Below the pieces are notes generated by a model. It ran no database searches, had not been told where the DNA came from, and was given only the letters and a program-made list of their open reading frames with translations. The position numbers and the translations under genes were made by a program. From NCBI GenBank assembly GCA_039801905.1, contig JBDRVQ010000001.1:29635-93634 (forward strand): a DNA stretch of 64,000 bases, read 5' to 3'. This document shows, in pieces, positions 1 through 64,000 of this stretch; the stretch's first letter is position 1; the number at the start of each line of letters is the position of its first letter. The stretch is from a candidate division WOR-3 bacterium. GTDB lineage: Bacteria > Hydrothermota > Tepidihabitantia > Tepidihabitantales > JBDRVQ01.

Positions 1-701
1 GAGAGGGAGCCGATCTCATACAACCTTCGGGTATTGGCACTCTCCTTCCCTCCCGCCACCAGACCGGCATCAACCTTTCCCATCACCTCCTTAAACATCT
101 TCTGCCGCCAGAAAACTTCTCGGCAGATGGTATTAAAAACGCGGATCTCCGAGAAATCATTCTTCACAATCTCCGAGAGGGCAGAATCCATAAACTCCTT
201 AGCTAAGGTCGTCTGACAAACAATCCCAACCTTATCCCATTTTCCGAGAAAAGTCAAATCCCTTTTTTGAGAAGGGTTGGTAGAAAAGAGAAAGCCTCTC
301 TCCCCCAGGTCCTCCATCAGGGAGATCACCTCCGGGTGATCCTGGTCGCCGAGCACCACAACCCGATAGCCATCCGCCAATAGCATCTCTACTATCTCCT
401 TAACCCTTCTCACATAAGGGCAAGTGGTATCAACCAATCTTATACCATATTTTTCTATTTTTTTCAAGTGGCGCGAAGAAATACCATGGGTTCTTATCGC
501 CAACACTCCTTTAAGATTCTTCCTCACCTTCTTTAAGGGGAAGATCCCCTCTCCTTTTAACTTCTCCACCACCGGCCGGTTATGAATAATCTCCCCTAAG
601 GTATAAATCTTTTTATATCTCCTCTTCGCCTCCGCTAAAAGCCGGAGGGCGCGTTTCACTCCGGAACAGAAGCCGAAGGGCTTAACCGCCAAAACCTTCA
701 T
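1..701 (-). CDS. ispH: 4-hydroxy-3-methylbut-2-enyl diphosphate reductase (IspH/LytB); 3' end runs off the window
   Basis: Minus-strand translation starts MKVLAVKPFGFCSGVKRAL (IspH N-terminal Cys motif) and later shows ...AGGKESANTRRLYEI near the C-terminus. No stop codon before position 1. The ATG overlaps the plsC stop. Confidence 0.8.
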   Translation of the reverse strand, partial: MKVLAVKPFGFCSGVKRALRLLAEAKRRYKKIYTLGEIIHNRPVVEKLKGEGIFPLKKVRKNLKGVLAIRTHGISSRHLKKIEKYGIRLVDTTCPYVRRVKEIVEMLLADGYRVVVLGDQDHPEVISLMEDLGERGFLFSTNPSQKRDLTFLGKWDKVGIVCQTTLAKEFMDSALSEIVKNDFSEIRVFNTICREVFWRQKMFKEVMGKVDAGLVAGGKESANTRRLYEIGSL

Positions 702-1314
702 CTGCCATCTCCTCCAGCCTCTTTCTCAGATTAAAGGCAAAATTTTTAATATCCTCTTCGGGAGAGAGTGGTTTTCCAAATCGCACCTCAATCTTCGGTA
801 GGGCATAAGAATTTCTCAAACCTTCCCTTACCAAATCCCGGTCAACAATCATCGGAATAATTGAATCCTTCACCCCTCTCACCAGGCAGGGTACCACCGG
901 CACCTTAATGAACTTGGCGATAAAACCGACCCCGGGCTTAAAATCCCCCATCTTCCCATTCCGGGAGCGGGTCCCTTCGGGAAAGATAAGAATTGCCTTT
1001 CCTTTTTCTGTCAACTCCTTAATTTTTAATAATAGCCCCTTAGAAAACCTTCCCCGAGATAAGGGTAGGGCATTAAAACTTCTTATCAACCAGGAGAAAA
1101 ATTTTGAGACCCTAAATAACTCCTCCTTTGCCAAAAAATACATCTCCCTCCTTGCCGCCAAGACCAAGAGGGGAGGGTCAAAATTGGAGGTATGATTAGC
1201 CACAATTATCACCCCTCCCCTGGGGAGATGCTCCCGACCTAAGACTTTAAGCCGGAGGAGGATTTTGGCAATCGGATAAACGAAGAGAAGTCCGAAAAGG
1301 AAGCGCCACTTCAT
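682..1314 (-). CDS. plsC: 1-acyl-sn-glycerol-3-phosphate acyltransferase
   Basis: HxxxxD acyltransferase motif (VANHTSNFD), FPEGTRS motif, about 210 aa. Confidence 0.85.
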   Translation of the reverse strand: MKWRFLFGLLFVYPIAKILLRLKVLGREHLPRGGVIIVANHTSNFDPPLLVLAARREMYFLAKEELFRVSKFFSWLIRSFNALPLSRGRFSKGLLLKIKELTEKGKAILIFPEGTRSRNGKMGDFKPGVGFIAKFIKVPVVPCLVRGVKDSIIPMIVDRDLVREGLRNSYALPKIEVRFGKPLSPEEDIKNFAFNLRKRLEEMADEGFGG

Positions 1315-1976
1315 AAGGTCTTAATCAAATCAATAAAAATTTCCACTTCTTCGGCAATTGTCAGATGGGTGGTATCAATATAGATTGCGGAAGGTAAACG
1401 AACCAGAGGGCTTGCCTCCCGCCAGGAATCGATCCGATCCCTCTCCTGCAAATTCTCCATAATCTCTTCTAAGGGGAGGAGAATCCCCTTCTTTGCCAAC
1501 TCCTTCCTTCGCCTCTTCGCCCTTTCCCTTAAATCACAAAAGACAAAGACCTTTAAGTCGGCATCCGGAAAGAGAACACTTCCGATATCCCTCCCTTCGC
1601 CAATCACATTTTTCCCCTCGGCAATTTTTCTCTGCCACCTCACCATTCTCTCCCTCACCGCTTTAATCTCAGAGAGATAAGAGACTATCCGGTCAACCTC
1701 CGGTCGGCGCAGGTCTCCGGTCACCTCCGCACCGTTCAGATAGACCTTCGCCTCCCTCCCATCCCAGTGGAAATCAATAACCGTGCGGGCTAAGAGGTTA
1801 TTTAAATTATTAAAATTTTGGTAATCTATCTTTTCCCTTAAAACCGCCAAAGTGAATGCCCGATAAAAGGAACCAGTCTCAAGATAGAACCAATTTAACC
1901 TCCGGGCAGCGGACTTCGCCATCGTTGTCTTTCCGGAACCCGAGAGACCATCTACTGCCACCTTAAAATATCTCAT
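1311..1976 (-). CDS. cmk: cytidylate kinase
   Basis: P-loop GLSGSGKTT at the N-terminus; length and order cmk-plsC-ispH are typical. Confidence 0.85.
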   Translation of the reverse strand: MRYFKVAVDGLSGSGKTTMAKSAARRLNWFYLETGSFYRAFTLAVLREKIDYQNFNNLNNLLARTVIDFHWDGREAKVYLNGAEVTGDLRRPEVDRIVSYLSEIKAVRERMVRWQRKIAEGKNVIGEGRDIGSVLFPDADLKVFVFCDLRERAKRRRKELAKKGILLPLEEIMENLQERDRIDSWREASPLVRLPSAIYIDTTHLTIAEEVEIFIDLIKTL

Positions 1977-2070
1977 GTCATAATTCTAACAATAATTTCC
2001 AATTTTTCAATGGTGGAAGGATGAGCAGAAATTGTGCCGGAGAGGAAGATTTACCGAAATGGAACTGAAA

Positions 2071-2530
2071 ATTTAGTGTCAGAAAATGGGGGGTATTTCC
2101 GTATTTATTATAGAGGGCTATGAAGAAGTTAAAAGAAATTATTAAGGTAAGTTATTGGGTTCTAATCCCAACCCTTATCTCAGAAGAGAGATTAAGGAGG
2201 TGTTATGAGATAATTAGCACTTAATAAAAATGGCATTAAATCATAAGACCTTTATCAAACAGGAGGGGTTTATCTTTATAAAAAGGGGTGTAGCATACAG
2301 GGGATGGTATCAGGGATTTAATGGAAGGGATAATAGAAGTTTTAATAAAAGGCGTAATTTTAGACTTAATCGGAGATTTAATAAAGGGTTTAATCAAGAA
2401 TTTAATAGAAGGTCTAAAAGAGGATATAAAGAGAAGGATAATCAGGAGCCTAAGCCAAGGTATAATCCAGAGCCTAATTAAAGGTTTAATCCGAAGTCTA
2501 AATGGAAGCCTAATCCTAAGAGAAACTTTA
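2071..2530 (+). repeat. Modular intergenic element copy 1: leader (TATTTCCGTATTTATTATAGAGGG ... GGGTTCTAATCCCAACCC), conserved core 2261-2315, then about 17 x 12-nt T-A-A-T-phased tandem units 2322-2526
   Basis: Direct sequence comparison with the copies at 33008-33582, 56588-57735 and 19030-19440 (inverted). The 12-nt period is visible as TTAAT/CTAAT/ATAAT every 12 nt. Confidence 0.8.
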
Positions 2531-2676
2531 AGGCAGAGAGATTATTCGGAACGGATATACTCGGAGGCGTGTTAATTTTGGTTGCGGTCATATATCAAAT
2601 AAGAGAGAGAAATTGGAGATATTGGTAGTGATTGGGGTAGATAGTGAAGGGAAAAAGAGGTTATTAGCGATTCACC

Positions 2677-5600
2677 TCATTTCGTAATCACAAGTTTCTT
2701 TAATATCGCTTCTCTTCCTTTTCGGAAAAAAAGAAAATAGATACGGGGGGAGAGTCTTTGGGCATTGAAGAGAAAAGAGTCAGAATATTTCCCGGGCAAT
2801 TCTCTCCTTAAAAGAATATCAACCCGTCGGCCGGTAGCATCATAAAGGATGATCTCCAATCTCCCCGGCCTTTCTACCCGGTAGCTAATCTTTGCCTCCT
2901 GCCGGATAATGGTTGGTAATTCTAAATAGAGGGTTCGCTTCGCTGGTGAAAATAAAAGATCCGGAATGGTAAGGGAAGACATTGTGGTTCTCATCTCGTA
3001 AAACTCTTGGGTATTATTCCCTTTTAAGGCATAGACCTTGTCCTGGGCATAAGCCAGAGAAGCACCTTCTTTTACCCCTCTCCTTTTTCCGGTAATGGGT
3101 AAGGGAGTAAGGGAAAACCATCTCTCTCCTCTGATGTCATAAGCCCAAAATTCTGGACTATTTCCACCCTTAAAGGCATAGATAAGTTTTAACTTTTTAT
3201 CATAGGTTAATGCGCCATCTCTAACAACTTTTGCCTTCTCCGTGGGTGGCAAATCAAACAATTCCATCCATAAACGAAGACGGGGGGCATAGGCATAAAA
3301 CTTATTCGTCTTCCCTTTCAAAACATAGATATTCTGCCCATCAGTAGTGAGGGCACTTCCCCTATCAAATCGCTTCTTTCCTGGACCTTCGGGCGGAAAA
3401 GGTAAGTCTGTAAACCAAATCTCCCTCTCACAATTATAAGCATACCATTCCGTGGTTCTTCTCCCTTTCAAAAAATAGACATATCCGGTATCGCCCAATT
3501 GGAGATAGGTGAGTCCTGCCCCAGCCAAAACCTTCTTCTCACCCGGAACATCCGCTAACCTTAGCCAGACCGGTTCCTCCCTTTTTGTGTCGTAGCGCCA
3601 GAATTCTTTTGTGTTATGACCTCTAAGAAGATAGAGATACCTCCGACCATCATAAGTAATTGCCGCCCCCTTCCCTACCCGCTTTTTCGCCTCCGAATTT
3701 GGAAAACTGTCAACGAATTCCCAGGTGTCATTCCGAATAGAATATCGGTAGAAATCATTTGTATTATTCCCTTTTAAGGCGTAGATGGTGGTATCGTTAA
3801 CCGCCACCAAACATCCCCCACCCTTCACCTTTTTCTTACTGGGTCCTAAGGGAAACTCTGCTTTGGGAAACCAGAGGAAAGCGGGGGTTGATTCCGAGAG
3901 GATTAAGAAGTCGTCAATTAGCCAATAGTTTCCGTGATCACCACAATAGAGGAAGGCGATCCGAACAGTGGGCTTGCCAATTACGAAATCGGTAATTTCG
4001 TGAAGGACGTATCCGTAATCATCAGTTCCTTTATATTTCGCAATACTATGCCAACTCAAACCGTTATCCGTTGAGAGCAAAACTACTCCGGAGTCCGGAT
4101 ATCTTTCATTATCATCATAATCATTAAAGTAACTCAACCAAACGGAATTGGCAGTGGCACAGTTAATTACCGGGGAGATTAAGGTGTCATTATTCACCTC
4201 CAATATCTCATCGGAAATCATCGCTCCCCATCGCCCATTTTTTCTTCCCTTATGCCAATCGTTGGTATTCCAGACCGGAGGTGATTCACTTCCTCCCGCT
4301 CCAATGCGCCAACCAAAAGGTGGATTGTCACCATAAGGTCCCCAATCCCCATCAAAATCTTCCGCATAGAAGGGAGGGAAAACAATCTCTTTTTTTCTCA
4401 CCTTCACCCTCCGCCGGAAAGTATCGTTGCGTGGCCGCTCGTCTCCTCTCAGTTCGGTCCAGACCTTAACGGAACAGGTAACAATCCCTAAATAGTAAGG
4501 GGCAAGCCAATCGGGATTAAAGACCACTCGGGCAGTATCCCTACCCAATACGATAGAAAGTCTCTCTTCGCCTTGATATGAATAACCATCCGGTCCAGTG
4601 ATTTGGAGTTTCACCGGCACATCCCTTTGGGTCAAAAGCCCAACATTTTTCACTGTCGCCTGGATGGGATAACTACTTTCGCAATAGACCGTCTCCGGCA
4701 TATGAATGGCGATCGTTTTCAGATCATTGAGTAAGGGCTGGAAGGTGGAGATCGCCCTCCGACAATTGACCCTCCCCCAACCGTAATTGTTATTGGGATA
4801 GGGTCCACCTTGAATTGGCTGGTCCGAAGAATCAAGGAGAGCGGAATACACCGCCCGATACTCAGAAAACCCCTTATCCAGAAGCAAGGCGACCGCCCCG
4901 GCAATGTGGGGAGCAGCGGCGGATGTCCCTCTACTCACAATATAACCGCCTCCGGGAGAGGCGGAACGAATCCCAATCCCCGGGGCAACAAGGTCCGGTT
5001 TTATAAAATTCCAATCCAGTCTTCCCCAATACTCCGATTGATTCCAGGGCGGAAGATTGGGAGCCGGACCCCGACTGGAGAAACTTGCCACTGTATCGTT
5101 AATATCGGTTGCCCCAACACCAATCACAATTGGGAAGTTACCCGGTGCTAAGTCGGTCATTGGGTTAGGACCATTATTACCGATGGCAAAAACAGGAATA
5201 ATCTCAAGTTCTCTTAAATTCCGGAGGATATTCCAAAAGAGGGTGGCCGTTCTCTCCCCACCCCAAGAGTTGCTTATCACCTGGGGGGCATCTTCACCCA
5301 ATCCGGCAAACCATTGGAGACACTCCGCAATTATGGAAAACCATCCCGTTCCTAACCGGTCAAATCCCTTAGCGGCAATAAATTGGGCACCGGGTGCCAC
5401 ACCGATATCCTCGGGAAAAGGACCAAAACCATCACCACCACAGATTATCCCCATCGTGTAAGTGCCATGCCCATTATCATCATAAGGGGTTTGATGATGG
5501 GCAACGGCATCAAACCAGCCGTTGCGCTCCCGCCAGCGGTTGCCAAAAGCCGGATGATAAACATCAACTCCGGTGTCTAAATTGCCTACGACAACCCCTT

Positions 5601-6090
5601 CCCCGGTATAGCCCAATGCCCAACAAGAATCCGCTTTGATCTTTGTAATGTTCCATTCCGGATCCTCCAAGAGATCGCGCTCCGTTGATTTTGTCAATTT
5701 TGGTAATTGGATGACGAAATCTTCAACCAGATAATCCACTCCCTCCCAATCCTTTATCTTTTTTATCATCTCCGGGGTTGCCTTAAAGGCGATAAAGTTA
5801 GCAATCCAAAAGGACCGCTCATTGGTGATACCAATTTCTCTTAACTTCTTAATAATGGGTTCTTGACTTTTTTGGGCAAAGGCTTTCAAGTAATTAACCT
5901 TCTCCTCTCTACTCTTTCCCTTTAATAAAGAAAGGTCGGCTTCCTCTGTCAGATGGAGGACGATCGGAATCGTTGTGTCAGGTTTTGCCTTTTGGAGAAT
6001 GGTACCAAGGGATGGGAGAATCTCACCGCCGAAGAGAAAGGTTAAGGGAAGGATGGCAAAGATAAATTTCTTGCCTTTCTTTAACCCCAT
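2677..6090 (-). CDS. secreted subtilisin-like serine peptidase (S8) with I9-like propeptide, six Kelch-like repeats and a T9SS C-terminal sorting domain
   Basis: Catalytic triad motifs NLDTGVD / HGTYTMG / SRGTSAAAPHIAGA. Repeated YxLKGxNTxEFxxY...W Kelch-type units. C-terminal about 80 aa Por_Secre_tail-like domain. N-terminal signal peptide. Confidence 0.85.
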   Translation of the reverse strand: MGLKKGKKFIFAILPLTFLFGGEILPSLGTILQKAKPDTTIPIVLHLTEEADLSLLKGKSREEKVNYLKAFAQKSQEPIIKKLREIGITNERSFWIANFIAFKATPEMIKKIKDWEGVDYLVEDFVIQLPKLTKSTERDLLEDPEWNITKIKADSCWALGYTGEGVVVGNLDTGVDVYHPAFGNRWRERNGWFDAVAHHQTPYDDNGHGTYTMGIICGGDGFGPFPEDIGVAPGAQFIAAKGFDRLGTGWFSIIAECLQWFAGLGEDAPQVISNSWGGERTATLFWNILRNLRELEIIPVFAIGNNGPNPMTDLAPGNFPIVIGVGATDINDTVASFSSRGPAPNLPPWNQSEYWGRLDWNFIKPDLVAPGIGIRSASPGGGYIVSRGTSAAAPHIAGAVALLLDKGFSEYRAVYSALLDSSDQPIQGGPYPNNNYGWGRVNCRRAISTFQPLLNDLKTIAIHMPETVYCESSYPIQATVKNVGLLTQRDVPVKLQITGPDGYSYQGEERLSIVLGRDTARVVFNPDWLAPYYLGIVTCSVKVWTELRGDERPRNDTFRRRVKVRKKEIVFPPFYAEDFDGDWGPYGDNPPFGWRIGAGGSESPPVWNTNDWHKGRKNGRWGAMISDEILEVNNDTLISPVINCATANSVWLSYFNDYDDNERYPDSGVVLLSTDNGLSWHSIAKYKGTDDYGYVLHEITDFVIGKPTVRIAFLYCGDHGNYWLIDDFLILSESTPAFLWFPKAEFPLGPSKKKVKGGGCLVAVNDTTIYALKGNNTNDFYRYSIRNDTWEFVDSFPNSEAKKRVGKGAAITYDGRRYLYLLRGHNTKEFWRYDTKREEPVWLRLADVPGEKKVLAGAGLTYLQLGDTGYVYFLKGRRTTEWYAYNCEREIWFTDLPFPPEGPGKKRFDRGSALTTDGQNIYVLKGKTNKFYAYAPRLRLWMELFDLPPTEKAKVVRDGALTYDKKLKLIYAFKGGNSPEFWAYDIRGERWFSLTPLPITGKRRGVKEGASLAYAQDKVYALKGNNTQEFYEMRTTMSSLTIPDLLFSPAKRTLYLELPTIIRQEAKISYRVERPGRLEIILYDATGRRVDILLRRELPGKYSDSFLFNAQRLSPRIYFLFFRKGREAILKKLVITK

Positions 6091-6243
6091 AAAACTATTA
6101 TAAAGAAGAAGGGAGGGGAGTCAATCTTCTCGGCAAGGGTTAACAAAGTTATGGTTGATGGTTTGCCCTTGCCAGAGGAATATTTTTAACGCTTTCCCAA
6201 TTTTGGGATGGTCACGACCTCTGTAAACATTACACAAACAGTA

Positions 6244-6271
6244 TTGATCTTATCCGAAATCGCTTTATAAT
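6244..6271 (+). promoter_or_regulatory. sigma-70-like promoter (TTGATC -16 nt- TATAAT) ending 7 nt before the addB ATG; leaderless
   Basis: Hexamers read directly from the sequence. No room for a Shine-Dalgarno. Confidence 0.45.
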
Positions 6272-6278
6272 CCTCCAA

Positions 6279-9023
6279 ATGAGGAACTTATATCTCTTTC
6301 CTTTTGGGAAGGAAGGGGCAACGAAAAGGCTCCTATCGGATGCCCTATCCCTTTCGGAAAAGGGAAAAAATCGGGATTATTCTGAGATCCTGTATCTGGC
6401 ACCTACACCCCGAAAGGCAAGGGAGGCGATAAAAATTTTTATCTCCCTTTTTCCTAACTCTCCTTTTGCCTTTATCCCACCCCGGTTTTTAACGATAAAG
6501 ACCTTAGCCCAAGAGATATACTCTTCTTTTGCGGAGAAGGTATTTCTGCCCGATTCCTTAAAACCCGTCTTTCTTAAAAGTTTGATTAAAGGAAACTTCT
6601 CTCTTAGCTATTACTATCACATCGGAGAGTTGATTAAAGACTTAAAATCCGCCAATCTGATGAGAGAATGGGAAAAGACCAAAGGGTTAATCAAAAATCG
6701 TTTAGCCCCCTTTTCCCCAAAGAGGCTGAGAATGGAGGAGATATTTGCGCTAATAGAAAGATACGAGGAAGGCCTTAAAGAAAATTCCCTTGCCGATTCC
6801 GAAGATATATTGAAGGAGGCGACAATTTATTTGCAAAAAAGAAAGAAAAGGAAAGGGGTTCTGGTAATTGACGGGTTTATGGATTTGACGAAGTTGGAAG
6901 AAGATTTTTTATCCGCCTTAATCAATAACTTTGAGCATATCCTCGCCTTAGCCTATTTTGATACCCGGTTTCCCGAGATTTATTCCCTCCCTAAGGAGTT
7001 TGCCGATTTCATCTCTTCCTTAGGAGGGTTTGAGGTGATAGAAGAGAGAGGAGATGATAGTTTCTTAGAGCGGGAGAAGATGGCTTTCTTAGAATTTCCT
7101 TCCCGGGAAGAAGAGGTGGAAGGGATTGCCCAAAAGATAAAAAAGTTATTCTTGGATGGGAAATTATCACTTTCCCAGACGATCGTCACCTTTCCCGATT
7201 TAAATAGTTATGCCCCAATTGTGGAAAGGGTCTTTAAGAAGTATAAAATCCCTTTCACCCTTTATCCCCAACGTTCCCTTCTCGCCTCGCCGGTGGTGAT
7301 ACCGGTAATTAATCTATTAAGGGCGGTGGTTGATGACTATCCATTTTTGCCAACGATAACTTGCCTCACTTCTCCTTTCTTCTCTCGTTTCCATATCAAG
7401 ACCAGAAATTTTGTCTCCTATTATGCCCGGCGGGCAAAAATCATTAAAGGGGAATTTAGTTGGCGGAATTTGGTCCGGGATTTGATTAAAGAATATAGAG
7501 AGGAGAAAGGGAAGAAGTCTTCTCTTCCCGGTATCTTCCAAGTAGAAAGGGATATCAATCTCTTCCTTTCAGTGAGCGGCACCCTAAAGAGGGAAAGAGG
7601 GAAAATTACCGACTTTCTCTCCCTTCTCTCCTCCGTTCTTAAAGAGTTGGGTTGGCCCGGAGAATTAAAGGAAGAAGACTTAGAACTCTGGGAAGATAAG
7701 AAAGAGTTGGTTTCTATCTTTCAGGGTTTAGAGTCTTTCCGGGAAACCGAATGTAGTCTGGCAGAATTTTTAGAGATCTTAGAGACAATTCTCAAATATC
7801 ATCCCATTATTCCGGAGCGGGAGGAGAAAGGGGTTAGGATATTAGGATTATTGGAGACAAGGGGTTTAACCGCAAAACATATCTTCTTCGGCGGTCTCTG
7901 TGAGGGAAGTCTCCCTTCCCCTTTAAGACACGACCCATTTTTGCCCGATTGGCTTAGGGAAAAATTAAATCTTTTGCATTTAGAAAGACACCAAAAGTGG
8001 CAGAGACTTCATTTCTTCCGAATATTAAGGTCCGCCCAAGAGATTTATCTCTCCTATCCCCGTCAGGAAGGTGAAAGACTATTTCTCCCTTCTCCCTTCT
8101 TAGAAGGGGAAGCGATTTTGGCAAAAAGGGAGAGAATAATCTTTACCGAGGAGGAGAAAGAGCGCCTTTTAGGATTAGGAGAGGAGAAGGATTTTTCTTC
8201 GGAAGGGGTTGATTTCTCTACCGACCGAGAAGCGAAAAGGGTTTTGAAAAGAAGGTTTTATCCCTATGTCCAAGTGACCGAGATTGAGAAACTGAGAAGA
8301 TGTCCTTACAACTTCTATTTGGAAAATATCTTAGGATTGGTAACAGAAGAGGAGACAAAATTTGAGATTGAACCTCGGGAATGGGGAGAATTGGCGCATC
8401 AGGTTTTGGAAAGGCTCTATGCGGAAAGAAAAGAATTTATCCCCTTAGAGGAGATACCGAAAAGGGTAGAAAAGATTCTCTCCTCCCTCCTCGCCCAGAG
8501 TGGCTTTCCCCTTTTCTGGCAGGATGTGGCAAAGAAGATTTTTGAAAAGATTTTACCCAACTTCTTAGAGATGGAAAAAGAACTAAGGGAAAAAGGGTAT
8601 TATCCGGAAAGGATTGAGGAGCGGGTGAAAGGAGATCTCCTCAGAATTAATCTCTACGGCAAGATTGACCGGATTGATAAAAACCAAGATAATAAATATC
8701 TGATTCTGGATTACAAAACCGGGGGCACGGATATTTATCCCGGAGACATTGAAAAGGGGAAGCATCTCCAACTCCCCCTCTATTCCCTCCTCCTGCGGCG
8801 AAAGGGTTTAGCGGTAAGTGGATTTGCCCTCTATTCCTTTAAGGAGAAGAAGGTGAAATGGCTAGCCAAGGATGAGGTTGATTGCCAAGAAAAAGAAGAA
8901 TTGGCGCAAAAATTTGCCCAAGAAGTACTCCAAGAGGCACTCCAGGGAATTTTTCCTGCGGCCCCAGTTGATGAAGGGGTCTGTCGGTTCTGCCTTTATT
9001 CTTTTCTCTGTGCTCAGGAGTAG
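6279..9023 (+). CDS. addB: ATP-dependent helicase/nuclease subunit B (AddB-type, PD-(D/E)XK nuclease with Fe-S cysteine cluster)
   Basis: C-terminal ILDYKTGG RecB-family nuclease motif plus Cys cluster (RRCPYNF... CRFCLYSFLC). Sits immediately upstream of addA; about 914 aa. Confidence 0.75.
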   Translation: MRNLYLFPFGKEGATKRLLSDALSLSEKGKNRDYSEILYLAPTPRKAREAIKIFISLFPNSPFAFIPPRFLTIKTLAQEIYSSFAEKVFLPDSLKPVFLKSLIKGNFSLSYYYHIGELIKDLKSANLMREWEKTKGLIKNRLAPFSPKRLRMEEIFALIERYEEGLKENSLADSEDILKEATIYLQKRKKRKGVLVIDGFMDLTKLEEDFLSALINNFEHILALAYFDTRFPEIYSLPKEFADFISSLGGFEVIEERGDDSFLEREKMAFLEFPSREEEVEGIAQKIKKLFLDGKLSLSQTIVTFPDLNSYAPIVERVFKKYKIPFTLYPQRSLLASPVVIPVINLLRAVVDDYPFLPTITCLTSPFFSRFHIKTRNFVSYYARRAKIIKGEFSWRNLVRDLIKEYREEKGKKSSLPGIFQVERDINLFLSVSGTLKRERGKITDFLSLLSSVLKELGWPGELKEEDLELWEDKKELVSIFQGLESFRETECSLAEFLEILETILKYHPIIPEREEKGVRILGLLETRGLTAKHIFFGGLCEGSLPSPLRHDPFLPDWLREKLNLLHLERHQKWQRLHFFRILRSAQEIYLSYPRQEGERLFLPSPFLEGEAILAKRERIIFTEEEKERLLGLGEEKDFSSEGVDFSTDREAKRVLKRRFYPYVQVTEIEKLRRCPYNFYLENILGLVTEEETKFEIEPREWGELAHQVLERLYAERKEFIPLEEIPKRVEKILSSLLAQSGFPLFWQDVAKKIFEKILPNFLEMEKELREKGYYPERIEERVKGDLLRINLYGKIDRIDKNQDNKYLILDYKTGGTDIYPGDIEKGKHLQLPLYSLLLRRKGLAVSGFALYSFKEKKVKWLAKDEVDCQEKEELAQKFAQEVLQEALQGIFPAAPVDEGVCRFCLYSFLCAQE

Positions 9024-9025
9024 AA

Positions 9026-12000
9026 ATGGCAGAAGAACTTCTCACCACCTTAGTCCGCTCGCCCGCGGGTTCGGGTAAGACCGAACGTTTAGCCCGAAGG
9101 TACATTGCCTTATTAAAAAGGGGTGTCCCACCCGAAAGAATTTTAACCATCACCTTTACGGAAAAGGCAGCGGCGGAGATGAAAGAGCGCATCTTTCGCA
9201 TCCTAAGAAAAGAAGACCCGGATTTGGAGAGGAAGTTGAAGGAGAGTATCTTAAAGTTAAGGATCTCCACGATTGACTCTTTCTGCTTCTCTTTAATTCG
9301 CACCTTTTCCCCTTATTTAGAATTACCACCAGATTTGGAGGTCAATCCGGAAAGCGAAATCTTGTGGCTTCTCTCCTCTTATGACACCCTCATGGGCATC
9401 GCCCAAGAGAGAAATTCTCCGGATTATTCCCTCTTATCGGACTTAATCTCGGATGGTGGTTTTCGCGGTTGGCCCAACCTTCTTAAACTCTTTCAGGAAC
9501 TGTTCAAAAAACGGATCGCCCTTCTGAGGCGGACAACCGAAGAAGAACTTGATATTGATCACTATCTCTCCCAATTGACGAAAATGGGCATTGATTTACC
9601 ACTGGAACCGGAGAAAGATAAGGTGGAGTCCCTCTTCTTATTCTTAGAAAAAAATCGGCATCTCTTTCTCACCAAAAGAGGAGAAGTGCGGAAGGCAAGG
9701 AAAGGGGAAGAAATTGACTATGAGAGATTGAAAGAGTTTTATATCCTCTTGGCAAAGAGATACTACCAAGGGTATTTTGAGAAGATCCTCTCCCTCTTCC
9801 AAAACCGCTTCTTGGCGGAATATAAAGAGAGGAAACACCAGAAAGGAATTTTAGATTTTCCCGATTTGGAGTTTTTAGTCTTTGACCTTTTGACCAATTT
9901 TCCGGAATGGCAGAATATCCTTTATCTCTTTGACCAGCACACCGACCACATCTTGGTGGACGAGTTTCAGGATACCTCCTTCTTGCAGTGGGCAATCATT
10001 GACAAATTGACTGAGGAGTGGCGAAGCGGTTGGGGAGCGAAGCGGGAGAGAGAAATTGAACCGACCCTATTTTTGGTGGGGGATGAGAAGCAATCAATTT
10101 ATTTCTTCCGCAATGCCCAATCCGAAATCTTTGCCCGAGCCAAAAAGAAATTGGCAGTTTATTTAGGGAATAAGTTCCGCGAGGAGACGGTTAAGGATAA
10201 TTACCGAAGTCTTAATGCCATCATTGAATTTACCAACTACTTCTTCTCCCGACTTTTTATCGGTGGGGAAGGGAAACCATTCTGGCAGACCCCTTACTCC
10301 GAATTCATCGGGCGGCGGCAAAATGCCGCACTGGGAAAGGTGGAGATAATTTTAGACAAAAAGGAAGGGAAGATGCCAGAAAGGAGGAAACTGGAAGCAG
10401 AACTTATCGCCCAGCGGATTAAAACCCTTTTGGGAGAGAAAATTGTCTTTGATCGGGAGGAGAAACCAATCCCCGCCGGTTATGAGCATTTTGCCATTCT
10501 CCTAAGGCGCCGAACCCATCTTCCCCTTTACGAGAAAGCCTTAAAGGATGCCGCTATACCTTATCTGGTGGTGAAAGGGGTTGGCTTCTATCAAGAAATA
10601 GAAGTGCAACTCCTTTGCGCCTTAGTTAACTTCTTAGTAGAACCAACTGATAATTTTAGCCTCTACCTCATCTTAAAGTTTCTCTTCTCTCTATCCGAGA
10701 AGGAGATTCTCCTCCTCCAGAGTCGGGCGGGAGAATGCCTCTACCAAAAGTTGGAAAAGGGGAAGAAAGAGATTGCAGAAGAACTCGCCTCCTATCGGGA
10801 AAAGATTTTTAAACTTCCCATTTCCCTTCTCTTAGAAGAGATTCTCAATCGGCGGGGCGTCTGGCGACTCTTCCCTTCGGACCAACAGTATTCCAATATA
10901 AAGAAGTTCATTCGCATCTGTGAGGAATTAGAATGGGAAGGAAAATCTCCTTGGGAGATAAGAGAATATCTGTCAAGGGCGAAGAAGAATACCGATGAAC
11001 CAAAGGCGGATGTCTCTTGGGAAGGGATCAAGGCGGTGCGGATTATGACCGTGCATGCGGCGAAGGGGTTAGAATTTCCCATTGTCTTCTTCGCTGGTTT
11101 GGATGAAAATTTACTCTCCCATCAGGGCAAGGAAGACTTTGTCATAGAAGAAGGGGAGGAAGGGGTTTCTCTCCTCTACCTTCCGGAAAAGAACCTCCAA
11201 AAAGAAGAGCCCCTCTTTCAAGAAAGGGAAGAGAAGCAATTGGAGGAGGAGAAGAGGATATTTTATGTCGCCTGCACCCGGGCTCGGGATTATCTTGTCC
11301 TTACCGGAATCATTCCCGATAAAGTGTCCCGCTCCCGCCTCCAATGGCTCCAAAATATCTTCTCCCTAGAATGGCGGGAAGGGAAAATTTCCTCGCCGGT
11401 GAAATTGCCGGGGTTAGAATTTCTTTCCGGAGAAGAGGTCTTATCATTAGCGAAGAAAAAAGAGGAAGGAGAAAAGGTAAAAGAAGAGGTGAAGACCTCT
11501 CCCCTATTCCTTTCGGAAATCACAGAAAGGGAAAAGATCATTAAGCCGGTCACCAAAGAGACGAATGAAGATTTAAGGCGCCACGGCGAAGGGGCAATCC
11601 TTTTTGGCAAGGTGATGCATAAGATATTAGAGAAGATTGCCCGAGGGGATCTCGCTTGGCAGAAAGAAGCCGTCTCCCGGATGGGCGAGCGGCTTTTCCT
11701 TTTAGCCGGTGTCCCCCAAAAAGAATTAAAAATCTGGGTGCGAGGAATTTGGCAACAGTTGTCCGTCTTAGAAAAGTCAAACTTGAAAGAGATTATTCTG
11801 CCGCAAGAGGGAAGTTATGCGGAATTACCCTTCCTTTTGGCGGATGGGGATTTTATCTATCAGGGAAGGATTGACCGGGTGATTGTCCGGAAAGAAGAAG
11901 TGGCAATCTATGACTACAAAACCTATCGCGTTAAGGGGGAAGAGATTCCCTTCCTCCTTGACTTTTACGAAAGGGAGCAGATGGCAATTTACCGGAAAGC

Positions 12001-12112
12001 CGCTTCGCTTTTCTTCCCTGGGAAGAGAGTGCGTGCCTATTTAATCTTCACCGCTTTGGGTAAAATCTTTCCCCTTTTTGCTAATTCTCGGGAAATAAGT
12101 CTCACTCCATAA
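9026..12112 (+). CDS. addA: ATP-dependent helicase/nuclease subunit A (UvrD/PcrA-like helicase with C-terminal RecB nuclease)
   Basis: Walker A SPAGSGKT with UvrD-family motifs. C-terminal IYDYKTYR nuclease motif. 1028 aa. Confidence 0.85.
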   Translation: MAEELLTTLVRSPAGSGKTERLARRYIALLKRGVPPERILTITFTEKAAAEMKERIFRILRKEDPDLERKLKESILKLRISTIDSFCFSLIRTFSPYLELPPDLEVNPESEILWLLSSYDTLMGIAQERNSPDYSLLSDLISDGGFRGWPNLLKLFQELFKKRIALLRRTTEEELDIDHYLSQLTKMGIDLPLEPEKDKVESLFLFLEKNRHLFLTKRGEVRKARKGEEIDYERLKEFYILLAKRYYQGYFEKILSLFQNRFLAEYKERKHQKGILDFPDLEFLVFDLLTNFPEWQNILYLFDQHTDHILVDEFQDTSFLQWAIIDKLTEEWRSGWGAKREREIEPTLFLVGDEKQSIYFFRNAQSEIFARAKKKLAVYLGNKFREETVKDNYRSLNAIIEFTNYFFSRLFIGGEGKPFWQTPYSEFIGRRQNAALGKVEIILDKKEGKMPERRKLEAELIAQRIKTLLGEKIVFDREEKPIPAGYEHFAILLRRRTHLPLYEKALKDAAIPYLVVKGVGFYQEIEVQLLCALVNFLVEPTDNFSLYLILKFLFSLSEKEILLLQSRAGECLYQKLEKGKKEIAEELASYREKIFKLPISLLLEEILNRRGVWRLFPSDQQYSNIKKFIRICEELEWEGKSPWEIREYLSRAKKNTDEPKADVSWEGIKAVRIMTVHAAKGLEFPIVFFAGLDENLLSHQGKEDFVIEEGEEGVSLLYLPEKNLQKEEPLFQEREEKQLEEEKRIFYVACTRARDYLVLTGIIPDKVSRSRLQWLQNIFSLEWREGKISSPVKLPGLEFLSGEEVLSLAKKKEEGEKVKEEVKTSPLFLSEITEREKIIKPVTKETNEDLRRHGEGAILFGKVMHKILEKIARGDLAWQKEAVSRMGERLFLLAGVPQKELKIWVRGIWQQLSVLEKSNLKEIILPQEGSYAELPFLLADGDFIYQGRIDRVIVRKEEVAIYDYKTYRVKGEEIPFLLDFYEREQMAIYRKAASLFFPGKRVRAYLIFTALGKIFPLFANSREISLTP

Positions 12113-12228
12113 TTTGTTCCCTTTCGGTTTAAGATGGATTTGCCATTAATCTTAAAGCTTTTGGAGTATTACTAAAGATAGGGTCATAGAGTGGTTATGA
12201 TCACTGGTAATGCTTGCAGAGAGATTTC

Positions 12229-12257
12229 TTGACGGAAGAGGAGATTTTTCTTATATT
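12229..12257 (+). promoter_or_regulatory. sigma-70-like promoter TTGACG -17- TATATT, 5 nt upstream of the ybbR ATG (leaderless)
   Basis: Read directly from the sequence. Confidence 0.45.
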
Positions 12258-12262
12258 GGGAA

Positions 12263-13156
12263 ATGAGAAATTTCTTCTTCCGAGATATCCCCTTAAAGAT
12301 CTTTGCCCTCTTCCTCTCTTTGGCAATTTGGTTCTTCGCCACCCTGGAACGGAACTACATCGTCACCTACCGCCTCCCTGTTCGGTTTAAGGGAATTCCT
12401 CCCCAGAAGATTATCTCCTACCAGTCCGAAGAATTCGTTGATTTGGTTTTGGAAGGGAAGGGAAAGGATTTTTTGTTCTGGCGGCGGGCTAACTTGGTTT
12501 ATGAGATTCCATTGTCGGAGGCGCGACTGGGAAGACAGAGGATGAGGTTCAAACCAGAAGACTTAAAAGTAAAGGAGGGGATTAAAATTGTCGCTTTTCG
12601 CCCGGAATACCTTGATTTTGAGATTGATAATTTAGGGGAAAAACCGGTGGCGATTAAAGTCTCCTGGGAGGGAGAGATGGAAAAGGGATTTTACCTTACC
12701 GATTGGGAAGTCTTGGACACTGTTTTTCTTTCCGCTCCGAAGGGAGAACTACCTTTTATTAACTTCCTTCCCACAGAACCCTTCTCCTTAAAAGGGGTTA
12801 AAAGATCGGTGGTGAAGGAACTGAAGGTAATTTTGCCCGAAAAGAGAGGTTTTTCTGTCCGACCGGAAAGGGTCCGGGTGAAATTAGTAGTAGAACCAGA
12901 AACGACTGTCACCCTGGAAGGAATTTTGGTGAGACCAAATAGAAGAGGGGTGAAGGTGAGCCCAAAAGAGGCGCAGATTACCGTTTCTGGTCCCCCCTCC
13001 CGGCTCAAAGAGATAAAGGGAGAAGAGATTAAAGCCTTGTTAACGGTTGATACCTTAAAGCCAGGGATTTATTATCTACCCGCTCAGATATTTTTACCTC
13101 CGGGATTATCCTTTGAGCGATGCACACCGGATAAGTTCCAAGTGGAGGTGCGATAG
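12263..13156 (+). CDS. YbbR-domain protein (CdaR-like regulator)
   Basis: N-terminal TM segment followed by repeated YbbR-like beta domains. Operonic with tsaD. Confidence 0.55.
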   Translation: MRNFFFRDIPLKIFALFLSLAIWFFATLERNYIVTYRLPVRFKGIPPQKIISYQSEEFVDLVLEGKGKDFLFWRRANLVYEIPLSEARLGRQRMRFKPEDLKVKEGIKIVAFRPEYLDFEIDNLGEKPVAIKVSWEGEMEKGFYLTDWEVLDTVFLSAPKGELPFINFLPTEPFSLKGVKRSVVKELKVILPEKRGFSVRPERVRVKLVVEPETTVTLEGILVRPNRRGVKVSPKEAQITVSGPPSRLKEIKGEEIKALLTVDTLKPGIYYLPAQIFLPPGLSFERCTPDKFQVEVR

Positions 13157-14136
13157 TGTATATCTTAGGTATTGAGACTTCTTGTGATGAGACCTGTGCG
13201 GCGGTTTTGCGGGATGGAAGAGAGATTCTTTCTAATGTTGTCTCCTCCCAGTATCTCCATTCCCGCTACGGTGGGGTGATACCGGAGGTGGCTTCCCGGG
13301 CGCACATTAAGCATTTAGTCCCGATTACGGAGACCGCCCTGGCAGTAGCCGGAATCGGCTTTTCGGAAATTGATCTCATCACCGCCACTTACGGACCAGG
13401 GCTCATCGGCTCTCTTCTCGTTGGGCTCTCCTTTGCCAAGGGTTTATCTTTAAGCCTCAATAAACCATTCGTGGGGGTGAACCACATTGAAGGACATATC
13501 TTCGCTTCCCTCCTCGCTTATCCCGAAATTAAACCTCCTTTCCTCTCCCTCATCATCTCCGGTGGCCATACCGAGATTTACTTGGTGAAAGAGATTGGCC
13601 AGTACCATTTATTAGGGATGACCTTAGACGACGCCTGCGGAGAGGCATTTGACAAGGTAGGAAAGTTATTAGGATTTCCTTATCCCGCAGGATTTAAGAT
13701 TGAAGAGATAGCAAGGGAAGGGAAAAGAAGCATTAACTTCCCTATCCCCAAAGTTAATGGAGCCAATTTCAGTTTCTCGGGCTTGAAGACCGCGGTGCTC
13801 TATTTTTTGAAAGATAATCCTCACTATCCGAAGGAAGATATCGCCCATTCCTTTCAAGAAGTTGTATTTGACTTCTTAGAAGAGAAGATTGTTTTCGCGG
13901 TGCAAGAAGTTTCTTTGCGCCTGATGACCGTTTCCGGTGGGGTGGCGGCGAATAGTCGATTGAGAGCGCGTCTGGCACAATTAGGAAGAAGGGAAGGAAT
14001 AAGATTTTACATCCCACCCCTTTCCCTCTGCACCGACAATGCGGCAATGATTGCCGCTTGTGGTTATGAGAGATTTAAGCGGTTCGGCTCTTCGCCGTTG
14101 GATCTACCAGCGAAGGCGAACGAAATCTTAACCTGA
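13156..14136 (+). CDS. tsaD: tRNA N6-adenosine threonylcarbamoyltransferase
   Basis: MYILGIETSCDETCAAV N-terminus and the metal-binding HIEGH motif of the Kae1/TsaD family. Confidence 0.9.
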   Translation: MYILGIETSCDETCAAVLRDGREILSNVVSSQYLHSRYGGVIPEVASRAHIKHLVPITETALAVAGIGFSEIDLITATYGPGLIGSLLVGLSFAKGLSLSLNKPFVGVNHIEGHIFASLLAYPEIKPPFLSLIISGGHTEIYLVKEIGQYHLLGMTLDDACGEAFDKVGKLLGFPYPAGFKIEEIAREGKRSINFPIPKVNGANFSFSGLKTAVLYFLKDNPHYPKEDIAHSFQEVVFDFLEEKIVFAVQEVSLRLMTVSGGVAANSRLRARLAQLGRREGIRFYIPPLSLCTDNAAMIAACGYERFKRFGSSPLDLPAKANEILT

Positions 14137-15048
14137 GACCATCTCCTTCGCCCATTTCCGACAAAGTCTTATCGCTTCTTCCATCCCCCGGGAATCTGCC
14201 ACCCCCTTCCCCGCGATGTCAAAGGCGGTGCCGTGCAAAGGAGAGGTACGAATGAAGGGAAGACCTAAGGTGGTATTTATCCCTTTACCCTTGCCGATTG
14301 TTTTCACCATTATCATCCCCTGGTCATGATAGGGGGAAATAAAACCATCGTATCTCTTATAATAAAAGAGAAAGGAATCGGCTGGTAAAGTCCCTACGAT
14401 ATCAATTCCTAAATCTTTTAGCCTCTTTATTCCTTTCGCCATCTCCTTCTCTTCTCCCCGGGAAAATTCTCCACCGTGGGGATTGAGAGAGAAGAGACCG
14501 ATCCTTGGTGATTCAATCCCCTCAAGCCGATGGAGGAAATCATAAAGGAGAAGGCCCTTTTCCACTACCCAACGAGTTTTAATCCGAGAAGGTACTTCTT
14601 TCAAAGGACAATGTAAGGTGAGAAAGGCAATCTTTATCTTCTTATGATAGGCTAAGAAACAATAATTTCTCACCCCAAACTCCTGGGCGAAGAATTCGGT
14701 CTGGCCGGGATAAGGGAAGCCAATTCGGTAGAGGTTGCTCTTAGAAATGGGAGCGGTAACTATCCCTTTCGCCTCTCCCTTCTTTATTAAAGAAACGCCA
14801 ACCTTTAAGCCCTCCCAGGCAAATTGAGCGGTCTTCCGATCCGGTTTGCCAAAGGTAAAATCAATCCCCGGTAGAAAGTCTAAAAGATACGGTTCAAAAT
14901 CAATCGCTATCTTTAGTTTTTCTCTCAATTTTGTCAAAAGAACCCGAGCACCAATAATCTTCACTTCCTGGGGTGGGAATTTAGCAATCGCCTTTAAGAC
15001 AACCTCCGGACCAATCCCTGTTATCTCACCTAAGGTGACAACCACCAC
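14128..15048 (-). CDS. pdxA: 4-hydroxythreonine-4-phosphate dehydrogenase
   Basis: GLPFIRTSPLHGTAFDIAGKG and HDQGMIMVK motifs. The ORF extends to 15150 but a GTG at 15048 fits the PdxA N-terminus (VVTLGEITGIGPEV) and avoids overlap with the upstream gene. Start is uncertain. Confidence 0.75.
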   Translation of the reverse strand: MVVVTLGEITGIGPEVVLKAIAKFPPQEVKIIGARVLLTKLREKLKIAIDFEPYLLDFLPGIDFTFGKPDRKTAQFAWEGLKVGVSLIKKGEAKGIVTAPISKSNLYRIGFPYPGQTEFFAQEFGVRNYCFLAYHKKIKIAFLTLHCPLKEVPSRIKTRWVVEKGLLLYDFLHRLEGIESPRIGLFSLNPHGGEFSRGEEKEMAKGIKRLKDLGIDIVGTLPADSFLFYYKRYDGFISPYHDQGMIMVKTIGKGKGINTTLGLPFIRTSPLHGTAFDIAGKGVADSRGMEEAIRLCRKWAKEMVSG

Positions 15049-15076
15049 GAGAACTATCTTTTGACCATTATTACCA

Positions 15077-15910
15077 TCAATAGGTCGCCAGTATCCCTTG
15101 CCTTCGGGTATAGCGGTCAATGAGGTTGAATACCAAAATCCCGAAGGCAATCCAAAGGAAGCAGAGGAGAATCAATCGGAGAAAGAGGGTGGTTAAAGAA
15201 AAGGGAATTCTTTCCCCGATTAGGAAGTGCCTCACCCCTAAAACCCCATAAGTGGCTGGAACAAAAAGTGCCGCCTTTTGGAGAAAAAGAGGCAAAACCG
15301 CCAAGGGGTAAGCGATCGGCGTGATGACCATCATTATTCCCGAAAGGGCTTCCGAGACCAACCAACCCTGTTTGAAGATGAGGGTGAGTGCCGCCACCAT
15401 CATTCCAAAACCATAGAGGGCAAAAAGCATTAGGGCGATAATTAAAAGAGAAGGCAAAATACCACCAACCTTTATCGTAAAAGAGAAGATGATATACATC
15501 ACAATCAATTGAAAGATGACAATTATTGACTGGTGCAGGGTAGAATGGCAAGCCATCCCTAAGGCGAAGACCCAACGGGGAACCGGGGTAGCAAAGACGA
15601 TCTCTAAGGTGCCGTGAAATTGCTCTTTTCTTAAAGAGAAACCCATCGCCCAAAGCGCCATATTCAAAAAACCGATGAAGATATAACCTAATATGACAAA
15701 GGTGATAATATCACTACTTCCCGCGAGTTTCTCTAAATAAGGAGAAGAACGGCCCCCAACAATAGCGATACCGTAAAGGAGATGGGGCAAAAGGTAGACT
15801 AACGGGTCAATCATTCCTCGGATAAAATCCGCCTTATAAGCCAATTCTATCTTCCACTCTTTAATATTTTCCGCCCAGATTGCTCGCAGATATCCGATCA
15901 GCCTCTTCAT
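15077..15910 (-). CDS. ABC-2 family transporter permease
   Basis: Six predicted TM helices. Paralogous to the next gene. Likely start at MKRLIGYL (ORF extends to 15997). Confidence 0.7.
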   Translation of the reverse strand: MKRLIGYLRAIWAENIKEWKIELAYKADFIRGMIDPLVYLLPHLLYGIAIVGGRSSPYLEKLAGSSDIITFVILGYIFIGFLNMALWAMGFSLRKEQFHGTLEIVFATPVPRWVFALGMACHSTLHQSIIVIFQLIVMYIIFSFTIKVGGILPSLLIIALMLFALYGFGMMVAALTLIFKQGWLVSEALSGIMMVITPIAYPLAVLPLFLQKAALFVPATYGVLGVRHFLIGERIPFSLTTLFLRLILLCFLWIAFGILVFNLIDRYTRRQGILATY

Positions 15911-15911
15911 T

Positions 15912-16748
15912 TTAATACATAGCAATCGTCCCCATCCTTCTCGTCTTCTTTTCCAGATAAGTAAAAAGTAAGATACCAACCAGGAGGAAGACAACATCCA
16001 TAATCCCTAAGAGGAGAATTGTCTGACCCAAATCCAAAATTCTCTTATTTAAGAGAACAATCGCCCGCACCGCCACTAAGGCATAGGTCAAAGGCAAAAG
16101 AAGGGAGATAGTCTTCGTGATGGGATTTATCTCCACCGGATAGCGGATTGGGGAAAAGAGATAAAAGACCCATTCTAAGGTGTGGACAAATCCATGAACC
16201 TCTTTAATTAATAGGGTAAATCCGGCTAGACCAATCGCCAAGCCGTAAAAGCCAATGAGAAGTAATAAAACAATTAAGACCACAGGCAAAATTTGCTTTA
16301 CCCCCACCCTTAAATCTAAAAGGAATACCGAAATTAGTACCTGGGCAATAACCACCACCGTGGCATAGAGAAATTCCACCACCGTCTTACCGATAAGAAT
16401 TACCATCGGGTGGGTGGGAGAGACAAACATATACTCCAAGGTTCCCCAATAAGTCTCCTCCCGGAGCGCATTCCCTACCCCCCATAAACCAGAAAAGATG
16501 TAAGTAGAGATGATTGCTCCCAAAAGGACAAAGGAGAGGTAGTTAGCGCTTCCCGTTAGGTTCTTAAAGGATTCACTGGTTAAACTACCAACGAATGCCT
16601 TGCCTTGAAAGATAAAAGGTAATACCCAGATTAAAGGGAAAATTCCCCAGAAGACAAGCATTATCGGATAGGTGAACCAAATTTTTATCGTCTTTATCAC
16701 CTCCGCCTTAATCACCCGCAGATTTCTCAAAATTACCTCTCTCTTCAT
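15912..16748 (-). CDS. ABC-2 family transporter permease (paralogue)
   Basis: Polytopic membrane protein with an N-terminus similar to the neighbouring permease. Confidence 0.7.
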   Translation of the reverse strand: MKREVILRNLRVIKAEVIKTIKIWFTYPIMLVFWGIFPLIWVLPFIFQGKAFVGSLTSESFKNLTGSANYLSFVLLGAIISTYIFSGLWGVGNALREETYWGTLEYMFVSPTHPMVILIGKTVVEFLYATVVVIAQVLISVFLLDLRVGVKQILPVVLIVLLLLIGFYGLAIGLAGFTLLIKEVHGFVHTLEWVFYLFSPIRYPVEINPITKTISLLLPLTYALVAVRAIVLLNKRILDLGQTILLLGIMDVVFLLVGILLFTYLEKKTRRMGTIAMY

Positions 16749-17740
16749 TCTGCCAAATTTTCTTTGGTATCTTCCTTTAAGGAAGTTCCCGTAATATAAA
16801 GGAAAACATCCTCTAAGGTTGGCTCCTGGTTATTGATTGACAATATCTTTCCTCCTTCCCCAATCGCCTTAATCGCCTCACTCAGAATCTCCTCCACCCG
16901 GGGGGCGATAATCTTCAAGGTTGTTATCCCATCCTTCGCAAAAGAAGAGATGCTCTCTACCATTGGTATCTTCTCAATCTTACTCTTATCCCAAGAGCCA
17001 AAAAATCTTATCTCTAAAATCTCTTTATGGGGCATCTCCTTTTTATACTCCGCCGGCGTCTTCACATCAACAATCTTACCCTTATTGATAAAGGCGATTC
17101 TGTCGCATAACTCATCCGCCTCTTCCATATAGTGAGTGGTTAAAAGTATCGTCTTTTTATGCCTCCCTTTCAATTCCTCCCGGATAAAATTCCGGATGAA
17201 ACGGGCAAAACCCGGATCCAAACCTAAGGTCGGCTCGTCTAAGAGTAAAACCTTTGGGTCGTGGAGTAAAGCCCGGGCCAAAGATAATTTCTGCTTCATC
17301 CCCGAAGAGTACCTCTCCACCCTTTCGTAAGCCACCTCCTTCAAACCTAAAAGTTCTAAAAGATAGTCAATCCTTTTATCCCGCTCCTTAGGTGAAAGTC
17401 CGTAAAGAGCCGCGAAGAATTTCAGGTTATCAACCGCGGAAAGTTTCCAATAGAGTGTCCTCTCGCCAGAGGTTAAAAGTCCAATATTCCCCTTCGCCCA
17501 AAGGGAATTGGCAAAGACATCCCGACCGAAAAGCAATATCTTCCCACTCTCTGGAATCAATAGAGTAGCGATACACCGAACCAAGGTTGTCTTCCCGGCT
17601 CCGTTCGGACCCAAAAGGCCAAAGATTTCCCCTTCGGCAATGGAGAAACTGGCATTAGCCACCGCCAGGATTTCCCTTTTTTTCAAACCCTTCCCCCGGC
17701 GGAACTTCTTCGTTAAATCCCTAACCTCTAAGGCATTCAT
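16745..17740 (-). CDS. ABC transporter ATP-binding protein (ABC-2 exporter ATPase with C-terminal extension)
   Basis: Walker A GPNGAGKTT, signature LSGGMKQKL, Walker B LLLDEPT. Likely start at MNALEVRDL, overlapping the GT4 stop as ATGA. Confidence 0.85.
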   Translation of the reverse strand: MNALEVRDLTKKFRRGKGLKKREILAVANASFSIAEGEIFGLLGPNGAGKTTLVRCIATLLIPESGKILLFGRDVFANSLWAKGNIGLLTSGERTLYWKLSAVDNLKFFAALYGLSPKERDKRIDYLLELLGLKEVAYERVERYSSGMKQKLSLARALLHDPKVLLLDEPTLGLDPGFARFIRNFIREELKGRHKKTILLTTHYMEEADELCDRIAFINKGKIVDVKTPAEYKKEMPHKEILEIRFFGSWDKSKIEKIPMVESISSFAKDGITTLKIIAPRVEEILSEAIKAIGEGGKILSINNQEPTLEDVFLYITGTSLKEDTKENLAE

Positions 17741-18849
17741 CTCTTCGCCAAAACTAATCTTATCAAATCCTCCATCTTCTGTGCCGACTCCTCCCAGGAG
17801 AATTTTTCTGCCCACATTCTCCCTTCCTTTCCCATTCTATCAACCATCTCCTCATTGTCAAGAAGAAAAGCCATCTTTTCGCTCAACTCTTTAATATCAC
17901 CGTATTGATAAAAAAGTCCAGTCTTTCCTTCTCTTACCGCATCAACCAAACCAGGAGAGCGGGCAGCAATTACCGGTGTGCCGCAGGCATTTGCCTCAAC
18001 AATAATTAGACCCCAACCCTCCTTAATGGAATTCTCAACCAAAAAGTAGGCGGATTGATAAAGATTTAACTTCTCCTCCTCTTTTATATAACCAGTAAAC
18101 TCCACAACCGCCTCCATCCCTAACTCTTTGGTCATCTTTTTTAATCTCATTAAGTCATCCCCATCCCCAACAATCACCACCCGAAAATCCCTTCGCTTCT
18201 GAAATAGGAGATGAGTTGCCAATAATAGATGGTCGGTTGATTTATACCTCTTTAACCGGCCGCAATGCAAAATAATCTTCTCTTTCTTCTTATTAAAATC
18301 CGGTTGGTAAAACTGAGTATCAATTCCGGGTGGAATCACCCTTATCCTTTCGCTAATATCCTTCTTAAATAAGTTAAGCAAATCCCTTTTGGTGCTTTCC
18401 GAAAGAACCGCAAAGTAATTATCCTTATAAACCCAAGGGATGAGATTTTCCGCAAGGTAGACATAGGTGGCAAATAAAAAAGAGGTCTCTTTATAAACCG
18501 CCTTCCGGAAGAGGTGCATCAGGATGGCTAAGACTGGAATCTCTTTTATAAAATAAGGAGAATAAAAGGGTATTTTATTTAAGTCATCAATGATTAAGTC
18601 AAAGTTATTTTCTTTAACAATTCTGGGCAAGAAGCGATACACAGTAAAATTGAAGGTATTTTTTCCGCCCCTTCTTAAAAATCTTATCCCCCCTATTTCC
18701 TCCTCATCCGGCAGATTGGCTCTTTCCGAAAGGTAGGTTATCTTAAACCCTTTTTTTGCCAATCTCCGGAAGATCTCATAAGCATAGACCTCCGCCCCTC
18801 CGGCTAAGGGATTTTTTGGGCAGCGCCAATTGATTAAGAGAACATTCAT
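17737..18849 (-). CDS. glycosyltransferase family 4
   Basis: C-terminal EGWGLIIVEANACGTPVIA GT4 (E-x7-E) region. Confidence 0.8.
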   Translation of the reverse strand: MNVLLINWRCPKNPLAGGAEVYAYEIFRRLAKKGFKITYLSERANLPDEEEIGGIRFLRRGGKNTFNFTVYRFLPRIVKENNFDLIIDDLNKIPFYSPYFIKEIPVLAILMHLFRKAVYKETSFLFATYVYLAENLIPWVYKDNYFAVLSESTKRDLLNLFKKDISERIRVIPPGIDTQFYQPDFNKKKEKIILHCGRLKRYKSTDHLLLATHLLFQKRRDFRVVIVGDGDDLMRLKKMTKELGMEAVVEFTGYIKEEEKLNLYQSAYFLVENSIKEGWGLIIVEANACGTPVIAARSPGLVDAVREGKTGLFYQYGDIKELSEKMAFLLDNEEMVDRMGKEGRMWAEKFSWEESAQKMEDLIRLVLAKR

Positions 18850-18864
18850 TAAAAGAATAGAAAA

Positions 18865-18937
18865 TGGGTCGTGCAGGATTCGAACCTGCGGCCACCGGAT
18901 TAAAAATCCGGTGCTCTGCCACCTGAGCTAACGACCC
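18865..18937 (-). tRNA. tRNA-Lys (anticodon UUU)
   Basis: Cloverleaf read from the sequence: 7-bp acceptor stem GGGTCGT/ACGACCC, anticodon stem CCGGA/TCCGG with loop TTTTTAA, T-loop GGTTCGAATCC. No encoded CCA. Confidence 0.85.
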
Positions 18938-18945
18938 GATAGCTA

Positions 18946-18973
18946 ATCTTAATTAGAAATGGCAAAAAGTCAA
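18946..18973 (-). promoter_or_regulatory. sigma-70-like promoter (TTGACT -16- TAAGAT) placing the start site at the tRNA-Lys 5' end
   Basis: Read from the reverse complement of the sequence. Confidence 0.4.
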
Positions 18974-19029
18974 CTTTCCATATTCCCACCACTATCTTTA
19001 AAAGTACCTAAAGCCGATAGAAAACTTGA

Positions 19030-19440
19030 CAATTGCCAACCCATTTATTGGGAGCGGATGGAAAGCGAAGGCTCTACTCAAAAAGAAAAGATTATCCATC
19101 TCCACTAATCATTCTCAATTAGGCTTCCATTTTCCCTTCGGATTAAACCCATAGTTAGACATAGGATTAAACTCTTTATTATCCCTTCTATTAAACTCTG
19201 AATTAAAGTTCCAATTATACCCTCTTTTAGAGTATTTATTAAATCCTCAATTAGATCTCCAATTACGTGTAAAATTATCCCTTATTTTAGACCCTATATT
19301 ATGCCTTCCATTAAATCCCCGATACCATCCCCTGTATGCTACACCCTTTTTACAAAAATAAATCCCTCCTTTCTAAGGATAGTTTTTCTTATCAGTTAGT
19401 TAATTTATTATATTATAAAGCAATTTTGGAAGATGTCAAT
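19030..19440 (-). repeat. Modular intergenic element copy 4 (inverted): consensus promoter TTGACA -16- TATAAT (19412-19439), core 19317-19370, 12-nt T-A-A-T array about 19100-19316, tail module 19030-19100 shared with copy 2
   Basis: The reverse complement matches the core and tail of copy 2 almost base for base. The promoter hexamers are perfect consensus. Confidence 0.8.
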
Positions 19441-19471
19441 CTCTGGGAAAAGCAAGCCGGGATTTCTTACC

Positions 19472-20356
19472 TTAATTGATAATGATTTCTATTTTAGAAT
19501 ATTTAGGGGAAAGACCGGGCAGAAAACGGGGAGCAATGGCTATCGTCCCCTTAGGAAGGAGAATCCTCTTCTTCAATTCCCTTTCCACCACCTCCACCCA
19601 ACCCGGTAGGAGCTCTTCCTTCTCGGAATAAACAAAGCAAGTGATCTCCCTCTTAAAATTCTCCTTTACCAGATTTGCCGCCTCATCCCATATCTCCTTC
19701 GCCTGAGAAGTCAAATCTTCACCTCCTTCCCCAAATATCTCCCGGGCGGAGATGGCGATAATCTTCTGCCCTTTTTCTTCGTAGAAAATCCCAGGTATTT
19801 TCAAAGGCTCACCCAAAATTTTCGTCTCGTTGCCAATCGCATCATAAGCCGAGAAAGAGAAGGAATAAACCTCACCCGGGATTATCACCTCTCCGGTATT
19901 CTTCCTTCCGTTCCAAACGATGGTTGCCGGTGGCATCCCCTTCCCTTCCAACCTTCTCACCTCCTCTCCTTGGCTATCAAAAATTATCAGACGCCAGGAG
20001 GCAACCGTCTTCTCAAAATGGGGAAATAGGATTAAGACATCACCGTAGATAAATCTCTTTTTCACTGGCACCCGTAAATAGTTGGAGGTGATAAAAAGAG
20101 AGGGAATCGTTAGGGAGTCTACTGTGTAATATAACCGCTCATCGTAGATGTAACCCGAAGGTTTGAGCCTTTCTTCAATTAAAAGGAAAGGGTTGATGGG
20201 AGGCGGGGTGAAGAGTTTCCTTTCGGTGATTAGGTAAGGCTTCTCCCCCTTTATCACCTCTTCCCCAATCTCATAAGGTCTCTTTACCTTACCCGTATCC
20301 GGCTTCAAGGTATCGGGAATTTGGGTGAAGAAAAGAAGAATGAAGAGGTAAATCAC
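19472..20356 (-). CDS. hypothetical exported protein (N-terminal TM/signal; FlgD-Ig-like beta domain), last gene of the TonB operon
   Basis: Hydrophobic N-terminus; no recognisable catalytic motif. Confidence 0.5.
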   Translation of the reverse strand: MIYLFILLFFTQIPDTLKPDTGKVKRPYEIGEEVIKGEKPYLITERKLFTPPPINPFLLIEERLKPSGYIYDERLYYTVDSLTIPSLFITSNYLRVPVKKRFIYGDVLILFPHFEKTVASWRLIIFDSQGEEVRRLEGKGMPPATIVWNGRKNTGEVIIPGEVYSFSFSAYDAIGNETKILGEPLKIPGIFYEEKGQKIIAISAREIFGEGGEDLTSQAKEIWDEAANLVKENFKREITCFVYSEKEELLPGWVEVVERELKKRILLPKGTIAIAPRFLPGLSPKYSKIEIIIN

Positions 20357-21234
20357 ATTAACTCAAACCGAACCGTCACCAATCCCCACTGCGTTTCCTT
20401 CTTCACATTCTCCGGTAAAGGGGCAAACTTCCAACTGGCGAGCGCCATCAGAACCGCTCGGTCTAAATCCGGATAGCCAGAACTTTCCACTACTTCCATA
20501 TTCTCCCGCACATCACCTTCGGGTGTTACCCAAAGCCGGATGATGATTGTTCCGGAAACTCCCTTCTTTAACGCCCAGTCCGGATACCGGGGCAAAACCT
20601 TCCGAAGAATCTTCCTTTCGCTGATGGGACCCGAAACTACGATTGCCGACTGTTGGCAAACGGAAGGGAGAACCGAAGTCACCTCCTCTTTTCCCTTCCG
20701 CTCCAGTAATTTTTCCTTTGGCTTTTCTACCGGTTTTGTCTCAAGTTTGATGGCTGGCTCTTCCAAAACTCCCGGATAACCGGCGATCCCCAAACCACCC
20801 GTTCCCCTTCGGGCACCGTGGGTTAAGGGAACCGGCGCCTCCTTCAAAATCTCTTCGGTAGTCTTTGTCACCCCTTTAATCTTATCCGCAATCCTAATCG
20901 CCCCCATCTCCTCTCCGGTCTCAAAACGGGAAAGGTCAATCTTCGCCTGACTTCTTTCCAACTTCCGGTTCAAATCATAAGCCACCTCTTCTCCACCCCC
21001 ACCCGTACCTGTGACCGAAGCCGGGACCTCCGCCTCTATTGGTCCAAAACCTTCCTTTGGTGGGGGAAGGATCTTCGCCACCTCCGGTCGGTAGGTCTGG
21101 TCAATCAGAGAAACCTCTTTTATCTCCTCATAAGAGAAGACCCTTTCCCGGCGGGAGTTGAAAAATAAAAATAGTAAAAGATGAAAGAGGATTGAGAGGG
21201 CTAAAGAAATCTCTGTTGGTTTTAACCTTCTCAT
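20353..21234 (-). CDS. tonB: energy transducer TonB
   Basis: N-terminal TM anchor, Pro/Glu/Lys-rich spacer, C-terminal TonB domain (GTIIIRLWVTPEGDV...). Confidence 0.75.
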   Translation of the reverse strand: MRRLKPTEISLALSILFHLLLFLFFNSRRERVFSYEEIKEVSLIDQTYRPEVAKILPPPKEGFGPIEAEVPASVTGTGGGGEEVAYDLNRKLERSQAKIDLSRFETGEEMGAIRIADKIKGVTKTTEEILKEAPVPLTHGARRGTGGLGIAGYPGVLEEPAIKLETKPVEKPKEKLLERKGKEEVTSVLPSVCQQSAIVVSGPISERKILRKVLPRYPDWALKKGVSGTIIIRLWVTPEGDVRENMEVVESSGYPDLDRAVLMALASWKFAPLPENVKKETQWGLVTVRFELM

Positions 21235-21686
21235 TTCTTTTTGGTCGCGCAGGCAATTCTCTTCGCCCCTGCCCCTTTCGCCAGGGAAAGGAGTTCTAAG
21301 ACATCCTCATAAAGAACCTCCTTATCCGCCCGGACGACAACCAACCGATAAGGGTCACGCTCAATTATCTTTCGGATCTCCTCCTTCATCGCTTCCTTAG
21401 TGATTGGCACATCTTGAAAGAATAACTTACCATCCTGGGTTAAGGCAATCGCGATATCATCCTCCACCTTTCTCTCGGCGGTATGAGCGGAAGGGACATT
21501 CACCGGTATTCGGGTATGACTCATCACCATCGGCGCCACCATTATCATCATCACCACCAAAAGGAGACCGATACAAGCCATCGGCAGGATATCAATATTT
21601 GCCACTCCCTTTCTCTTCATCTTTCCCTTAAAAATTTTAGCCAAAGATGAGAAAATGTCAATTTTCATTTTAGCCGCAAAAGACAC
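21231..21686 (-). CDS. exbD: biopolymer transport protein ExbD/TolR
   Basis: Single N-terminal TM and ExbD-like periplasmic domain; about 150 aa. Confidence 0.7.
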   Translation of the reverse strand: MSFAAKMKIDIFSSLAKIFKGKMKRKGVANIDILPMACIGLLLVVMMIMVAPMVMSHTRIPVNVPSAHTAERKVEDDIAIALTQDGKLFFQDVPITKEAMKEEIRKIIERDPYRLVVVRADKEVLYEDVLELLSLAKGAGAKRIACATKKK

Positions 21687-22072
21687 AATTGCCCCGCCCC
21701 CAACCTCTTCGCCATATCCAAAATTGTCACTACCCGCTCGTAGCGAATCCCCTTCTCCGCGCTGACGATTACCCTCTTCTCTAAACTCCGCGCCAAAAGT
21801 TGCGGTAAAAGTTCTTCCAATTTCTCATAGGTGACAACCTCTTCATTGAGGAGGATACCCCCATCACTTTTTAAGTGAATATTCACCTTAATATCACTCG
21901 CCTCTGCCCCCACCGCTTTGCTCACACTCGGGGTGGAAACGAAGATCCCGGTTTCAAAAAAGAAGGGTAGGGCAACAATGAAACCGATTACCAAAGAGAG
22001 GGCAATATCCACTAAGGAGGTAAGGATTAAACCCTCCCTTTTCGGTCCTGGTCTTATCCTTTTCCGACGCAT
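21665..22072 (-). CDS. exbD: biopolymer transport protein ExbD/TolR (second copy)
   Basis: 135 aa, TM followed by an ExbD fold-like region. Confidence 0.7.
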   Translation of the reverse strand: MRRKRIRPGPKREGLILTSLVDIALSLVIGFIVALPFFFETGIFVSTPSVSKAVGAEASDIKVNIHLKSDGGILLNEEVVTYEKLEELLPQLLARSLEKRVIVSAEKGIRYERVVTILDMAKRLGAGQLCLLRLK

Positions 22073-22752
22073 CAGAATTCCCAGTACTCCTTCCGCTCTT
22101 CTTCCCTCTTTATCTCATCTCTTCTGGTCATCTCCCCCCGATGGGCATAAAGGCTCACAATTAATCTTTCCCCAATCCCTTCCAATTCTAAGGAGATATC
22201 CGATGCCTTCTTCGTAAAGTAATTATAAAAGAAAAGGGTAGGGATACCGATAAAAAGACCAAAGGCGGTAGTTAAAAGCGCTTCGGCAATCCCTCGGGAA
22301 ACAACCGCTGGACCACCGGAACCGGTGACGGCGATATTGTGGAACGCCTTGATTAAACCGACCACGGTTCCCAAAAGTCCCAAAAGGGTTGCCCCATTCG
22401 CCAAGGTCCCCATACCCCCGAGATACCTCTCATAACGAACCCTCTCTTCTAAGATCTGACCGTAAAAGAGATTGGAAAGTTCATCCGGAGCAAGATTTCT
22501 ATTCTCTAAACCCAAAAGGAAAAGTCGCCCCAGGGGACTTTTCAGACCGGCGGCATAGCGTTTTGCCCCTTCCCAATCGCCTTCTTTCAGATAGGAGAAG
22601 AACTCTTTCACCCATCGGCTATTTACCCGATTCTTGGCAAAATACCACCACCGCTCAATGATTAAGGTTAAGGCAGCAATGGAAGCGAAAAGCAAAAGGA
22701 CCATTATGAGACTATTCTTAAATATCTCGTATAAAGTCTGGCCTAAAATCAT
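22072..22752 (-). CDS. exbB: MotA/TolQ/ExbB proton channel protein
   Basis: Three TM helices; conserved GxxGTVxGL...AF C-terminal channel motif. Confidence 0.8.
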   Translation of the reverse strand: MILGQTLYEIFKNSLIMVLLLFASIAALTLIIERWWYFAKNRVNSRWVKEFFSYLKEGDWEGAKRYAAGLKSPLGRLFLLGLENRNLAPDELSNLFYGQILEERVRYERYLGGMGTLANGATLLGLLGTVVGLIKAFHNIAVTGSGGPAVVSRGIAEALLTTAFGLFIGIPTLFFYNYFTKKASDISLELEGIGERLIVSLYAHRGEMTRRDEIKREEERKEYWEF

Positions 22753-22764
22753 CTCCTCTCCTCC

Positions 22765-25236
22765 TCACTCCTTTCCTAACCTCTTCTTACAGAGGTCAAT
22801 ATTTTTTGTGGCACTCTCCCTCAACTCTCCGGCCGGAAAGGAGTCAATCACAACTTGAAAATTCTCCAATGCCTTTTCATAATCCCCAAGATTGAAAAGG
22901 GTGGTGGCGAGATTGAAGTAAGCCACCTCCCGGGCCGGATGGTTGGGGAAGTATCTTAAAAACTTCTCATAACTCCGCTTCGCCTCTTCCCAATTCTTCA
23001 TATTGGTGTAGGTCTCGGCGATTAAGAGTTGAGCATCACCCGCCAGTTCGCTTCCCGGCAAAGCGACCACCACTTTGGTCAATTCGCTAATTGCCCTTTC
23101 CGGTTCGTTGGCGGCGAGATATTCCTTTGCCCGAGTGAGTAACAATTCTCCGGCGTATTCCGATTCCGGAAACTTGTCTAAAAACTCCTTTAAGATTAGA
23201 GTATCCTCTTCACTCGCTTTATAATAAGAGAGTTCTAAGGATTTTTTCACCCCTCCCGCTTGCACATCTTCCGGGAAGAGGTCTAAAAACTTTAAGTATT
23301 CCCTCACCGCCTCTTTATAATTTTTCTCGTTATAATAACTCTGGGCGATCAATGCCTGGGAGGGAGGGGCGAATTCGCTTTTGGGAAAACGCTCCACGAC
23401 AAACCGGAAGATCCCTCGCGCCTGTTCGTATTCCCGCGCCTTAAAGTAGACATCCCCAGCCCGAAAACCCGCCTCGGCACTCCTTTCGGAAAAGGGAAAC
23501 TTATCCAAAACCTTCTGCCAGTGCTCCACCGCCTGGCCATAATATTTTAGAAAATAATAACAGAATCCAGCATAAAAGTGGGCAATCTCTAAGGAGATTT
23601 GATTCTCGGGGAATTCTTCAATTACCCCCTCAAAGATATCCAATGCCTTTTCGTATTCCCGACTGTTGAAATAAGAGTAAGCCAATCCCAAAAGGGCGGA
23701 GATGGTGAAAAGGGTATCGGTGGGAAGAGATTTGTAGAGGTTTTCAAAGATGGGGATCGCCTCCTTCAACCTGCCGCTGGCGTAAAGGCAATATGCCTTA
23801 CCCAAACGCCCATAAGGATTCCGAACCTGGTCGTAATAAAACTCTGCCTCAGAGTACCGATTCAAATAGTAGTAGGTCTCCCCCAAGAGATAATAAATCT
23901 CTCTCCCTAAGGCCTCATCCCTTAATGGGTTCTCTTTTAGATACCTCTGGACAATCGCCACTCCTTTTTCTAAATCAGCAAAACCACCCTTCTCCTTTAA
24001 AATTTTATTGAGGAGGGAAAGGAGGAATAAAGAGCCCGCCTTATCTTTAATCGGTGCCTCCGCCGCACTCGTAATCACCCTTTCAAAAGAATTTGCCGCC
24101 TCTCCGTAGTTACCCAGTTGGAAGGATAAAATCCCGACAAAATAATCGCCCAAACCCGCCAATTCCTTTTCCGAAAATATCTTCCTCAACTGGTTAGCCG
24201 TTAACACGGTCTCTAAGGTATCGCCCCGGAGCATAAGGGCATAAGGGATGAAGATGTTAGCAAAGAGCGCCACCTTCGTCTTGGGATAAGAACTTCTTGT
24301 CCGCTCAAAGGCGGCAATCGCTTCGGTGTATTTCCCCAAACCCATATAGGCGACACCGATGAAGTAGTTAGCCTGGGCGGCAAGGAGATTATTGGGATGA
24401 CGGGTAAGGGGACGGAGGAGAGAGATTGCCTTCTCGTATTTCCGGATCCCCAAAAGGGAAGTGGCGTAAAAATAGGAGGCGTAGTCAAAAAGGGAAGGTG
24501 GTGCTTCCTTTAAGAAGGATTCAAATTTCACCGCTGCCCCTTCATAGTCGCCATTGAGATAAAGGCTAAGCCCCTGGTGAAACTTAGCGTATAATGACAA
24601 TTGGGTATTCGGAGAAGAAGAAGCCACTTCCTTTAATACCGAAAGTGCCTCCAAGGGAGAACCTAATTTCGCTAAAGCCTTCCCGTAGAAATACCTCCCT
24701 TCCAAGATCTTCACATCCATTAAACGGGCGGCGGCTAACTTCTCCTCACCCTGGAAGTAATTGAGCACCCCATAAGCAAATTGCACCCGCTCGTCTTCCT
24801 TATAAATGGGATTGGCGGAAATCTTCTTTAAGGCATCCTCCGCTTTTCCGAATTCTCCCAGGACGACGCAGGAAAGGGCATAACCGTATAAGGCTTCGGC
24901 TAAAAGATAGGAGAAAGATTTCCCTTCAAAGGCGAGATACTCAAAAATCTTTTTCGCATTAGCAAAATCACCGGCATTGAAGTAGACTTCTGCTAAGGCA
25001 TAACGAATTTCCGACCCGTATTCTGAACCCCCATAGGTCGCAAGAAGGGATAAGAGTAATTTTTCTGCCTTTTTGTAATCACCCTTCTTTGCGAAAAGCA
25101 GCGCTTCGTTATACCGTTGCGCCAAATCTTCCAACTTCTTCGGCGGCAGGAAAGCGAAAGTTTCATTTAAGATGGAGAAGAGAAGGCAGAAGGTAAAAAA
25201 AATAAAGGGTTTTAAGGTTTCTCCCAATCTTCTCAT
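22765..25236 (-). CDS. tetratricopeptide-repeat (TPR) protein, secreted
   Basis: More than 15 TPR-like 34-aa units (AxxYYxLGxxYxxxGxYxEA pattern); signal peptide. Confidence 0.7.
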   Translation of the reverse strand: MRRLGETLKPFIFFTFCLLFSILNETFAFLPPKKLEDLAQRYNEALLFAKKGDYKKAEKLLLSLLATYGGSEYGSEIRYALAEVYFNAGDFANAKKIFEYLAFEGKSFSYLLAEALYGYALSCVVLGEFGKAEDALKKISANPIYKEDERVQFAYGVLNYFQGEEKLAAARLMDVKILEGRYFYGKALAKLGSPLEALSVLKEVASSSPNTQLSLYAKFHQGLSLYLNGDYEGAAVKFESFLKEAPPSLFDYASYFYATSLLGIRKYEKAISLLRPLTRHPNNLLAAQANYFIGVAYMGLGKYTEAIAAFERTRSSYPKTKVALFANIFIPYALMLRGDTLETVLTANQLRKIFSEKELAGLGDYFVGILSFQLGNYGEAANSFERVITSAAEAPIKDKAGSLFLLSLLNKILKEKGGFADLEKGVAIVQRYLKENPLRDEALGREIYYLLGETYYYLNRYSEAEFYYDQVRNPYGRLGKAYCLYASGRLKEAIPIFENLYKSLPTDTLFTISALLGLAYSYFNSREYEKALDIFEGVIEEFPENQISLEIAHFYAGFCYYFLKYYGQAVEHWQKVLDKFPFSERSAEAGFRAGDVYFKAREYEQARGIFRFVVERFPKSEFAPPSQALIAQSYYNEKNYKEAVREYLKFLDLFPEDVQAGGVKKSLELSYYKASEEDTLILKEFLDKFPESEYAGELLLTRAKEYLAANEPERAISELTKVVVALPGSELAGDAQLLIAETYTNMKNWEEAKRSYEKFLRYFPNHPAREVAYFNLATTLFNLGDYEKALENFQVVIDSFPAGELRESATKNIDLCKKRLGKE

Positions 25237-26525
25237 TCCTTCACTTTTATCCTACCCGCTGGTCCTTTGGTCTTAACGGTGGTCAAAAAACCGGAGTTCT
25301 GAAAGGACTCATTACGGATATCAACCAGGGTGATCTCATAATAGTATTTACCATCCGCTACCAAGCGCGTCGCCTCATCTAAACCATCCCAAGTTAAACG
25401 GGTGGGCGGTTCCTCCCAACCGGAATAGTTCCTCACCACCTCTCCCAATTCGTTTTTAATCAAAAGTTGCCACCTCTTCACCTTTCGCTTGGTAGTATAT
25501 TTCAAATTCATCGCCAAAATGTTCTCCCCCACCCCGGGCTGGGGAGAGAAGATTTTCGGATAACTCTCAATCCAGATCCGAAAGCCACCGAATTTCAAGG
25601 CAAGACCCAATTTATGGGTTGGTTTCAAAATGAAATTGGATTGGTGATGTAAAAGTAAGGCATAGTCAATAAAAAGGGATGATTTATTTCCCGTTCGGCC
25701 CAACCCCAAACCCAAACTGATCTCCCTCTTATCCAAGCCGGTCCTCTGGACAAGCATCCCTTTCACCAATTCAAACTCCACCCCGAAGTGCGGGTCTAAA
25801 TAGCGAGAAGAGAATCCTTCGGAGAAGAGGGCAAAAGGTGATAAGATATCAAAGAGCACCTTTATGCGGTCTTGATAAGTCCGCCAGCAGAGACCGAGCC
25901 GGAAGGAACGGGGATAGATCTCTTCCTCACCAAAATCAAGCAATCTCATCTTTGGCTCCCAAAGGTTCTGGATAAATAGACCAGAAGAGAGGAAAGAGGT
26001 CGGCTTATAAAAAATACCAAAATCCGCTCCGAAACCCGCCCCGGAATAGAGGTATAATGCCTTGGCGATAATTTTCAGGTTGAGACCAAAGGAAAAATTG
26101 GAAAGTGGGGAATAGGCATAAGAGAAGATATAGGCATTCTCATAAAAGAAGGTAGGATTACCTTGATAATTATCCGGGGTGCGGGAATCTAATCCTTCAC
26201 TCCCGAAGTTCAAAAGCGAAAGACCAAAACTCCCGAAATATTTTGTCGGCAGGGCGTAACCGATATATTCCAACCTTGCCCCGTAAAGGGTGAAGTGGGA
26301 AAGCCTCACTTCTTGATTGAGAAGCTGCCAAAGTCCGGCGGGATTAAAATAAGTTGCCTCTTGGTCATCCGCCAAACCGCAGAAAGCCTTGCCCAAGGCT
26401 AAACTTCTGGGAGTTACCCCATAATTCAAAAAGGCACCAGGTTCCCCTCCGGGAAAGGCATAAGACGAATAAGCAAAAAATAAGATGGCAAAACCTAGGA
26501 AATTAAATCTTAAAACTTTTACCAT
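25233..26525 (-). CDS. outer-membrane beta-barrel protein, PorV/PorQ-family-like (T9SS-associated) with C-terminal FlgD-Ig-like domain
   Basis: Signal peptide; N-terminal ALGKAFCGLADDQEATYFNPAGL resembles the PorV family signature. Confidence 0.45.
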   Translation of the reverse strand: MVKVLRFNFLGFAILFFAYSSYAFPGGEPGAFLNYGVTPRSLALGKAFCGLADDQEATYFNPAGLWQLLNQEVRLSHFTLYGARLEYIGYALPTKYFGSFGLSLLNFGSEGLDSRTPDNYQGNPTFFYENAYIFSYAYSPLSNFSFGLNLKIIAKALYLYSGAGFGADFGIFYKPTSFLSSGLFIQNLWEPKMRLLDFGEEEIYPRSFRLGLCWRTYQDRIKVLFDILSPFALFSEGFSSRYLDPHFGVEFELVKGMLVQRTGLDKREISLGLGLGRTGNKSSLFIDYALLLHHQSNFILKPTHKLGLALKFGGFRIWIESYPKIFSPQPGVGENILAMNLKYTTKRKVKRWQLLIKNELGEVVRNYSGWEEPPTRLTWDGLDEATRLVADGKYYYEITLVDIRNESFQNSGFLTTVKTKGPAGRIKVKE

Positions 26526-28192
26526 ACCACGCCGATGCGATAGCCTTTATCAAATATCCTGCCGGTATGAGCAATTCCCACCACCCGAACGTAGTAAATC
26601 CCGGATGCGACCTTATCCCCTTTATCATCCCTCCCATCCCAAACCACAACATTCACCCCTTTCCTCGCTCCCATCTCCCCTTTTTTAATGAGCCTTTTAT
26701 AGATGGGATTGCCGAATGGGTCGTAGATTAAAATCTTGGTATCAACATTATCCCTTAAATGGTAGATAATCTTAGTGAAGTTTTGATTCAAATTACCAAA
26801 GGGATTGGGAATGGCAATAATCTCTCCCCGCATCACCTCATTATCAAAGACCTCTGCCCAGATGCCAATTACTGTGTCAACCGTATCCGCCCGGATTAAA
26901 ATGGAATCCCTTTCGGAAACGGAATCTTTTAAGTTGGGAATGGGCACAATGAAACGCGCCTTTCCCCAGCCTAAGGAATCAGTGACGATCACCGAATCAA
27001 GCATCTCCCCTTTACCTTTTATCACCTTAAACTCAACCCGCTTGTAAGGAATCGGCACACTCGCCCCATCAAGAACCAATACCGAAATCTCTGTGGGCCA
27101 ACCGGCCAAGATTGTATCCGCGTGGTTGACAAAGAGGTAAACCGCCTTGGGGATGATATTCAAAAAGGAACGGTAAGTCTCAAGACCTCTCTTGGAAACT
27201 GCCCAGAGATTTTGATTCTCACCGGCAAAATAAAACGCCACCTTCGCTTTTCCACTATCATTAAGCACAATTGGCTGGGGATGGTAAGAAAAGGAGAAAT
27301 CGGAAAGAAGATAAACCGTATCCTGAGCGGCGGTTGGATTATAAAAGGAGTCGCAACCCACTACCCGGACAAGAAAGGAATCGGAAACATACTGTGGGAT
27401 AGGCTTTCCTCTCTTTCCCGGTGTCTGCCAGGCTAAAGTAGTGGTGTCACCAAATTGGAAATCCTCACCGGGCAAAAGTAAAAGAAGTCGGGAATAGAAA
27501 TTGGGCCGAACCAAAAATTGGGAGGAAGTATCGCTTCTGATTGTGATATCAGATAAGTCCCAGGCGGTGATAAAACGGGAGCCCTGAGAACGGGGAAGAA
27601 AAGGAAAATTTGCCCACCCCTCACTCAAAGAGATGGTGGAAGGATAACTGGCAAAGGAATCGGAAGAGAAGAGTCCCACCGTATCAAACCGGTTCTTCAC
27701 CACATTGAAATTCTTATCCACTAAATAAACCTTCCCGGTAAAAGAAAGACCTGCGGTCTGGGGTTGGGGCGAATAGTGTTTACCGAGAGGAGAACCAGGA
27801 AGTAAGGTCTCACCCGGGCAGATTAAGAGAAGTTTCTTTGGTTCATTGGGAGAGAAGATAATTTTTGCCGTTTGACCCCGAATCAAACCATCCTCCACTA
27901 AAATTCTTAAACTCTCATCAGCAATTGTCACAACCGCCTTACACCTTATCTCCCCCCGATAAAAATTTAAGAGGGGTGGATAGATATAAGACCAGGGCCA
28001 GAGTCCGTCAAGAGAAGTCTTCAAAAGTGCCCGGCCGTTATAAGAAGTATCAACCTCACCGTTCGCCTTGCGGGCAACCACATAGATATAAAAAGAGTCC
28101 CCGGCGATACCCCCGGTTTGGGGATATTCTAAAAAATCAAAGTAGGCAGTTTGGGAGAAGAGGAAGAAGATGGAAAGGAGATTAAATATCAT
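26519..28192 (-). CDS. secreted protein with T9SS C-terminal sorting domain (Por_Secre_tail/FlgD-Ig-like)
   Basis: C-terminal VVWDGRDDKGDKVASGIYYVRV motif; N-terminal signal peptide. Confidence 0.55.
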   Translation of the reverse strand: MIFNLLSIFFLFSQTAYFDFLEYPQTGGIAGDSFYIYVVARKANGEVDTSYNGRALLKTSLDGLWPWSYIYPPLLNFYRGEIRCKAVVTIADESLRILVEDGLIRGQTAKIIFSPNEPKKLLLICPGETLLPGSPLGKHYSPQPQTAGLSFTGKVYLVDKNFNVVKNRFDTVGLFSSDSFASYPSTISLSEGWANFPFLPRSQGSRFITAWDLSDITIRSDTSSQFLVRPNFYSRLLLLLPGEDFQFGDTTTLAWQTPGKRGKPIPQYVSDSFLVRVVGCDSFYNPTAAQDTVYLLSDFSFSYHPQPIVLNDSGKAKVAFYFAGENQNLWAVSKRGLETYRSFLNIIPKAVYLFVNHADTILAGWPTEISVLVLDGASVPIPYKRVEFKVIKGKGEMLDSVIVTDSLGWGKARFIVPIPNLKDSVSERDSILIRADTVDTVIGIWAEVFDNEVMRGEIIAIPNPFGNLNQNFTKIIYHLRDNVDTKILIYDPFGNPIYKRLIKKGEMGARKGVNVVVWDGRDDKGDKVASGIYYVRVVGIAHTGRIFDKGYRIGVVW

Positions 28193-28200
28193 AATCTTCT

Positions 28201-28229
28201 ATCTTATAAGATAATCAAAAATAAGTCAA
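28201..28229 (-). promoter_or_regulatory. sigma-70-like promoter TTGACT -17- TAAGAT, 8 nt upstream of the ATG at 28192
   Basis: Read from the sequence. Confidence 0.35.
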
Positions 28230-28242
28230 GCACCCGTTTATA

Positions 28243-28257
28243 GCAATTATTGTGCCA
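28243..28257 (-). promoter_or_regulatory. sigma-54 (RpoN) promoter: TGGCAC-aataa-TTGCT, exact -24/-12 consensus, oriented toward the T9SS/TonB operon
   Basis: Reverse complement of agcaattattgtgcca. Chance expectation in 128 kb of two-strand sequence is about 0.1. Intergenic and correctly oriented. Confidence 0.6.
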
Positions 28258-28363
28258 CTGAAATTCTATCGGATAAATCCCCATTTTCTCCAAATAAAAG
28301 AAGGTTCTGTGCCAATCTTTACTCAGAAAGCCAAATCTTTGCACACTTGCCAAAGAAGCCCCC

Positions 28364-29182
28364 TTAAAGCAATCGGTAATGCTTCATCAAGATTGATTCC
28401 AATTGGGAGGGTATGACCTTTTTCAGAAAGACCGCTAACTTCTCCGAAAAGGGACCGATGGTATAACGAAATTTTGGTTTTGGGTCTTTAATAATCCTCT
28501 CCAAAAGGAAGGCAACCTCCTGGGGATGGAGACCATTACGCTCGTCTTCCTCCATCACCCCCAATGCCCTCAAAAACTCCTCTTGATAAGAAGAATTCCT
28601 CTCCGATTCTAAGGTCTTTTGGCGATTGGTGGTGAATTGGGTTTGGAAATCTCCCGGCTCAATCAAAACGACTTTAATCTTGAACTTTTTCACCTCCATC
28701 CTCAATGCCTCACTCAAACCTTCCAAGGCAAACTTTGTGGCACTGTATAAACCTTGAAAGGGAAGTCCCATTAAACCAGCAAGGGAACTGATATTGACAA
28801 TCAGCCCCCCTCCCTGTTGGCGCATGATTGGTAATACCGCCCGCAAGACCCGCAGGACCCCAAAGAAGTTAGTCTCAAATTGCCCCTTTGCCTCCTCAAT
28901 CGTTGTCTCCTCTATCGCCCCGGCGATGCCGAAGCCGGCATTATTCACCACCACATCCAATCTCTTCTCTCTTTCAAAGAGATAATCAATCCCTCTCCTT
29001 ACCGAATCGCAAGAATTGACATCCATCGGCATCATTGTCAAGAAATCGGAAATGGGGGTGAAAGAAGAGAGCTTTCGGCTGGTCCCGTAAACGGTATAAC
29101 CTTTATTGGCTAAATGTTCGGCGCAGGCTTTGCCGATACCGGATGATGCCCCGGTGATAAAAATGACCTTTCTATTTTTCAT
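28364..29182 (-). CDS. short-chain dehydrogenase/reductase (SDR) family oxidoreductase
   Basis: TGASSGIG Rossmann motif and YSATK catalytic motif. Confidence 0.85.
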   Translation of the reverse strand: MKNRKVIFITGASSGIGKACAEHLANKGYTVYGTSRKLSSFTPISDFLTMMPMDVNSCDSVRRGIDYLFEREKRLDVVVNNAGFGIAGAIEETTIEEAKGQFETNFFGVLRVLRAVLPIMRQQGGGLIVNISSLAGLMGLPFQGLYSATKFALEGLSEALRMEVKKFKIKVVLIEPGDFQTQFTTNRQKTLESERNSSYQEEFLRALGVMEEDERNGLHPQEVAFLLERIIKDPKPKFRYTIGPFSEKLAVFLKKVIPSQLESILMKHYRLL

Positions 29183-31730
29183 TGCTCAACCTTTTTAGAT
29201 AATCCTCTACCGCCGATTTTATCTCTTCCCTTTTCCCTTTTATGCCACCTTCCGCCAAGTCATCTCGCCCCCCACCCCCACCACCAAATCTCTTTCCTAA
29301 GAAATTGGCTAAATCCTTCGCCTTAATCTCTTGCGTCAAATCGGAAGAGATGCGAATGACAAATCTCTTCTCCCCTTCTCCTGCCAGAAAGACAGAGATG
29401 GTGCGTGACCAATCCCTTACGGTGTCGGAAAGGTTTCTCAAATCGTTGACCGTGAGATAGGGGTAATCCCGGAAGAGGAAAAAGAATTTTCCCACGGCCT
29501 CCGGAACCAAATCCTTCTTTAAGAAATTTAAAAGAAGGGAAGAGAGGCGCTCCACCCTCTTTTGGTAACTAAAAAGTGCCTCTTTCCACTCGGAAATCTT
29601 TTTCTCAATCAATCCCTTTTGACCAAATTCCCTTATTAAGTTTTTAATAATCATCTCCTCCTCATCAATCTCCCTCTTTACCCTCTCGCCGCATAGGGCT
29701 TCAATCCTCCTAATGCCGGCTGCCACTCCGGTTTCGGAGATAATCCGAAAGTAACCAATCTCTCCGGTCCTGCGCAGATGGGTACCACCACAAAGTTCTT
29801 TGGAGAAATTACCAATCTCAATCACATTAACCCTCTCTCCGTAGTGCTCGGTAAAAAGGGCTAAGGCACCCATCGCCTTCGCCTCAGCAATTGGGATGTT
29901 AAAATACTTTTTCACTTCTAAGTCTTTAAGGATCTGCTCGTAGACAATCTCCTCTATACTTTTAATCTCCCCTTCCTCTAAGGGACGGGGGAAATTGAAG
30001 TCAAATCTCAACCTCCCCGGTTCCACCAAAGAACCTTCCTGTCTCACCTCTTCCCCTAAGACCAACTTCAATGCCTTATGTAATAAGTGGGTGGCGGTAT
30101 GGGCGCGTTCAATCTCCCTTCGCCTCCTTTCGTCAACAGAAGTGATAACCTTCCCAACTTTTATCTCCCCTTCCCTTAACCGCCCTTTAACAATCGGTAT
30201 CCCAAACTGGTAATAGGAATCTAAAACCTCTAACTTAAACCCCTCACCCTCTATCCAACCGGTATCCCCAACTTGACCCCCGGCTTCCGCATAGAAAGGA
30301 GTGGCACTTAAAAAGACTTCATAAAGATCTTCACCCACCTTCTCATAAGAGAGGATTTCACTTTCTCCCCTTAAAGTCTCATAACCAATAAACTTCACCT
30401 CTCTCCCTTTCAGTACCTCAAGAGAAAGGGGAGAAGAGGAAACCTCCTTTCTTGATTTCTCCCTCTGCCTTTCTAAGAAGCGAAGGAAACCATCCCGATC
30501 AATCTCTAACCCCTCTTCCCTTGCCAACTCCTCTTGGATTTCAATACTGAAGCCATAGGTGTCCGCGAGGCGAAAGGCATCTTCCCCACAGATTATCCCA
30601 TCTTTCGCCCTTTTCTTCACCTCCTGCCAACGTTTCATTCCCGAGGCTAAGGTTTCTAAGAAACGTTCCTCTTCCGCTTTAATAATTGAGGAAGCCTTCA
30701 AAAATGCCTCCTTCACTTCCGGATAATGGTTATGATAAAGGTCAACTACCGTACCCGATAATTGGTAAAGGAAAGGTTCTTTCACTTTAAGGATTTTATA
30801 AGCGAAGAGGAGAGCCCGACGAATTAAAGACCGAACGACATAACCCCTCTCCTCGGGTGAAGGTAAAATCCCATCGGCAATGGCAAAGAGAACCGCTCGG
30901 GTGTGGTCGGCACAGATATTGAAAGCAACCCGATTTTGGGAGGTTATCTCCTTTGAGAGGATCTCCGCCATCCTTTCAATTATCGGGGAAAAGCAGTCGG
31001 TCTCAAAAACCGATCTCTTCCCCTGGGAGACAAGGGCTAACCTCTCCAATCCCATTCCGGTATCAATCCCCCGATTTTTTAAGGGAAGTTTTCTCCCATC
31101 AGGCTGGCAATCGTATTGGGGAAAGACCAGATTGTAGAGTTCTAAAAAACGGTCGCAGTCACAACCGGGGGCACAGGTCGGTTTACCGCAACCGAATTCC
31201 TCCCCCAAATCAAAATAAATCTCCGAGCAGGGACCACAGGCACCTTGTCCCCCAGCCGGTCCCCAAAAATTATCCTCCTCCCCCAAGCGAAATATTCTCT
31301 TTTCCGAAAGACCAACCACCTTATGCCAAATTCGGTAAGCCTCCTCATCTTCCCTAAATACCGAAACAAAGAGTCTCTCCTCTTTTAAGCCAACAACCTT
31401 TAAGAGGTACTCCCAAGCCCAGAGAATCGCCTCCTCCTTAAAATAGTCACCGAAGGAGAAATTGCCCAGCATCTCAAAGAAGGTGAGGTATTTGGGAGAT
31501 TTGCCAACCTTTTCCAAATCCGAAACCCTGAGGCACTTCTGGATACTACAAGCCCTCTTATAAGGAAGGGGTTTCGTTCCTGCCCAAAGGGGTTTGAATT
31601 GAACCATTCCCGCAGTAGTGAAAAGGAGGGTTGGGTCATCCTTGGGATAAAGGGGGGAAGAGGGAACGACGGTATGACCCCTCTGGGCATAAAAATCTAA
31701 AAATGTCTTTCTAATCTCCTCAATCTTCAT
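29172..31730 (-). CDS. alaS: alanine--tRNA ligase
   Basis: N-terminus [18 protein letters not shown]... class II motifs, editing-domain HxxxH, C-terminal Gly-rich DHHA1 region; 852 aa. Confidence 0.92.
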
Positions 31731-32731
31731 TTGGAAAATGCCTTCTCATAAATCTTCTCTTCAATCTCCTTTGCCAAGTTAGGATTCTTTTCTAAGAATT
31801 CTATCACCTGCTCCCTTCCCTGACCAATCCGGTCTTCCTTATAGGAGAACCAGGCACCACTCTTCTGAATAATTCCCAAGGAACTTCCCACATCAACAAT
31901 CTCTCCGAGACGGTTAATCCCTTTCCCGTAAATGATATCAAATTCTGCCTCCTTAAAGGGAGGAGCCAACTTATTCTTAACGACGCGCACTTTGGTTCGC
32001 GCCCCGATAAACTCTTCCCCTCTTTTGAGTGTAGAAACTTTCCTCACCTCCAATCTTAAAGTGGCATAGAACTTCAACGCCAAACCACCAGGGGTCGTCT
32101 CCGGGCTACCATAGAGAACACCAATCTTATGCCTTATCTGATTGGTGAAGATGGCACACGTATTTGACTTGTGAATGACACCGGAGAGTTTCCTCAATGC
32201 CTGCGACATTAACCGCGCCTGGACTCCAACCTGAGCCTCACCCATCTCCCCTTCAATCTCCGCCCTCGGCACAAGGGCGGCAACTGAATCAATGACGAAG
32301 ACATCCAAGGCTTGGCTCCGAGTGAGAATTTCGGCAATCTCTAAGGACTGTTCTCCGGTATCCGGTTGAGAGAGATATAAATTATCCAAATCAACCCCCA
32401 AGGCTTCGGCATAGGAAGGATCAAGGGCATGCTCGGAATCAATGAAACAAGCAATCCCCCCTCTCTTCTGTGCCTGGGCAATCACGGAAAGGGCTAAGGT
32501 TGTCTTTCCTGAAGCCTCCGGTCCGAAGATCTCGCAGATCCTCCCCTTCGGAAAACCGCCAATCCCCAAGGCAATATCTAAGGCAAGAGAACCGGTGGGG
32601 ATAATATCTACTTCCATCTTCCTCCCTTTTTCCCCCAACTTCATCACTGCCCCTTTCCCAAACTGCTTTTCAATCTGGGCGATGGCAGAGGCAATCGCTT
32701 TTATCTTTTCCTTATCAATCTCTTTTGCCAT
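31727..32731 (-). CDS. recA: recombinase RecA
   Basis: GPEASGKTT Walker A and [16 protein letters not shown]. Confidence 0.95.
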
Positions 32732-33007
32732 TTTTCACCTCTTCACTAAAATTAAGTTTAGGGGAAAAAAAGGGAAAGTCAACATTGGTATGGAAGCAAT
32801 AAGAGAGAAGAGCCACTTTATGGTGGTAGAGATTTTTGACCAAAAGAATTGAATTTCTCGTTGATGATAATACCTTGCCAAAATAAACCTCTCGCCACCT
32901 TCTATTCAAGAAGAAGAGTTACAATCTAAGGAGTGAGCGGAAGATAAAAAGATGAAATAGAACTTTCCCACTTCGGTGGTCACACCCTTCTGAAAAGTGT
33001 CTCTTGA

Positions 33008-33582
33008 ATTAAATAAGTTATTATAAATCAAAGGCTTATAAAAAAGGGGGAAATTTAGTGTCAGAAATTGGGGGGTATTTCCGTATTTATTATAGAGGGC
33101 TATGAAGAAGTTAAAAGAAATTATTAAGGTAAGTGATTGGGTTCTAATCCCAACCCTTGAAGAGAGATTGAGGAGGTATTATCGGGTAATTAGCACTTAA
33201 TAAAAATGGCATTAAATAATAAAAAACTTTATCAAACAGGAGGGGTTTATCTTTATAAAAAGGGGTGTAGCATACAGGGGATGGTATCGGGGATTTAATG
33301 GAAGGCATAATCTAAGGCATAATTTTAGGCTTAATCGGAGTTTTAATAGAGGGTTTAATTGAGAATCTAATAAATACTCTAAAAGAAGTTATAACCGGCG
33401 GTATAATCAGAAGCCTAATTCAGAGTTTAATAGAAAGGATAATAAAGAGTTTAATCATGTGTCTAATTAAGGGTTTAATCCGAAGGGAAAATAGAAACCT
33501 AATTGAGAATGATTAGTGGAGAAGAATAATCTTTTCTCTTTGAATAGAGCCCTCGCTTTCCATCCGCTCCCAATAAATGGGT
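33008..33582 (+). repeat. Modular intergenic element copy 2: far-upstream module 33008-33050 (shared with copy 3), leader 33051-33237, core 33238-33292, 12-nt T-A-A-T array 33298-33510, tail 33490-33582 (shared with copy 4)
   Basis: Direct alignment to copies 1, 3 and 4. Confidence 0.8.
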
Positions 33583-33745
33583 AAAACTTTCCCCGGATGC
33601 GCATCGTGTGCCAATGAGGGCAAAATCTGATTTCCTTGCTGGGTGGATACCGGGAAACTATCAATAATAACACCAGAAGGATTTAAGCGGGCACCATAGA
33701 TATCAGATCACAAGATAATTTATGCCATCTTTCCCGGATTTTATG

Positions 33746-33773
33746 TTGACTTTAAGGTAATTTTTTGTAATTT
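33746..33773 (+). promoter_or_regulatory. sigma-70-like promoter TTGACT -16- TAATTT, 5 nt upstream of the aldehyde dehydrogenase ATG (leaderless)
   Basis: Read from the sequence. Confidence 0.4.
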
Positions 33774-33778
33774 AACCT

Positions 33779-35278
33779 ATGGCAAAAATCTACTACAATT
33801 TTATTGATGGGAAATGGGTAGAGAGTAAAACAAAAAGGACCTACGAAAATCGTAATCCCGCCAACTACGAAGAGGTGATTGGCGTTTTCCCTTCTTCTAA
33901 TGCGGAAGATGTTGACTTGGCGGTAAAGGCGGCAAAAAAGGCTTACCAGCACTGGCGGAAGGTCCCACCCCCGAAAAGGGGAGAAATCCTCCGCAAAGCG
34001 GGTGAGATTCTTTTAGAAAGGAAAGAAGAGATCGCTCAGATTATGACCAGAGAAATGGGAAAGGTGCTAAAAGAGACCAGAGGCGATGTGCAAGAAGGGA
34101 TTGATACCGCCTTCTATGCGGCTGGAGAAGGGAGGAGATTGTTCTCCTTCACCACCCCCAGTGAATTACCAAATAAGGTCTGTATGGTCTATCGCCAACC
34201 GATAGGCGTCTGGGGAATTATCACCCCCTGGAATTTCCCCTTAGCAATTCCTTCTTGGAAAATCTTCCCGGCTCTTTTATGCGGCAATACCGTGGTCTTC
34301 AAACCCGCCACTGATACCCCAGCCACCGCTTTCCTTTTGGTTGAAATTTTAATGGAGGCCGGATTGCCCGAAGGGGTTGTCAATTTAGTCTTCGGCCGGG
34401 GTGGCGAAGTCGGTGAAGCATTACTTAGCCATCCCGAAATCTCCGGCATCTCCTTCACCGGTTCTTCAGAAGTGGGGAGAAGAATTGGGGAAGTCTGCGG
34501 CCGGACCTTAAAAAGATGCTCCTTAGAATTGGGTGGGAAAAATGCCCAGATTGTTCTGGCTGATGCCGATCTCAATTTAGCCTTAGAGGGTGTGCTCTGG
34601 GGCGCCTTCGGTACTACCGGCCAGAGATGTACCGCTACCTCCCGACTCATCTTAGAGGAGAAGATCTACGAGCAGTTTATTGAAATGCTAATTGAAAGGA
34701 CAAAGAAATTGAAATTGGGTAACGGCTTAAAGGAAGATACCGACGTTGGACCTTTGATTAGCGAAAAGCAGAGGGAGACGGTACACCAATATGTGGAGAT
34801 TGGGAAGAAGGAAGGGGCGAAGTTAGTCTGTGGTGGTAAACCTTACCAAGAGGGAGAATGCGCCAAGGGCTATTTCTATGAACCAACAATTTTTATTGAT
34901 GTGAAGCCGGAGATGACCATTGCCCAGGAAGAGATCTTCGGTCCCGTTCTTTCCGTAATTAAAGCGAAAGATTTAAAAGAAGCGATTTCTATCTTAAATA
35001 AGACCCGCTACGGCCTCTCTTCCGCCATTTACACCCGAGATGTGAATAAGGCATTTACAGCAATCTCCGAAATTGAGGCGGGGATTACCTATGTCAACGC
35101 CCCCACAATCGGTGCGGAGTGCCACTTGCCTTTCGGGGGGGTGAAAGATACCGGCAATGGACATCGGGAAGGTGGCTGGACGGTTTATGATATCTTCTCG
35201 GAGTTGAAGACGGTTTATATTGACTACTCCGGCTCTCTCCAAAAGGCACAGATTGATACCTGGCAAAAGAGAGATTAA
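33779..35278 (+). CDS. NAD(P)-dependent aldehyde dehydrogenase
   Basis: ELGGKNAQIV catalytic Glu motif and GQRCTATSR catalytic Cys motif. Confidence 0.9.
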   Translation: MAKIYYNFIDGKWVESKTKRTYENRNPANYEEVIGVFPSSNAEDVDLAVKAAKKAYQHWRKVPPPKRGEILRKAGEILLERKEEIAQIMTREMGKVLKETRGDVQEGIDTAFYAAGEGRRLFSFTTPSELPNKVCMVYRQPIGVWGIITPWNFPLAIPSWKIFPALLCGNTVVFKPATDTPATAFLLVEILMEAGLPEGVVNLVFGRGGEVGEALLSHPEISGISFTGSSEVGRRIGEVCGRTLKRCSLELGGKNAQIVLADADLNLALEGVLWGAFGTTGQRCTATSRLILEEKIYEQFIEMLIERTKKLKLGNGLKEDTDVGPLISEKQRETVHQYVEIGKKEGAKLVCGGKPYQEGECAKGYFYEPTIFIDVKPEMTIAQEEIFGPVLSVIKAKDLKEAISILNKTRYGLSSAIYTRDVNKAFTAISEIEAGITYVNAPTIGAECHLPFGGVKDTGNGHREGGWTVYDIFSELKTVYIDYSGSLQKAQIDTWQKRD

Positions 35279-36840
35279 AGGTTATATTCAATAATCTTTT
35301 TCCTTAAAGTCTCGCGATGGATACCTAAAAGTTCGGCGGCCCGGCTAATCTGGCCGTTGGTCTTTGCCAGCGCCTCCTTAATCGCCTTCTTCTCAATAAT
35401 TTGGAGGTTTAAGGTGGCAAAGCTCTTCTCAATCTCTTCTTCCTTCCCTTCCTCCCGCTTTTGGAGAAAACGCATCATACCCAAGGTGGGTATGAGGTGG
35501 TCAATGTCAATCTCTTGGGCATTCTCGGCTAACGCCCTTTCGTAAGCCCTTTCAAGGATGTTGCGCAAGGTTCGGACGTTACCCTCAAATAGTGAGTTTT
35601 CCCCTTTGAGATAGTCATTGATTAAAGTGAAAAGGAAAGAATGACCAGAAGGAGAAAGGGGGATCAGTTTCTTGCCGGGGAGGGCGGTAGCAATCCTCCT
35701 GATGAAGAAGTGAGAAAACCGGTCAAGATCCCTTTCCACAACCGTTGGCGCCTCGTTACCCCACCTCTCTTTAAGGGAAGGGACAAGGAGACAATGTTGA
35801 AAGAGTCGGGAATAGAAGTCGGGTCTTAAAGTTTGGGAGAGTTTTTCCAGTGGTTGATTGGTGGCGGCGATAATCCGGATATCAATCTCCCTCTCCCAAG
35901 AAGCCCCCAAACGTTTTATCCTTTTGTACTCCAATGCCCTTAATAACTTAATCTGAATCTCAGATGATAGTTCACCAATCTCATCTAAGAAGACGGTTGA
36001 GGTATTAGCGGATTCAAATATCCCTTCCCGGGGTAAAACCGCACCGGTGAAGGCACCCCTTTCGTGACCGAAGAGTTCGTCTTCAATCAGGTTATAGTCT
36101 AAAGCGGCGATGTTGACAGTAAGGGGCTCTCTCTTCTCCGCCTTCTCCTTCTCAAATCTTAAAGAGAGGCGGTGGATGATGCGGGCGACCAGTTCCTTCC
36201 CCACTCCGGGTTCGCCTAATAACATCACCGTCGCATCCGAAGGAGCGATCTTCTCAATCTCCCCCACTACATAACTCATCAAACGGGATTCGCCAATCAC
36301 AAAGTTGAACTCCTCTTCCCAATTCTTTTTCTTCTCTTCTCCTACGGGTCTTAAAGCGAAGAAGTCAATCTTGCGGACAACCGAGGGATAAAAATTCTCA
36401 CCCACCGCACTCATCGGGACGAAGGTTGCCCTTCCGTAACCCGGACCCACTAAAAGGTTAGCGAACTTTTTTAGAGAGGCGATACCCACCCGTAAGGAAA
36501 GGAATAGGACCGGGACGATTTTATCAATCTTCCGGAGGGCACTGAAGATTATAAATCCCTGTAAAGCCTTAACATCATAAGGGGCAACAAATTCCATCCC
36601 CCACTCCTCAGGGGTGAGGAGTTCTTCATCTTGAAGGTGGGTGAAATCAATATCCTGAACGACTAAAGAAACAAACTTCCCCCTATTCTTCCTATACCAG
36701 TCAATCAGTTCTTTGCCGTGGCGGAAATGGAGAAATTCAAATTCGGAAAGGAGACGACCCTCTTGGTAATCCCGAATCTGTTCCATTAAAGTGAGATAAC
36801 TCTCTCTCAAATCATCACAAATTAAGATGTAAGGTTTCAT
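35275..36840 (-). CDS. sigma-54-dependent transcriptional activator (bacterial enhancer-binding protein) with atypical N-terminal receiver-like domain
   Basis: AAA+ LLGEPGVGKELVARIIH, the GAFTGA sigma-54 contact motif, and C-terminal Fis-type HTH (QISRAAELLGIHRETLRKKI). Confidence 0.85.
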   Translation of the reverse strand: MKPYILICDDLRESYLTLMEQIRDYQEGRLLSEFEFLHFRHGKELIDWYRKNRGKFVSLVVQDIDFTHLQDEELLTPEEWGMEFVAPYDVKALQGFIIFSALRKIDKIVPVLFLSLRVGIASLKKFANLLVGPGYGRATFVPMSAVGENFYPSVVRKIDFFALRPVGEEKKKNWEEEFNFVIGESRLMSYVVGEIEKIAPSDATVMLLGEPGVGKELVARIIHRLSLRFEKEKAEKREPLTVNIAALDYNLIEDELFGHERGAFTGAVLPREGIFESANTSTVFLDEIGELSSEIQIKLLRALEYKRIKRLGASWEREIDIRIIAATNQPLEKLSQTLRPDFYSRLFQHCLLVPSLKERWGNEAPTVVERDLDRFSHFFIRRIATALPGKKLIPLSPSGHSFLFTLINDYLKGENSLFEGNVRTLRNILERAYERALAENAQEIDIDHLIPTLGMMRFLQKREEGKEEEIEKSFATLNLQIIEKKAIKEALAKTNGQISRAAELLGIHRETLRKKIIEYNL

Positions 36841-38639
36841 CGAGCAATTATCCCCTTAATGATTCCTACTAAATCCAAAAAGGTTACCCACAACTTCTCA
36901 TATTCTTCCTTTCCTCCTCCATAAGCGAAATAGTTGGGGTAGCGAAAGGCAAGCATCTGCAAATCTTCTGCCAGATGACCTTCTTTTAGATTGGGTTCGC
37001 TTTGGGCATCGGAATAAAAAGAAAATTTTACCTTTCTTGCCCAATCGGTTGGGTGGAGGTAAGAGATTTTAATTTGGGAAAAGGATTGGGCGTAACGGAA
37101 ATGGTCGGAGAAGATATGGCTGAAGACACCCTCAATTGTCTTGTCGAGGAATAGGAGGACATCCGCTGCCAACGGGTCAATGGCGACGCAATCCCAGGAT
37201 TGACCAATCTCTAAAATCCTCCCTTCCACAAATTTGGTGAGCAGATGGAGGTGGGGAGAGGAGAGAAATTTGGCTAAAAAACTCTTATACTCTTTCTCAT
37301 CCCAGATCTGGGGAAGGGAATTTCCGGGGGGTAGGCGGTAGCGCTTAAATATCTCATCCAATTTCCGGAGGGCAGCGGGAAAATTACCCTTTACCACAAA
37401 GTTGTGGTCTAAGGTCACGACCTCAGAGGCGAGGGTCACAATCTCCGAAACATCCCTCTTCCCTAGTTTCCTCTTTTGGCCACTCTTTTTTAAGAGAAGA
37501 AGAGCGAAGATGATAGGTAGGGAAATTAAGAGGAGGAGGGAGAACGCCCTTAACACTCTTTGCCAATAGTAGGCGGTCACGAAAGTTCTTCGTAATTGCC
37601 CAATGGTCTTCTCTTCACTCCAAAGTTGGTCGTTTAAGAGATTGGCGACCAAAAATACCCTCTCCCCTTCTTCCCAATCTCTCTTCTTGGTTAAAAGAGA
37701 AAAGAGCGAGAGCATCTTTTCCTTCTTCAATAAGAATTCCCGGCGCTCGTTATAAAAAATTTTTAATCCTTCGGGTTGCAGGAGGGCAAAGTCAAGAAGG
37801 CCGTCACCATTGATATCAGAAAGGGAAAGGTCTTTGATCTCCAATTGGCAGCAGGGCACCTTAAAACCTGAGGGATAGATAAGATACAAATCCTTTTCCA
37901 TTTGGCAGAGGAGAAAGGGAGAGAGTACTTTTATCACCACCTTCCCTCTTTGACCAATAATCGGAATGCCGGGGATAGGAGAACTCTTTTTTCTCTGGTA
38001 GCGCACCAAAAATAAATCAACTCCTCTTCTTTTAAGATAATATATGGTGTCATTTAAATTGAAAACCGCAAGGATTTTTTCTCCTTTCAGGGTCAAATTT
38101 TTTTCCCATCGCCCGCTTGGCAATTCGAACTCGTAGATTCCCGAACTTTCTGCTAGGTAAAACTTTTGTCCTTTCCAAGAGGCGCTGTGGACTTCGGAAA
38201 GGGGAAAAGAGAAGAGTTCTCTCATCCCTCTTTCCGTGAGGTGGTAAAAAGAACTCCCGGTCGGCTGGATAATAGCAAAATGGAAGGGAGAAACCGAGAA
38301 AGAGGAAATAATCTTTTCGTTTAAGATTTTTTCCACCTTCGGCTGGAAGTTATCAAAAGAGAGGTGATAAATCCCATCCTCAGAGACAAGGTAACAACTA
38401 TTAGAATAGACATAGGAATTGATCACCCTCTTCGGGAAATGATGGGTGGAGAGAATCTTGCCGGATAAATCCGTAATAATCATCTCGCCGTTTTTAGTAA
38501 ATAGAACAATCTCTTTCTCCTTGTCTCCTCTGATATTAAGAAATTGGCAGTGGTAGAAATCTTTTCGGGGAAGGGGAAGAAAATACGCCGAAAAGAATTG
38601 GGAAAAGATAAAGAGAATGGAGAAGGAAGGATGAATCAT
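36837..38639 (-). CDS. hypothetical membrane protein: exported FG-GAP/beta-propeller-like N-domain, one TM helix, about 200-aa cytoplasmic domain of unknown type
   Basis: Signal sequence, DINGDGLLDFALL FG-GAP-like motif, TM segment (VLRAFSLLLLISLPIIFALLLL). Stop overlaps the sigma-54 activator start. Confidence 0.5.
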   Translation of the reverse strand: MIHPSFSILFIFSQFFSAYFLPLPRKDFYHCQFLNIRGDKEKEIVLFTKNGEMIITDLSGKILSTHHFPKRVINSYVYSNSCYLVSEDGIYHLSFDNFQPKVEKILNEKIISSFSVSPFHFAIIQPTGSSFYHLTERGMRELFSFPLSEVHSASWKGQKFYLAESSGIYEFELPSGRWEKNLTLKGEKILAVFNLNDTIYYLKRRGVDLFLVRYQRKKSSPIPGIPIIGQRGKVVIKVLSPFLLCQMEKDLYLIYPSGFKVPCCQLEIKDLSLSDINGDGLLDFALLQPEGLKIFYNERREFLLKKEKMLSLFSLLTKKRDWEEGERVFLVANLLNDQLWSEEKTIGQLRRTFVTAYYWQRVLRAFSLLLLISLPIIFALLLLKKSGQKRKLGKRDVSEIVTLASEVVTLDHNFVVKGNFPAALRKLDEIFKRYRLPPGNSLPQIWDEKEYKSFLAKFLSSPHLHLLTKFVEGRILEIGQSWDCVAIDPLAADVLLFLDKTIEGVFSHIFSDHFRYAQSFSQIKISYLHPTDWARKVKFSFYSDAQSEPNLKEGHLAEDLQMLAFRYPNYFAYGGGKEEYEKLWVTFLDLVGIIKGIIAR

Positions 38640-38640
38640 T

Positions 38641-39855
38641 CTATTCCCACTGGTAAATTGCCAACCCCTCCCCTACCGTCAAAAACCCGTTGCCCAAAGG
38701 GAGGCAGGCATAAACCACATCCTCCAAATCGGAGGCCTCGCGGGTCCTCAGTTGGGGCGATAAACGGTAGAACCAATCTTCCCGTCTTCCTTTCTCCTTT
38801 TCCAAGATGAGATTCACCATAATCTCCGTCCCTTCGTCGGTTTCAAAGACTCCCAAAAGATAAACGATCACCCGGTGATAAGAAAGGGAGGGGGCAAATC
38901 TTTTTCGCCAAAGAACTTTCTCCCCTTTCATCACCAAAATTCCTCCTTCCCTTCCTGAATAGGTTAAAACCTTTTCCTTTTCTCCGTCATTATCAAAATC
39001 GTAAAGAGAAAAATCGTTAAAGAAAATCCCGTTGCCGCCTAATCCCTTCCTCTCCAATTCCTTTCCGTCTTCCGTCTGGTAGGTAAGAAGCTGGCTTTTC
39101 TTATTGGTAGGATCAAAGAGCAAAAGAAAAAGGGTTTTCCCATCCGTCCTGCAAAAGCCTTGCGCCATAAAATCATTAAACCCAAGTTCTTGATCCCAGT
39201 TATTTCTCCCTCGGGCGTAAATTTTCCTCTCACCCAAAATAAATAAAGTGCCTTCCCCCCTTCCCAAGAACCTTCCCGCGGATAACTTTTCTTGGGAGAT
39301 TATCTTCCCTTCGGGTAAGGAATAAGAAAAAAGGAAACTTTCCTCCCCTTTCCTCTCTAATGTCCAAACCCTCATTTTTCCTTCTTGCTCGGTAACAAAG
39401 AAATCTTTCAGCCAAAAACTATCCGCGAGGCGCAACCGATAGCGACGAGTTAAACTTCCCCTCTCTCCTTTAACAAAAAAGAAGATCTCTTTCCCATTGG
39501 TGAGGGTTAGAAAATCCTTTTCCAAAAAAGAGAAAATCTTGGGACGTGAAGAAGAGAAGGGTAATTTCTTTAAGAGGGAGAGGGTAGGGGAAAGGATATA
39601 GACATTGGGTAGATTGGCTGAGTAAAAAACAATCTCTTCCTCCCTCCCGCCCCAAAAATCTCCGCGCTGAAGGAGAGCGGGAGAAGAAGAGAGGGAGAAG
39701 GGGAGGTTTTCTGTAGAAAATAGTCCCTCCGCTATCCAATTACAGACTAACGTCCTATCTCTAACCTTTAATTTAGGTAAATCCTGTATTTCCCTCTTAC
39801 ACCCAAAGGGGAGTGTCAGAAAACTTAAAAATAGGAGAAAAAAGGAGAAAATCAT
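38641..39855 (-). CDS. hypothetical lipoprotein/exported repeat protein (FG-GAP/VCBS-like)
   Basis: Signal peptide with Cys (LPFGC); FNDFSLYDFDNDGEKE motif. Confidence 0.5.
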   Translation of the reverse strand: MIFSFFLLFLSFLTLPFGCKREIQDLPKLKVRDRTLVCNWIAEGLFSTENLPFSLSSSPALLQRGDFWGGREEEIVFYSANLPNVYILSPTLSLLKKLPFSSSRPKIFSFLEKDFLTLTNGKEIFFFVKGERGSLTRRYRLRLADSFWLKDFFVTEQEGKMRVWTLERKGEESFLFSYSLPEGKIISQEKLSAGRFLGRGEGTLFILGERKIYARGRNNWDQELGFNDFMAQGFCRTDGKTLFLLLFDPTNKKSQLLTYQTEDGKELERKGLGGNGIFFNDFSLYDFDNDGEKEKVLTYSGREGGILVMKGEKVLWRKRFAPSLSYHRVIVYLLGVFETDEGTEIMVNLILEKEKGRREDWFYRLSPQLRTREASDLEDVVYACLPLGNGFLTVGEGLAIYQWE

Positions 39856-41246
39856 TTCCGAGTTTTAACTCTCCCCTCCCGGGAGAAAACTCCCCGGTAG
39901 GTGTGCCAAAGATGAGGACTGTGAACCCGACCCGCCGGAAAAGCGAAAATCCTCTCATCCCAAGAAGTGGCTAATAAGATCCCATCCCGGGTGAGGGTTA
40001 AAGATGGGGTGATGAAAAACCCTTTCTCACTATAGGCGATCTCCTTCCGAAAGAGAAGTTGCCCATCTTCCCGCAGGGAATAGAGATACCCGTCATCGGA
40101 GAAGAGAAAGACCCGACCGTCTTCGGTCACAACCGGACTGGCGATGATTTCGTCATCGGTAGTAAAAAATGGGATTAAACCACCGTACCTCCCTTTTTTA
40201 TAAAGGACACCATCATCCGCCCCGAAGAGAAAAGTATCTCCCCGAAAAACTCCTTCACATCTTATCGGATCCTCTTCGGGGGTGGCTGCCTTCCAGAGCA
40301 ACTCCCCTTTTTTATTCAAGGCGTAGAGAAAACCATCTTCACAACCTGCCAGAAGATAACCATCTGGACTCAGTTGGCAGCCGGTGAGGAAAGGATCTTC
40401 GTTGGGAGTTTGCCAAGAGAAAAGCATTTTGCCATCCCTCGTGAAGGAGTAGATACCATCCGCGGTCAAAAAGATTTGACCTTTTTCGTCAATCGTCACC
40501 GGAGAAGGTTCACTAGCGACCTTCTTTTTCCATAGTAACTTACCTCCCAAAGAAAGGGAGAATAATTGGCCATCATCGGTAACGAAGAAGATTCTTTCCC
40601 CATCCGTAGCCGCTGGTTGGTAAATCTCGCTACCCGCCGAAAATTGCCAGAGCAGTTTGCCGGTAGTATCAAGGCAATAGAGGGTTGAATCAAGGGCACC
40701 GAAGATAACCTTATCCCTAAAAACTATGGGGGTGGCGTAAACCGAATTTCGGGTAGAAAAAGAGAAACGGAAAGCCCCATCCTTCCGAAAAGAGATTAAG
40801 GCATTATCTTCTAACCCCAAATAGAGATTGTCGTTTTCGTCTAAGGCGGGGGTAGAAATCGTAGCGGAAGGTAAAGGGATTTCAAAAAGGGCAAGCCTCT
40901 CTTTAATCTCAATCGCCAACGATTCAACCGCGGTAAAACCTTTCTTACTGTGCCCTGCAACCTTCAGCCAGTAAACCCCCGGTTTTTTATACTGATGTCC
41001 CACTTCAATCTCCCCTGAAACAAAAGAAGAGCGATAGACCTCTCCGTCGCCAAAGAATACTTCATAAACTAAGGTCTCGGGCTTCTCTGTGGAAATGGTA
41101 AAAAGCACCTCCTCTGTGGTATCACCAAAGAGGGGAACTTTCTTTAAATTCAAGACCGGCTGAGCAAAAACGAAAGGATAAGTGAAAAAGATAATTATTA
41201 GAGGAAAGGAAAAAGGGATGAGGATTTTCTCTTTTCTAACTGCCAT
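39852..41246 (-). CDS. exported PQQ-like beta-propeller repeat protein with N-terminal Ig/PKD-like domain
   Basis: Signal peptide. Repeated ...DG.L..L...GKLLW... PQQ/BamB-type blades. Confidence 0.6.
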
Positions 41247-41727
41247 CTTCCCTCCTTTTTTTCTTAATCTCTATCTTTTCTACCTTGATCTTTGCCTCTC
41301 TTAAAAATTTATTCGCCAGTTGGTCATAATAAGGTTCTAAGAAGCAGATCCTTTTAATCCGGGCGTTAATTAGCATCTTGACACAGGTGATACAAGGTTG
41401 ATGGGTAGAATAAAGAGTGGCGCCGGAGACATCAATTCCAAAAGCAGCGGCTTGTAATAAAGCATTCTGCTCCCCGTGGAGACCCCGGCAGAGTTCAATC
41501 CGCTCGCCCGGTTTTAAACCCAGCCTCTCCCGCAAACAACCTGTCTCCGCACAATGCTTTAAGCCGGTGGGTGCTCCGTTATAACCGGTGGCTAATATCC
41601 TTTTATCCTTCACCAAAATCGCCCCCACCTTTCGCCGGAGACAGGTGGAACGTTCGGAGACCATCTGGGCAATTTGGATAAAGTATTCATCCCAAGAGAG
41701 GCGGCTATCTTTCTCCTTTCTTCTCAT
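41236..41727 (-). CDS. dCMP (deoxycytidylate) deaminase
   Basis: HAE...PCxxC zinc-binding motifs ([21 protein letters not shown]). Confidence 0.85.
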
Positions 41728-42584
41728 TTTAGGAGATAGTGGGCGATATTCGCCTTTTTATCTAAAACCGGTCTGATCTTCCCATTAGGAGAAGTGGCAA
41801 TCGTTGTTACCCCCGGCCCGTGGCCCGCGACGACGCAGTTGGCATGGACCACAACCCCAATGGAGACGGCGCCGCGTCTTAAACACCGGCCGTAGGTATT
41901 GTCTGTGTCCAAAAGGCAGACAATATCCCCAAAACGGAGTTCGTTCAGCCGAAGTTTTCTTACGAGATCTTGGTCTTGCGTCGTGATATCATAATCACCA
42001 GTAGAGGTGGTAACCCCGCCCAAACCGGAGCCCATCACCTCCGGGGGAAGGATATGGGTTACCGGAAAATGAAGAAACCCGTTTTTAATTTTCAGGTCAA
42101 ATTTTTCCAATAAATTGGGGTCAAGATTATAAAATTTAACGGAAGGTAAGCCCAAAATCTCCAAACCCTGCCCCACTGCCTTAATCTGAATTTTATCCCC
42201 AATCACCAATTTCTCTAAGGTCTCTTCGGGAAAATAGACTAAAATATGCTCAATCCCTCCGTGTTTACCGGTGACAAAACCTTCATCCCCCTTCGCCTCC
42301 CCAGAAACCACCTTCGCGGAATTACCGATACAGGCATAAGTGTTGAGCGCCCGATTTTCGTCTTCATCCTTCACCCGGATGGAAACACCCGGTTCTAAGT
42401 GGTCGCCCACCCAACCGAAGACGGGATCACCAATTTTTATATTATAGACAATTCCCCCGGTTCCGGGAAAGACCTTCGGTTCTCCTTTATAATCAATGGT
42501 GTAAGGTTGGCGTCTTCGGGGAGGGGCAACCTCTCCCAGGACAGAGATCCAGGGTAAAAATTCTTTATTGGTCTTTATCTTCAT
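41724..42584 (-). CDS. conserved hypothetical protein (DUF4438-like)
   Basis: No catalytic motif recognised. Sits between the 2-oxoacid oxidoreductase genes and the dCMP deaminase. Start uncertain (ORF extends to 42596). Confidence 0.4.
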
Positions 42585-43110
42585 AGTTCCCTCCAAAGAA
42601 ATAACCTTCCTTTAACGCCTTAATATTAACTTCTAAGGTCTTACCCTTCATCTTCTCTTTAAGAACCGAGCAGAGATTGTCTAAAGAGACAATCTCTGTG
42701 CGGCGGGCAAAATATCCCAAAATGACCATATTTGCCACCTGAGGCGATTGGCATACCTCTTGGGCAATCTTTTGGGCAGGGATGGGAAAATGATTCCTTT
42801 CCCATTTCCAATTGCAGATGGTAGCATCCAAAAAGACTTTTGTCTCTTCGCTAATCAAAGGAATGATTTTCTCATAACCTTCCGAGGCAAGGGAAATTAA
42901 ATATTCAGGTTTTAAAACAAAAGGGGAGGAAATTTCCTTTTCGGAAATCATCACATCACAACTCACATCTCCTCCCCGAGCCTGAGAAGAGTAGCCGGCA
43001 ATGGCACTGGCGAATTTCCCTTTAAGAATGGCGGCGTGAGCTAAAATCTCCCCCGCCAGAACAATTCCTTGTCCTCCTTTTCCGACGATTTTAATCTCAA
43101 TCATATTCAC
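42565..43110 (-). CDS. 2-oxoacid:ferredoxin oxidoreductase, gamma subunit
   Basis: IVGKGGQGIVLAGEILA motif typical of POR/KOR/VOR gamma subunits. Confidence 0.85.
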   Translation of the reverse strand: MNMIEIKIVGKGGQGIVLAGEILAHAAILKGKFASAIAGYSSQARGGDVSCDVMISEKEISSPFVLKPEYLISLASEGYEKIIPLISEETKVFLDATICNWKWERNHFPIPAQKIAQEVCQSPQVANMVILGYFARRTEIVSLDNLCSVLKEKMKGKTLEVNIKALKEGYFFGGNYEDKDQ

Positions 43111-43864
43111 CGATGATAATTTTCCCTTTTAAATCCCCTTTTCCCATCACCTTTGCTTTCTCATAAGAAATTACCACCTTCTTTATCTCTTGGAAGTAGT
43201 CGTAAATGGAAAAAAGTCTATTTCGCCTCCCAAATTGGGTGACACAGGGAGAGATAACATCAATGAAGGAAAATCCCTTACTCGTCAAAGCCTTGACGAT
43301 AGCCTTGATCAAAGGTTTCGTATGGAAGACCGTCCAGCGGCTCACATAATCCGCCTCACAACTCTTAACCAATCGGCACAGATCAAAGGGGCGTTCTTCG
43401 TTGCCAAAAGGGGTTGTCTCCGTGAGACAACCTTCCGGGGTGGTTGGGGAAACTTGCCCCCCGGTCATCCCGTAGATAGAATTATTAGCACAGATCACCA
43501 CCAGCGGCAGATTCCTCCTTGCGGCGTGGATTAAATGATTCCCCCCAATCGCCGCCAAATCCCCATCCCCAGAGATGACAACGACTTTTAAGTCGGGTCG
43601 GGTGAGGCAAACTCCGGTGGCGTAGGCTATTGCCCGACCGTGTAGGGTATGTAAGGTATCAGCCTTAAAGTGGGGAGAAGGGATCCAGGCACCGCAACCG
43701 ATCCCGGAGACAAAAACCATTTTGGTGAAATCTAAGTGACCGGAGGTGGACAACTCGTCAATCGCCCGCAAGATGGCTTGCAGCAAAATCCCATGGCCAC
43801 AACCCGGACAAAAAGGTGTTGGAAAGACCTCCTCTCTCAAATATTTATAAAGATGGCGGCTCAT
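43097..43864 (-). CDS. 2-oxoacid:ferredoxin oxidoreductase, beta subunit (TPP-binding)
   Basis: CPGCGHG and GDGD TPP-binding motifs. Confidence 0.85.
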   Translation of the reverse strand: MSRHLYKYLREEVFPTPFCPGCGHGILLQAILRAIDELSTSGHLDFTKMVFVSGIGCGAWIPSPHFKADTLHTLHGRAIAYATGVCLTRPDLKVVVISGDGDLAAIGGNHLIHAARRNLPLVVICANNSIYGMTGGQVSPTTPEGCLTETTPFGNEERPFDLCRLVKSCEADYVSRWTVFHTKPLIKAIVKALTSKGFSFIDVISPCVTQFGRRNRLFSIYDYFQEIKKVVISYEKAKVMGKGDLKGKIIIGEYD

Positions 43865-44991
43865 AAAATCTCCTCAATCTTTTTCATCACCTCCCAGGGG
43901 TAAATCGCCTCTCCTTTCGTCTTAAAAAGCCCAAGGATCTCCTTTCCGGGAAGGATCCGTTGCACCTCGTTAATCAATTGGCCACAATTCATCTCGCAGA
44001 CCAGAATCTTTCGGGCAGGAATTTTCTTTAACTCCTCCTCCGGAAAGGGCCAGATGGTGATGGGCCGGAAGAGGCCAACTTTAATACCTTCTTTCCGTAA
44101 ACTATCCACCGCGTAATAACTACTCCGCGCGGTGATGCCGAAGGCAATAAGACAAATATCACAATCTTCTGTGAAATAGGTTTCAAAGCGAATAATTTCC
44201 CCTCTATTCTTATCAATCTTTTCGCAAAGACGCCGGTTTAATCTATCCTGCACCTCTGGGTGATAGACCTTTCTCACCCCCCATTCGTTGTGGGTTGAGC
44301 CGGTAACTAAAAGTGCCTCCCCTTCTCCGAAGGCGGGCATCGGCGGAATTAATTCTCCCCCAAAAGGTGGCTTACCTTTTTCTTTATTCCGGTCAAAAAT
44401 TACTACCTCCGGTTTCACCAAAAGGGTCTCCTTCAAATGGCCAATAACCTCATCCCCCAAAAGGATGACCGGAACTCTGTATCTTTCGGAAAGATTAAAG
44501 GCGAGGATGGTCAAATCGTACATCTCCTGAACCGACCAGGGAGAAAGGGCAATGATCCGGTAATCACCATGAGCACCCCATCTTGCTTGCATAATGTCAC
44601 CCTGGCCGGGTCTTGTCGCTTGACCAGTAGCCGGTCCCTGCCTCTGGATATTAACGATGACAATTGGGGTTTCGGTCATTAAGGCATACCCAATCCCTTC
44701 CAACATCAGAGAAAAACCCGGACCAGAAGTGGCGGTCATCGCCTTCACCCCCGACCAGGAGGCCCCGATACAGGCACTGATGGAACCAATCTCATCCTCC
44801 ATCTGGATGAAAAAACCACCTACTTCCTTCAACCTTTTTGCCATATGCTCCATAATCTCTGAAGAAGGGGTGATGGGGTAACCGGCATAAAACCGACAAC
44901 CCGCAGCTAATGCCCCTTCGGCACAGGCAATATTCCCCGCCAGGAAGTAGCGCTGGGGGGAAAGAAGCGCTTTTTCTATTCTTTCTGGCAT
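43861..44991 (-). CDS. 2-oxoacid:ferredoxin oxidoreductase, alpha subunit
   Basis: GNIACAEGALAAGC...YPITPSSEI N-terminal region. The ORF extends to 45051; the internal Met at 44991 is the likelier start. Confidence 0.8.
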   Translation of the reverse strand: MPERIEKALLSPQRYFLAGNIACAEGALAAGCRFYAGYPITPSSEIMEHMAKRLKEVGGFFIQMEDEIGSISACIGASWSGVKAMTATSGPGFSLMLEGIGYALMTETPIVIVNIQRQGPATGQATRPGQGDIMQARWGAHGDYRIIALSPWSVQEMYDLTILAFNLSERYRVPVILLGDEVIGHLKETLLVKPEVVIFDRNKEKGKPPFGGELIPPMPAFGEGEALLVTGSTHNEWGVRKVYHPEVQDRLNRRLCEKIDKNRGEIIRFETYFTEDCDICLIAFGITARSSYYAVDSLRKEGIKVGLFRPITIWPFPEEELKKIPARKILVCEMNCGQLINEVQRILPGKEILGLFKTKGEAIYPWEVMKKIEEIL

Positions 44992-45170
44992 TTCTCCACC
45001 GTGATCGCCAAATCCGGGCAGAGGTATTCGCAGAGGAGACAACCGATACATTTCTCCTCGTGCGCCACCTTGGGAAGAGAAGCGTCTTTCTCAAAAACTT
45101 TTTTGGGACAGATTTGGTAGCAAAAAAGACAACCTTTACACCATTCTTTACGGATTGCGACCTTAAACAT
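44976..45170 (-). CDS. 2-oxoacid:ferredoxin oxidoreductase, delta subunit (2x[4Fe-4S] ferredoxin)
   Basis: Two CxxCxxCxxxCP motifs in 64 aa. Confidence 0.8.
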   Translation of the reverse strand: MFKVAIRKEWCKGCLFCYQICPKKVFEKDASLPKVAHEEKCIGCLLCEYLCPDLAITVEKCQKE

Positions 45171-45171
45171 C

Positions 45172-46371
45172 TTATCCCTTCGGAGTGAAAAAGGCCCCCG
45201 TGAAAAGTATTAAGCCGGTGCGATTATCCCGAATGGCAAAGAAGAAGGGACGATTGAATACAAGATGAAACCTTTCTGGGAGGGCGGTTAAAGCCATCTC
45301 TACCGAAGTGACCGCTGCCGCCTCGGTTCCCTCTTCTGTTATGCTGAGGTAGGTCTTATGCCGGACATCGTTAATAAATAATCCCCCTTCCCCGCTCATG
45401 CCAGTAAAATCCGCCTTCTTTGGATCAAAGGCAATTGCCATATTCATCCTTTTTAAGATTTCTTTGAATGATTTTTCGTATGTCAAATGAATTCTGGGTA
45501 AAGAGATCTCCCCTTCTCTCTCATCAAACTCCTTTAAGACTTCTTCCCATCTTCCCCCTAACCATTGAACCAAACTGGCAAGGGGAAAGTTAGTATCGGG
45601 TAGAAAAAGGTAAATACTCACTTCCCCCTTTCCATAAGGCAAAGCAACTGCCGCCCAATTTTCCTTTTTGAGATAAAGAAACCTTCCCGATTGGGACATC
45701 AGCAAAATTTTCTCTTCCCCTCGGGGGGAATAAAAGAAATCTTCCTTCGTTTTCTCTTTTGGAAACTCCCTTTGCCACTTCCCTTGAAAGTAAACCGCAT
45801 TCAAAATGAATAGCACCACATTTCTCTCAATTTTTTCTATAATTTTTTCTATCTTCCCCTTGGTATTTTTCCTAACCCACTGATTAATCTCTTTTATCGC
45901 TGAGGGCTGGGAGAAGTCTAAGGTTTTTATCTTTGCTTTGAAGAACTTTCTATTTCTTTCTAAGAATTCCCTCTTTAAGGAAATTCCCTTTCTCGCCCAC
46001 AAAGAGTTAGCAATTTTTAATTCTACCTGGGGAATAGGTCTTCTTAGGAATTGGTGGAGATCGCTTAAGGCGGTATTCAAGGAGTCTAACTTCATCTCTT
46101 TTAAGTTAAGGGTTTTAGCCATCGCCTCTTTTGTTTCCCCTCCCGCTCCGTTATAAGTGCTCACCAGAGCAAGATAAACACTGATTGGAGAGATGAAGAT
46201 ATTCTCATTAAAATCTTCTGCCATTAACTCCGAAAAGAGGGAAAAACCAAACCGATTATTCCCTTGGACAAACAGAGGTGAAACCCCGGCCCTTAGCCAA
46301 GAGAAGAGAAGAAAGGAGAGAAAAACCCAGCCCTTCAACTTTTCCTTCTTCCCTTTCCAGTTTTTAAGCAT
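45172..46371 (-). CDS. serpin (serine protease inhibitor), secreted
   Basis: Hinge EEGTEAAAVT and C-terminal FNRPFFFAIRDNRTGLILFTGAF serpin signature; signal peptide. Confidence 0.85.
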   Translation of the reverse strand: MLKNWKGKKEKLKGWVFLSFLLFSWLRAGVSPLFVQGNNRFGFSLFSELMAEDFNENIFISPISVYLALVSTYNGAGGETKEAMAKTLNLKEMKLDSLNTALSDLHQFLRRPIPQVELKIANSLWARKGISLKREFLERNRKFFKAKIKTLDFSQPSAIKEINQWVRKNTKGKIEKIIEKIERNVVLFILNAVYFQGKWQREFPKEKTKEDFFYSPRGEEKILLMSQSGRFLYLKKENWAAVALPYGKGEVSIYLFLPDTNFPLASLVQWLGGRWEEVLKEFDEREGEISLPRIHLTYEKSFKEILKRMNMAIAFDPKKADFTGMSGEGGLFINDVRHKTYLSITEEGTEAAAVTSVEMALTALPERFHLVFNRPFFFAIRDNRTGLILFTGAFFTPKG

Positions 46372-46376
46372 ACTTA

Positions 46377-46404
46377 ATTATATCTCCGAGAAGGGAGATG
46401 TCAA
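46377..46404 (-). promoter_or_regulatory. consensus sigma-70 promoter TTGACA -16- TATAAT, 5 nt upstream of the serpin ATG (leaderless)
   Basis: Reverse complement of 46372-46404 reads TTGACAtctcccttctcggagaTATAATtaagtATG. Confidence 0.55.
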
Positions 46405-46413
46405 ATTATTAAC

Positions 46414-46441
46414 TTGAATAAGAAGAAAAATACCTTATAAT
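46414..46441 (+). promoter_or_regulatory. sigma-70 promoter TTGAAT -16- TATAAT, 6 nt upstream of the WG-repeat gene ATG (leaderless); divergent from the serpin promoter
   Basis: Read from the sequence. Confidence 0.5.
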
Positions 46442-46447
46442 ATTCAA

Positions 46448-47410
46448 ATGAAAAAGAGATTATTAGTTTTAATTTTTCTCACCACTGGTTTATTGGGAAA
46501 GGAAGAGTTTCCCGCTTTATTCCCGATTCGGCAAAACTTCCGCTACGGATTGATTGACTCTACGGGAAAAATTGTCGTCAAACCACAACTTGATGGAATT
46601 GATGACTTCTCAGAAGGGATGGCAGTGATTAGAATCAATAACCAGTGGGGTTATATTGATGCCCGGAACTGGCAGGTCTTAAAGACTAAGTTTGAACAGG
46701 TTGGCCGTTTCTCCGAAGGGAAGGCGCGTGTCTTATACAAAGGGAAATGGGGTTATATTGACCGAAATGGGAAATTTGTGATCAAGCCCCAGTTTGAGTT
46801 CGCCGGTGATTTTCGGGAAGGGAAGGCCGCGGTGGGTATTGGGGGCAAGGTTGGTTACATTGATTCTACTGGTAAATTTATTATCAGTCCCCAGTTTTTC
46901 TCCACCTTCAACTTTTCCGAAGGGAGAGCGGGTGTTTTAGTTGGTAATAAACTCGGTTATATTGATTCGACCGGCAAGGTGGTGATTAAACCGATCTTTG
47001 ATTTCATCTGGGACTTTAAGGAAGGTTTGGCTCGGGTAATGGTCAATAGGAAATGGGGTTATATTGACCGAAATGGGAAGTTTGTGATTAAGCCCCGGTT
47101 TGATGAGGCATTTGATTTTTCGGAGAGTCTGGCCGCGGTCCGGGTGAAGGAGAAAATCGGTTATATTGACAAAAAGGGTAAATTTGTTATCAAACCGAAA
47201 TTTAAAGCCGGTGGCGAATTTTCAGAAGGACTTGCCCCGGCCTTAGCCGATAGTCTTTGGGGTTATATTGATAAAACTGGTGAGTTTAAGATTCAACCGA
47301 GTTTTGAAATCGCCTATCCCTTCTTTCGGGGTTTGGCAAAAGTGCAAATGAAAGGAAAGATCGGTTATATTGATAGAAGGGGAATTTTTATCTGGGAGCC
47401 AACGGAGTAG
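46448..47410 (+). CDS. WG-repeat (KWG) containing lipoprotein/exported protein
   Basis: Eight tandem units of about 37 aa with KWGYIDxxGKxVIKPxF. Confidence 0.8.
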   Translation: MKKRLLVLIFLTTGLLGKEEFPALFPIRQNFRYGLIDSTGKIVVKPQLDGIDDFSEGMAVIRINNQWGYIDARNWQVLKTKFEQVGRFSEGKARVLYKGKWGYIDRNGKFVIKPQFEFAGDFREGKAAVGIGGKVGYIDSTGKFIISPQFFSTFNFSEGRAGVLVGNKLGYIDSTGKVVIKPIFDFIWDFKEGLARVMVNRKWGYIDRNGKFVIKPRFDEAFDFSESLAAVRVKEKIGYIDKKGKFVIKPKFKAGGEFSEGLAPALADSLWGYIDKTGEFKIQPSFEIAYPFFRGLAKVQMKGKIGYIDRRGIFIWEPTE

Positions 47411-47429
47411 ACTGGTTAAAAGTTAGTGA

Positions 47430-48719
47430 TTAGACCTTTTGGATATGGCAGGAGCAAGAGATGCAAGGGTCGTAAGCCCGGACGACCATCTCCAACTCCA
47501 ATTTTGCCTTCTCTTCTCCCACCGAAGAGGAGAATAAATTTGCCGCCGCCACTGTGAGGTGTTTCTCTATTGCATTATAATTTTGCGCGGTGGGGATGAT
47601 TAAATCCGCATTGGTGCATAAACCGTCCTTAAATTCGTAATAGTGAAAGAGACTACCCCGGGGCGCTTCTACTGCTCCCACCCCTTTCCCTTCCCCTTTT
47701 TTAATAGGCACAATCTTCGGAGGTCTTTTAACTTTTAAAATCTTATCGGCGGTATTAATGATCTCCTCTAAGGCAAAAACGATTTCAATCGCCTGCGCCA
47801 AGTTGTTATACAATGGGTTTCTAATCCAACTCAGGCTGTAGCATTTTTGAAATGCCTCGTGGGCGGCGCCGTGTAACCTCTCCCCTAAGAGATTCATTCG
47901 GGCAAGGGCACCAACGAGATAAGGCTTTTCCCGATAGAGGGTCCTCTTAGCGGTGGAATGGGGATAAATCCGTTCCTTGATTGCGGTTCGGAATTCTTCC
48001 ACCGTTCGGTCATCCCCATTAGAAATCATTACCGTATCACCCCAAAACCCGTAGGCATCGGTTGGTGGTTTTAGACAAACGAAAAGCACCCCTTCTTCGG
48101 CATAGGTTGAGTAGTGAAGGTTGCGGAGAAGTTCGGTTGTCCTTATCGCCTCAGGAAGTAGTTTTTCGGCACCGTCCCTTATTGATTTTATCTCCTCTTT
48201 ACTTAAAAAGCGACCAAAACCACCGATGGTTGGATTCTCTCCGTGAATCATTCTCCCAGCCACCGCCTCCATCACATAATTACCAAATTTCTTTAAGCGT
48301 AGTCCGATACCCACTTCTTCGGGATATTTTTCTGCTAAGGCAATCGCATCCGGATAGCCCAAAAAATCCGGGAGGGCGAGGAAGAAGATGTGGAGACTGT
48401 GACTTTCAATCATCTCTCCGTAATGCATCATATTCCGTAATAGGGTAACCTCAGGCGGCACGTTCACCGCCAAAATCTTTTCTAAGGCTCTGATCGCCGC
48501 GTAGCGGTGGGAGATGTTACAGATGGCGCAAATCCGGGGTACGATATTTAACACTTCTGACGCCTCTTTCCCCAAAACCAAAGTTTCAAATAAGCGGGGC
48601 CCTTCCGGAATTTCAAAACGCACCTCCTTCACCTTCCCGTTTCGGAGCCGGACATAAATATTTCCGTGCCCTTCCACCCGGGCTACACTATCAATCCTTA
48701 TCTCCTTTCCTTCCTTCAT
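47430..48719 (-). CDS. hydA: [NiFe] hydrogenase large subunit, group 3b (sulfhydrogenase alpha-like)
   Basis: N-terminal RxCxxC (RICAICNISH) and C-terminal DPCISCSCH Ni-binding motifs. Gene order beta-gamma-delta-alpha. Confidence 0.85.
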   Translation of the reverse strand: MKEGKEIRIDSVARVEGHGNIYVRLRNGKVKEVRFEIPEGPRLFETLVLGKEASEVLNIVPRICAICNISHRYAAIRALEKILAVNVPPEVTLLRNMMHYGEMIESHSLHIFFLALPDFLGYPDAIALAEKYPEEVGIGLRLKKFGNYVMEAVAGRMIHGENPTIGGFGRFLSKEEIKSIRDGAEKLLPEAIRTTELLRNLHYSTYAEEGVLFVCLKPPTDAYGFWGDTVMISNGDDRTVEEFRTAIKERIYPHSTAKRTLYREKPYLVGALARMNLLGERLHGAAHEAFQKCYSLSWIRNPLYNNLAQAIEIVFALEEIINTADKILKVKRPPKIVPIKKGEGKGVGAVEAPRGSLFHYYEFKDGLCTNADLIIPTAQNYNAIEKHLTVAAANLFSSSVGEEKAKLELEMVVRAYDPCISCSCHIQKV

Positions 48720-49480
48720 TTTCCTCTCTTCACCTCTTTAATTTTGGCGCCAAAGAAAAACCTCATCTTTTTCTCTAACTGGCTCTCCTGATACTTCTTT
48801 TCCAATAAGTTCTTTTCCCAGGAGGCAAAATTTCCTCCAGGGACAGGACCGAAACAACCGACACAGGGAAGGTTATCCTTTGGGCACCTTGCTAAACAAC
48901 CTCCGCGCGTCACCGGACCGAGGCAGGGAATATCTTTTAGGAGGAGGCACTCGTTTTCCTGCCACTTACATTCCACACAGACCGGATAGGTAGGTAACTC
49001 AACAGGCAGATTCTTTAAGAGACGAGGAAAATTGAATAGGAATAACTGGGGGGAGATTGGACAACCAGGGAGGAAATAGTCAACCGGGACAAAATACTCT
49101 AAGGGTTTAGATTCAAAGGCTTCTACAATCTTAAAGTTTTTATTATAAACCGAACGGAACCTTTTGGAGAAGTTTGGCTTTCCGGTATACATCGCCTGCA
49201 CCCCTCCAAAAGTGGCACAGGTCCCTAAGGCGACTAAGATCTTGCTTCGCTTGCGCAACTCTTTTAACTTCTCCTCCTGTTCGGTCGTGGTAATGGAGCC
49301 TTCAATGAAGACAATGTCCATCAAGCCATCACCTTCCCTTTTCCCTTGACTTGAGGCGAGGCGGAAACTTACCACCTCAACCGCTTTTAAAACCTCTAAG
49401 AGGTAATCCTCAGAATGGACAATGGTCAAAAGGTCTCCGGCACAACCGGTGAATTCAAAGAAACCAACTTTGGGCTTCAT
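48716..49480 (-). CDS. hydD: [NiFe] hydrogenase small subunit (delta), group 3b
   Basis: FEFTGCAGD proximal-cluster motif. Likely start MKPKVGFF overlapping the gamma stop as ATGA (ORF extends to 49585). Confidence 0.8.
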   Translation of the reverse strand: MKPKVGFFEFTGCAGDLLTIVHSEDYLLEVLKAVEVVSFRLASSQGKREGDGLMDIVFIEGSITTTEQEEKLKELRKRSKILVALGTCATFGGVQAMYTGKPNFSKRFRSVYNKNFKIVEAFESKPLEYFVPVDYFLPGCPISPQLFLFNFPRLLKNLPVELPTYPVCVECKWQENECLLLKDIPCLGPVTRGGCLARCPKDNLPCVGCFGPVPGGNFASWEKNLLEKKYQESQLEKKMRFFFGAKIKEVKRGK

Positions 49481-50316
49481 ATTAAATCCTTCATATGCAA
49501 AACGTCCCAATAAGTAAAGACCGGACCATCCAGACAGGTATAGATTGAGCCAATAACGCAGTGGCCACACTTTCCAATTCCGCACTTCATCCTTCTCTCT
49601 AAGGTCATCAAGATCTGGTGCTTCGGTATTTTTAAGGCGACCAATTTATCAATCACATAGCGATACATCACCGGTGGTCCGCAGACCGCAGCGTAACTCT
49701 TTTCCGGATTGATTTCTTTGATAAACTTAAAGAGTTCGGTAACCACCCCAATCTTTTCCGTCCAAGTTCCGGTATCATCTTTATCAACCGCCAGTAGACA
49801 TTCCAAGTCTTCTCGCTCTTTCAACTCTAAAAACTCCCTTAAAAAGAGCATCTCTTTTGGCCGGCGGGCACCATAAAGGAAATAGATCTTGCCGAAGAGG
49901 TCACGATTATCAAGGGCGTAAAGGAGGAGGGAGCGTAAAGGAACCGCCCCTAAGCCACCAACGACAATGATTAAGTCATGTCCGATCATCTTCTCTACGG
50001 GAAAACCGTTGCCATAAGGTCCCCGAACTCCAATCACTTCGTTCTCTTTCAATTTGAACAACTCGGTCGTTAAAACCCCAATCTTTCTAATACCGAACTC
50101 TAAAAGTCCGGGACGAGAGGGGGAGGAAGAGATAGAGAAAGGAGCCTCCCCTGCTCCGAAGACCGAGACCATCATAAACTGTCCGGGTTTATAGCGTAAG
50201 GTTAAAGCCTTCTCCATCTCTACCGGGCGCACTTGGAAGAATCGGACATCTTCGGTTAAGTTATAGCGCCGGACAATGCGCATCGGAATGGGACAATAGA
50301 GATTATTGCTATTCAT
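49477..50316 (-). CDS. hydG: hydrogenase gamma subunit (FAD/NAD(P)-binding, [2Fe-2S]; DHOD electron-transfer-subunit-like)
   Basis: C-terminal CGIGKCGHCVIG 2Fe-2S motif and FNR-like fold motifs. Confidence 0.75.
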   Translation of the reverse strand: MNSNNLYCPIPMRIVRRYNLTEDVRFFQVRPVEMEKALTLRYKPGQFMMVSVFGAGEAPFSISSSPSRPGLLEFGIRKIGVLTTELFKLKENEVIGVRGPYGNGFPVEKMIGHDLIIVVGGLGAVPLRSLLLYALDNRDLFGKIYFLYGARRPKEMLFLREFLELKEREDLECLLAVDKDDTGTWTEKIGVVTELFKFIKEINPEKSYAAVCGPPVMYRYVIDKLVALKIPKHQILMTLERRMKCGIGKCGHCVIGSIYTCLDGPVFTYWDVLHMKDLI

Positions 50317-51344
50317 TTAAGCAAAACTCCTTCACCTTTCAATTTTTTTGCCACTTCTAAGACATTAATATTTACCGGACAGGTGTCAATACACCGGCCG
50401 CAGCCGACGCAGGCGGGGCGGCCAAATTCGGTGATGAAGGCTTTCAATTTATGGGTATACCACAATTTCACCCGCGAGGAGCGTCTCTCCCGAAAATTAT
50501 GCCCGCCCGCCACTAAGGCGAAGTCTTTAAGCATACAGGAATCCCAATGTCTTTCCCGAAACCCGGCTTTTTCCCCAATGGGAAGATGGTCTTGGACATT
50601 AAAACAAGGGCAGGTGGGACAGACCATAGAACAAGCACCACAGGAAAGGCATTTCTCGCCCAACTCCTCCCAGATTGGGGCATCGTAACTTAACTCCATA
50701 ATGTCGGGCATGGCGGTTAAATCCAAATGAAGTTGGTATTGGTTGTCGCGCCATTTCCGCCATTCAATATACTGGGTTAAATCCTTCTGGGTGATATTCT
50801 CATCAAAAAGTTCTAAACGGCTCCTTACCAAATCGTCCCCAACCGAAGAGCCAACCCAAACTAAGTAATGGTCATCTAACTCATTAAAGCCCAAATCAAA
50901 ACCCTCTTCAATGAAATGGGTATTGGTGGAACGGGCAAAACATTTATCATCCGGCACGCAGGAAAGGCCAATAATTATTGTTCTCTCCCGGGCTTTTCGG
51001 TAATAAGGGTCAGGAAGTCTTTCCTTAAATAAGCGGTCTAAAATTAAGATACTATGGATTTCACAAGGGTGAAGGCCAAAAATGATGCGCATCGGAATTT
51101 CTTCGGGAACCTCTTGGTATTGATTTATCGGATCAAATTTAAGAATCGGAAATTTAGGGGGTAAGAGAAATTTCTTTACCGGCAGAATGGTTCTTAAAGC
51201 GGTAAGTTCTAATCGGGAAAAATCGGTTAACTTTTCGTAGATAAACTTATCACCCTTTCTTACCGGACCGTAGACCTCCCCAAACTTTTGAATTCCTTTT
51301 AAGAAGTCAAATAAGTTCTCTTTCTTTAACTTTAAGGCTTTCAT
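50313..51344 (-). CDS. hydB: hydrogenase beta subunit (polyferredoxin/4Fe-4S)
   Basis: CLSCGACSMVCPTCPCF and CVGCGRCIDTCP clusters. N-terminus MKALKLKKENLFDFL matches the sulfhydrogenase beta start (ORF extends to 51404). Confidence 0.75.
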   Translation of the reverse strand: MKALKLKKENLFDFLKGIQKFGEVYGPVRKGDKFIYEKLTDFSRLELTALRTILPVKKFLLPPKFPILKFDPINQYQEVPEEIPMRIIFGLHPCEIHSILILDRLFKERLPDPYYRKARERTIIIGLSCVPDDKCFARSTNTHFIEEGFDLGFNELDDHYLVWVGSSVGDDLVRSRLELFDENITQKDLTQYIEWRKWRDNQYQLHLDLTAMPDIMELSYDAPIWEELGEKCLSCGACSMVCPTCPCFNVQDHLPIGEKAGFRERHWDSCMLKDFALVAGGHNFRERRSSRVKLWYTHKLKAFITEFGRPACVGCGRCIDTCPVNINVLEVAKKLKGEGVLLK

Positions 51345-51438
51345 AAAGGATAAGTATAACAAATTAAAGGAAAGAGTCAAGAAAAATTTGCAACCGTTAA
51401 CCATCCTCCGGTTTCCTTTTTCCCAAGGAGTTTAAATC

Positions 51439-52185
51439 TTAAAAGAGTTTCACCCGAACAACCGGTTCCTTTTGAAATTTTCCCAAAACGGAATCAAGGC
51501 GGTCTAAGGTTTTATTAACTCTCTGGTAGAAAATGGTATCCGAGAGAAATTTCTCAATGTTACCCCCCTTAAAAATTGCTACTAAATCCTTCAAGTTGGA
51601 ATTTAACTCCTTTAACTCATTACTCGCCTCACTAATCTTCGGACCGGCGGTGCTCATTATCTTTTCCAAACGGTTAGATAAGTTTTCAACGAGTTCTCTA
51701 CTCCCCTCTATCAGTTCCTTACCGCTTTGGGCAAAATCCCGAAAGGCAGAAAGCATCTCTTTAATCTGGCGGAGATCAATCTCTTCCAAGATTTCCGTAA
51801 TATCGTCCCTTCTCACCCCTTTTAAGACATCTCCCTTTTTCACCATCTTCGGAGAGATCCCAGGAACTAAAGAGAGAATCTTTCCCTCAAAAAGGCCTCG
51901 GGACTTCGCCTCAACCTGGGAATCTTCTGGCAATGGGATATTCTTCTTGAGGACAAATTCTACCAATACCCCATCGGAAGTAATCTTCACCCTTCTCACC
52001 TCTCCAACCTTTACTCCTCGGAGGTAGACATAGACCCCGGGTTCTATGCCGTAGGCGTCAGAAAATTTTGCGCCCATCACAAATTCTCGGCGGAAAGGGT
52101 CCTTCCCTTTAATCCAGAGAATCCCACCAATGAATAAGATGAGGGCGATGAGAAAGAAGAGGCCGATAAGGAAATCTCTTTTCAT
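51439..52185 (-). CDS. mlaD: MCE-domain protein MlaD (outer-membrane lipid asymmetry system)
   Basis: N-terminal TM followed by an MCE domain; follows mlaE-mlaF. Confidence 0.75.
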   Translation of the reverse strand: MKRDFLIGLFFLIALILFIGGILWIKGKDPFRREFVMGAKFSDAYGIEPGVYVYLRGVKVGEVRRVKITSDGVLVEFVLKKNIPLPEDSQVEAKSRGLFEGKILSLVPGISPKMVKKGDVLKGVRRDDITEILEEIDLRQIKEMLSAFRDFAQSGKELIEGSRELVENLSNRLEKIMSTAGPKISEASNELKELNSNLKDLVAIFKGGNIEKFLSDTIFYQRVNKTLDRLDSVLGKFQKEPVVRVKLF

Positions 52186-52835
52186 CCTCTCATCTCCCAA
52201 AGTTTCCCTTCTTTTAGAAGGAGATACCTTCCCTTCAATTCCCCGACCATTCTCGGGTCATGGGTCACAACAACCATCGTTATCCCCATATTTTGCATCT
52301 CGCCAATCAGGTGAATGATGATTTTCGTATTATCCCCATCCAGATTGGCGGTCGGCTCGTCCAGGAGGAGATATTTCGGGTCTCGGACTATCTCCCGAGC
52401 AATCGCCACCCTCTTCTTCATCCCACCGCTCAGTTCACTCGGGAAGAGCCTCTCTTTTCCCAAAAGGCCAACAAAGGCGAGCGCCCTCTCAATCTTCTCT
52501 CGGCTATTCGCCCTTCTCTCCATTCTCAAAAAGAGGGCAAGGTTCTCATAGACATTCCAAGAATCAAAGAGGGCATCCGATTGGAAGACAAAGCCAATGC
52601 GCCTTCTAATTTTTAATAACTCCCTTTCCGGCAATTTATTAATCTCAATTCCGTCAACAATCACCTGACCCCGGTCGGGGAGTAAAAGACCGTTAATCAT
52701 CTTCAAAAGGACAGTCTTCCCACAACCGCTCTCACCGGTAACGATCACTGTCTCCCCATCTCCGACCTGCAGATTGAGGTCAGCAAGGACGAGAAGGCGA
52801 TTGAAACTCTTATAGAGATTTCTGATTTCAATCAT
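52182..52835 (-). CDS. mlaF: ABC transporter ATP-binding protein MlaF
   Basis: Walker A GESGCGKT, signature LSGGMKKRV, Walker B LLLDEPT. Start MIEIRNLYKSF overlaps the mlaE stop as ATGA (ORF extends to 52910). Confidence 0.8.
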   Translation of the reverse strand: MIEIRNLYKSFNRLLVLADLNLQVGDGETVIVTGESGCGKTVLLKMINGLLLPDRGQVIVDGIEINKLPERELLKIRRRIGFVFQSDALFDSWNVYENLALFLRMERRANSREKIERALAFVGLLGKERLFPSELSGGMKKRVAIAREIVRDPKYLLLDEPTANLDGDNTKIIIHLIGEMQNMGITMVVVTHDPRMVGELKGRYLLLKEGKLWEMRG

Positions 52836-53563
52836 AAAATTAAGATATTTACTAAGTAATTTGCGAAGAGGATAAATAAAGAACCGGTCACCACCGAGAC
52901 CATCGTCCAATAACCAACACCACCTGCCCCTTCTTTGGGAACGAGACCAAAGAAAGAACCAAAAAAACTGGCGATAAAACCAAAAATTAAAGCCTTTACG
53001 ATCCCAACGGAGATCTCCTTCCCTTCAAAGAAGAGCCTTATCCCCCTCAGAAATTCAAAACCCGAGATTCTTGGGCTGGCTAAAAGGTAGGCGGAGAGGA
53101 GGGCAACCCAATAGCCAATCACTAAGAGTAAAGGAGAAGCGAGGAGGCTCGCTAAGACCCGAGGAAGAACTAAAAAACCAGAAGGGGAGATACCCAAAGC
53201 CCTTAACGCCTCAATCTGTTCCGAGACCTTCATACTACCCAATTCCGAAGCCACCCCAGCACCAATTCGGCCCACAAGGAGAAGGCCTAAAAGCACCGGC
53301 TCAATCTCTAAAATTATCCCCTTGAAGATGCCGCTGCCAATCAGATAAGGAGGGGTGCCGGGTAAGGCGATATAGAGGGCGGAGGCGGCGGTGGAAAAAC
53401 CAACAAAGATTGAGACAATCAAAATTAAGGGTAAAGAGCCGAGGGAGAATTCAAAAAAGGCATCCTTTATCTCCCGGTGGTAGAGGAAGATATTTTTTAC
53501 TACTAAAACCATCTCGCCAAAAAAGGAGAGGAGTCTCCCGAGGGAGGTGAGTATTCCTCTCAT
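52832..53563 (-). CDS. mlaE: ABC transporter permease MlaE
   Basis: Polytopic permease of the MlaE/YrbE type. Confidence 0.75.
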   Translation of the reverse strand: MRGILTSLGRLLSFFGEMVLVVKNIFLYHREIKDAFFEFSLGSLPLILIVSIFVGFSTAASALYIALPGTPPYLIGSGIFKGIILEIEPVLLGLLLVGRIGAGVASELGSMKVSEQIEALRALGISPSGFLVLPRVLASLLASPLLLVIGYWVALLSAYLLASPRISGFEFLRGIRLFFEGKEISVGIVKALIFGFIASFFGSFFGLVPKEGAGGVGYWTMVSVVTGSLFILFANYLVNILIL

Positions 53564-53568
53564 CTCTT

Positions 53569-54660
53569 CTAACTAACCCCCAAGACCTTCTTCAAGGCGG
53601 CGATGAACAATTCATTCTCTTCTGGTTTCCCAACCGTTACCCTAAGGGCATTGGGGAAGTTATATTCCTTTAAGGTCCGGGTGATTATTCCTTCCGCCAA
53701 AAGTTTCTGGTAAATTTCCGAAGAATCCTGAGTAAAATTGATGAAGACGAAGTTGCCATAAGAAGGGAGATAGAAGAGTTTCAATTTTTCCAATTCCCGG
53801 TATAAGAAGCGCTTCCCCATTTCGTTAATCCGGATTGACTTCCGCACATGCCTTTTATCATCAAGGGCATGAATACAGGCGTATTGGGCTAAGCGGTTAA
53901 TATGGAAGGGGTAGCGAACCTTATTTATCGCCTCCACTACATCCGGGTTGGCAAATCCGTAACCGACCCTCAATCCCGCCAGCCCGTATATCTTAGAAAA
54001 TGTGCGCAGGATTAAGATATTTTTCCCCTGTTTTAAGTACTTGAAGGTATCTAAATATCCCTTCTGGGTGATATACTCCCGATAAGCCTCATCAACAATC
54101 ACCAAGATATTATCCGGCAGATGTTCCATAAAATAGGCGAAGATCTCCTTTTTGATTATGGTCCCTAAGGGGTTGATTGGGGTATCAAGATAAATAATCT
54201 TAGTTTTCGGGGTGATGTGGTCTAAGATACTTAAAAGGTCATGGGAATAGTCCTTGGGTGGAATCTCCACCACCTGGGCGCCCGCCACTAAGCCGCTAAT
54301 CTTCCCGATGATAAAAGAACCCTGGGTGACAATTATCTCCGATTCCCGGTCCAGATAGGCGAGGGCAGCAAGATAGATGAGTTCTACGGAACCGTTGCCC
54401 ACCACAATCCGGTCCATCCCTATCTTATAAATCTCAGAGATTTTCGCTTTTAGGTAGTAGTTGATATCATCGGGGTAAAGGAAAGATTCTTTTAAGACTT
54501 GGCGTAAAGCCTTTAGGGCTTTGGGTGAAGGACCAAGGGGATTTTCGTTTGAAGCCAATTTCACTACCTTCTTCAACTTCATCTCCCGCACCACCTCTTC
54601 AATCGGTTTTCCGGGACGGTAGGGAGTGATTCTGAATAAATCTTTTCTTGGTTCAAGCAT
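53569..54660 (-). CDS. hisC: histidinol-phosphate aminotransferase
   Basis: KLASNENPLGPSP N-terminal motif and PLP-lysine region FSKIYGLAGLRVGY. Confidence 0.85.
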   Translation of the reverse strand: MLEPRKDLFRITPYRPGKPIEEVVREMKLKKVVKLASNENPLGPSPKALKALRQVLKESFLYPDDINYYLKAKISEIYKIGMDRIVVGNGSVELIYLAALAYLDRESEIIVTQGSFIIGKISGLVAGAQVVEIPPKDYSHDLLSILDHITPKTKIIYLDTPINPLGTIIKKEIFAYFMEHLPDNILVIVDEAYREYITQKGYLDTFKYLKQGKNILILRTFSKIYGLAGLRVGYGFANPDVVEAINKVRYPFHINRLAQYACIHALDDKRHVRKSIRINEMGKRFLYRELEKLKLFYLPSYGNFVFINFTQDSSEIYQKLLAEGIITRTLKEYNFPNALRVTVGKPEENELFIAALKKVLGVS

Positions 54661-55606
54661 CTTCTCCTCCTCTTTTCATAGTAATGAATATTAGACCACC
54701 AATTAAACTGTGGAGGTAATTGGCAACTAAGAAGAGGAGGCTTACCCCCATCGCCTCCTCCTTACTTAAACCAACTCTTTGGAAGAGATAGACAAAACTT
54801 CCCTCCCTTATCCCTAAGCCCCCAAAGGTTATGGGAACCATCGTGATGATATTAATCAGGGGGATGTAAAGGAAATAGTATAAGGGGGAGAGGGGTTTAC
54901 CGATTGCCAGACCGGAAAAATACCAGACTAAGGAGAGGAGAAGTTGGACGAGGAGGGAGAAGAGAAAAGAGAGAAAAAGGGGTAAGGGATGGGCAGAGAA
55001 ACCTTGCAATTTTGCGGCAAAGGAATCAATCTTCTCTCCCAAGCCTAAGAATTTTAACCTCTGCCAAAGCCTTTGGCAGAAAAGATAAACCCTCTCCGAG
55101 ATGAGGGCAGCGGTGAGGGCAAAGAGTGTGAAAAAACCTAACAGGTTTATGGTTAGATACTCCTTTCCTATTGGTTGGCGAAGAAGAGAGAAGAGGAGGG
55201 TAGCAAGCAAGGCAAAGGCAAAGAGCCCAACAAAACCGATCACCCGGTCAAAGAAGGTTACCGCCAGAGCCAAGCCGAGCCCTTTCTCCTTCTTTCTCGT
55301 ATAGGCGACCCGCATCACATCGCCCCCAATCGCGGTGGGCAGGAGGTTATTGAAGAAGAGGGAGACAAAATAGACCTTCAAGAGATAACCGTTAGAAAAG
55401 AAGAGTTCTTTGGCATCCAAAAGAATTTTCCAGCGCATAACGGAGATTAAAACAAAAAGGAAAAAGGAGAAGAGGGCAAGAGAGAGCCAGAAGGGGTCAG
55501 TCCGAACAAGGATCGCCAAAGCCGATTTGAAGTTCATCTTCCGCAAGAGGAGATAGATGATGAAGGAAGCGATTAGAATCCGAATGAAGGGCCAGAATCT
55601 CTTCAT
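54653..55606 (-). CDS. integral membrane protein, lysylphosphatidylglycerol-synthase-TM-region-like (UPF0104) flippase-like
   Basis: About eight TM helices, no catalytic motif. Commonly paired with GT2 enzymes. Confidence 0.5.
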   Translation of the reverse strand: MKRFWPFIRILIASFIIYLLLRKMNFKSALAILVRTDPFWLSLALFSFFLFVLISVMRWKILLDAKELFFSNGYLLKVYFVSLFFNNLLPTAIGGDVMRVAYTRKKEKGLGLALAVTFFDRVIGFVGLFAFALLATLLFSLLRQPIGKEYLTINLLGFFTLFALTAALISERVYLFCQRLWQRLKFLGLGEKIDSFAAKLQGFSAHPLPLFLSFLFSLLVQLLLSLVWYFSGLAIGKPLSPLYYFLYIPLINIITMVPITFGGLGIREGSFVYLFQRVGLSKEEAMGVSLLFLVANYLHSLIGGLIFITMKRGGEDA

Positions 55607-56502
55607 CTCATTTTCTTTTCAATCGCCTCCAATCTCTCAATAATGGCGGAGAAGGACTCACCCAAAAGTCCTAAACCGAAAAGGAGGATTCCGGTTAAGA
55701 TTAAAAGAATTACCAAATATAAGAGGGGACGAAAACCGTGGCCCAAGATTCTTAAGATGATACTTAAAATCCCTAAGAGGAAACCAAGAAGGAAGGAGGC
55801 GGCTCCGACACTCCCAAAGTAGAGGAGGGGCTTTTTCATAAAGGATAGTTGAAAGGCGACCGCGATCAGGTCAAAAAAGCCAATGACGATCCGTTTCTTT
55901 GATTGATACTTCGGTTCACCCGCCCTTCGGGGATAGAGTTTTACCGGGATTTCGGTAATCTTCGCCCCCTCCGCCCAAACCAAAGGGACGAGATAGCGGT
56001 GCCAATCCTTACGCAGTTTTAATCGGGCGACAACCTCTTTCCGGAAGGCTTTAATGGCGTTGATATCGTGGACCGGTAAAGAGAAGATTTTTCTGGCTAA
56101 AAAGTTATAAATTAGGGAGACGAACTTCTTTTCGTATTTACCCACCTTCCAACCAACACACATATCATAGCCTTCCTCAATCTTGGCGACTAACTTTGGG
56201 ATGTCCGAGGCGGCAAACTGCAAATCCGCATCATAAATTATGATAATCTCCCCTTCACTCGCCTCAAGACCTGTCAATATGGCATCAGTCTTCCCTCGGT
56301 TTTGGGGATGACGGAGGATTCGGACCCGAGGATATTTCGCCGCCTCTTTTAATGCCAATTCCCAAGTACCATCGGTTGAACCATCATCCACCACAATTAT
56401 CTCGTAGGTCTCATCTAAATTGTTATGCAATTCTGCCAAAAGGGAAGGGATATTTAATACCTCATTATAAGCGGGACAGATTACCGTCTTTTCTATCGCC
56501 AT
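55603..56502 (-). CDS. glycosyltransferase family 2 (polyprenyl-phosphate sugar transferase-like) with C-terminal TM helices
   Basis: VVDDGSTDGT and DAD motifs. Confidence 0.8.
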   Translation of the reverse strand: MAIEKTVICPAYNEVLNIPSLLAELHNNLDETYEIIVVDDGSTDGTWELALKEAAKYPRVRILRHPQNRGKTDAILTGLEASEGEIIIIYDADLQFAASDIPKLVAKIEEGYDMCVGWKVGKYEKKFVSLIYNFLARKIFSLPVHDINAIKAFRKEVVARLKLRKDWHRYLVPLVWAEGAKITEIPVKLYPRRAGEPKYQSKKRIVIGFFDLIAVAFQLSFMKKPLLYFGSVGAASFLLGFLLGILSIILRILGHGFRPLLYLVILLILTGILLFGLGLLGESFSAIIERLEAIEKKMR

Positions 56503-56587
56503 TTATCCAACGTATTGTAACCAATTTTTCCCTTTTGTCAACCTTGGTTTTATAATAAAAAGGACTCTTAAACCCTACTTTTCCCAA

Positions 56588-56703
56588 TCAAATAAGTTAT
56601 TAAAAATCAAAGACTTATAAAAAAGGGAAAGATTTGGTGTCCAATTTTTGGGGGTATTTCCGTATTTATTATAGAGGGGTATTGGGTTCTAATCCCAACC
56701 CCG
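56588..56703 (+). repeat. Modular element copy 3, leader part (far-upstream module, TATTTCCGTATTTATTATAGAGGG, GGGTTCTAATCCCAACCC hairpin) directly preceding the RBS of the embedded two-gene cassette
   Basis: Alignment to the copy 1 and copy 2 leaders. Confidence 0.75.
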
Positions 56704-56718
56704 AAAAGAGAGGTGCGT

Positions 56719-57087
56719 ATGAAAGATGCTTTAAGGCGAATAGAGAAGTATATATCTAAGTTAGAACCAGAGATTATAAGAAGAGATTTTGCCCAATTGA
56801 AAGAGAAGATGCTACAACAGATTACCACCTACTTTATAGAGATCTTTGAGGTTGAGACAAAGGCAAAGGCGATTTTAAGCGAATACGACCTACCGGTTAG
56901 TCTTATCCCCTTTTATCTATGCTATGCCCGGGAATTATATAGCCTTTCTAAGAGATATGCGGGATTTCCTCTCTTCCGGGAGATAAGGATTAGGGAGGGA
57001 AAATGGCGAAATAGAACTCTCCAACCGGAAATTTTAAGAAGGATAAGATTTGATATATTTGGCATAACCTTACCGGAGGAGATATGA
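56719..57087 (+). CDS. hypothetical small protein (about 122 aa) embedded in repeat element copy 3
   Basis: RBS aagagagg 6-7 nt upstream. ATGA overlap with the next ORF. No recognisable motif. Confidence 0.5.
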   Translation: MKDALRRIEKYISKLEPEIIRRDFAQLKEKMLQQITTYFIEIFEVETKAKAILSEYDLPVSLIPFYLCYARELYSLSKRYAGFPLFREIRIREGKWRNRTLQPEILRRIRFDIFGITLPEEI

Positions 57088-57419
57088 GGATTGAGATAAA
57101 GAAGAAGAAGTCACTGGAGAGATTGGCGAAGATGGCAAGGAGATATGCAGTTTATTATCCAGATGCTACAAGGAGTTACCTGAAAGGGATAGTTGACTAT
57201 GTCCTATTTGTGGAAGAGAAGGTGAAAGAGATTTTGGAGGAGCGGGGAATTTCGGTTATTTATCACTTTGCCTATTATGCCTTCGGTAGAAAGGTCTATA
57301 AACTCCTAAAAGAGAAGAAGGATTCCCAAATCCCTTCTTTAATTGAGGAGTGGGTGAAAGATAAATGTCTTTCCCGAGATGTTTTATCAGAGATTAAGGA
57401 GGCTTTATCGGAGAAGTAG
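57084..57419 (+). CDS. hypothetical small basic protein (111 aa) embedded in repeat element copy 3
   Basis: Translationally coupled to the previous ORF. Contains an R-x6-H stretch (RGISVIYH). Function unknown. Confidence 0.5.
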   Translation: MRIEIKKKKSLERLAKMARRYAVYYPDATRSYLKGIVDYVLFVEEKVKEILEERGISVIYHFAYYAFGRKVYKLLKEKKDSQIPSLIEEWVKDKCLSRDVLSEIKEALSEK

Positions 57420-57463
57420 GTCTTAAATAAGACTTAAGTTAAGTGATAAAAATTTTATGATGT

Positions 57464-57735
57464 AGGAGGGTTTTGTCTTTAGAAAAAGGGGTGTAGCATA
57501 CAGGGGATGGTATCGGGGTTCTAATGGAAAGTCTAAGTAACGGTCTAAACTTAGGTCTAATTGGAGTTCTAAATAAGGGTCTAAAAGAAGGTCTAAAAGT
57601 AGGGGTAATAAAAAGAGTAATTGGAAATCTAATTAAGAGTCTAATTGAAAATTTAATCCGAAGTCTAATTATAGTTTTAACCGAAAGCCCAATTGAAAGT
57701 CTAACCTCAAGTCTAAATATCGGCTCGGTGAAAAT
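57464..57735 (+). repeat. Modular element copy 3, core (57464-57518) plus about 17 x 12-nt T-A-A-T-phased units
   Basis: Alignment to the other copies; CTAAT/TTAAT recurs every 12 nt. Confidence 0.8.
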
Positions 57736-57755
57736 AGGGGAGGGCAATAACACTA

Positions 57756-57784
57756 TTGACAAGAATACTTTTTTTGTGTATATT
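57756..57784 (+). promoter_or_regulatory. sigma-70 promoter TTGACA -17- TATATT for hup
   Basis: Read from the sequence. About 125-nt leader with RBS aagggggtg before the ATG. Confidence 0.5.
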
Positions 57785-57914
57785 TTAGGAATGGAAGTGG
57801 CGATAGCGCCCCTCGGGGCAATACCTTGCCAAATCAATCTTTTCCCAACCATTTCTCTTTTAATAAGAAACTATCGTCCACCTTCCAAAAATCCTATTAA
57901 GGGGGTGATAAAAT

Positions 57915-58187
57915 ATGAAGAAAGCCGAACTTATTGAGAAAATCGCCAAGGATGCAGGCATCTCCAAGAAACAGGCGGGGCTCGCTCTCCAATCCTTTAT
58001 GGATGCGGTGAAGATGGTGATGAAGAAAGATGACGAACTGACCCTTCCCAAATTTGGCCGGTTCTATGTGAAGAAGACAAAAGCCCGAATTGGCCGGAAT
58101 CCAAAAACCGGAGAGGAGATAAAAATTCCAGCCAGGAAGAGACCGGCCTTCCGCGCGGGGAAGGAATTAAAACTCGCTGCTAAATAA
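57915..58187 (+). CDS. hup: DNA-binding protein HU
   Basis: MKKAELIEKIAK... with the arm GRNPKTGEEIKIPARKRPAFRAGKELK; 90 aa. Confidence 0.92.
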   Translation: MKKAELIEKIAKDAGISKKQAGLALQSFMDAVKMVMKKDDELTLPKFGRFYVKKTKARIGRNPKTGEEIKIPARKRPAFRAGKELKLAAK

Positions 58188-58207
58188 AAAAAGGGCGGGA
58201 AGGAGAA

Positions 58208-59224
58208 GTGGGCGTTCCCCAGAAAGCGCTTCCACCTCTTCTTCCTGCCCTCAATTCTTCCCCTCCCCATCTCAAAATCTTAGACCAAACAAAATTACCC
58301 CAGAAAGTTTCTTACCGCCGGATTAAAAATCACTACGAGTTGCTCAGAGCCATTAGGGGATTACAAATCAGAGGGGCACCGCTCATCGGCGTCGCCTCCG
58401 CCTATGGCGTTGCCTTAGAGGCGGTGAGAATAAAAAAGGACTTAAAGAGAAGGCTCCTTTCGGTGATTAATGATCTGCGAAAAGCCCGTCCTACCGCCTT
58501 CAATCCCTTCTTCATTTTAAAGAGGATGGAAGAGACTCTTAAATTAGAACTACCCGAAGAGGAATTACGCCTTCGCCTTTTGGAAGAGGCGGCAAAGATT
58601 GAAAAAGAAGAGAGAGAAAAGTGCGAAAAGATTGGCACCCACGGTGCCCAATTATTAAAAGATGGGACAAAGGTCCTAACTATCTGCAATACGGGTTTTT
58701 TAGCCACCCCCGGCATCGGCACCGCCCTGGGAATAATTTATAAGGCGAAGGAAGAAGGGAAGAGGATAAAGGTCTTTGTCTGCGAAACCCGACCCCTCCT
58801 CCAAGGGGCAAGGCTCACCACCTGGGAGTTGCAGAAAAGAGGGGTTGAAACCTTTTTAATCACCGACGGGATGGTGGGTAAGGTGATGGGGGATATTGAT
58901 ATTGTCCTCACCGGTGCCGACCGCATCGCCCGGAATTATGACTTTGCCAATAAGGTTGGCACCTTAACCCTGGCAATTTGTGCCTCCTATTATAAAAAGC
59001 CTTTTTACTGCGCGGCTCCCACCTCCACCATTGATCTCTCCTTGCAGGACGGGAGCGAAATTGCGATTGAGGAGAGAGGGGAGGAAGAGGTTCTAACTTG
59101 CTTAGGAAGACGCATCGCGCCGAAGGGGATTAAGGTGCTTAACCCTTCTTTTGATATTACCCCCCACCAGTTGTTGACCGGTCTCATCACCGAAGAGGGG
59201 ATAATTAAATTGGCAAGAAGGTAG
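58208..59224 (+). CDS. mtnA: eIF-2B alpha/beta/delta-family isomerase (S-methyl-5-thioribose-1-phosphate isomerase MtnA-like)
   Basis: ILDQTKLP N-terminal motif, RGAPLIGVASAYG, and C-terminal residues of the family. The true start may be a few codons downstream. Confidence 0.7.
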   Translation: MGVPQKALPPLLPALNSSPPHLKILDQTKLPQKVSYRRIKNHYELLRAIRGLQIRGAPLIGVASAYGVALEAVRIKKDLKRRLLSVINDLRKARPTAFNPFFILKRMEETLKLELPEEELRLRLLEEAAKIEKEEREKCEKIGTHGAQLLKDGTKVLTICNTGFLATPGIGTALGIIYKAKEEGKRIKVFVCETRPLLQGARLTTWELQKRGVETFLITDGMVGKVMGDIDIVLTGADRIARNYDFANKVGTLTLAICASYYKKPFYCAAPTSTIDLSLQDGSEIAIEERGEEEVLTCLGRRIAPKGIKVLNPSFDITPHQLLTGLITEEGIIKLARR

Positions 59225-59225
59225 T

Positions 59226-60140
59226 TTATTTTTTTTCCGGGTCTAAGTGGACAATCACCTCTGTCTCCCCCATCTCACTCTTTATCGCCTCCGCCACCTC
59301 TTCTCCGGTTCGGTGGGCAACATCAAGATGGGTATCATTTTTCAAAGAGATATGAATGGTCACGATCCTCCTCTTCCCGTAGTCGTGAACTTGAATCTCA
59401 TGGGCATCCTTCACCCCTTCTACACCCTGAGCAATCTCCTTGATCCGAGAGACGAGAGCGGGTGAAGGTGCAAAGCCAACCAGAATATTGCTTGTCTCCA
59501 CTATAATTTTAATTCCGGTATAAATAATCAATCCGGAAATCCCGATCCCAAAAAACCCATCCAGCCGGAAGAATCCGAAACGATAGAAGATGAAACCAAT
59601 TAGGACTAAAGCCGTCGCGATGGAATCGGTCCGGTGGTGCCAGGCATCAGCCTGTAAAGAAGGGGAGTTAATCTTCTCTCCCAGTTTTTGGGAAACCCCG
59701 GTGAGAAATTCTTTCACCAAAATGGAGAAGAGCAAAATGCTAATCACCCAAAAATTAGAAAACACTGGTTGGGGCGCCACGAGGCGCTTCAAAGAGTTGA
59801 GAAAGAATTCTAAACCGGCACCAATAAGGAGGAAGGCGATTAAAAGGGCAAAGATCCTTTCTACCCGACCGTGTCCGAAGGGGTGGTGCTCATCGGGAGG
59901 CTTGGCCGAAATCTTAAAACCCACGACGACCAAAAAGGAGGTGAAGACATCCGAGAGGGTATGAAAGGCATCCGCCAATAAAGCGATACTATTGAATAGT
60001 TTCCCTAGAATGAGTTTGATAAAAAAGAGGAGAAGGTTCAAAATAATACTCAAAAGACCTTCAAAATAGCCATAGTTTTTTACCCGGTCTTTGGTATCCA
60101 AGCGAAAGAGAGAGATTAACCAATTGGTAATTTTTTCCAT
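59226..60140 (-). CDS. cation diffusion facilitator (CDF) family metal transporter
   Basis: Six TM helices, HxxxD/HHPFGHGR metal sites, C-terminal cytoplasmic domain. Confidence 0.8.
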   Translation of the reverse strand: MEKITNWLISLFRLDTKDRVKNYGYFEGLLSIILNLLLFFIKLILGKLFNSIALLADAFHTLSDVFTSFLVVVGFKISAKPPDEHHPFGHGRVERIFALLIAFLLIGAGLEFFLNSLKRLVAPQPVFSNFWVISILLFSILVKEFLTGVSQKLGEKINSPSLQADAWHHRTDSIATALVLIGFIFYRFGFFRLDGFFGIGISGLIIYTGIKIIVETSNILVGFAPSPALVSRIKEIAQGVEGVKDAHEIQVHDYGKRRIVTIHISLKNDTHLDVAHRTGEEVAEAIKSEMGETEVIVHLDPEKK

Positions 60141-60159
60141 TAAACCCTCGGGCGAGAAA

Positions 60160-61773
60160 TCATCTTTTTACCTCCCCTTCCCCAACCGGTTGTACCGTTT
60201 CTAATTCCTTCTTCCTACTCTTCTTAAATTCCCAATGCTGAGAAAGGGCGGAGAAAGAGAGGAAAAGGAAACCAAGGGTATAGAGTAAAAGGAAAGGGGC
60301 GAGTGCCAATTCCCAATGGCTCAAGGCATAAATAAGGGTGAAGAGGAGGTAAAATCCCATCCCCATCTCTAAGAAGGTGATTTTAGAGATGGGGCTGAGA
60401 TATTTCTTGTCCCGCAAACTCCCTTTCTTGCCCACAACCGAAAATTTCGGCGTGCGGGTGAATTCACTCTTCTTTCCCCAAAGGGCTTGGAGACAAGCCT
60501 GGGTGTTGATCAAGGAAAGGGAGACGAAGCCCCCAATCAATAGGAAAGCGACCAAAAACCAACTCTTTCTTCCTTTCTCTTTATTCCCATCCAACTTCTG
60601 AACCCGCCGGTAGGATAAGATATAGGTGATGGGATAAGGCAGGACAAAGATGGTGAAAAGGGAGAGGCTTAAATAGTAGAGGTTAACAACCCGAGCCTGG
60701 GAAGAAAGATAAACCGCCCAATAGCTTCCATAATGGTAAAGGGGATTGAGAACAATCTCAGTGTATTTAATTTTGGTAGCCACAATAGGAAAAGAGAGGA
60801 GGGAGAGGAAAAAGAGGATCGGATAGACCAAAGGAGAAGTGAGATGGGTGAAAGAGAAGAACTTTACCCGCCGGGGTAGTTTGGCTCGTAAAACCTCACC
60901 TAAGATCTTTTTGGCGACTTCTACCCCTCCCTTGGTCCAGCGGAACTGTTGTTTCTTAAATCCTTGAATGTCAATCGGCAATTCTCCGGGGCAGACAATC
61001 TCCGGCAGAAAGAGGATTTTATAACCTTTCAGTTGCGCCCGATAGGATAAATCAAGGTCTTCGGTTAAAGTATCATCCTGCCAGTTACCCGCAGCCAGAA
61101 TTGCTTCCTTCCGCCAGACACCACAAGTGCCGTTGAAGTTAATGAAGAGATCAATCTGGGATTTTATATCCTGCTCAAAGAGAAAATGGGCATCTAAGGC
61201 TAATGCCTGACCCTGGGTGAGGATGGAGTAGTCACGGTTCAGATGCCCCCACCGGGTTTGGACCGCGGCAATCTTCTCATCAAGGAAGAAGTAGGGAATG
61301 GTCCTTTTTAGAAAATCCGGAGGCACAATAAAGTCCGCATCAAAGATGGCAATGAACTCACCCCGGGCGGAAAGTAATCCCTCCCGCAAAGCACCCGCCT
61401 TAAATCCGATTCGCTGGGAGCGGTGGTGGAGGGAGATATTATAGCCCAAACCCTTATACTCCTCCACCAAAGAAGCGAGAATGAAGGTTGTCTCGTCCGT
61501 GGAATCGTCCAGAATCTGAATTTCGTATCTCTCCTTCGGATAGTCCAAATTGGTAACCGAAGACAAAAGTCGCGCCACCACATATTTCTCGTTATAAATC
61601 GGGAGTTGGATAGTGACAAAGGGGAAGTAGTTTAAAGGAGGGGGAAATTTCTTCTTCTTATTTTTCCTATTTCTGGTTAGGTAATAGTAGAGGATGATAT
61701 AACCGTGGGTCGCATAAAGGGATAAGAAAAGTAATAAGAGAAGATATAGAGCAAAAAGGAAAGATTCAATCAT
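60160..61773 (-). CDS. processive family-2 glycosyltransferase (cellulose/chitin/hyaluronan-synthase-like polysaccharide synthase)
   Basis: D, DxD (FDADF), and Q(Q/R)xRW (QQFRWTKG) motifs. Multiple TM helices flank the GT domain. Confidence 0.8.
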   Translation of the reverse strand: MIESFLFALYLLLLLFLSLYATHGYIILYYYLTRNRKNKKKKFPPPLNYFPFVTIQLPIYNEKYVVARLLSSVTNLDYPKERYEIQILDDSTDETTFILASLVEEYKGLGYNISLHHRSQRIGFKAGALREGLLSARGEFIAIFDADFIVPPDFLKRTIPYFFLDEKIAAVQTRWGHLNRDYSILTQGQALALDAHFLFEQDIKSQIDLFINFNGTCGVWRKEAILAAGNWQDDTLTEDLDLSYRAQLKGYKILFLPEIVCPGELPIDIQGFKKQQFRWTKGGVEVAKKILGEVLRAKLPRRVKFFSFTHLTSPLVYPILFFLSLLSFPIVATKIKYTEIVLNPLYHYGSYWAVYLSSQARVVNLYYLSLSLFTIFVLPYPITYILSYRRVQKLDGNKEKGRKSWFLVAFLLIGGFVSLSLINTQACLQALWGKKSEFTRTPKFSVVGKKGSLRDKKYLSPISKITFLEMGMGFYLLFTLIYALSHWELALAPFLLLYTLGFLFLSFSALSQHWEFKKSRKKELETVQPVGEGEVKR

Positions 61774-62786
61774 CTTTTCACCTCATATTTGATCCCTTCG
61801 GACAATTTTTCCTGCCATACATTCAGGAAAAGGTCCTTCTCTTTACCCTTCAATTCCAATTTCCAGGTTTTTATTTTACCATCCTTTTCTCTCTGGTCAA
61901 GAACTAAGGGGAAAGAGATTTTCTCTTCGCTTTCCAGAAAAAAATTTCCCTCCCCTTCTAATTTTGTATCCGGCGGTAGAGAGAGGATAATTTCCCCAGA
62001 AACAGGGAGTAGTTTTAATGCCTCCCCGGAGAGGAGAAAGAGACTGTCCCGGTAGAGGGCAAATTTCCCCGAGGAGAAGAGAAGTTTCAAAATCCTTTCC
62101 GGTAGTTCCTCTTCCAAGGTCAAAATACCCTTTTTGCCTTTTCTCTTTAAGTCGTAATTCACCTTGAGGCAGGAGAGCCTTTTTTTGATAATCTCTAAAA
62201 ATTTTCTATCTTTGGGAAAAGAGAAGGTGAGGCGCAGTTTCGGCAAAAAGGGAATCCTTATCTCCCTCATTTCGTTATGCCGACTCAATTTTATCCGAAA
62301 GGCGACCTGAGCGGAAGAATCAAAGGCAAAAATTTCTGTAATCTTCCCTTTGTGGTAACGAATCTTTCCCTGCGCCTTCTCATTGCGCCACGAACCAAGG
62401 AATACCAAATTGGGGCGAAAGATTGTCTCCCCGGATTCCGGATTATCCGAAAGGAGGAGCGCCAAGATTTTGGTGATATCCGAATTTTCGCTTCGCACCC
62501 TCTTCTCCCAGCCGTTTTTCCCTAAGGTGTATTCCCAATCACCCGCCCCTTTATAAAGGAAGCGTTTGCTACCAGAAGGGAGGAAAAGTTTTTCTTCCCG
62601 CTCTTCCCTTCCCAGGAGAAGATTGGTATATCCGGAACCCTTCCCTTCCTTTTGGAGGGGAAGACTGCGGAACTGGTACTCGTAACGAAATCCCTTATAA
62701 CTTTCTATCGTCTCCAAAACACCGGCATAGGTGAAAAGGGAAAAGAGGATTAAAATTCTTCCCCTAAGCGCAAGGTGAACTGCCAT
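61770..62786 (-). CDS. hypothetical exported protein, translationally coupled upstream of the GT2 synthase
   Basis: Hydrophobic N-terminus, no motif recognised. ATGA-type overlap with the synthase. Confidence 0.45.
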   Translation of the reverse strand: MAVHLALRGRILILFSLFTYAGVLETIESYKGFRYEYQFRSLPLQKEGKGSGYTNLLLGREEREEKLFLPSGSKRFLYKGAGDWEYTLGKNGWEKRVRSENSDITKILALLLSDNPESGETIFRPNLVFLGSWRNEKAQGKIRYHKGKITEIFAFDSSAQVAFRIKLSRHNEMREIRIPFLPKLRLTFSFPKDRKFLEIIKKRLSCLKVNYDLKRKGKKGILTLEEELPERILKLLFSSGKFALYRDSLFLLSGEALKLLPVSGEIILSLPPDTKLEGEGNFFLESEEKISFPLVLDQREKDGKIKTWKLELKGKEKDLFLNVWQEKLSEGIKYEVKR

Positions 62787-64000
62787 CTTTTATCTTTACC
62801 TCCGGTTAAAGGGTAAGAAAAGTCTACTCTCACCGGCAGAGGCGGGATATAGACCGCAATCCCAAACCCCCAGCCGAATTTTGTAAACCAAGATTCTTTC
62901 TTTTGCCATCTCCCCGCGCGGAGAAGAAAGGCACCGTCCAAAAAGACTCGGCCCATAATGTTACCGAAGGTGAGGGGGGGGAGTCCAAGTTTTATCTCCT
63001 TAATTAGAGGAAAACGAAATTCCGATTGAAAACCGGAAAGGAAGGTTCCCGTAGTGTCAATAAATTGGTAAGGGGCATAACCCCGGCAGATTTCTCCACT
63101 GATGTAAAAAGAATCCGGGTCTTTACCAAAACTCCCAATATTAAAAAGCCGCAGGGCAAGGGTATAGTCACTAAAGAGATTTTGGTAGCGGCGAAGATCA
63201 AGGTATTCCGTATAGTAGTTTTTAGAGAAGGGACTAATTTCAAAATTGAGGCGCGCCCGAGTTCCCTTATTCGGTCCGAAGAGGGTATAACGGGTATTAT
63301 CAAAGACATAAGCAAAAAAATAGGGAAGGGAGAGGTAGGAAGAGGATTCCTGTAAAACCCATTCCCCCTCGGAGACTTCATAAATCCAAAAATTTAGGTT
63401 TCTCAGACCCAGCCCCATCTCCAACCGGTCCTCCCGGGAGAAGGGATAGGAAATCCCAGGGAAAATTCCCCGGTCGCGGAAGAGATAAGCCCGGTTGGAG
63501 GTCTCCCAGCCGTAGAGAAATTGATAAAGGGTGAAGTTATAATCAATCCGCTCTTTTAAGTACCAATAAGAGAAGTAGAAATTGGAGAAGTCAACTACTC
63601 CGGATAAATCGGTAAGAATGAAGAAGCGGTGGTCCCCTAAGATATCGGAAAGGGCAAGATAAACATAACCAGAGAAAAGCCCCTCACTTAAAGTCAAAGC
63701 CCCATAAGCATAATCCGCACCGAGGGTAAAACCAGTCCGTTCCCCTTCTTCAATAGAGGAGATGGTTTTCCCTTCCGGTGCCGTCTCCTTCTCTACTGGT
63801 TGGAAAACGGGTTTCATCTCTTCTAACTCTCCAATCCCAATTTCCCAAGAGCCGTTCTTAAAATAAGAGAAACATAATTTCCCGTCCGGGGTGAGGGAAA
63901 GGTCGGAGAAACCGCCGAAGAAGTTCGTCCGGAATAATTTCCCATTCTCCCAAAGATAAATCTGTTGATCCCCCGCCCGGAAAAGTAGTTCGCCAGAAGG
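62750..64000 (-). CDS. outer-membrane protein: N-terminal beta-propeller-like region (continues beyond the window) fused to a C-terminal beta-barrel ending in Phe
   Basis: The reading frame stays open from 64000 through the annotated ATG at 63817. C-terminal ...FTLRLGEEF OMP signature with aromatic-rich alternating strands. Confidence 0.5.
   Translation of the reverse strand, partial: PSGELLFRAGDQQIYLWENGKLFRTNFFGGFSDLSLTPDGKLCFSYFKNGSWEIGIGELEEMKPVFQPVEKETAPEGKTISSIEEGERTGFTLGADYAYGALTLSEGLFSGYVYLALSDILGDHRFFILTDLSGVVDFSNFYFSYWYLKERIDYNFTLYQFLYGWETSNRAYLFRDRGIFPGISYPFSREDRLEMGLGLRNLNFWIYEVSEGEWVLQESSSYLSLPYFFAYVFDNTRYTLFGPNKGTRARLNFEISPFSKNYYTEYLDLRRYQNLFSDYTLALRLFNIGSFGKDPDSFYISGEICRGYAPYQFIDTTGTFLSGFQSEFRFPLIKEIKLGLPPLTFGNIMGRVFLDGAFLLRAGRWQKKESWFTKFGWGFGIAVYIPPLPVRVDFSYPLTGGKDKRWQFTLRLGEEF

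What the first reader, a model, noticed from the sequence alone, without database searches (positions are those of the whole stretch)
33008..33582. Copy 2 demonstrates the modular mosaic nature of the element (shares leader with copy 1, upstream module with copy 3, tail with copy 4)
The leader 33051-33237 is nearly identical to 2071-2260, including a conserved micro-ORF (MKKLKEIIKVS(Y/D)WVLIPTL…EERLRR.Y..IST) that differs by a frame-preserving 6-nt indel. The upstream 33008-33050 matches 56588-56630. The tail 33490-33582 matches the reverse complement of 19030-19100, including CGCTTTCCATCCGCTCCCAATAAATGGG. Recombination between modules implies an actively shuffling family rather than four independent relics.
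Basis: seen in the sequence. Interest (0 to 1): 0.5.

Follow-up and report, generated by a model that had tools for sequence, protein, structure and literature searches.

The report
Phased repeat arrays beside capsid-like genes
Copy 2 is a recombinant, gene-less copy of a family of 12-base phased repeat arrays that, in these WOR-3 bacteria and their relatives, lie beside genes resembling the DNA-wrapping coat protein of archaeal filamentous viruses, which covers exactly 12 base pairs per dimer; I found no earlier description of this pairing.

The parts
33007..33050 (+). Copy 2 upstream module, shared with copy 4 (56586-56630); contains the inverted repeat ATAAG..CTTAT; function unknown
   Evidence: 86.6% over 97 nt together with the next block; sequence
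33051..33136 (+). Copy 2 relic operon leader: conserved block GGGGTATTTCCGTATTTATTATAGAGGG (33072-33099; possible weak promoter TTGGGG-17-TATAGA, not called by the scan), followed by a 37-nt segment specific to copies 1 and 2 that supplies the micro-ORF ATG
   Evidence: (98% identical to copy 1); promoter scan negative
33102..33200 (+). Micro-ORF (32 aa) of copy 2; judged accidental and not a conserved gene
   Evidence: translation; absent from copy 4, L001, L131 and L144
33137..33153 (+). Leader hairpin TTGGG-TTCTAAT-CCCAA whose loop equals the array unit motif. In copy 4 and L131 it sits just upstream of the ORF1 ribosome-binding site (candidate autoregulatory site)
   Evidence: also at 2155 and 56682; L131
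33163..33237 (+). Remnant of the 3' end of ORF2 plus the spacer that follows it (homologous to 57389-57463); marks the deletion of the ORF1-ORF2 pair in copies 1 and 2
   Evidence: 33163-33358 matches 57389-57584 at 77%; alignment
33238..33295 (+). Conserved core AGGAGGGGTTTATCTTTATAAAAAGG + invariant 25-mer GGTGTAGCATACAGGGGATGGTATC (33264-33288) + 7 nt
   Evidence: 25-mer identical in 11 of 14 copies, one mismatch in the other 3
33296..33511 (+). Copy 2 array: 18 tandem 12-nt units (TAAT n r a a r G t y), 17 with TAA in phase; recombination breakpoint at ~33355-33360
33512..33582 (+). Copy 2 tail, shared only with copy 3 (85%); AT-rich imperfect hairpin AGAAGA..TCTTTTCT followed by T-rich sequence (possible weak terminator, not called by the scan)
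   Evidence: (no terminator called)
2069..2522 (+). Copy 1: relic leader (2069-2260, with micro-ORF 2120-2224 and hairpin 2155-2171), core (2261-2318) and array of 17 units (2319-2522); a gene-less orphan
19039..19439 (-). Copy 3: perfect TTGACA-16-TATAAT promoter (19439-19412), core (19370-19314), array of 17 units (19313-19110), tail (19109-19039); a gene-less orphan next to tRNA-Lys
56586..56718 (+). Copy 4 upstream module and leader, with hairpin at 56682-56698
56719..57087 (+). ORF1, 122 aa from the ATG (ORF listing starts it at GTG 56713): basic (pI 9.6), all-helical, Adnaviria major-capsid-protein fold
57084..57419 (+). ORF2, 111 aa, paralogue of ORF1; its start overlaps the ORF1 stop by 4 nt (ATGA)
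   Evidence: weak PF12193/PF21660 hits; hhalign 97.5%
57464..57521 (+). Copy 4 core (25-mer at 57490-57514)
57522..57725 (+). Copy 4 array, 17 units (16 with TAA); followed by the HU gene promoter at 57756-57784

Best explanation
The region 33008-33582 is a gene-less, recombinant paralogue of a small chromosomal system found in WOR-3 bacteria and their relatives. The system has two parts. The first is one gene, or two translationally coupled paralogous genes, for small basic helical proteins with the fold of the major capsid protein (MCP) of archaeal filamentous viruses (Adnaviria). The second is a tandem array of 17-27 units of exactly 12 nt carrying a lineage-specific motif; in this window the motif is TCTAAT and TAA is essentially invariant. 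My proposed mechanism is that one capsid-like dimer (ORF1/ORF2 heterodimer here) recognises each 12-bp unit, so the contiguous units nucleate a short, phased helical nucleoprotein filament of about 1-3 superhelical turns on the double-stranded array, as adnaviral MCP dimers do on 12 bp of A-form DNA each. The single intact gene pair (copy 4) would serve the orphan arrays (copies 1-3) in trans, and the unit-like motif in the leader hairpin would give autoregulation. SHOWN: the repeats, the 12-nt phasing, the lack of coding signal, the homology and fold of the proteins, the recurrent gene-array linkage, and the chimerism of copy 2. INFERRED: binding itself, one dimer per unit, the DNA (rather than RNA) substrate, A-form geometry, action in trans, and any physiological role.
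For: Array. TAA sits 7 nt after the core and then every 12 nt in all 14 copies. In the logo of 156 units T, A, A have frequencies 0.94, 0.97, 1.0 and conservation shows no 3-nt periodicity.
Not coding. 5 of 9 distinct copies lack an ATG and 5 of 9 have in-frame stops. The reverse frame is equally open. 65/65 junction codons are NTA against 21% in genes (P~3e-44).
Not a structured RNA. z = -0.04, no covariation, no Rfam family.
12 bp per MCP dimer in SIRV2, AFV1 and PFV2: PMC5517147, PMC7189273.
Linkage. In 323 kb scanned, every 12/24-nt periodic region is within 150 nt of an MCP-like ORF or is a core-bearing orphan. This holds in six lineages that are only 28-60% identical, with different unit motifs and arrays placed upstream or downstream.
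Symmetry. Units are palindromic in single-gene lineages L132, L133 and L140 (r=0.94, 0.83, 0.76; p<0.002, 0.024, 0.016) but not in the two-paralogue lineages (p=0.99, 0.28).
Decay series. Genes are lost while arrays persist.
Against: There is no experimental evidence of binding, assembly or expression. Adnaviral MCPs coat DNA without known sequence specificity, and the SIRV2 genome shows no comparable 12-nt array. The gene pair in L141-143 has no array within 10 kb; L139 has none and L137 is ambiguous. L144 has a single gene but an asymmetric unit, which breaks the homodimer/palindrome rule. Some arrays have a promoter aimed into them: a perfect consensus in copy 3, consensus-like sequences read by eye in L003/L004 and L135, and weaker by-eye candidates elsewhere. 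The window arrays are strongly strand-biased (8-12% C). The leader motif sits in a hairpin loop. All three points fit an RNA substrate at least as well as DNA. The ORF2 model is low-confidence (pLDDT 65). The 25-nt invariant core is unexplained.
Confidence: 0.5

Rival explanations
1. Same partners, but the substrate is the array transcript. The arrays are abundant unstructured non-coding RNAs (or UTR segments of the capsid-like mRNA) that bind the capsid-like dimers every 12 nt. They could act as a scaffold, sponge or antidote (as in CsrB or type III antitoxin RNAs), or as a packaged RNA.
For: Copy 3 has a perfect sigma-70 promoter 41 nt upstream of its core. L003 and L004 show the same consensus promoter by eye. 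L135 has TTGACG-17-TATACT just before its array, and L132/L133/L140 share a conserved -10-like AGTATA..AATA block before theirs. In copy 4, L131 and L144 the array follows the genes with no called terminator. The window arrays are C-poor and unstructured. The unit motif appears in a hairpin loop in the ORF1 leader, and L131 has an A-to-G change there that would keep a G-U pair. The architecture promoter-array-gene resembles type III toxin-antitoxin loci (own knowledge).
Against: All known homologues bind double-stranded DNA. Palindromic units in single-gene lineages are what a two-fold symmetric dimer on a duplex predicts. Strand bias is not family-wide: the L144 array is T-rich rather than purine-rich. 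No transcription data were available.
Confidence: 0.3
2. The arrays are selfish or neutral slippage-prone minisatellites carried along with a small mobile cassette. The linkage to capsid-like genes would reflect common descent or hitch-hiking, not function.
For: There are several copies per genome, with chimerism and unit gains and losses. The cassette has different flanks in different MAGs. Arrays break assemblies at contig ends (L001, L003).
Against: Period 12 and a near-invariant in-phase motif are kept while spacers diverge by 30-40%. Lineages at ~30% protein identity have arrays with unrelated unit sequences yet the same period. Arrays outlive the genes with phase intact. A neutral minisatellite would not keep 156 units in register with TAA at 94-100%.
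Confidence: 0.08
3. The array is translated into a small amphipathic (I/K)xx(L/I/V) 4-residue-repeat protein, and the interrupted copies are pseudogenes.
For: Frame 0 is open in copy 1 (84 aa) and copy 4 (ORF 57524-57937, 137 aa). G is depleted at the Ile wobble position.
Against: Only 2 of 9 distinct copies have both a start codon and an uninterrupted frame. The third position of the 'Leu' codon is A in 65/65 cases although CTA is the rarest Leu codon. Conservation shows no 3-nt periodicity. The opposite strand is equally open. In other lineages the equivalent frame would encode chemically unrelated repeats or is full of stops. No Pfam hit.
Confidence: 0.04
4. The arrays are operator or iteron arrays for some other DNA-binding factor (for example a nucleoid protein such as the HU encoded downstream of copy 4), and the capsid-like genes are merely regulated by them.
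For: Copy 4 abuts the HU promoter. In L132, L133 and L140 the array lies just upstream of the gene's promoter.
Against: HU adjacency is not conserved: L005 and L006 have an M48 peptidase instead. The only gene consistently next to the arrays is the capsid-like one. The period equals that protein family's footprint.
Confidence: 0.05

Closest known systems
Adnaviria (SIRV2-type) major capsid protein and its nucleocapsid (Rudiviridae, Lipothrixviridae, Tristromaviridae)
   Same: Homologous sequence and fold. One gene or two paralogous genes, matching homo- or heterodimeric capsomers. The 12-nt array period equals the 12 bp of A-form DNA covered per dimer. The proteins are basic.
   Different: The hosts are bacteria rather than archaea (versus 51, 103). 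No other viral genes, terminal repeats or 17-41 kb linear genome: the cassette is ~1.2 kb between housekeeping genes. A short array with a sequence-specific in-phase motif replaces sequence-independent coating of a whole genome. SIRV2 itself has no such array. No relatives were found in IMG/VR viral contigs.
Plasmid partition centromeres with centromere-binding proteins (ParR/parC of R1 and pSK41; TubR/tubC with 12-bp iterons) - from my own knowledge, not tested here
   Same: A tandem array of short iterons next to the gene of a small dimeric binding protein. One dimer per iteron, cooperative assembly into a helical nucleoprotein superstructure, and autoregulation.
   Different: No ParA, ParM or TubZ NTPase gene is adjacent. 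The protein fold is unrelated (four-helix bundle rather than RHH or winged helix). There are several arrays on the chromosome, most without genes, and the arrays are longer (17-27 units).
Type III toxin-antitoxin loci (ToxIN, CptIN, TenpIN) - from my own knowledge
   Same: A tandem repeat array transcribed next to, and in some lineages upstream of, a single protein gene. The repeats would act stoichiometrically on the protein.
   Different: Units are 12 nt and unstructured rather than 34-45 nt pseudoknots. The protein is not an endoribonuclease fold. No PADLOC hit. In this window the array is downstream of the genes.
CsrB/RsmZ-type protein-sequestering small RNAs - from my own knowledge
   Same: Multi-copy paralogous loci with many evenly spaced short motifs, and a matching motif in an mRNA leader hairpin near a ribosome-binding site.
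   Different: The invariant motif is UAA(U), not GGA. The motifs are not in hairpins. No Rfam match. The linked protein is unrelated to CsrA.

Membership tests
Adnaviria SIRV2-type major capsid protein family | Sequence similarity to known MCPs (Pfam PF12193/PF21660; PDB 3j9x, 6wq0, 3fbz, 5w7g) | tested here: met
   Family profile versus PDB: E=1e-6 and 2.4e-6 over the full length. 12/62 members hit PF12193, best E 4.6e-12. The family HMM scores 31 bits on SIRV2 ORF134. ORF1 of this window alone has no Pfam hit, and ORF2 has only sub-threshold hits.
Adnaviria SIRV2-type major capsid protein family | Alpha-helical fold: C-terminal four-helix bundle plus a long N-terminal helix | tested here: met
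Adnaviria SIRV2-type major capsid protein family | Capsomer is a homodimer, or a heterodimer of two paralogues | tested here: inconclusive
   Two adjacent paralogous genes (hhalign 97.5%) with a conserved 4-nt overlap fit a heterodimer. Dimerisation itself was not tested.
Adnaviria SIRV2-type major capsid protein family | Each dimer wraps 12 bp of A-form double-stranded DNA | not testable with these tools
   The 12-nt array period and palindromic units in single-gene lineages are consistent with it, but no binding or structural data exist.
Adnaviria (as a virus) | Linear 17-41 kb dsDNA genome with terminal inverted repeats and other virion genes; archaeal host | tested here: not met
   The cassette is ~1.2 kb and flanked by recA, cmk, glycosyltransferase, HU and tRNA-Lys genes. 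Other loci are flanked by housekeeping genes. Source organisms are named WOR-3 bacteria. No IMG/VR relatives.
Partition centromere plus centromere-binding protein | Iteron array adjacent to the binding-protein gene | tested here: met
Partition centromere plus centromere-binding protein | Partner NTPase (ParA, ParM or TubZ) in the same operon | tested here: not met
   No such domain appears among neighbouring genes.
Type III toxin-antitoxin | Structured 34-45 nt RNA repeats upstream of an endoribonuclease toxin gene | tested here: not met
   The 12-nt units show no structure. The protein has a capsid fold. No PADLOC hit.
Known RNA families (Rfam 15) | Match to a covariance model at the gathering score | tested here: not met
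   The only hit in the window is tRNA-Lys. In 32950-33650 the only hit is a chance snoRNA match below threshold.
Protein-coding tandem-repeat gene | Conserved start and intact frame; codon-like substitution pattern | tested here: not met
MITE or other mobile element | Terminal inverted repeats, target-site duplication, transposase | not tested
   I made no systematic search for terminal repeats or duplications. None was noticed at copy boundaries, and no transposase-like ORF is present in any copy.

The most novel reading that the evidence does not exclude
Bacteria of the WOR-3 group and their relatives encode cellular, non-viral homologues of the adnaviral capsid protein. These assemble sequence-specifically, one dimer per 12-bp unit, on dedicated phased arrays scattered over the chromosome, forming short virion-like (possibly A-form) nucleoprotein particles. 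That would be a new kind of bacterial chromatin or regulatory element. It would also be either the cellular ancestor of the Adnaviria capsid or a domesticated capture of it.
Probability: 0.35. Interest if true: 0.9.

Novelty: categorically new. Interest (0 to 1): 0.8.

Why it matters
The alpha-helical capsid protein of Adnaviria is described as unique to archaeal filamentous viruses. The realm is said to have no connection to viruses of bacteria or eukaryotes (PMC12282232, PMC10848233), and the origin of this capsid protein is, to my knowledge, unresolved. A diversified bacterial family was found here: 300 cluster representatives at E<=0.001. It is embedded among housekeeping genes and paired with arrays whose period equals the capsid dimer's DNA footprint. 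This makes two questions directly testable. First, where did this capsid fold come from? Second, can it read DNA sequence, for example through a natural phased 'positioning sequence' for an A-form-inducing protein? It also offers a compact two-gene plus 200-bp system for building defined nucleoprotein filaments. For annotation, it shows that these intergenic repeats and their apparent small ORFs should not be called as genes.

Tried and rejected
- Rfam at gathering score over the whole window and at E<=1 over copy 2: only tRNA-Lys and a chance snoRNA match.
- RNA folding and alignment folding of core and array: no structure and no covariation.
- G-quadruplex and CsrA-site readings of the core: the G-tracts and GGA are not conserved in L004 and L008 (sequence).
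- Coding hypotheses for the array (both strands) and for the micro-ORF: rejected.
- Core 20-mer scan of JGI metagenomes: no hit.
- PHROGs, NCBIfam and PADLOC searches: no meaningful family.
- Pfam on long multidomain homologues: uninformative.
- SIRV2 genome scan for 12-nt arrays: nothing comparable.
- Literature searches for bacterial Adnaviria-MCP homologues: none found. Two key papers (PMC8274609, PMC5373398) are not held.
- Depletion of CTAAT outside the arrays (82 observed against 155 expected): probably generic stop-codon and CTA avoidance, so not used as evidence.

Full report
1. THE OBSERVATION

- 2069-2491 matches 33051-33456 at 84.9% over 425 nt.
- 33007-33103 matches 56586-56682 at 86.6% over 97 nt.
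- 33582-33238 matches 19039-19370 on the opposite strand at 83.8% over 345 nt.
- 33163-33358 matches 57389-57584 at 77%.

A 20-mer from the shared core occurs four times in the window and never in 100 shuffles. All four copies lie in intergenic gaps between ordinary chromosomal genes: cmk, a subtilase, tRNA-Lys, recA, an aldehyde dehydrogenase, a glycosyltransferase and HU. The micro-ORFs exist at 2120-2224 and 33102-33200.

2. ANATOMY

All four copies share a core: AGGAGGGnTTTaTcTTTaTAAAAAGG followed by the invariant 25-mer GGTGTAGCATACAGGGGATGGTATC.

- Exactly 7 nt after the core comes a tandem array of 17-18 units of 12 nt.
- Ten further copies were found, all in WOR-3 MAGs: four by DNA pattern in GTDB genomes and six around ORF2 homologues.
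- They have the same core, with at most one mismatch, and the same phase. TAA is in register in 12-18 of the first 20 units in every copy that is not cut short by a contig end.
- The logo from 156 units is T(.94) A(.97) A(1.0) T(.69) n r a a r G(.61) t y.

3. THE ARRAY IS NOT A GENE AND NOT A FOLDED RNA

The frame that reads (I/K)xx(L/I/V) is complete, with both a start and an uninterrupted frame, in only two of nine distinct copies. Five lack an ATG and five contain in-frame stops; copy 2 has one stop and copy 3 has two.

- One reverse frame is just as open, which is a composition effect.
- Conservation within the unit shows no 3-nt periodicity.
- The would-be Leu/Ile/Val codon is NTA in 65 of 65 cases, against 21% in 13 long genes of the window, where CTA is the rarest Leu codon (P~3e-44).
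- As RNA, the 376-nt copy 3 folds no better than shuffles (z = -0.04).
- The core shows no covariation, and Rfam has nothing.

4. WHAT COPY 2 IS

Copy 4 carries two genes between leader and core: ORF1 at 56719-57087 and ORF2 at 57084-57419.

- In copies 1 and 2, the sequence upstream of ORF1 is joined directly to the last ~30 nt of ORF2 and what follows it. That upstream sequence includes the hairpin TTGGG-TTCTAAT-CCCAA. So copies 1 and 2 are deletion derivatives of a copy-4-like cassette.
- Other genomes show intermediate stages. L008-L010 have truncated genes of 48 and 84 aa. L001 retains only the ORF1 start fused to the ORF2 end. Copy 3, L003 and L004 have no leader, only a promoter. The scan gives copy 3 a perfect TTGACA-16-TATAAT; for L003 and L004 I read the same consensus from the sequence.
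- The micro-ORF starts in a 37-nt segment present only in copies 1 and 2. It then runs through the hairpin and ends in the ORF2 remnant, in a different frame. Copies 1 and 2 are 98% identical there, so nothing indicates selection on the micro-ORF.
- Copy 2 is chimeric. At sites where copies 1 and 3 differ, it follows copy 1 at 26 of 31 sites left of ~33355 and copy 3 at 32 of 39 sites to the right, counting core and array only (max chi-square 30.1; none of 5000 permutations reach it).
- L006 and L007 have an identical ORF2 but different arrays and different downstream genes.

The 'mosaic' reading therefore holds, as recombination among paralogous loci.

5. THE GENES

ORF1 has 300 relatives at E<=0.001 among 1.84 billion cluster representatives. 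Most are ~120-124 aa, and every relative whose source names an organism comes from a WOR-3 bacterium.

Sequence evidence:
- A 62-sequence profile matches the major capsid proteins of SSRV1 (6wq0, E=1e-6) and SIRV2 (3j9x, 2.4e-6) over their full length. It also matches SFV1 and AFV1 more weakly.
- 12 of the 62 members individually hit Pfam PF12193, 'Sulfolobus virus coat protein', with best E 4.6e-12.
- The profile scores 31 bits on SIRV2 ORF134.

Structure evidence:
- The AlphaFold model of ORF1 has pLDDT 93.7.

ORF2:
- It is a paralogue of ORF1 (hhalign 97.5%, E=7e-12).
- It has weak PF12193 and PF21660 hits of its own.
- Its structural model is poor.

Both proteins are basic. The 4-nt start/stop overlap recurs in L005, L131 and L141.

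6. WHY THE PERIOD MATTERS

In SIRV2, AFV1 and PFV2 the asymmetric unit of the virion is one capsid-protein dimer plus 12 bp of A-form DNA (PMC5517147; PMC7189273). The arrays have a period of exactly 12.

7. IS THE LINKAGE REAL?

I scanned 323 kb, the window plus 26 loci, for periodicity. Every region with period 12 or 24 is within 150 nt of an MCP-like ORF or is a core-bearing orphan of the WOR-3 family. The only other periodic regions have period 7.

The lineages that carry arrays, with sources:
- Window type: two genes, array downstream, motif TCTAAT.
- L131: 60% identity to ORF1, two genes, array downstream, motif TCTAA.
- L144: 42% identity, one gene, array downstream, motif CTATT.
- L132: ~28% identity, one gene, array upstream, motif GAGTnACTC.
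- L133: ~30% identity, one gene, array upstream, motif GGACwGTCC.
- L140: one gene, array upstream, motif GAGTnAyy.
- L135: a weaker array.

The period is constant while the motif changes with the protein lineage.

Symmetry of the unit:
- Units are reverse-complement symmetric in the single-gene lineages L132, L133 and L140: r=0.94, 0.83 and 0.76, with p<0.002, 0.024 and 0.016.
- They are not symmetric in the two-paralogue lineages (p=0.99 and 0.28).
- This is what one homodimer or one heterodimer per unit on a duplex would predict.

Exceptions must be stated:
- L144 has one gene and an asymmetric unit.
- L141-143 have a gene pair and no array within 10 kb.
- L139 has none and L137 is ambiguous.

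8. MECHANISM

I commit to this reading: the arrays are phased assembly platforms for the capsid-like dimers, one dimer per unit. A 17-27-unit array would make roughly 1-3 superhelical turns, given 9-16 dimers per turn in virions. The intact pair in copy 4 would serve the three orphans in trans. The unit-like loop of the leader hairpin would be an autoregulatory site.

Binding, stoichiometry, the A-form geometry and the physiological role are all inferred. Whether the substrate is duplex DNA or the transcript is open.
- DNA is favoured by homology and by unit symmetry.
- RNA is favoured by promoters aimed into the arrays: a perfect one in copy 3 and consensus-like sequences read by eye in other lineages. 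It is also favoured by strand bias in the window arrays and by the motif sitting in a hairpin loop.

I put 0.5 on the DNA version and 0.3 on the RNA version.

9. COMPARISON WITH WHAT IS KNOWN

The proteins belong to the Adnaviria capsid fold family, but the system is not a virus.
- It is a ~1.2-kb cassette among housekeeping genes in bacteria.
- It has no relatives in IMG/VR.
- SIRV2 has no such array.

Functionally, the nearest analogues are plasmid centromere-binding protein/iteron complexes, but no partner NTPase is present and the fold is different. If the substrate is RNA, the nearest analogues are type III antitoxin arrays or CsrB-like sponges, and none of their defining features is met.

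Reviews describe the Adnaviria capsid as unique and the realm as confined to archaea. Five literature searches found no report of bacterial homologues or of these arrays. The held library is incomplete, so an earlier description cannot be excluded.

10. VERDICT

- Observation: confirmed.
- Interpretation: partly supported. The mosaic structure and recombination hold; the mobile element with a conserved micro-ORF does not.
- What is really there appears to be a previously undescribed pairing of capsid-like proteins with 12-nt phased arrays.
- Interest is 0.8. The main risk is that the functional link, though strongly suggested by comparative genomics, is untested.

Noticed in passing
window 2302-2321, 33279-33298, 57505-57524 (+) and 19330-19311 (-); also all loci L001-L010: A 5-codon mini-ORF, ATG GTA TCN GRR NNY TAA, ends the core in every copy. 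Its Ser codon wobbles (TCA, TCG, TCC). It lies in the frame in which every array TAA is a stop. Its meaning is unknown.
   Followed up: partly
window arrays (e.g. 2329-2520, 57517-57700); L140 733-1147; L144 5521-5770: Many arrays show a 24-nt super-period as strong as, or stronger than, the 12-nt period, with two alternating unit flavours. It is most obvious in L144 (TCTATTCTCT alternating with CCTATTnGGT). It could reflect a dimer-of-dimers register.
   Followed up: partly
L001 ~240-330 (-), L002 ~4870-4950 (-), L003 ~1960-2080 (+): A GC-rich palindromic insert (GTCGCTCGCCTTTGGCRAAGTCTCGCC...GGCGGATAAGAC) sits between the ORF2 stop and the core in the JBDRVU01 MAG, and is also present upstream of L003. 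It is absent from the window copies and looks like a small independent repeat element.
   Followed up: no
L133 391-721 and 10501-10849; L134 7327-7675; L135/L136 955-1135: Intergenic tandem arrays with a 7-nt period (TGCAGAR)n occur in the GC-rich relatives. They are unrelated to the 12-nt arrays.
   Followed up: no
window 57756-57784 and 57915-58187: An HU-family gene (Pfam E=7e-31) with an 11/12 promoter lies immediately downstream of the copy 4 array. The same arrangement is seen in L002 and L007 but not in L005 or L006, where an M48 peptidase/LemA pair follows instead.
   Followed up: partly
window 46743-46797 and 47049-47103: A 55-nt direct repeat (94.5% identical) lies inside ORF 46448-47410. 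It encodes KWGYIDRNGKFVIKPQF-type repeats and is an internal protein repeat unrelated to the finding.
   Followed up: no
proteins P0030, P0031, P0048, P0089, P0117, P0132: Some family members are 250-495 aa, with the capsid-like domain at the N-terminus and long C-terminal extensions. P0089 carries DUF2341 and Laminin_G_3 domains.
   Followed up: partly
L005 5406-9252: In one MAG the cassette lies next to an N6-methyltransferase/Eco57I-like gene and an nSTAND NTPase, a defence-island-like neighbourhood. This is not seen at the other loci.
   Followed up: no
whole window outside the arrays: CTAAT is about two-fold depleted: 82 observed on both strands against 155 +/- 13 in mononucleotide shuffles. 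[AG]GTCTAAT or GTTCTAAT occurs outside the arrays only in the three leader hairpins, at 51206 and at the first array unit of copy 4.
   Followed up: partly
window 18865-18937 (-): tRNA-Lys(TTT) lies ~100 nt downstream of the copy 3 tail, with its own promoter-like site (TTGACT-16-TAAGAT at 18973-18946).
   Followed up: no

Follow-up and report, generated by a model that had tools for sequence, protein, structure and literature searches.

A sensor and sigma-54 activator gene pair in a candidate division WOR-3 bacterium that looks like a highly diverged two-component system

How could a signal from outside the membrane reach a sigma-54 enhancer-binding protein (bEBP) when the genes that run directly into it specify exported or membrane-bound proteins of beta-propeller type, none of them recognisable as a histidine kinase? 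This question is raised by four minus-strand genes in a 64,000-nucleotide stretch of DNA from a candidate division WOR-3 bacterium (hereafter the window), in which the bEBP of this locus is the only one. A preliminary description had presented the four genes as tightly joined, and the ORF coordinates confirmed this, the genes overlapping by 4 nt at the first and third junctions and lying 1 nt apart at the second:

39852-41246, minus strand: exported 464-aa protein with a PQQ propeller (ORF)
38641-39855, minus strand: lipoprotein-like 404-aa protein, FG-GAP-related (ORF)
36837-38639, minus strand: 600-aa membrane sensor (ORF)
35275-36840, minus strand: bEBP of 521 aa (ORF)

Start/stop coupling is real within these four genes but does not set the edge of the module. 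A dCMP deaminase gene (41236-41727), lying upstream, shares 11 nt with the 464-aa gene, and the same string continues with DUF4438 and 2-oxoacid:ferredoxin oxidoreductase genes, so that coupling is no marker of the module boundary; on the other side, the bEBP gene is adjoined by a convergent aldehyde dehydrogenase gene. It might thus be compactness of the genome alone that has brought the four genes side by side, with the bEBP controlled otherwise, and both the run of coupling into these unrelated genes and the conservation of the entire region, beyond the module alone, in the closest relatives are in line with such a view. Distant clades, however, swap the flanks, which comprise SurA-like PPIases and acetyl-CoA enzymes in locus L013, a PTPS_related membrane protein in L005, and tRNAs and an asd-like gene in L018, and yet keep the pair: in all 15 distinct sensor loci with DNA downstream (the window and 14 others, spread over four clades that differ in their flanks), the gene for the sensor is followed directly by a same-strand bEBP gene with the same type of N-terminal domain. 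Mere packing is therefore close to refuted and in our judgement has only a very slim chance of being true, while the earlier proposal that the genes co-occur as a conserved signalling module has held for the obligate sensor-bEBP pair. A scan of genome contigs found only one species representative. Those members that carry a name in their source are all annotated merely as "hypothetical protein", and the neighbourhoods examined share no second kinase. Identity across the partner loci amounted to 40-78% for the bEBP N-domain and, between clades, to 40-45% for this domain and about 25% for the cytoplasmic transmitter of the sensor. It rose from the ectodomain (32-49%) through the transmitter (53-67%) to the bEBP (68-84%), a gradient of evolutionary rate that fits a sensor.

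The membrane topology of the 600-aa protein agrees with the single transmembrane (TM) helix and propeller-like ectodomain attributed to it previously. The hydrophobic segment at residues 360-387 is the only one of its kind in the protein and is followed by the basic stretch KKSGQKRKLGKR, and the ectodomain was modelled as a beta-propeller. The parts of the sensor are as follows:

37563-38639, minus strand: residues 1-359, with a hydrophobic leader, the propeller-like ectodomain (about 28-263) and a helical juxtamembrane stalk (about 280-359)
37479-37562, minus strand: TM helix, residues 360-387 (Kyte-Doolittle, 19-residue window, maximum 2.83)
36837-37460, minus strand: transmitter, residues 394-600, with a helical hairpin bearing His412 and then a CA-type (GHKL) alpha/beta domain

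Counting the two exported proteins, propeller repeats were found by profile or by fold in three extracytoplasmic parts. The 464-aa protein has an N-terminal hydrophobic, signal-like segment (residues 7-34) and a PQQ_2/BamB-type propeller (Pfam, E 5.6e-24); of its former designation as PKD-like plus PQQ, the second half stands, whereas the PKD_4 match is weak and under the Pfam cut-off (E 1.5e-3). It is kept beside the sensor with 60-73% identity in clade A and 33-35% in clade B (L009-L011, L013), while the flanks differ. In the beta-rich 404-aa protein, an N-terminal hydrophobic segment precedes Cys19, a cysteine likewise present in L001 and L003. Its own FG-GAP_3 match in Pfam is weak (E 0.06), but the family assignment made earlier is upheld by a chain of homology that leads from this protein to L013_407 (E 1e-5) and from there to L018_517 (E 1e-12), which has genuine Pfam FG-GAP matches (2.8e-17). 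The PQQ propeller gene recurs in two clades and the FG-GAP-like gene in three, and the two proteins probably assist the sensor, or sense together with it, outside the membrane. WalK and other kinases have co-encoded extracytoplasmic accessory proteins (YycH/YycI for WalK); those of the present locus are beta-propellers of the PQQ/BamB-like and FG-GAP-like types and have no relation to YycH/YycI.

The cytoplasmic domain of the sensor had been described as free of kinase motifs and as a possible novel transmitter. With regard to sequence the first statement stands: the domain had no Pfam or NCBIfam match, neither HisKA nor HATPase_c matched any of 28 transmitter members in Pfam at E<=5, hmmsearch of PDB sequences with 3- or 28-sequence profiles returned no match, and hhalign gave probabilities of 0.45% for HK853 and 0.09% for DesK. 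Kinship with kinases was detected by structure comparison alone. Since the cytoplasmic domain had a pLDDT <50 in the full-length AlphaFold model built on 3 sequences, that model was not used for this domain, and one based on the 28-sequence alignment was used instead. In the latter, the CA domain takes the Bergerat (GHKL) alpha/beta sandwich fold, the hairpin helices are H4-22 and H27-40, and Foldseek aligned the entire transmitter module to DHp-CA structures, among which were DivL, RetS and ChpT. According to this model, the domain has the histidine-kinase DHp-CA fold. The absence of kinase character thus does not extend to the fold, the view that the locus lacks a histidine kinase can no longer be maintained, and the transmitter is of no new kind but a cryptic, highly diverged one of the kinase type; nor was this domain or the N-domain of the bEBP found to match any well-characterised family with unrelated partners. 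DivL, RetS and ChpT likewise combine a DHp-CA fold with altered catalytic motifs; they are recognisable by sequence as HisKA/HATPase_c relatives, unlike the present family, which has an invariant set of its own (H412, K417, H508, D512, T531, W533, D544, K582, D589).

In an alignment of overall only about 25% identity, His412 (codon 37404-37406, minus strand) is invariant in 28/28 transmitter sequences, and so are H508, D512 and D544, as well as the five further residues of this set. The hhalign register against HK853 (itself at the 0.45% probability given above) places H508 and D512 on the N-box positions N376 and N380, so that the first Asn has become His and the Mg-binding Asn has become Asp, and brings D544 next to the place of the canonical G1 Asp, with an offset of one position. 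The Gly pattern DGxG at D544 is confined to one subclade, the G2 glycine box is absent, and the ATP lid is very short, the next helix following only about 10 residues after D544. The usual set of ATP-binding motifs (N-box Asn, G1 DxGxG, F box, and G2 GxGxG with a mobile lid) is therefore lacking in the transmitter. In addition, His412 has a non-canonical H-box context (DHNFxxKGN) and lies 3 residues from the end of a short helix of about 20 aa, near the turn of a hairpin whose helices are both short, while in a classical DHp the His stands at mid-helix. One reading of such a site is that the protein makes no use of ATP, His412 handling the phosphoryl group as in ChpT/Spo0B or the protein acting only as a phosphatase of the bEBP, which would itself be phosphorylated by acetyl phosphate or another kinase. 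The structural scores speak against it, ChpT falling well below genuine kinases, as do the lack of a conserved second kinase and the invariance of H508, D512 and D544 at nucleotide-pocket positions, which suggests that the pocket is used. We regard this reading as improbable.

The partner of the sensor was divided as follows:

36343-36840, minus strand: N-terminal domain of the bEBP, residues 1-166, with a receiver-like (beta-alpha)5 pattern (12-sequence alignment)
35275-36342, minus strand: output part, with AAA+ domain (181-347), lid region and Fis-type HTH (481-519) (Pfam)

The output part is that of an enhancer-binding protein, with Sigma54_activat (PF00158, E 1.5e-49) carrying intact Walker A (GEPGVGKE), Walker B (VFLDEIGE) and GAFTGA motifs, and a C-terminal Fis-type HTH (HTH_8, PF02954, E 6e-13); none of the NCBIfam equivalogs reached its cut-off. 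Residues 1-180 had no Pfam match, Response_reg did not match any of the 12 N-domain members in Pfam at E<=5, and no PDB sequence matched the N-domain. In the 12 sequences, D9, D10, D63 (codon 36652-36654, minus strand), D65, S115 and P142 are invariant. Against six receivers, hhalign aligned the N-domain over its full length and in register, but not significantly (E 0.06, probability 0.9%), and in this non-significant alignment D9, D10, D63, S115 and P142 correspond to CheY D12, D13, D57, T87 and P110. The features expected of a receiver at these places, an acidic pocket (DD after beta1 and the phospho-acceptor Asp after beta3) and a Thr or Ser after beta4, are present as D9, D10, D63 and S115. 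About 24 aa are inserted after beta3. The Lys before the cis-Pro after beta5 (CheY K109) is near-universal in receivers, and here it is absent, the residue before P142 being V, I, A or L throughout the alignment. The domain had been called receiver-like but divergent, and from the conserved positions we infer a diverged receiver fold.

Compared with NtrB/NtrC, ZraS/ZraR and DctB/DctD, the locus has the same arrangement, a gene for a DHp-CA-fold membrane sensor immediately upstream of one for a receiver-like-AAA+-HTH_8 bEBP, with a conserved sensor His and activator Asp pocket likewise. It differs from the NtrB/NtrC type in that (i) HisKA/HATPase_c and Response_reg are undetectable by profile in any member, (ii) the N-box has His/Asp, no G2 box is present, the lid is very short and the His lies near the turn, and (iii) the receiver Lys is missing and a 24-aa insertion follows beta3. 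The module may serve envelope sensing with a cryptic two-component core in which His412 passes a phosphoryl group to Asp63, a proposal to which we give about an even chance. The 600-aa protein would be a membrane sensor with a beta-propeller in the periplasm, a single TM helix and, in the cytoplasm, a transmitter of DHp-CA type; a signal at the ectodomain would travel along the TM helix and reach the transmitter, which would autophosphorylate on His412; the phosphoryl group would move to Asp63 in the acidic pocket of the bEBP N-domain (D9, D10, D63, S115); and the phosphorylated N-domain would free the AAA+ domain for assembly and activation of sigma-54 promoters. The phosphotransfer, the regulon and the part played by the accessory proteins are all presumed in this scheme. 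Counting against it are the blindness of every sequence method to kinase and receiver alike, the replaced N-box Asn, the lack of a G2 box and the shortness of the lid, the placing of His412 near the turn, the missing receiver Lys, the non-significant hhalign support for a receiver and the finding of no rpoN (no RpoN box) within the 64-kb window.

A kinase-like fold with degenerate ATP motifs would also suit a pseudokinase that acts as a partner switch in the manner of NifL-NifA, binding the bEBP stoichiometrically through its N-domain or AAA+ domain, with no phosphorylation. The ectodomain signal would then hold the bEBP inactive or active, and a nucleotide or some other ligand may bind in the remodelled pocket as a regulatory input. 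The protein-protein contact idea of the preliminary description comes close to such a switch. A mechanism of contact only, however, needs no such invariance as that of His412 and of D9/D10/D63/S115 across diverged clades, and true kinases outscore both NifL and ChpT structurally. Moreover, NifL is cytoplasmic with PAS sensor domains, whereas here the sensor is a membrane protein with a propeller ectodomain, and the N-domain of NifA is a GAF domain, unlike the one described here, which keeps a receiver-type acidic pocket. A switch of this kind seems possible to us, though rather unlikely. The locus looks like a two-component system so diverged that databases recognise neither signalling domain. 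As the pair escapes the HisKA/HATPase_c and Response_reg profiles used in censuses, signalling capacity is undercounted in WOR-3 and related uncultivated lineages. It also offers a natural experiment on the limits of kinase-receiver divergence, with the N-box rewritten, the lid and Lys lost, and the His and the Asp pocket invariant.

For the output of the module, one exact sigma-54 consensus, the sole exact match in the window, is available as a candidate target:

28242-28257, minus strand: TGGCACAATAATTGCT, exact sigma-54 consensus

The site occupies an intergenic gap of 171 nt, is correctly oriented and lies 50 nt upstream of an ATG at 28192. With this ATG begins an operon whose products are two FlgD_ig surface proteins, a TPR protein, ExbB, two ExbD, TonB and one more FlgD_ig protein. 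This promoter is no more than a candidate target of the bEBP of the module. When the sigma-54 promoters of L001, L018 and the window were compared for a shared upstream activator site, no convincing common motif was found; a 20-mer that also occurs in a repeated cassette was noticed afterwards, and its count is therefore circular. The aldehyde dehydrogenase gene was rejected as a conserved target, an exact sigma-54 site preceding it in L001 and L004 and being absent in the window, L003, L007 and L008.

Among distant relatives, the orthologous bEBP gene of L005, L014 and L018 is directly followed by a sigma-54-type promoter, a short structured RNA and an intrinsic terminator. The small RNAs, which matched no Rfam family, are predicted to be candidate sigma-54-dependent outputs; the window does not have this arrangement after its bEBP gene. 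GlrK/GlrR-GlmY is a circuit in which a bEBP activates a sigma-54-dependent small RNA, and in both the LuxO-Qrr and the GlrR-GlmY circuits the sRNA genes lie beside the regulator genes. In LuxO-Qrr, too, a bEBP activates sigma-54-dependent small RNAs (PMC4878744, PMC8043402). The three loci resemble LuxO-Qrr in that the bEBP gene adjoins a predicted promoter and RNA of this kind, and differ from it in that the arrangement is missing from the window, the predicted RNAs belong to no Rfam family. The module also links exported beta-propeller proteins to sigma-54 control and, in some lineages, to candidate sigma-54-dependent small RNAs. It is conceivable, albeit doubtful, that the remodelled pocket (His/Asp for Asn/Asn, lid-less, no G2) defines a new transmitter class which, without ATP-dependent His autophosphorylation, controls the bEBP through its receiver-derived domain by contact, another ligand or another phosphodonor, with sRNA output in many lineages; if true, uncultivated phyla would possess a signalling circuit from envelope to sRNA that had so far escaped recognition. 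Two other sigma-54-like sites of the window were set aside, one (36959-36973, 1 mismatch) falling inside the sensor gene in the conserved GHLAEDLQ codons and the other, at 58633, lying inside a coding gene.

The ORF calls place four consecutive genes on the minus strand:

39852-41246, minus strand, ORF of the 464-aa protein
38641-39855, minus strand, ORF of the 404-aa protein
36837-38639, minus strand, ORF of the 600-aa protein (sensor)
35275-36840, minus strand, ORF of the 521-aa protein (sigma-54 enhancer-binding protein, bEBP)

The first and last junctions are overlaps of 4 nt and the middle one is a gap of 1 nt, which confirms the arrangement and the start/stop coupling given in the preliminary description. 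Equally tight coupling is found upstream, where the dCMP deaminase gene shares 11 nt with the 464-aa gene and is itself preceded by genes for DUF4438 and three 2-oxoacid:ferredoxin oxidoreductase subunits; coupling by itself is therefore insufficient to define a module. This upstream block (41236-46371, minus strand; coupled genes for a ComEB-like dCMP deaminase, DUF4438 and the gamma, beta and alpha oxidoreductase subunits), beyond which a serpin gene lies after a 120-nt gap, is syntenic only in the closest WOR-3 relatives. On the other side, an aldehyde dehydrogenase gene (33779-35278, plus strand) is convergent with the bEBP gene, their stop codons overlapping by 4 nt; its identity across the closest relatives (clade A) is 85-90%, above that of the module genes.

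The 464-aa protein starts with a hydrophobic segment and carries a propeller of the PQQ_2/BamB type (Pfam, E 5.6e-24); the PKD-like part also ascribed to it fell below threshold. In the 404-aa protein, a signal-like N-terminal segment runs up to Cys19. The FG-GAP label of this protein did not hold on its own match (FG-GAP_3, E 0.06, not significant), but is upheld through a chain of relatives: the protein matches its counterpart L013_407 at locus L013 (E 1e-5), which in turn matches L018_517 at locus L018 (E 1e-12), a protein with genuine FG-GAP repeats. No family in Pfam or NCBIfam matches the 600-aa protein, whose one TM segment spans residues 360-387 and gives way to a basic stretch; a candidate division WOR-3 MAG encodes a "hypothetical protein" with 100% identity to it. 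The 521-aa protein has all the parts of a sigma-54 activator (Sigma54_activat, Walker A/B, GAFTGA, HTH_8); it reached no NCBIfam equivalog at cut-off, and its residues 1-180 match nothing.

An exhaustive HMMER search yielded 35 cluster representatives of the 600-aa family, 5 of them full-length relatives; some 20 further proteins have in common with the family just the cytoplasmic domain and the helix next to the TM segment, with a different or absent ectodomain. All named members are "hypothetical protein" of candidate division WOR-3, one partial member being labelled just "bacterium". We compared 22 related loci by tblastn, counting only those with DNA downstream of the sensor gene. In 15/15 distinct sequences, including the window, a bEBP gene lies directly 3' of the sensor gene on the same strand, its N-domain 40-78% identical to that of the window bEBP. 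The flanking genes are conserved in the closest clade only, and comprise SurA-like PPIases and acetyl-CoA enzymes in L013, a PTPS_related membrane protein and an acyl-CoA dehydrogenase in L005, and tRNAs and an asd-like gene in L018. The PQQ propeller gene is retained in two clades (33-35% identity in L009-L011 and L013) and the 404-aa family in three. As the pair is kept in all 15 of these sequences and the propellers in some clades, the core consists of sensor and bEBP, with one or two predicted exported propeller proteins as frequent companions. Identity is lowest in the fastest-diverging ectodomain (32-49%), rising to 53-67% in the cytoplasmic domain and 68-84% in the bEBP. With this pairing constant and the flanks varying, the preliminary description was right in proposing a real conserved signalling module, and erred in stating that no kinase is present, since the fold of the sensor transmitter is that of a kinase.

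A cryptic histidine-kinase module makes up the cytoplasmic domain of the sensor. PDB profile searches, hhalign and Pfam over 28 members did not recognise a kinase in it; transmitter and receiver families are, as first described, unannotated at the sequence level. With hhalign, HK853 gave a single alignment, a weak one (probability 0.45%), in which H508 and D512 match N376 and N380 of the N-box, R515 and Y516 fall in the same register on K383 and Y384, and D544 lies one position off the G1 Asp. The invariant set of the family is H412, K417, H508, D512, T531, W533, D544, K582 and D589. A G2 box is absent, the stretch from D544 to the next helix is only about 10 residues long, and the first helix, a short one, ends three residues after His412.

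For the bEBP N-domain, Pfam and PDB sequence searches found no receiver; local hhalign against six receivers placed residues 1-160 on CheY 4-126 at only E 0.06, in a register that fits CheY D12/D13, D57 and T87. In 12/12 orthologues D9, D10, D63, D65, S115 and P142 are invariant, a hydrophobic residue occupies the receiver Lys position and an insertion of about 24 residues follows the presumed beta3. A receiver fold is what we infer from these patterns.

Taken together, these features favour a two-component system: the His beside the membrane helix is invariant, the sensor has the fold of a kinase, the acidic pocket of its partner is likewise invariant, and the two are obligately paired. It is very probable, as a joint claim, that the sensor works as a pair with the bEBP and that its transmitter adopts a kinase fold; phosphotransfer from His412 to Asp63 of the bEBP would be an even bet. 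Because the N-box is rewritten, the G2 box and lid are missing, the His is oddly positioned and the receiver Lys is lacking, a contact mechanism like that of NifL stays alive as a distinctly less probable reading; NifL has DH and GHKL domains and, without phosphorylation, binds NifA stoichiometrically (PMC12998190). It is improbable that the transmitter acts solely as a phosphatase or solely as a phosphotransferase. The module is a strongly diverged form of a known kind of signalling system.

The window holds one bEBP gene and no rpoN. Its single exact sigma-54 consensus, TGGCACAATAATTGCT (28257-28242, minus strand), lies within a 171-nt gap, 50 nt ahead of an operon (28192-19472, minus strand) encoding two FlgD_ig surface proteins, an 823-aa TPR protein, ExbB, two ExbD, TonB and another FlgD_ig protein. 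The suggestion to look for a regulated promoter was borne out as to an exact site (28242-28257), but not as to a tie with this bEBP, for which the site is a reasonable candidate target. The surface-related content of the operon agrees with a link of sigma-54 to the cell exterior, reportedly proposed in the title of one paper (PMC3162934). Upstream of the promoter, at a distance of about 100 nt, is a palindrome, TCTTTGGCAAGTGTGCAAAGA; a tRNA gene (18865-18937, minus strand; Rfam RF00005, 75 bits) lies just downstream of the TonB operon.

In three distant relatives (L018, L005 and L014), a sigma-54-type promoter lies directly 3' of the bEBP gene on the same strand, each followed by a predicted short structured RNA of 95-170 nt that contains a CU-rich stretch and closes with an intrinsic terminator:

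L018 8621-8745, candidate small RNA unit, exact sigma-54 consensus, fold z-score -4.4
L005 13082-13252 and 13417-13610, tandem candidate units, promoters with 1 mismatch, fold z-scores -3.3 and -1.8
L014 2792-2985, candidate unit, promoter with 1 mismatch, fold z-score -3.6

The tandem L005 units are paralogous and have GGTT(T)AGCGACAAGCACGC in common. None of these RNAs matches Rfam, and nothing comparable lies 3' of the bEBP gene in the window, L012 or L013. They are candidate sigma-54-dependent small RNAs, and the combination of bEBP gene, promoter and short RNA recalls the LuxO-Qrr circuit.

A cassette of about 550 bp is repeated at 2040-2580 and 33050-33530 (plus strand) of the window and at 14940-15520 of the related locus L001. 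Its highly conserved leader of about 270 nt holds a 34-aa ORF (MKKLKEIIKVSYWVLIPTLISEERLRRCYEIIST) and is better conserved than the repeat ORF that follows, an 84-aa protein (2321-2575) of "GLIK"-type four-residue repeats; in the second window copy a TAA interrupts the reading frame after MEGII. An outward-facing sigma-54-like site, CGGCACAATTTCTGCT, occupies the left flank of the first window copy (2024-2039, minus strand), 48 nt ahead of a cytidylate kinase-like gene, and an exact site, TGGCACGATTTTTGC, that of the L001 cassette (14902-14916, minus strand), ahead of the aldehyde dehydrogenase gene. The two are mutually alignable despite the different downstream genes; the left flank of the second window copy lacks such a site. 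The window contains three copies of a 20-mer, CGGA(A/T)A..CCCC..TTTCT: one in each cassette copy (2081-2101 and 33063-33083, minus strand) and one that lies 13 nt ahead of the exact sigma-54 promoter (28270-28289, plus strand). It may be a shared regulatory site; the expected count of 0.15 is not independent of the data, since the pattern was built from those same three sites. Elsewhere in the window, a 320-aa exported protein of KWGYID-type repeats (46448-47410, plus strand) is encoded next to a NiFe-hydrogenase large-subunit-like gene (47430-48719, minus strand), so identified from the NiFeSe_Hases Pfam annotation of the syntenic L001 gene.

What the first reader, a model, noticed from the sequence alone, without database searches (positions are those of the whole stretch)
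46372..46447. Back-to-back consensus sigma-70 promoters with no 5' UTR: leaderless translation appears to be common in this organism
In the 76-nt serpin/WG-repeat intergenic region, both strands carry near-consensus promoters. On the minus strand TTGACA-16-TATAAT ends 5 nt before the serpin ATG; on the plus strand TTGAAT-16-TATAAT ends 6 nt before the WG-repeat ATG. The same geometry recurs at addB (TATAAT 7 nt before ATG 6279), ybbR (TATATT 5 nt before ATG 12263), the aldehyde dehydrogenase (TAATTT 5 nt before ATG 33779) and the T9SS-cargo gene (TAAGAT 8 nt before ATG 28192). With a start site about 7 nt after the -10 element, these mRNAs begin at or within a few nucleotides of the start codon with no Shine-Dalgarno. 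In contrast recA, hup and the cassette gene at 56719 have classical GGAGG-type RBSs and leaders.
Basis: seen in the sequence. Interest (0 to 1): 0.5.

Follow-up and report, generated by a model that had tools for sequence, protein, structure and literature searches.

The report
Leaderless genes in a WOR-3 bacterium
In this uncultured hot-spring bacterium of candidate phylum WOR-3, most operons start with a near-textbook promoter only 5-8 bases before the start codon, so their mRNAs should have essentially no leader; this mode of gene expression is well known in other bacteria but had not been described for this phylum.

Summary
The 76-nt serpin/WG-repeat spacer is filled by two divergent promoters: TTGACA-16-TATAAT, 5 nt, ATG on the minus strand, and TTGAAT-16-TATAAT, 6 nt, ATG on the plus strand.

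The geometry recurs. Nine of about 15 operon-leading genes in the window have TTGnnn-16/17-TAnnnT ending 5-8 nt before an ATG, and a tenth has an 11-nt gap. None of 27 operon-internal genes has it; those carry Shine-Dalgarno motifs.

All ten starts are ATG and are the most upstream start possible. Most are required by a signal peptide or a Pfam domain boundary.

The organism is a candidate division WOR-3 MAG. The -35, the -10 and the gap length are conserved for five gene families in relatives at 51-93% protein identity, while spacer sequences drift.

Loci from other phyla, scanned the same way, show 0 of 37 strong sites with this gap, against 23 of 72 in WOR-3.

This matches the known "TA-led" or GeneMarkS-2 "group C" leaderless organisation of Actinobacteria and Deinococcus-Thermus. 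It is a new lineage for a known phenomenon. Transcription start sites are inferred, not mapped.

The parts
46377..46404 (-). Serpin promoter: -35 TTGACA (46404..46399), 16-nt spacer, -10 TATAAT (46382..46377). 5 nt (taagt) to the ATG at 46371.
   Evidence: Orthologous promoters in L001 (TTGACT-17-TATAAT, gap 5) and L002 (TTGACA-16-TATAAT, gap 5).
46414..46441 (+). WG-repeat gene promoter: -35 TTGAAT, 16-nt spacer, -10 TATAAT. 6 nt (attcaa) to the ATG at 46448.
   Evidence: Orthologues: L001 (TTGACA-16-TATAAT, gap 6) and L009 (TTGACA-16-TATGAT, gap 7).
45172..46371 (-). Serpin gene (399 aa, Pfam Serpin E=2e-107) with an N-terminal signal-like segment. The predicted leaderless start at 46371 is the most upstream start possible.
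46448..47410 (+). WG-repeat protein gene (320 aa, 8 WG_beta_rep units). The signal peptide MKKRLLVLIFLTTGLLG begins at the called ATG.
1983..2010 (-). cmk promoter TTGAAA-16-TAGAAT, 6 nt to the ATG at 1976.
   Evidence: The Cytidylate_kin domain starts at residue 6 and the P-loop lies at residues 10-17.
6097..6124 (-). S8 peptidase promoter TTGACT-16-TATAAT, 6 nt to the ATG at 6090.
   Evidence: Signal peptide at the N-terminus.
6244..6271 (+). addB-like nuclease promoter TTGATC-16-TATAAT, 7 nt to the ATG at 6279.
   Evidence: Conserved in L018 and L020 (TTGATT-16-TATAAT, gap 7).
12229..12257 (+). ybbR promoter TTGACG-17-TATATT, 5 nt to the ATG at 12263.
   Evidence: Conserved in L018/L019, L020 and L021 with gap 5-6, even where it overlaps the 3' end of addA.
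28201..28229 (-). FlgD_ig/T9SS-type cargo gene promoter TTGACT-17-TAAGAT, 8 nt to the ATG at 28192. A leader of 0-2 nt is predicted.
33746..33773 (+). Aldehyde dehydrogenase promoter TTGACT-16-TAATTT, 5 nt to the ATG at 33779.
   Evidence: The Aldedh domain starts at residue 13.
51353..51380 (-). NiFe-hydrogenase operon promoter (Fer4_22 subunit first) TTGACT-16-TATACT, 8 nt to the ATG at 51344. This is the true start; the longest-ORF start at 51404 is wrong.
56514..56541 (-). GT2 glycosyltransferase operon promoter TTGACA-16-TACAAT, 11 nt to the ATG at 56502. A leader of about 4-5 nt without SD is predicted.
32755..32782 (-). Contrast case: recA promoter TTGACT-16-TAAACT, ending 23 nt before the ATG at 32731. 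The leader carries SD GAGGTG.
17834..17861 (-). Contrast case: ABC-transporter operon promoter TTGACA-16-TAGAAT, 18 nt before the GTG at 17815, with GGAAGGGAG in between.

Best explanation
The window comes from a candidate division WOR-3 bacterium from a hot-spring MAG series. Its housekeeping RNA polymerase recognises E. coli-like promoters, with consensus TTGAC(T)-16 nt-TATAAT.

For about 60% of transcription units, the -10 hexamer ends 5-8 nt before the start codon of the first gene. RNA polymerase normally starts 6-9 nt after the -10 and prefers a purine that follows a pyrimidine. Transcription is therefore predicted to begin at the A of the ATG, or 1-3 nt before it.

The resulting mRNA has no Shine-Dalgarno sequence and essentially no 5' UTR. 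Its first cistron would be translated by the leaderless pathway, in which a ribosome with initiator tRNA binds a 5'-terminal AUG. Downstream cistrons of the same operons, and a minority of leadered first genes (recA, hup, the ABC transporter), use ordinary SD-led initiation.

The serpin/WG spacer is the extreme case. Two such promoters lie back to back with their -35 hexamers 9 bp apart, so the 76-nt intergenic region is made up entirely of core promoter.

Shown: the promoter motifs, their spacing, their restriction to operon heads, the validity of the start codons, conservation in relatives, and SD use at internal genes.

Inferred: the exact start sites and the translation mechanism.
For: 1. 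Geometry. Ten operon heads have TTGnnn-16/17-TAnnnT with gaps 5, 5, 5, 6, 6, 6, 7, 8, 8 and 11 nt to an ATG.

2. Specificity. 0/27 operon-internal genes have TAnnnT at gap 5-8, against 9/15 heads (p = 1e-5). SD matches of >=5 nt occur in 11/27 internal genes, 3/4 leadered heads, 0/10 leaderless-geometry heads and 7% of random positions.

3. An excess of strong sites over Markov simulations: 25 versus 9.3, and for >=11/12, 7 versus 0.55.

4. Start codons. All ten are ATG, and none has an in-frame start further upstream. Signal peptides (serpin, WG, S8, cargo), the ybbR transmembrane segment, the cmk P-loop and the Aldedh, GT2 and Cytidylate_kin domain starts at residues 6-13 fix the N-termini. 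All four ybbR homologues found are 297 aa long with 100% coverage.

5. Conservation in other WOR-3 genomes of the -35, the -10 and the gap, but not of the spacer sequence:
- serpin: 3 genomes, gap 5.
- WG: 3 genomes, gap 6-7.
- Hydrogenase Fer4_22: 5 genomes, gap 8-9.
- ybbR: 5 loci from four distinct genomes (L018 and L019 are near-identical), gap 5-6.
- addB: 3 genomes, gap 7.

6. A test that does not depend on gene calls. Among strong promoter-like sites, an ORF of >=100 aa opens 4-9 nt downstream in 8/25 (window) and 15/47 (WOR-3 relatives), but in 0/37 in loci from Firmicutes, Actinomycetota and Sericytochromatia. In those loci, 14/37 open at 10-60 nt (p = 3e-5).

7. Identity. Proteins 100% identical to window proteins are annotated 'candidate division WOR-3 bacterium' and lie in GCA_039802025.1. 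Syntenic relatives are WOR-3 MAGs.

8. The pattern equals the published definition of bacterial leaderless genes. That definition is TANNNT with its first T about 12 bp before the start codon (PMC3160421), or a Pribnow box 6-8 nt from the start of first genes in operons with an RBS for the rest (GeneMarkS-2 group C, PMC6028130).

9. NCBI's annotation calls the 343-aa start at the position equivalent to 51344. The Logan gene calls take the upstream 363-aa start.
Against: - No transcription start site, N-terminal peptide or ribosome-profiling data exist for this organism, so the 5' ends are predicted only.
- With gaps of 8-11 nt (28192, 51344, 56502), a 1-5 nt leader is as likely as a strictly leaderless RNA.
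- The sample is one 64-kb window with about 15 transcription units, plus about 146 kb from relatives. It is not a genome.
- About 9 of the 25 strong promoter-like sites are expected by chance. One gap-7 hit (30971) is an internal in-frame ATG.
- A more distant relative (L012, 57% GC) shows an SD-led orthologue and no convincing example. In L013 the S8 orthologue has a leader of about 65 nt with AGGAGG. The trait is therefore neither universal across the phylum nor fixed per gene.
- ybbR and the genes behind serpin could also be reached by read-through transcripts.
Confidence: 0.85

Rival explanations
1. Short-leader variant. The promoters are real, but transcription starts 1-5 nt upstream of the AUG in many of these genes, especially those with gaps of 8-11 nt. 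The mRNAs would then be very short-leadered and SD-less rather than strictly leaderless, and initiation might differ in efficiency or factor requirement.
For: - Gaps of 8 nt (28192, 51344), 8-9 nt in the orthologues, and 11 nt (56502).
- The modal start position of sigma-70 polymerases is 7-8 nt after the -10 (own knowledge; PMC12641261 describes start-site selection by a 3-bp 'start' element).
- One relative shows a minimal leader that holds only an SD: L019 8162, TATAAT-14 nt-ATG with AGGAGG.
Against: - In the gap 8-9 family, the bases just before the ATG are mostly pyrimidines (tatccttt, ttcttttt, tcttttctt). In those orthologues the A of the ATG is therefore the first purine in the usual start range.
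- Published surveys count 5' UTRs under 6 nt as leaderless (PMC6028130), so this is a matter of degree.
Confidence: 0.3
2. Leadered, SD-independent mRNAs. Transcription starts at other, more distant promoters. The TATAAT-like sequence near the ATG would only be an A/U-rich, unstructured ribosome landing site, as in the SD-poor Bacteroidota (GeneMarkS-2 group B).
For: - WOR-3 is usually placed near the FCB group (own knowledge), where 90% of genomes are group B (PMC6028130).
- A/U-rich sequence before start codons does favour initiation (own knowledge).
Against: - Every start-proximal TAnnnT is matched by a TTG-type -35 at 16-17 nt. Chance would give this a few percent of the time per site.
- The motif is absent from all 27 internal genes, whereas group B motifs precede internal genes too (definition).
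- SD is clearly used by internal genes.
- In the 76-nt serpin/WG spacer there is no room for another promoter.
- Both hexamers are conserved islands in diverged orthologous spacers.
Confidence: 0.05
3. Artefact. The motifs are chance matches in AT-rich intergenic DNA, or the start codons are mis-called and the real starts lie further downstream, which would leave ordinary leaders.
For: - About 9 strong promoter-like sites per window are expected by chance.
- Naive longest-ORF calling did misplace one start (51404) and produced spurious ORFs.
Against: - Seven >=10/12 sites end 5-8 nt before real starts, against about 0.06 expected.
- The called ATGs cannot move upstream. For most genes, moving downstream would delete a signal peptide, the P-loop or a domain start.
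- Orthologues keep the same N-termini and gaps.
- Control loci from other phyla give 0/37.
- The one corrected start moved onto a promoter-proximal ATG, not away from one.
Confidence: 0.02

Closest known systems
Bacterial 'TA-led' leaderless genes / GeneMarkS-2 group C genomes (Actinobacteria such as Mycobacterium, Streptomyces and Corynebacterium; Deinococcus-Thermus; some Aquificae)
   Same: - A Pribnow-type TANNNT box ends about 5-8 nt before the start codon of the first gene in an operon.
- There is no SD in between.
- Internal genes and a minority of first genes use SD.
- The share is similar: here about 10 of 54 genes and about 60% of operon heads. Published figures are about 19% of genes in Actinobacteria, 39% in Deinococcus-Thermus, and 25-50% of operons in group C (PMC3160421, PMC6028130).
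   Different: - The lineage is candidate phylum WOR-3. No paper in the searched library holds both 'leaderless' and 'WOR-3'.
- The genome has 45% GC.
- The promoters carry a strong E. coli-like -35 (TTGAC) with a dominant 16-nt spacer. Actinobacterial leaderless promoters show little -35 conservation (own knowledge).
- In the 2011 survey only 1 of 37 Bacteroidetes/Chlorobi genomes had detectable leaderless genes.
Deinococcus deserti leaderless transcriptome (de Groot et al. 2014, as cited in PMC6028130)
   Same: Most first genes have a -10 directly upstream of the start codon. 167 of 262 genes with both a verified translation start and a mapped TSS were experimentally leaderless. The organism is likewise a stress- or heat-adapted non-model bacterium.
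   Different: That case was proven by dRNA-seq and proteogenomics; this one is inferred from sequence. The phylum and GC content also differ.
Lambda cI mRNA from PRM and Tn1721 tetR (classic E. coli leaderless mRNAs; own knowledge)
   Same: The mRNA starts at the A of the AUG and is translated without an SD through a 5'-terminal AUG. cI is also part of a compact divergent promoter region.
   Different: Those are isolated exceptions in an SD-dominated genome. Here the arrangement is the majority mode for first cistrons.
Bacteroidota-type expression signals (-33 TTTG / -7 TAnnTTTG promoters; SD-poor leadered mRNAs; GeneMarkS-2 group B)
   Same: They belong to a neighbouring part of the bacterial tree (FCB group). 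Many genes there also lack an SD.
   Different: Here the promoters are the canonical TTGACA/TATAAT type. SD is used at internal genes, and the start-proximal motif is limited to operon heads. This window does not follow the group B pattern.

Membership tests
Bacterial leaderless ('TA-led', GeneMarkS-2 group C) gene organisation | A TANNNT (-10-like) motif ends about 5-8 nt (first T about 11-13 nt) upstream of the start codon of first genes in operons. | tested here: met
   9 of about 15 operon heads have gaps of 5-8 nt, and one more has 11 nt.
Bacterial leaderless ('TA-led', GeneMarkS-2 group C) gene organisation | The motif is absent upstream of operon-internal genes, which carry an RBS (dual start model). 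| tested here: met
   0/27 internal genes have TAnnnT at gap 5-8. 11/27 have a >=5-mer SD, against 7% at random positions.
Bacterial leaderless ('TA-led', GeneMarkS-2 group C) gene organisation | No SD between the promoter and the start codon, and a start codon suited to 5'-terminal initiation (AUG, less often GUG). | tested here: met
   0/10 have a >=5-mer SD. The single GGAG 4-mer, upstream of the serpin gene, lies in the promoter spacer and so upstream of the predicted start site. 10/10 starts are ATG.
Bacterial leaderless ('TA-led', GeneMarkS-2 group C) gene organisation | The pattern holds genome-wide, not only in one region. | tested here: inconclusive
   Only 64 kb of this genome and about 146 kb from relatives were available. 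The signal is strong there, but no whole genome was analysed.
Bacterial leaderless ('TA-led', GeneMarkS-2 group C) gene organisation | Primary transcript 5' ends map at the start codon (5' UTR under about 6 nt). | not testable with these tools
   No transcriptome data are accessible. This needs dRNA-seq, Cappable-seq or 5'-RACE.
Bacterial leaderless ('TA-led', GeneMarkS-2 group C) gene organisation | Translation of the 5'-terminal AUG mRNA without SD pairing. | not testable with these tools
   This needs a biochemical or reporter assay.
Sigma-70 (housekeeping) type promoter | A -35 TTGACA-like and a -10 TATAAT-like hexamer separated by 16-18 nt. | tested here: met
   The consensus of 18 aligned promoters is TTGAC(t)-16-TATAaT. 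Two sites in the window score 12/12.
Sigma-70 (housekeeping) type promoter | A group-1 sigma factor with regions 2.4 and 4.2 is encoded by the organism. | not tested
   I did not find rpoD among the genes I annotated in the window. I did not search the rest of the genome.
Bacteroidota-type signals (GeneMarkS-2 group B) | A non-SD motif lies close to the start of both first and internal genes, with -7 TAnnTTTG / -33 TTTG promoters. | tested here: not met
   The start-proximal motif occurs only at operon heads. The hexamers are TATAAT/TTGACA type, and SD is present at internal genes.

The most novel reading that the evidence does not exclude
Leaderless first cistrons driven by canonical TTGAC-16-TATAAT promoters may be a clade-wide, ancestral trait of a large part of phylum WOR-3 (Caldipriscota/Stahliibacteriota). 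WOR-3 sits next to the FCB group, whose best-known members use different promoters and SD-poor leadered mRNAs. That would add a deep-branching, largely thermophilic lineage to the few bacterial phyla where leaderless initiation is the main mode for operon heads. It would also bear on whether leaderless initiation is ancestral or linked to thermophily.
Probability: 0.5. Interest if true: 0.4.

Novelty: new member of a known kind. Interest (0 to 1): 0.3.

Why it matters
Practical consequences:
- Gene callers tuned to SD sites can misplace starts in such genomes. Here the 363-aa call for the hydrogenase Fer4_22 subunit in the Logan assemblies contrasts with the 343-aa call in NCBI's annotation, which orthologues support.
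- Such errors affect signal-peptide and N-terminal domain prediction for WOR-3 MAGs.
- The promoters are close enough to the E. coli consensus that WOR-3 genes could be expressed and their start sites mapped in E. coli.

Conceptual consequences:
- It extends the known phylogenetic range of leaderless-rich bacteria to a candidate phylum that has only just been cultured.
- It shows that a relative of the FCB group does not share the Bacteroidota expression signals.

It does not reveal a new mechanism.

Tried and rejected
- Exact-sequence look-up of the WG-repeat protein: not on record. The hydrogenase large subunit and ybbR look-ups did work and gave the organism.
- Rfam at gathering threshold over the whole window found only tRNA-Lys. 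There is no riboswitch or leader RNA near these genes.
- An inverted repeat (ATCTCC-N6-GGAGAT) in the serpin promoter spacer could have been an operator. It is absent from L001 and L002, so I treat it as chance.
- I tested whether the spacing between the two -35 elements (9 bp) is constrained. It is 14 bp in L001, so there is no evidence for it.
- 16S anti-SD and ribosomal protein S1: neither gene is in the window. Downstream of cmk and plsC lies ispH, not rpsA. SD use at internal genes was used as an indirect test instead.
- The GeneMarkS-2 supplementary tables, which might list WOR-3 or FCB relatives by group, are not held.
- L012, the most distant relative (57% GC), gave no convincing leaderless promoter. 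I do not claim the trait for the whole phylum.
- Longest-ORF gene calls at 15117-15653, 14128-15150, 16833-17132, 52260-52616 and 51404 were rejected as spurious or mis-started after inspection.

Full report
**1. The observation**

The sequence is as described.
- Minus strand: TTGACA (46404..46399), 16 nt, TATAAT (46382..46377), then taagt and the serpin ATG at 46371.
- Plus strand: TTGAAT (46414..46419), 16 nt, TATAAT (46436..46441), then attcaa and the WG-repeat ATG at 46448.
- The two -35 hexamers are 9 bp apart and point away from each other. The 76-nt spacer is exactly 5+6+16+6+9+6+16+6+6 nt, so nothing but core promoter lies between the two start codons.
- Pfam confirms the gene identities: Serpin at E=2e-107 and eight WG_beta_rep units.

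**2. Recurrence in the window**

I scanned both strands for sigma-70-like sites. The criteria were at least 4/6 matches per hexamer, at least 10/12 overall, and a 16-18 nt spacer.
- There are 25 such sites, against 9.3 +/- 3.4 in first-order Markov simulations.
- There are 7 sites at >=11/12, against 0.55 simulated.
- Seven of the 25 end 5-8 nt before a gene start, counting the corrected start at 51344. Random placement would give about 0.06.

Relaxing the pattern to TTGnnn-16..18-TAnnnT adds the aldehyde dehydrogenase and the FlgD_ig cargo gene. The full list follows.

| Gene | Start | Strand | Promoter | Gap (nt) |
|---|---|---|---|---|
| cmk | 1976 | - | TTGAAA-16-TAGAAT | 6 |
| S8 peptidase | 6090 | - | TTGACT-16-TATAAT | 6 |
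| addB-like | 6279 | + | TTGATC-16-TATAAT | 7 |
| ybbR | 12263 | + | TTGACG-17-TATATT | 5 |
| FlgD_ig cargo | 28192 | - | TTGACT-17-TAAGAT | 8 |
| Aldehyde dehydrogenase | 33779 | + | TTGACT-16-TAATTT | 5 |
| Serpin | 46371 | - | TTGACA-16-TATAAT | 5 |
| WG repeat | 46448 | + | TTGAAT-16-TATAAT | 6 |
| Hydrogenase Fer4_22 subunit | 51344 | - | TTGACT-16-TATACT | 8 |
| GT2 | 56502 | - | TTGACA-16-TACAAT | 11 |

I curated the gene map. That meant removing spurious ORFs, recognising the ABC and Mla operons, and finding the POR delta gene directly behind serpin. About 15 transcription-unit heads remain. Nine have a gap of 5-8 nt and one has 11 nt.

The leadered heads are:
- recA: the -10 ends 23 nt upstream; SD GAGGTG.
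- The ABC ATPase: 18 nt to the GTG at 17815, with GGAAGGGAG in between.
- hup: 57915, confirmed as HU by Pfam; SD GGGGGTGA; the nearest promoter-like site is 130 nt upstream.
- The cassette gene at 56719.

**3. Promoters, not just AT-rich DNA**
- Each start-proximal TAnnnT has a TTG-type -35 at 16-17 nt.
- None of 27 operon-internal genes has TAnnnT at gap 5-8 (Fisher p = 1e-5 against 9/15 heads).
- Internal genes are enriched for SD: 11/27 have a >=5-mer match to AGGAGGTGA, against 7% of random positions. The ten leaderless-geometry heads have none.
- The anti-SD system is therefore in use. The two modes are partitioned between first and later cistrons, as the dual model for GeneMarkS-2 group C genomes describes (PMC6028130).

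**4. Start codons**
- All ten starts are ATG and are the first possible start after an in-frame stop.
- Moving downstream would remove the signal peptides of serpin, WG, S8 and the cargo protein. It would also remove the transmembrane segment of YbbR and the P-loop of Cmk (residues 10-17).
- The Pfam domains of Cmk, GT2 and Aldedh begin at residues 6, 6 and 13, at profile position 1.
- All four YbbR homologues found are 297 aa long with full coverage.
- For the hydrogenase Fer4_22 subunit, the longest ORF starts at 51404, but orthologues align only from residue 21. The upstream stretch is not conserved in L001. NCBI's annotation of the identical contig aa, whereas the Logan calls take 363 aa. 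The corrected start at 51344 sits 8 nt behind a promoter.

**5. Organism and relatives**
- Proteins identical to window proteins are annotated 'candidate division WOR-3 bacterium' and occur in GCA_039802025.1 (JBDRVP...).
- The best syntenic relative is L001/L018, from WOR-3 MAG JZ-2_201705_bins_152 (GCA_039802085.1). It shares 41-93% protein identity across the syntenic genes of a stretch of about 16 kb.
- Further WOR-3-like loci came from metagenomes and MAGs (L002, L009, L010, L013/L021, L019, L020).

**6. Conservation of the geometry**

Aligned on the -10:

| Gene family | Gaps (nt) |
|---|---|
| Serpin | 5 (window), 5 (L001), 5 (L002) |
| WG repeat | 6 (window), 6 (L001), 7 (L009) |
| Fer4_22 subunit | 8 (window), 8 (L001), 8 (L010), 9 (L009), 9 (L013) |
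| ybbR | 5 (window), 6 (L018/L019), 6 (L020), 5 (L021) |
| addB | 7 (window), 7 (L018), 7 (L020) |

- In the window-versus-L001 alignment, the hexamers and the ATGs are conserved islands in an otherwise diverged spacer.
- In the relatives, the ybbR promoter overlaps the end of addA, with an intergenic distance of only 30 nt, and is still kept.
- The mode can switch. The S8 orthologue in L013 has a leader of about 65 nt with AGGAGG. addB in L021 is operon-internal. The Fer4_22 orthologue in the distant, 57% GC locus L012 is SD-led.

**7. A control that does not depend on gene calls**

For every strong promoter-like site, I asked where the first start codon opening an ORF of >=100 aa lies.

| Sequence set | Opens 4-9 nt downstream | Opens 10-60 nt downstream |
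|---|---|---|
| Window | 8/25 | 5/25 |
| WOR-3 relatives (146 kb) | 15/47 | 6/47 |
| Firmicutes, Actinomycetota and Sericytochromatia loci fetched with the same serpin query (105 kb) | 0/37 | 14/37 |

The difference in the 4-9 nt class has p = 3e-5.

**8. Mechanism (inferred)**
- With the -10 ending at -7, the canonical +1 is the seventh base downstream. Starts at the sixth to ninth base are common, and purines following a pyrimidine are preferred (own knowledge; a YRY-type 'start' element is described in PMC12641261).
- Gaps of 5-8 nt put the A of the ATG at the sixth to ninth base.
- In most cases the base before the ATG is a pyrimidine, so tATg itself forms a Y-R-Y start element.
- The RNAs should therefore begin at, or 1-3 nt before, the AUG. 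They would be translated by the leaderless route known from lambda cI, mycobacteria, Deinococcus and archaea.
- The gap-11 GT2 promoter would give a leader of about 4-5 nt without an SD.

**9. Comparison with what is known**
- The pattern is the one defined by Zheng et al. 2011 (TANNNT about 12 bp before the start codon; PMC3160421) and by GeneMarkS-2 group C (PMC6028130).
- Those surveys found it mainly in Actinobacteria and Deinococcus-Thermus, in some Aquificae and others, and almost never in Bacteroidetes/Chlorobi (1 of 37 genomes). The FCB group is 90% group B.
- No paper in the searched library combines 'leaderless' with 'WOR-3'. The recent WOR-3 genome survey does not mention promoters or SD.
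- What differs here is the lineage, and the strong E. coli-like -35 with a preferred 16-nt spacer.
- A cultured WOR-3 strain now exists (PMC12285271), so the prediction can be tested.

**10. Verdict**

It is a new lineage for a well-known mode of gene expression, not a new mechanism. Interest is modest at 0.3. The main practical value is for start-codon annotation of WOR-3 MAGs, with a small addition to the phylogenetic map of leaderless initiation.

Noticed in passing
window 2025-2600 (+), 33007-33620 (+), 19411-18940 (-), 56586-56701 plus 57385-57730 (+): A four-copy repeat element of about 450-600 nt.
- 5' module: contains a T-arm-like hairpin (TTGGGTTCTAATCCCAA) and an AGGAGG.
- Core: an invariant stretch of about 60 nt (AGGAGGGGTTTATCTTTATAAAAAGGGGTGTAGCATACAGGGGATGGTATCGGGGATTTAATGGAAGG).
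- 3' part: a 12-nt periodic array built around TAAT.

The reading frame from the ATG is open in only two copies (84 aa, and 137 aa with no Pfam hit). It stops after 5 codons in the other two, yet the periodicity is kept. One copy has two small genes (56719-57087, 57084-57419) inserted between its halves. There is no Rfam match. The nature of the element is unexplained.
   Followed up: partly
window 19412-19439 (-): A perfect 12/12 promoter (TTGACA-16-TATAAT) with no ORF behind it. It points through the degenerate repeat copy towards tRNA-Lys (18937..18865) and the GT4 gene at 18849. It may be the tRNA promoter with a leader of about 470 nt.
   Followed up: no
window 51344 vs 51404 (-); L014 7376 vs L015 5216: The hydrogenase Fer4_22 subunit is called 343 aa in the NCBI record and 363 aa in the Logan assemblies of the same sequence. 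Orthologues and the promoter support 343 aa. This is an example of start misplacement caused by leaderless organisation.
   Followed up: yes
window 45170-45174 (-): The serpin stop codon (TAA) is followed after 1 nt by the ATG of a ferredoxin-like POR delta subunit (MFKVAIRKEWCKGC...), with AAGGGA as its SD. A secreted serpin therefore appears to head the 2-oxoacid:ferredoxin oxidoreductase operon. In L002 the serpin is instead divergent from the POR genes.
   Followed up: partly
L013 6940-7030 (-): The orthologue of the S8 peptidase has TTGACT-17-TATAAT followed by a leader of about 65 nt. The leader holds a hairpin (ccagcttccgggctgg), an A-run and AGGAGG. The same gene is thus leaderless in the window genome and SD-led in a relative.
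   Followed up: no
L019 8120-8164 (+): TTGACG-16-TATAAT followed by aaaaaaggaggaaa and then the ATG. The predicted leader of about 8 nt would consist of little more than the SD, which is an intermediate form between the leaderless and leadered modes.
   Followed up: no
window 57756-57784 (+), inside ORF 57524-57937: A strong promoter-like site (TTGACA-17-TATATT, 11/12) lies inside the 137-aa repeat ORF. It is 6 nt before an in-frame ATG (57791) and 130 nt before hup (57915). It may be the hup promoter.
   Followed up: no
L018 11844 / L019 6020 / L020 8320: A leaderless-geometry promoter (TTGACT-16-TAGAAT) is followed by tgGTGGTG. Two annotations of near-identical sequence choose different GTGs (gap 2 versus gap 5). 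This is a possible GTG-initiated leaderless gene.
   Followed up: no
window 58208-59224 (+): This gene hits Pfam 'Initiation factor 2 subunit family' (IF-2B). In bacteria this family is usually methylthioribose-1-phosphate isomerase (own knowledge), so it should not be read as a translation-factor peculiarity linked to leaderless initiation.
   Followed up: no
window 46383-46398: An inverted repeat, ATCTCC-N6-GGAGAT, fills the spacer of the serpin promoter. It is not conserved in L001 or L002, so it is probably chance rather than an operator.
   Followed up: yes
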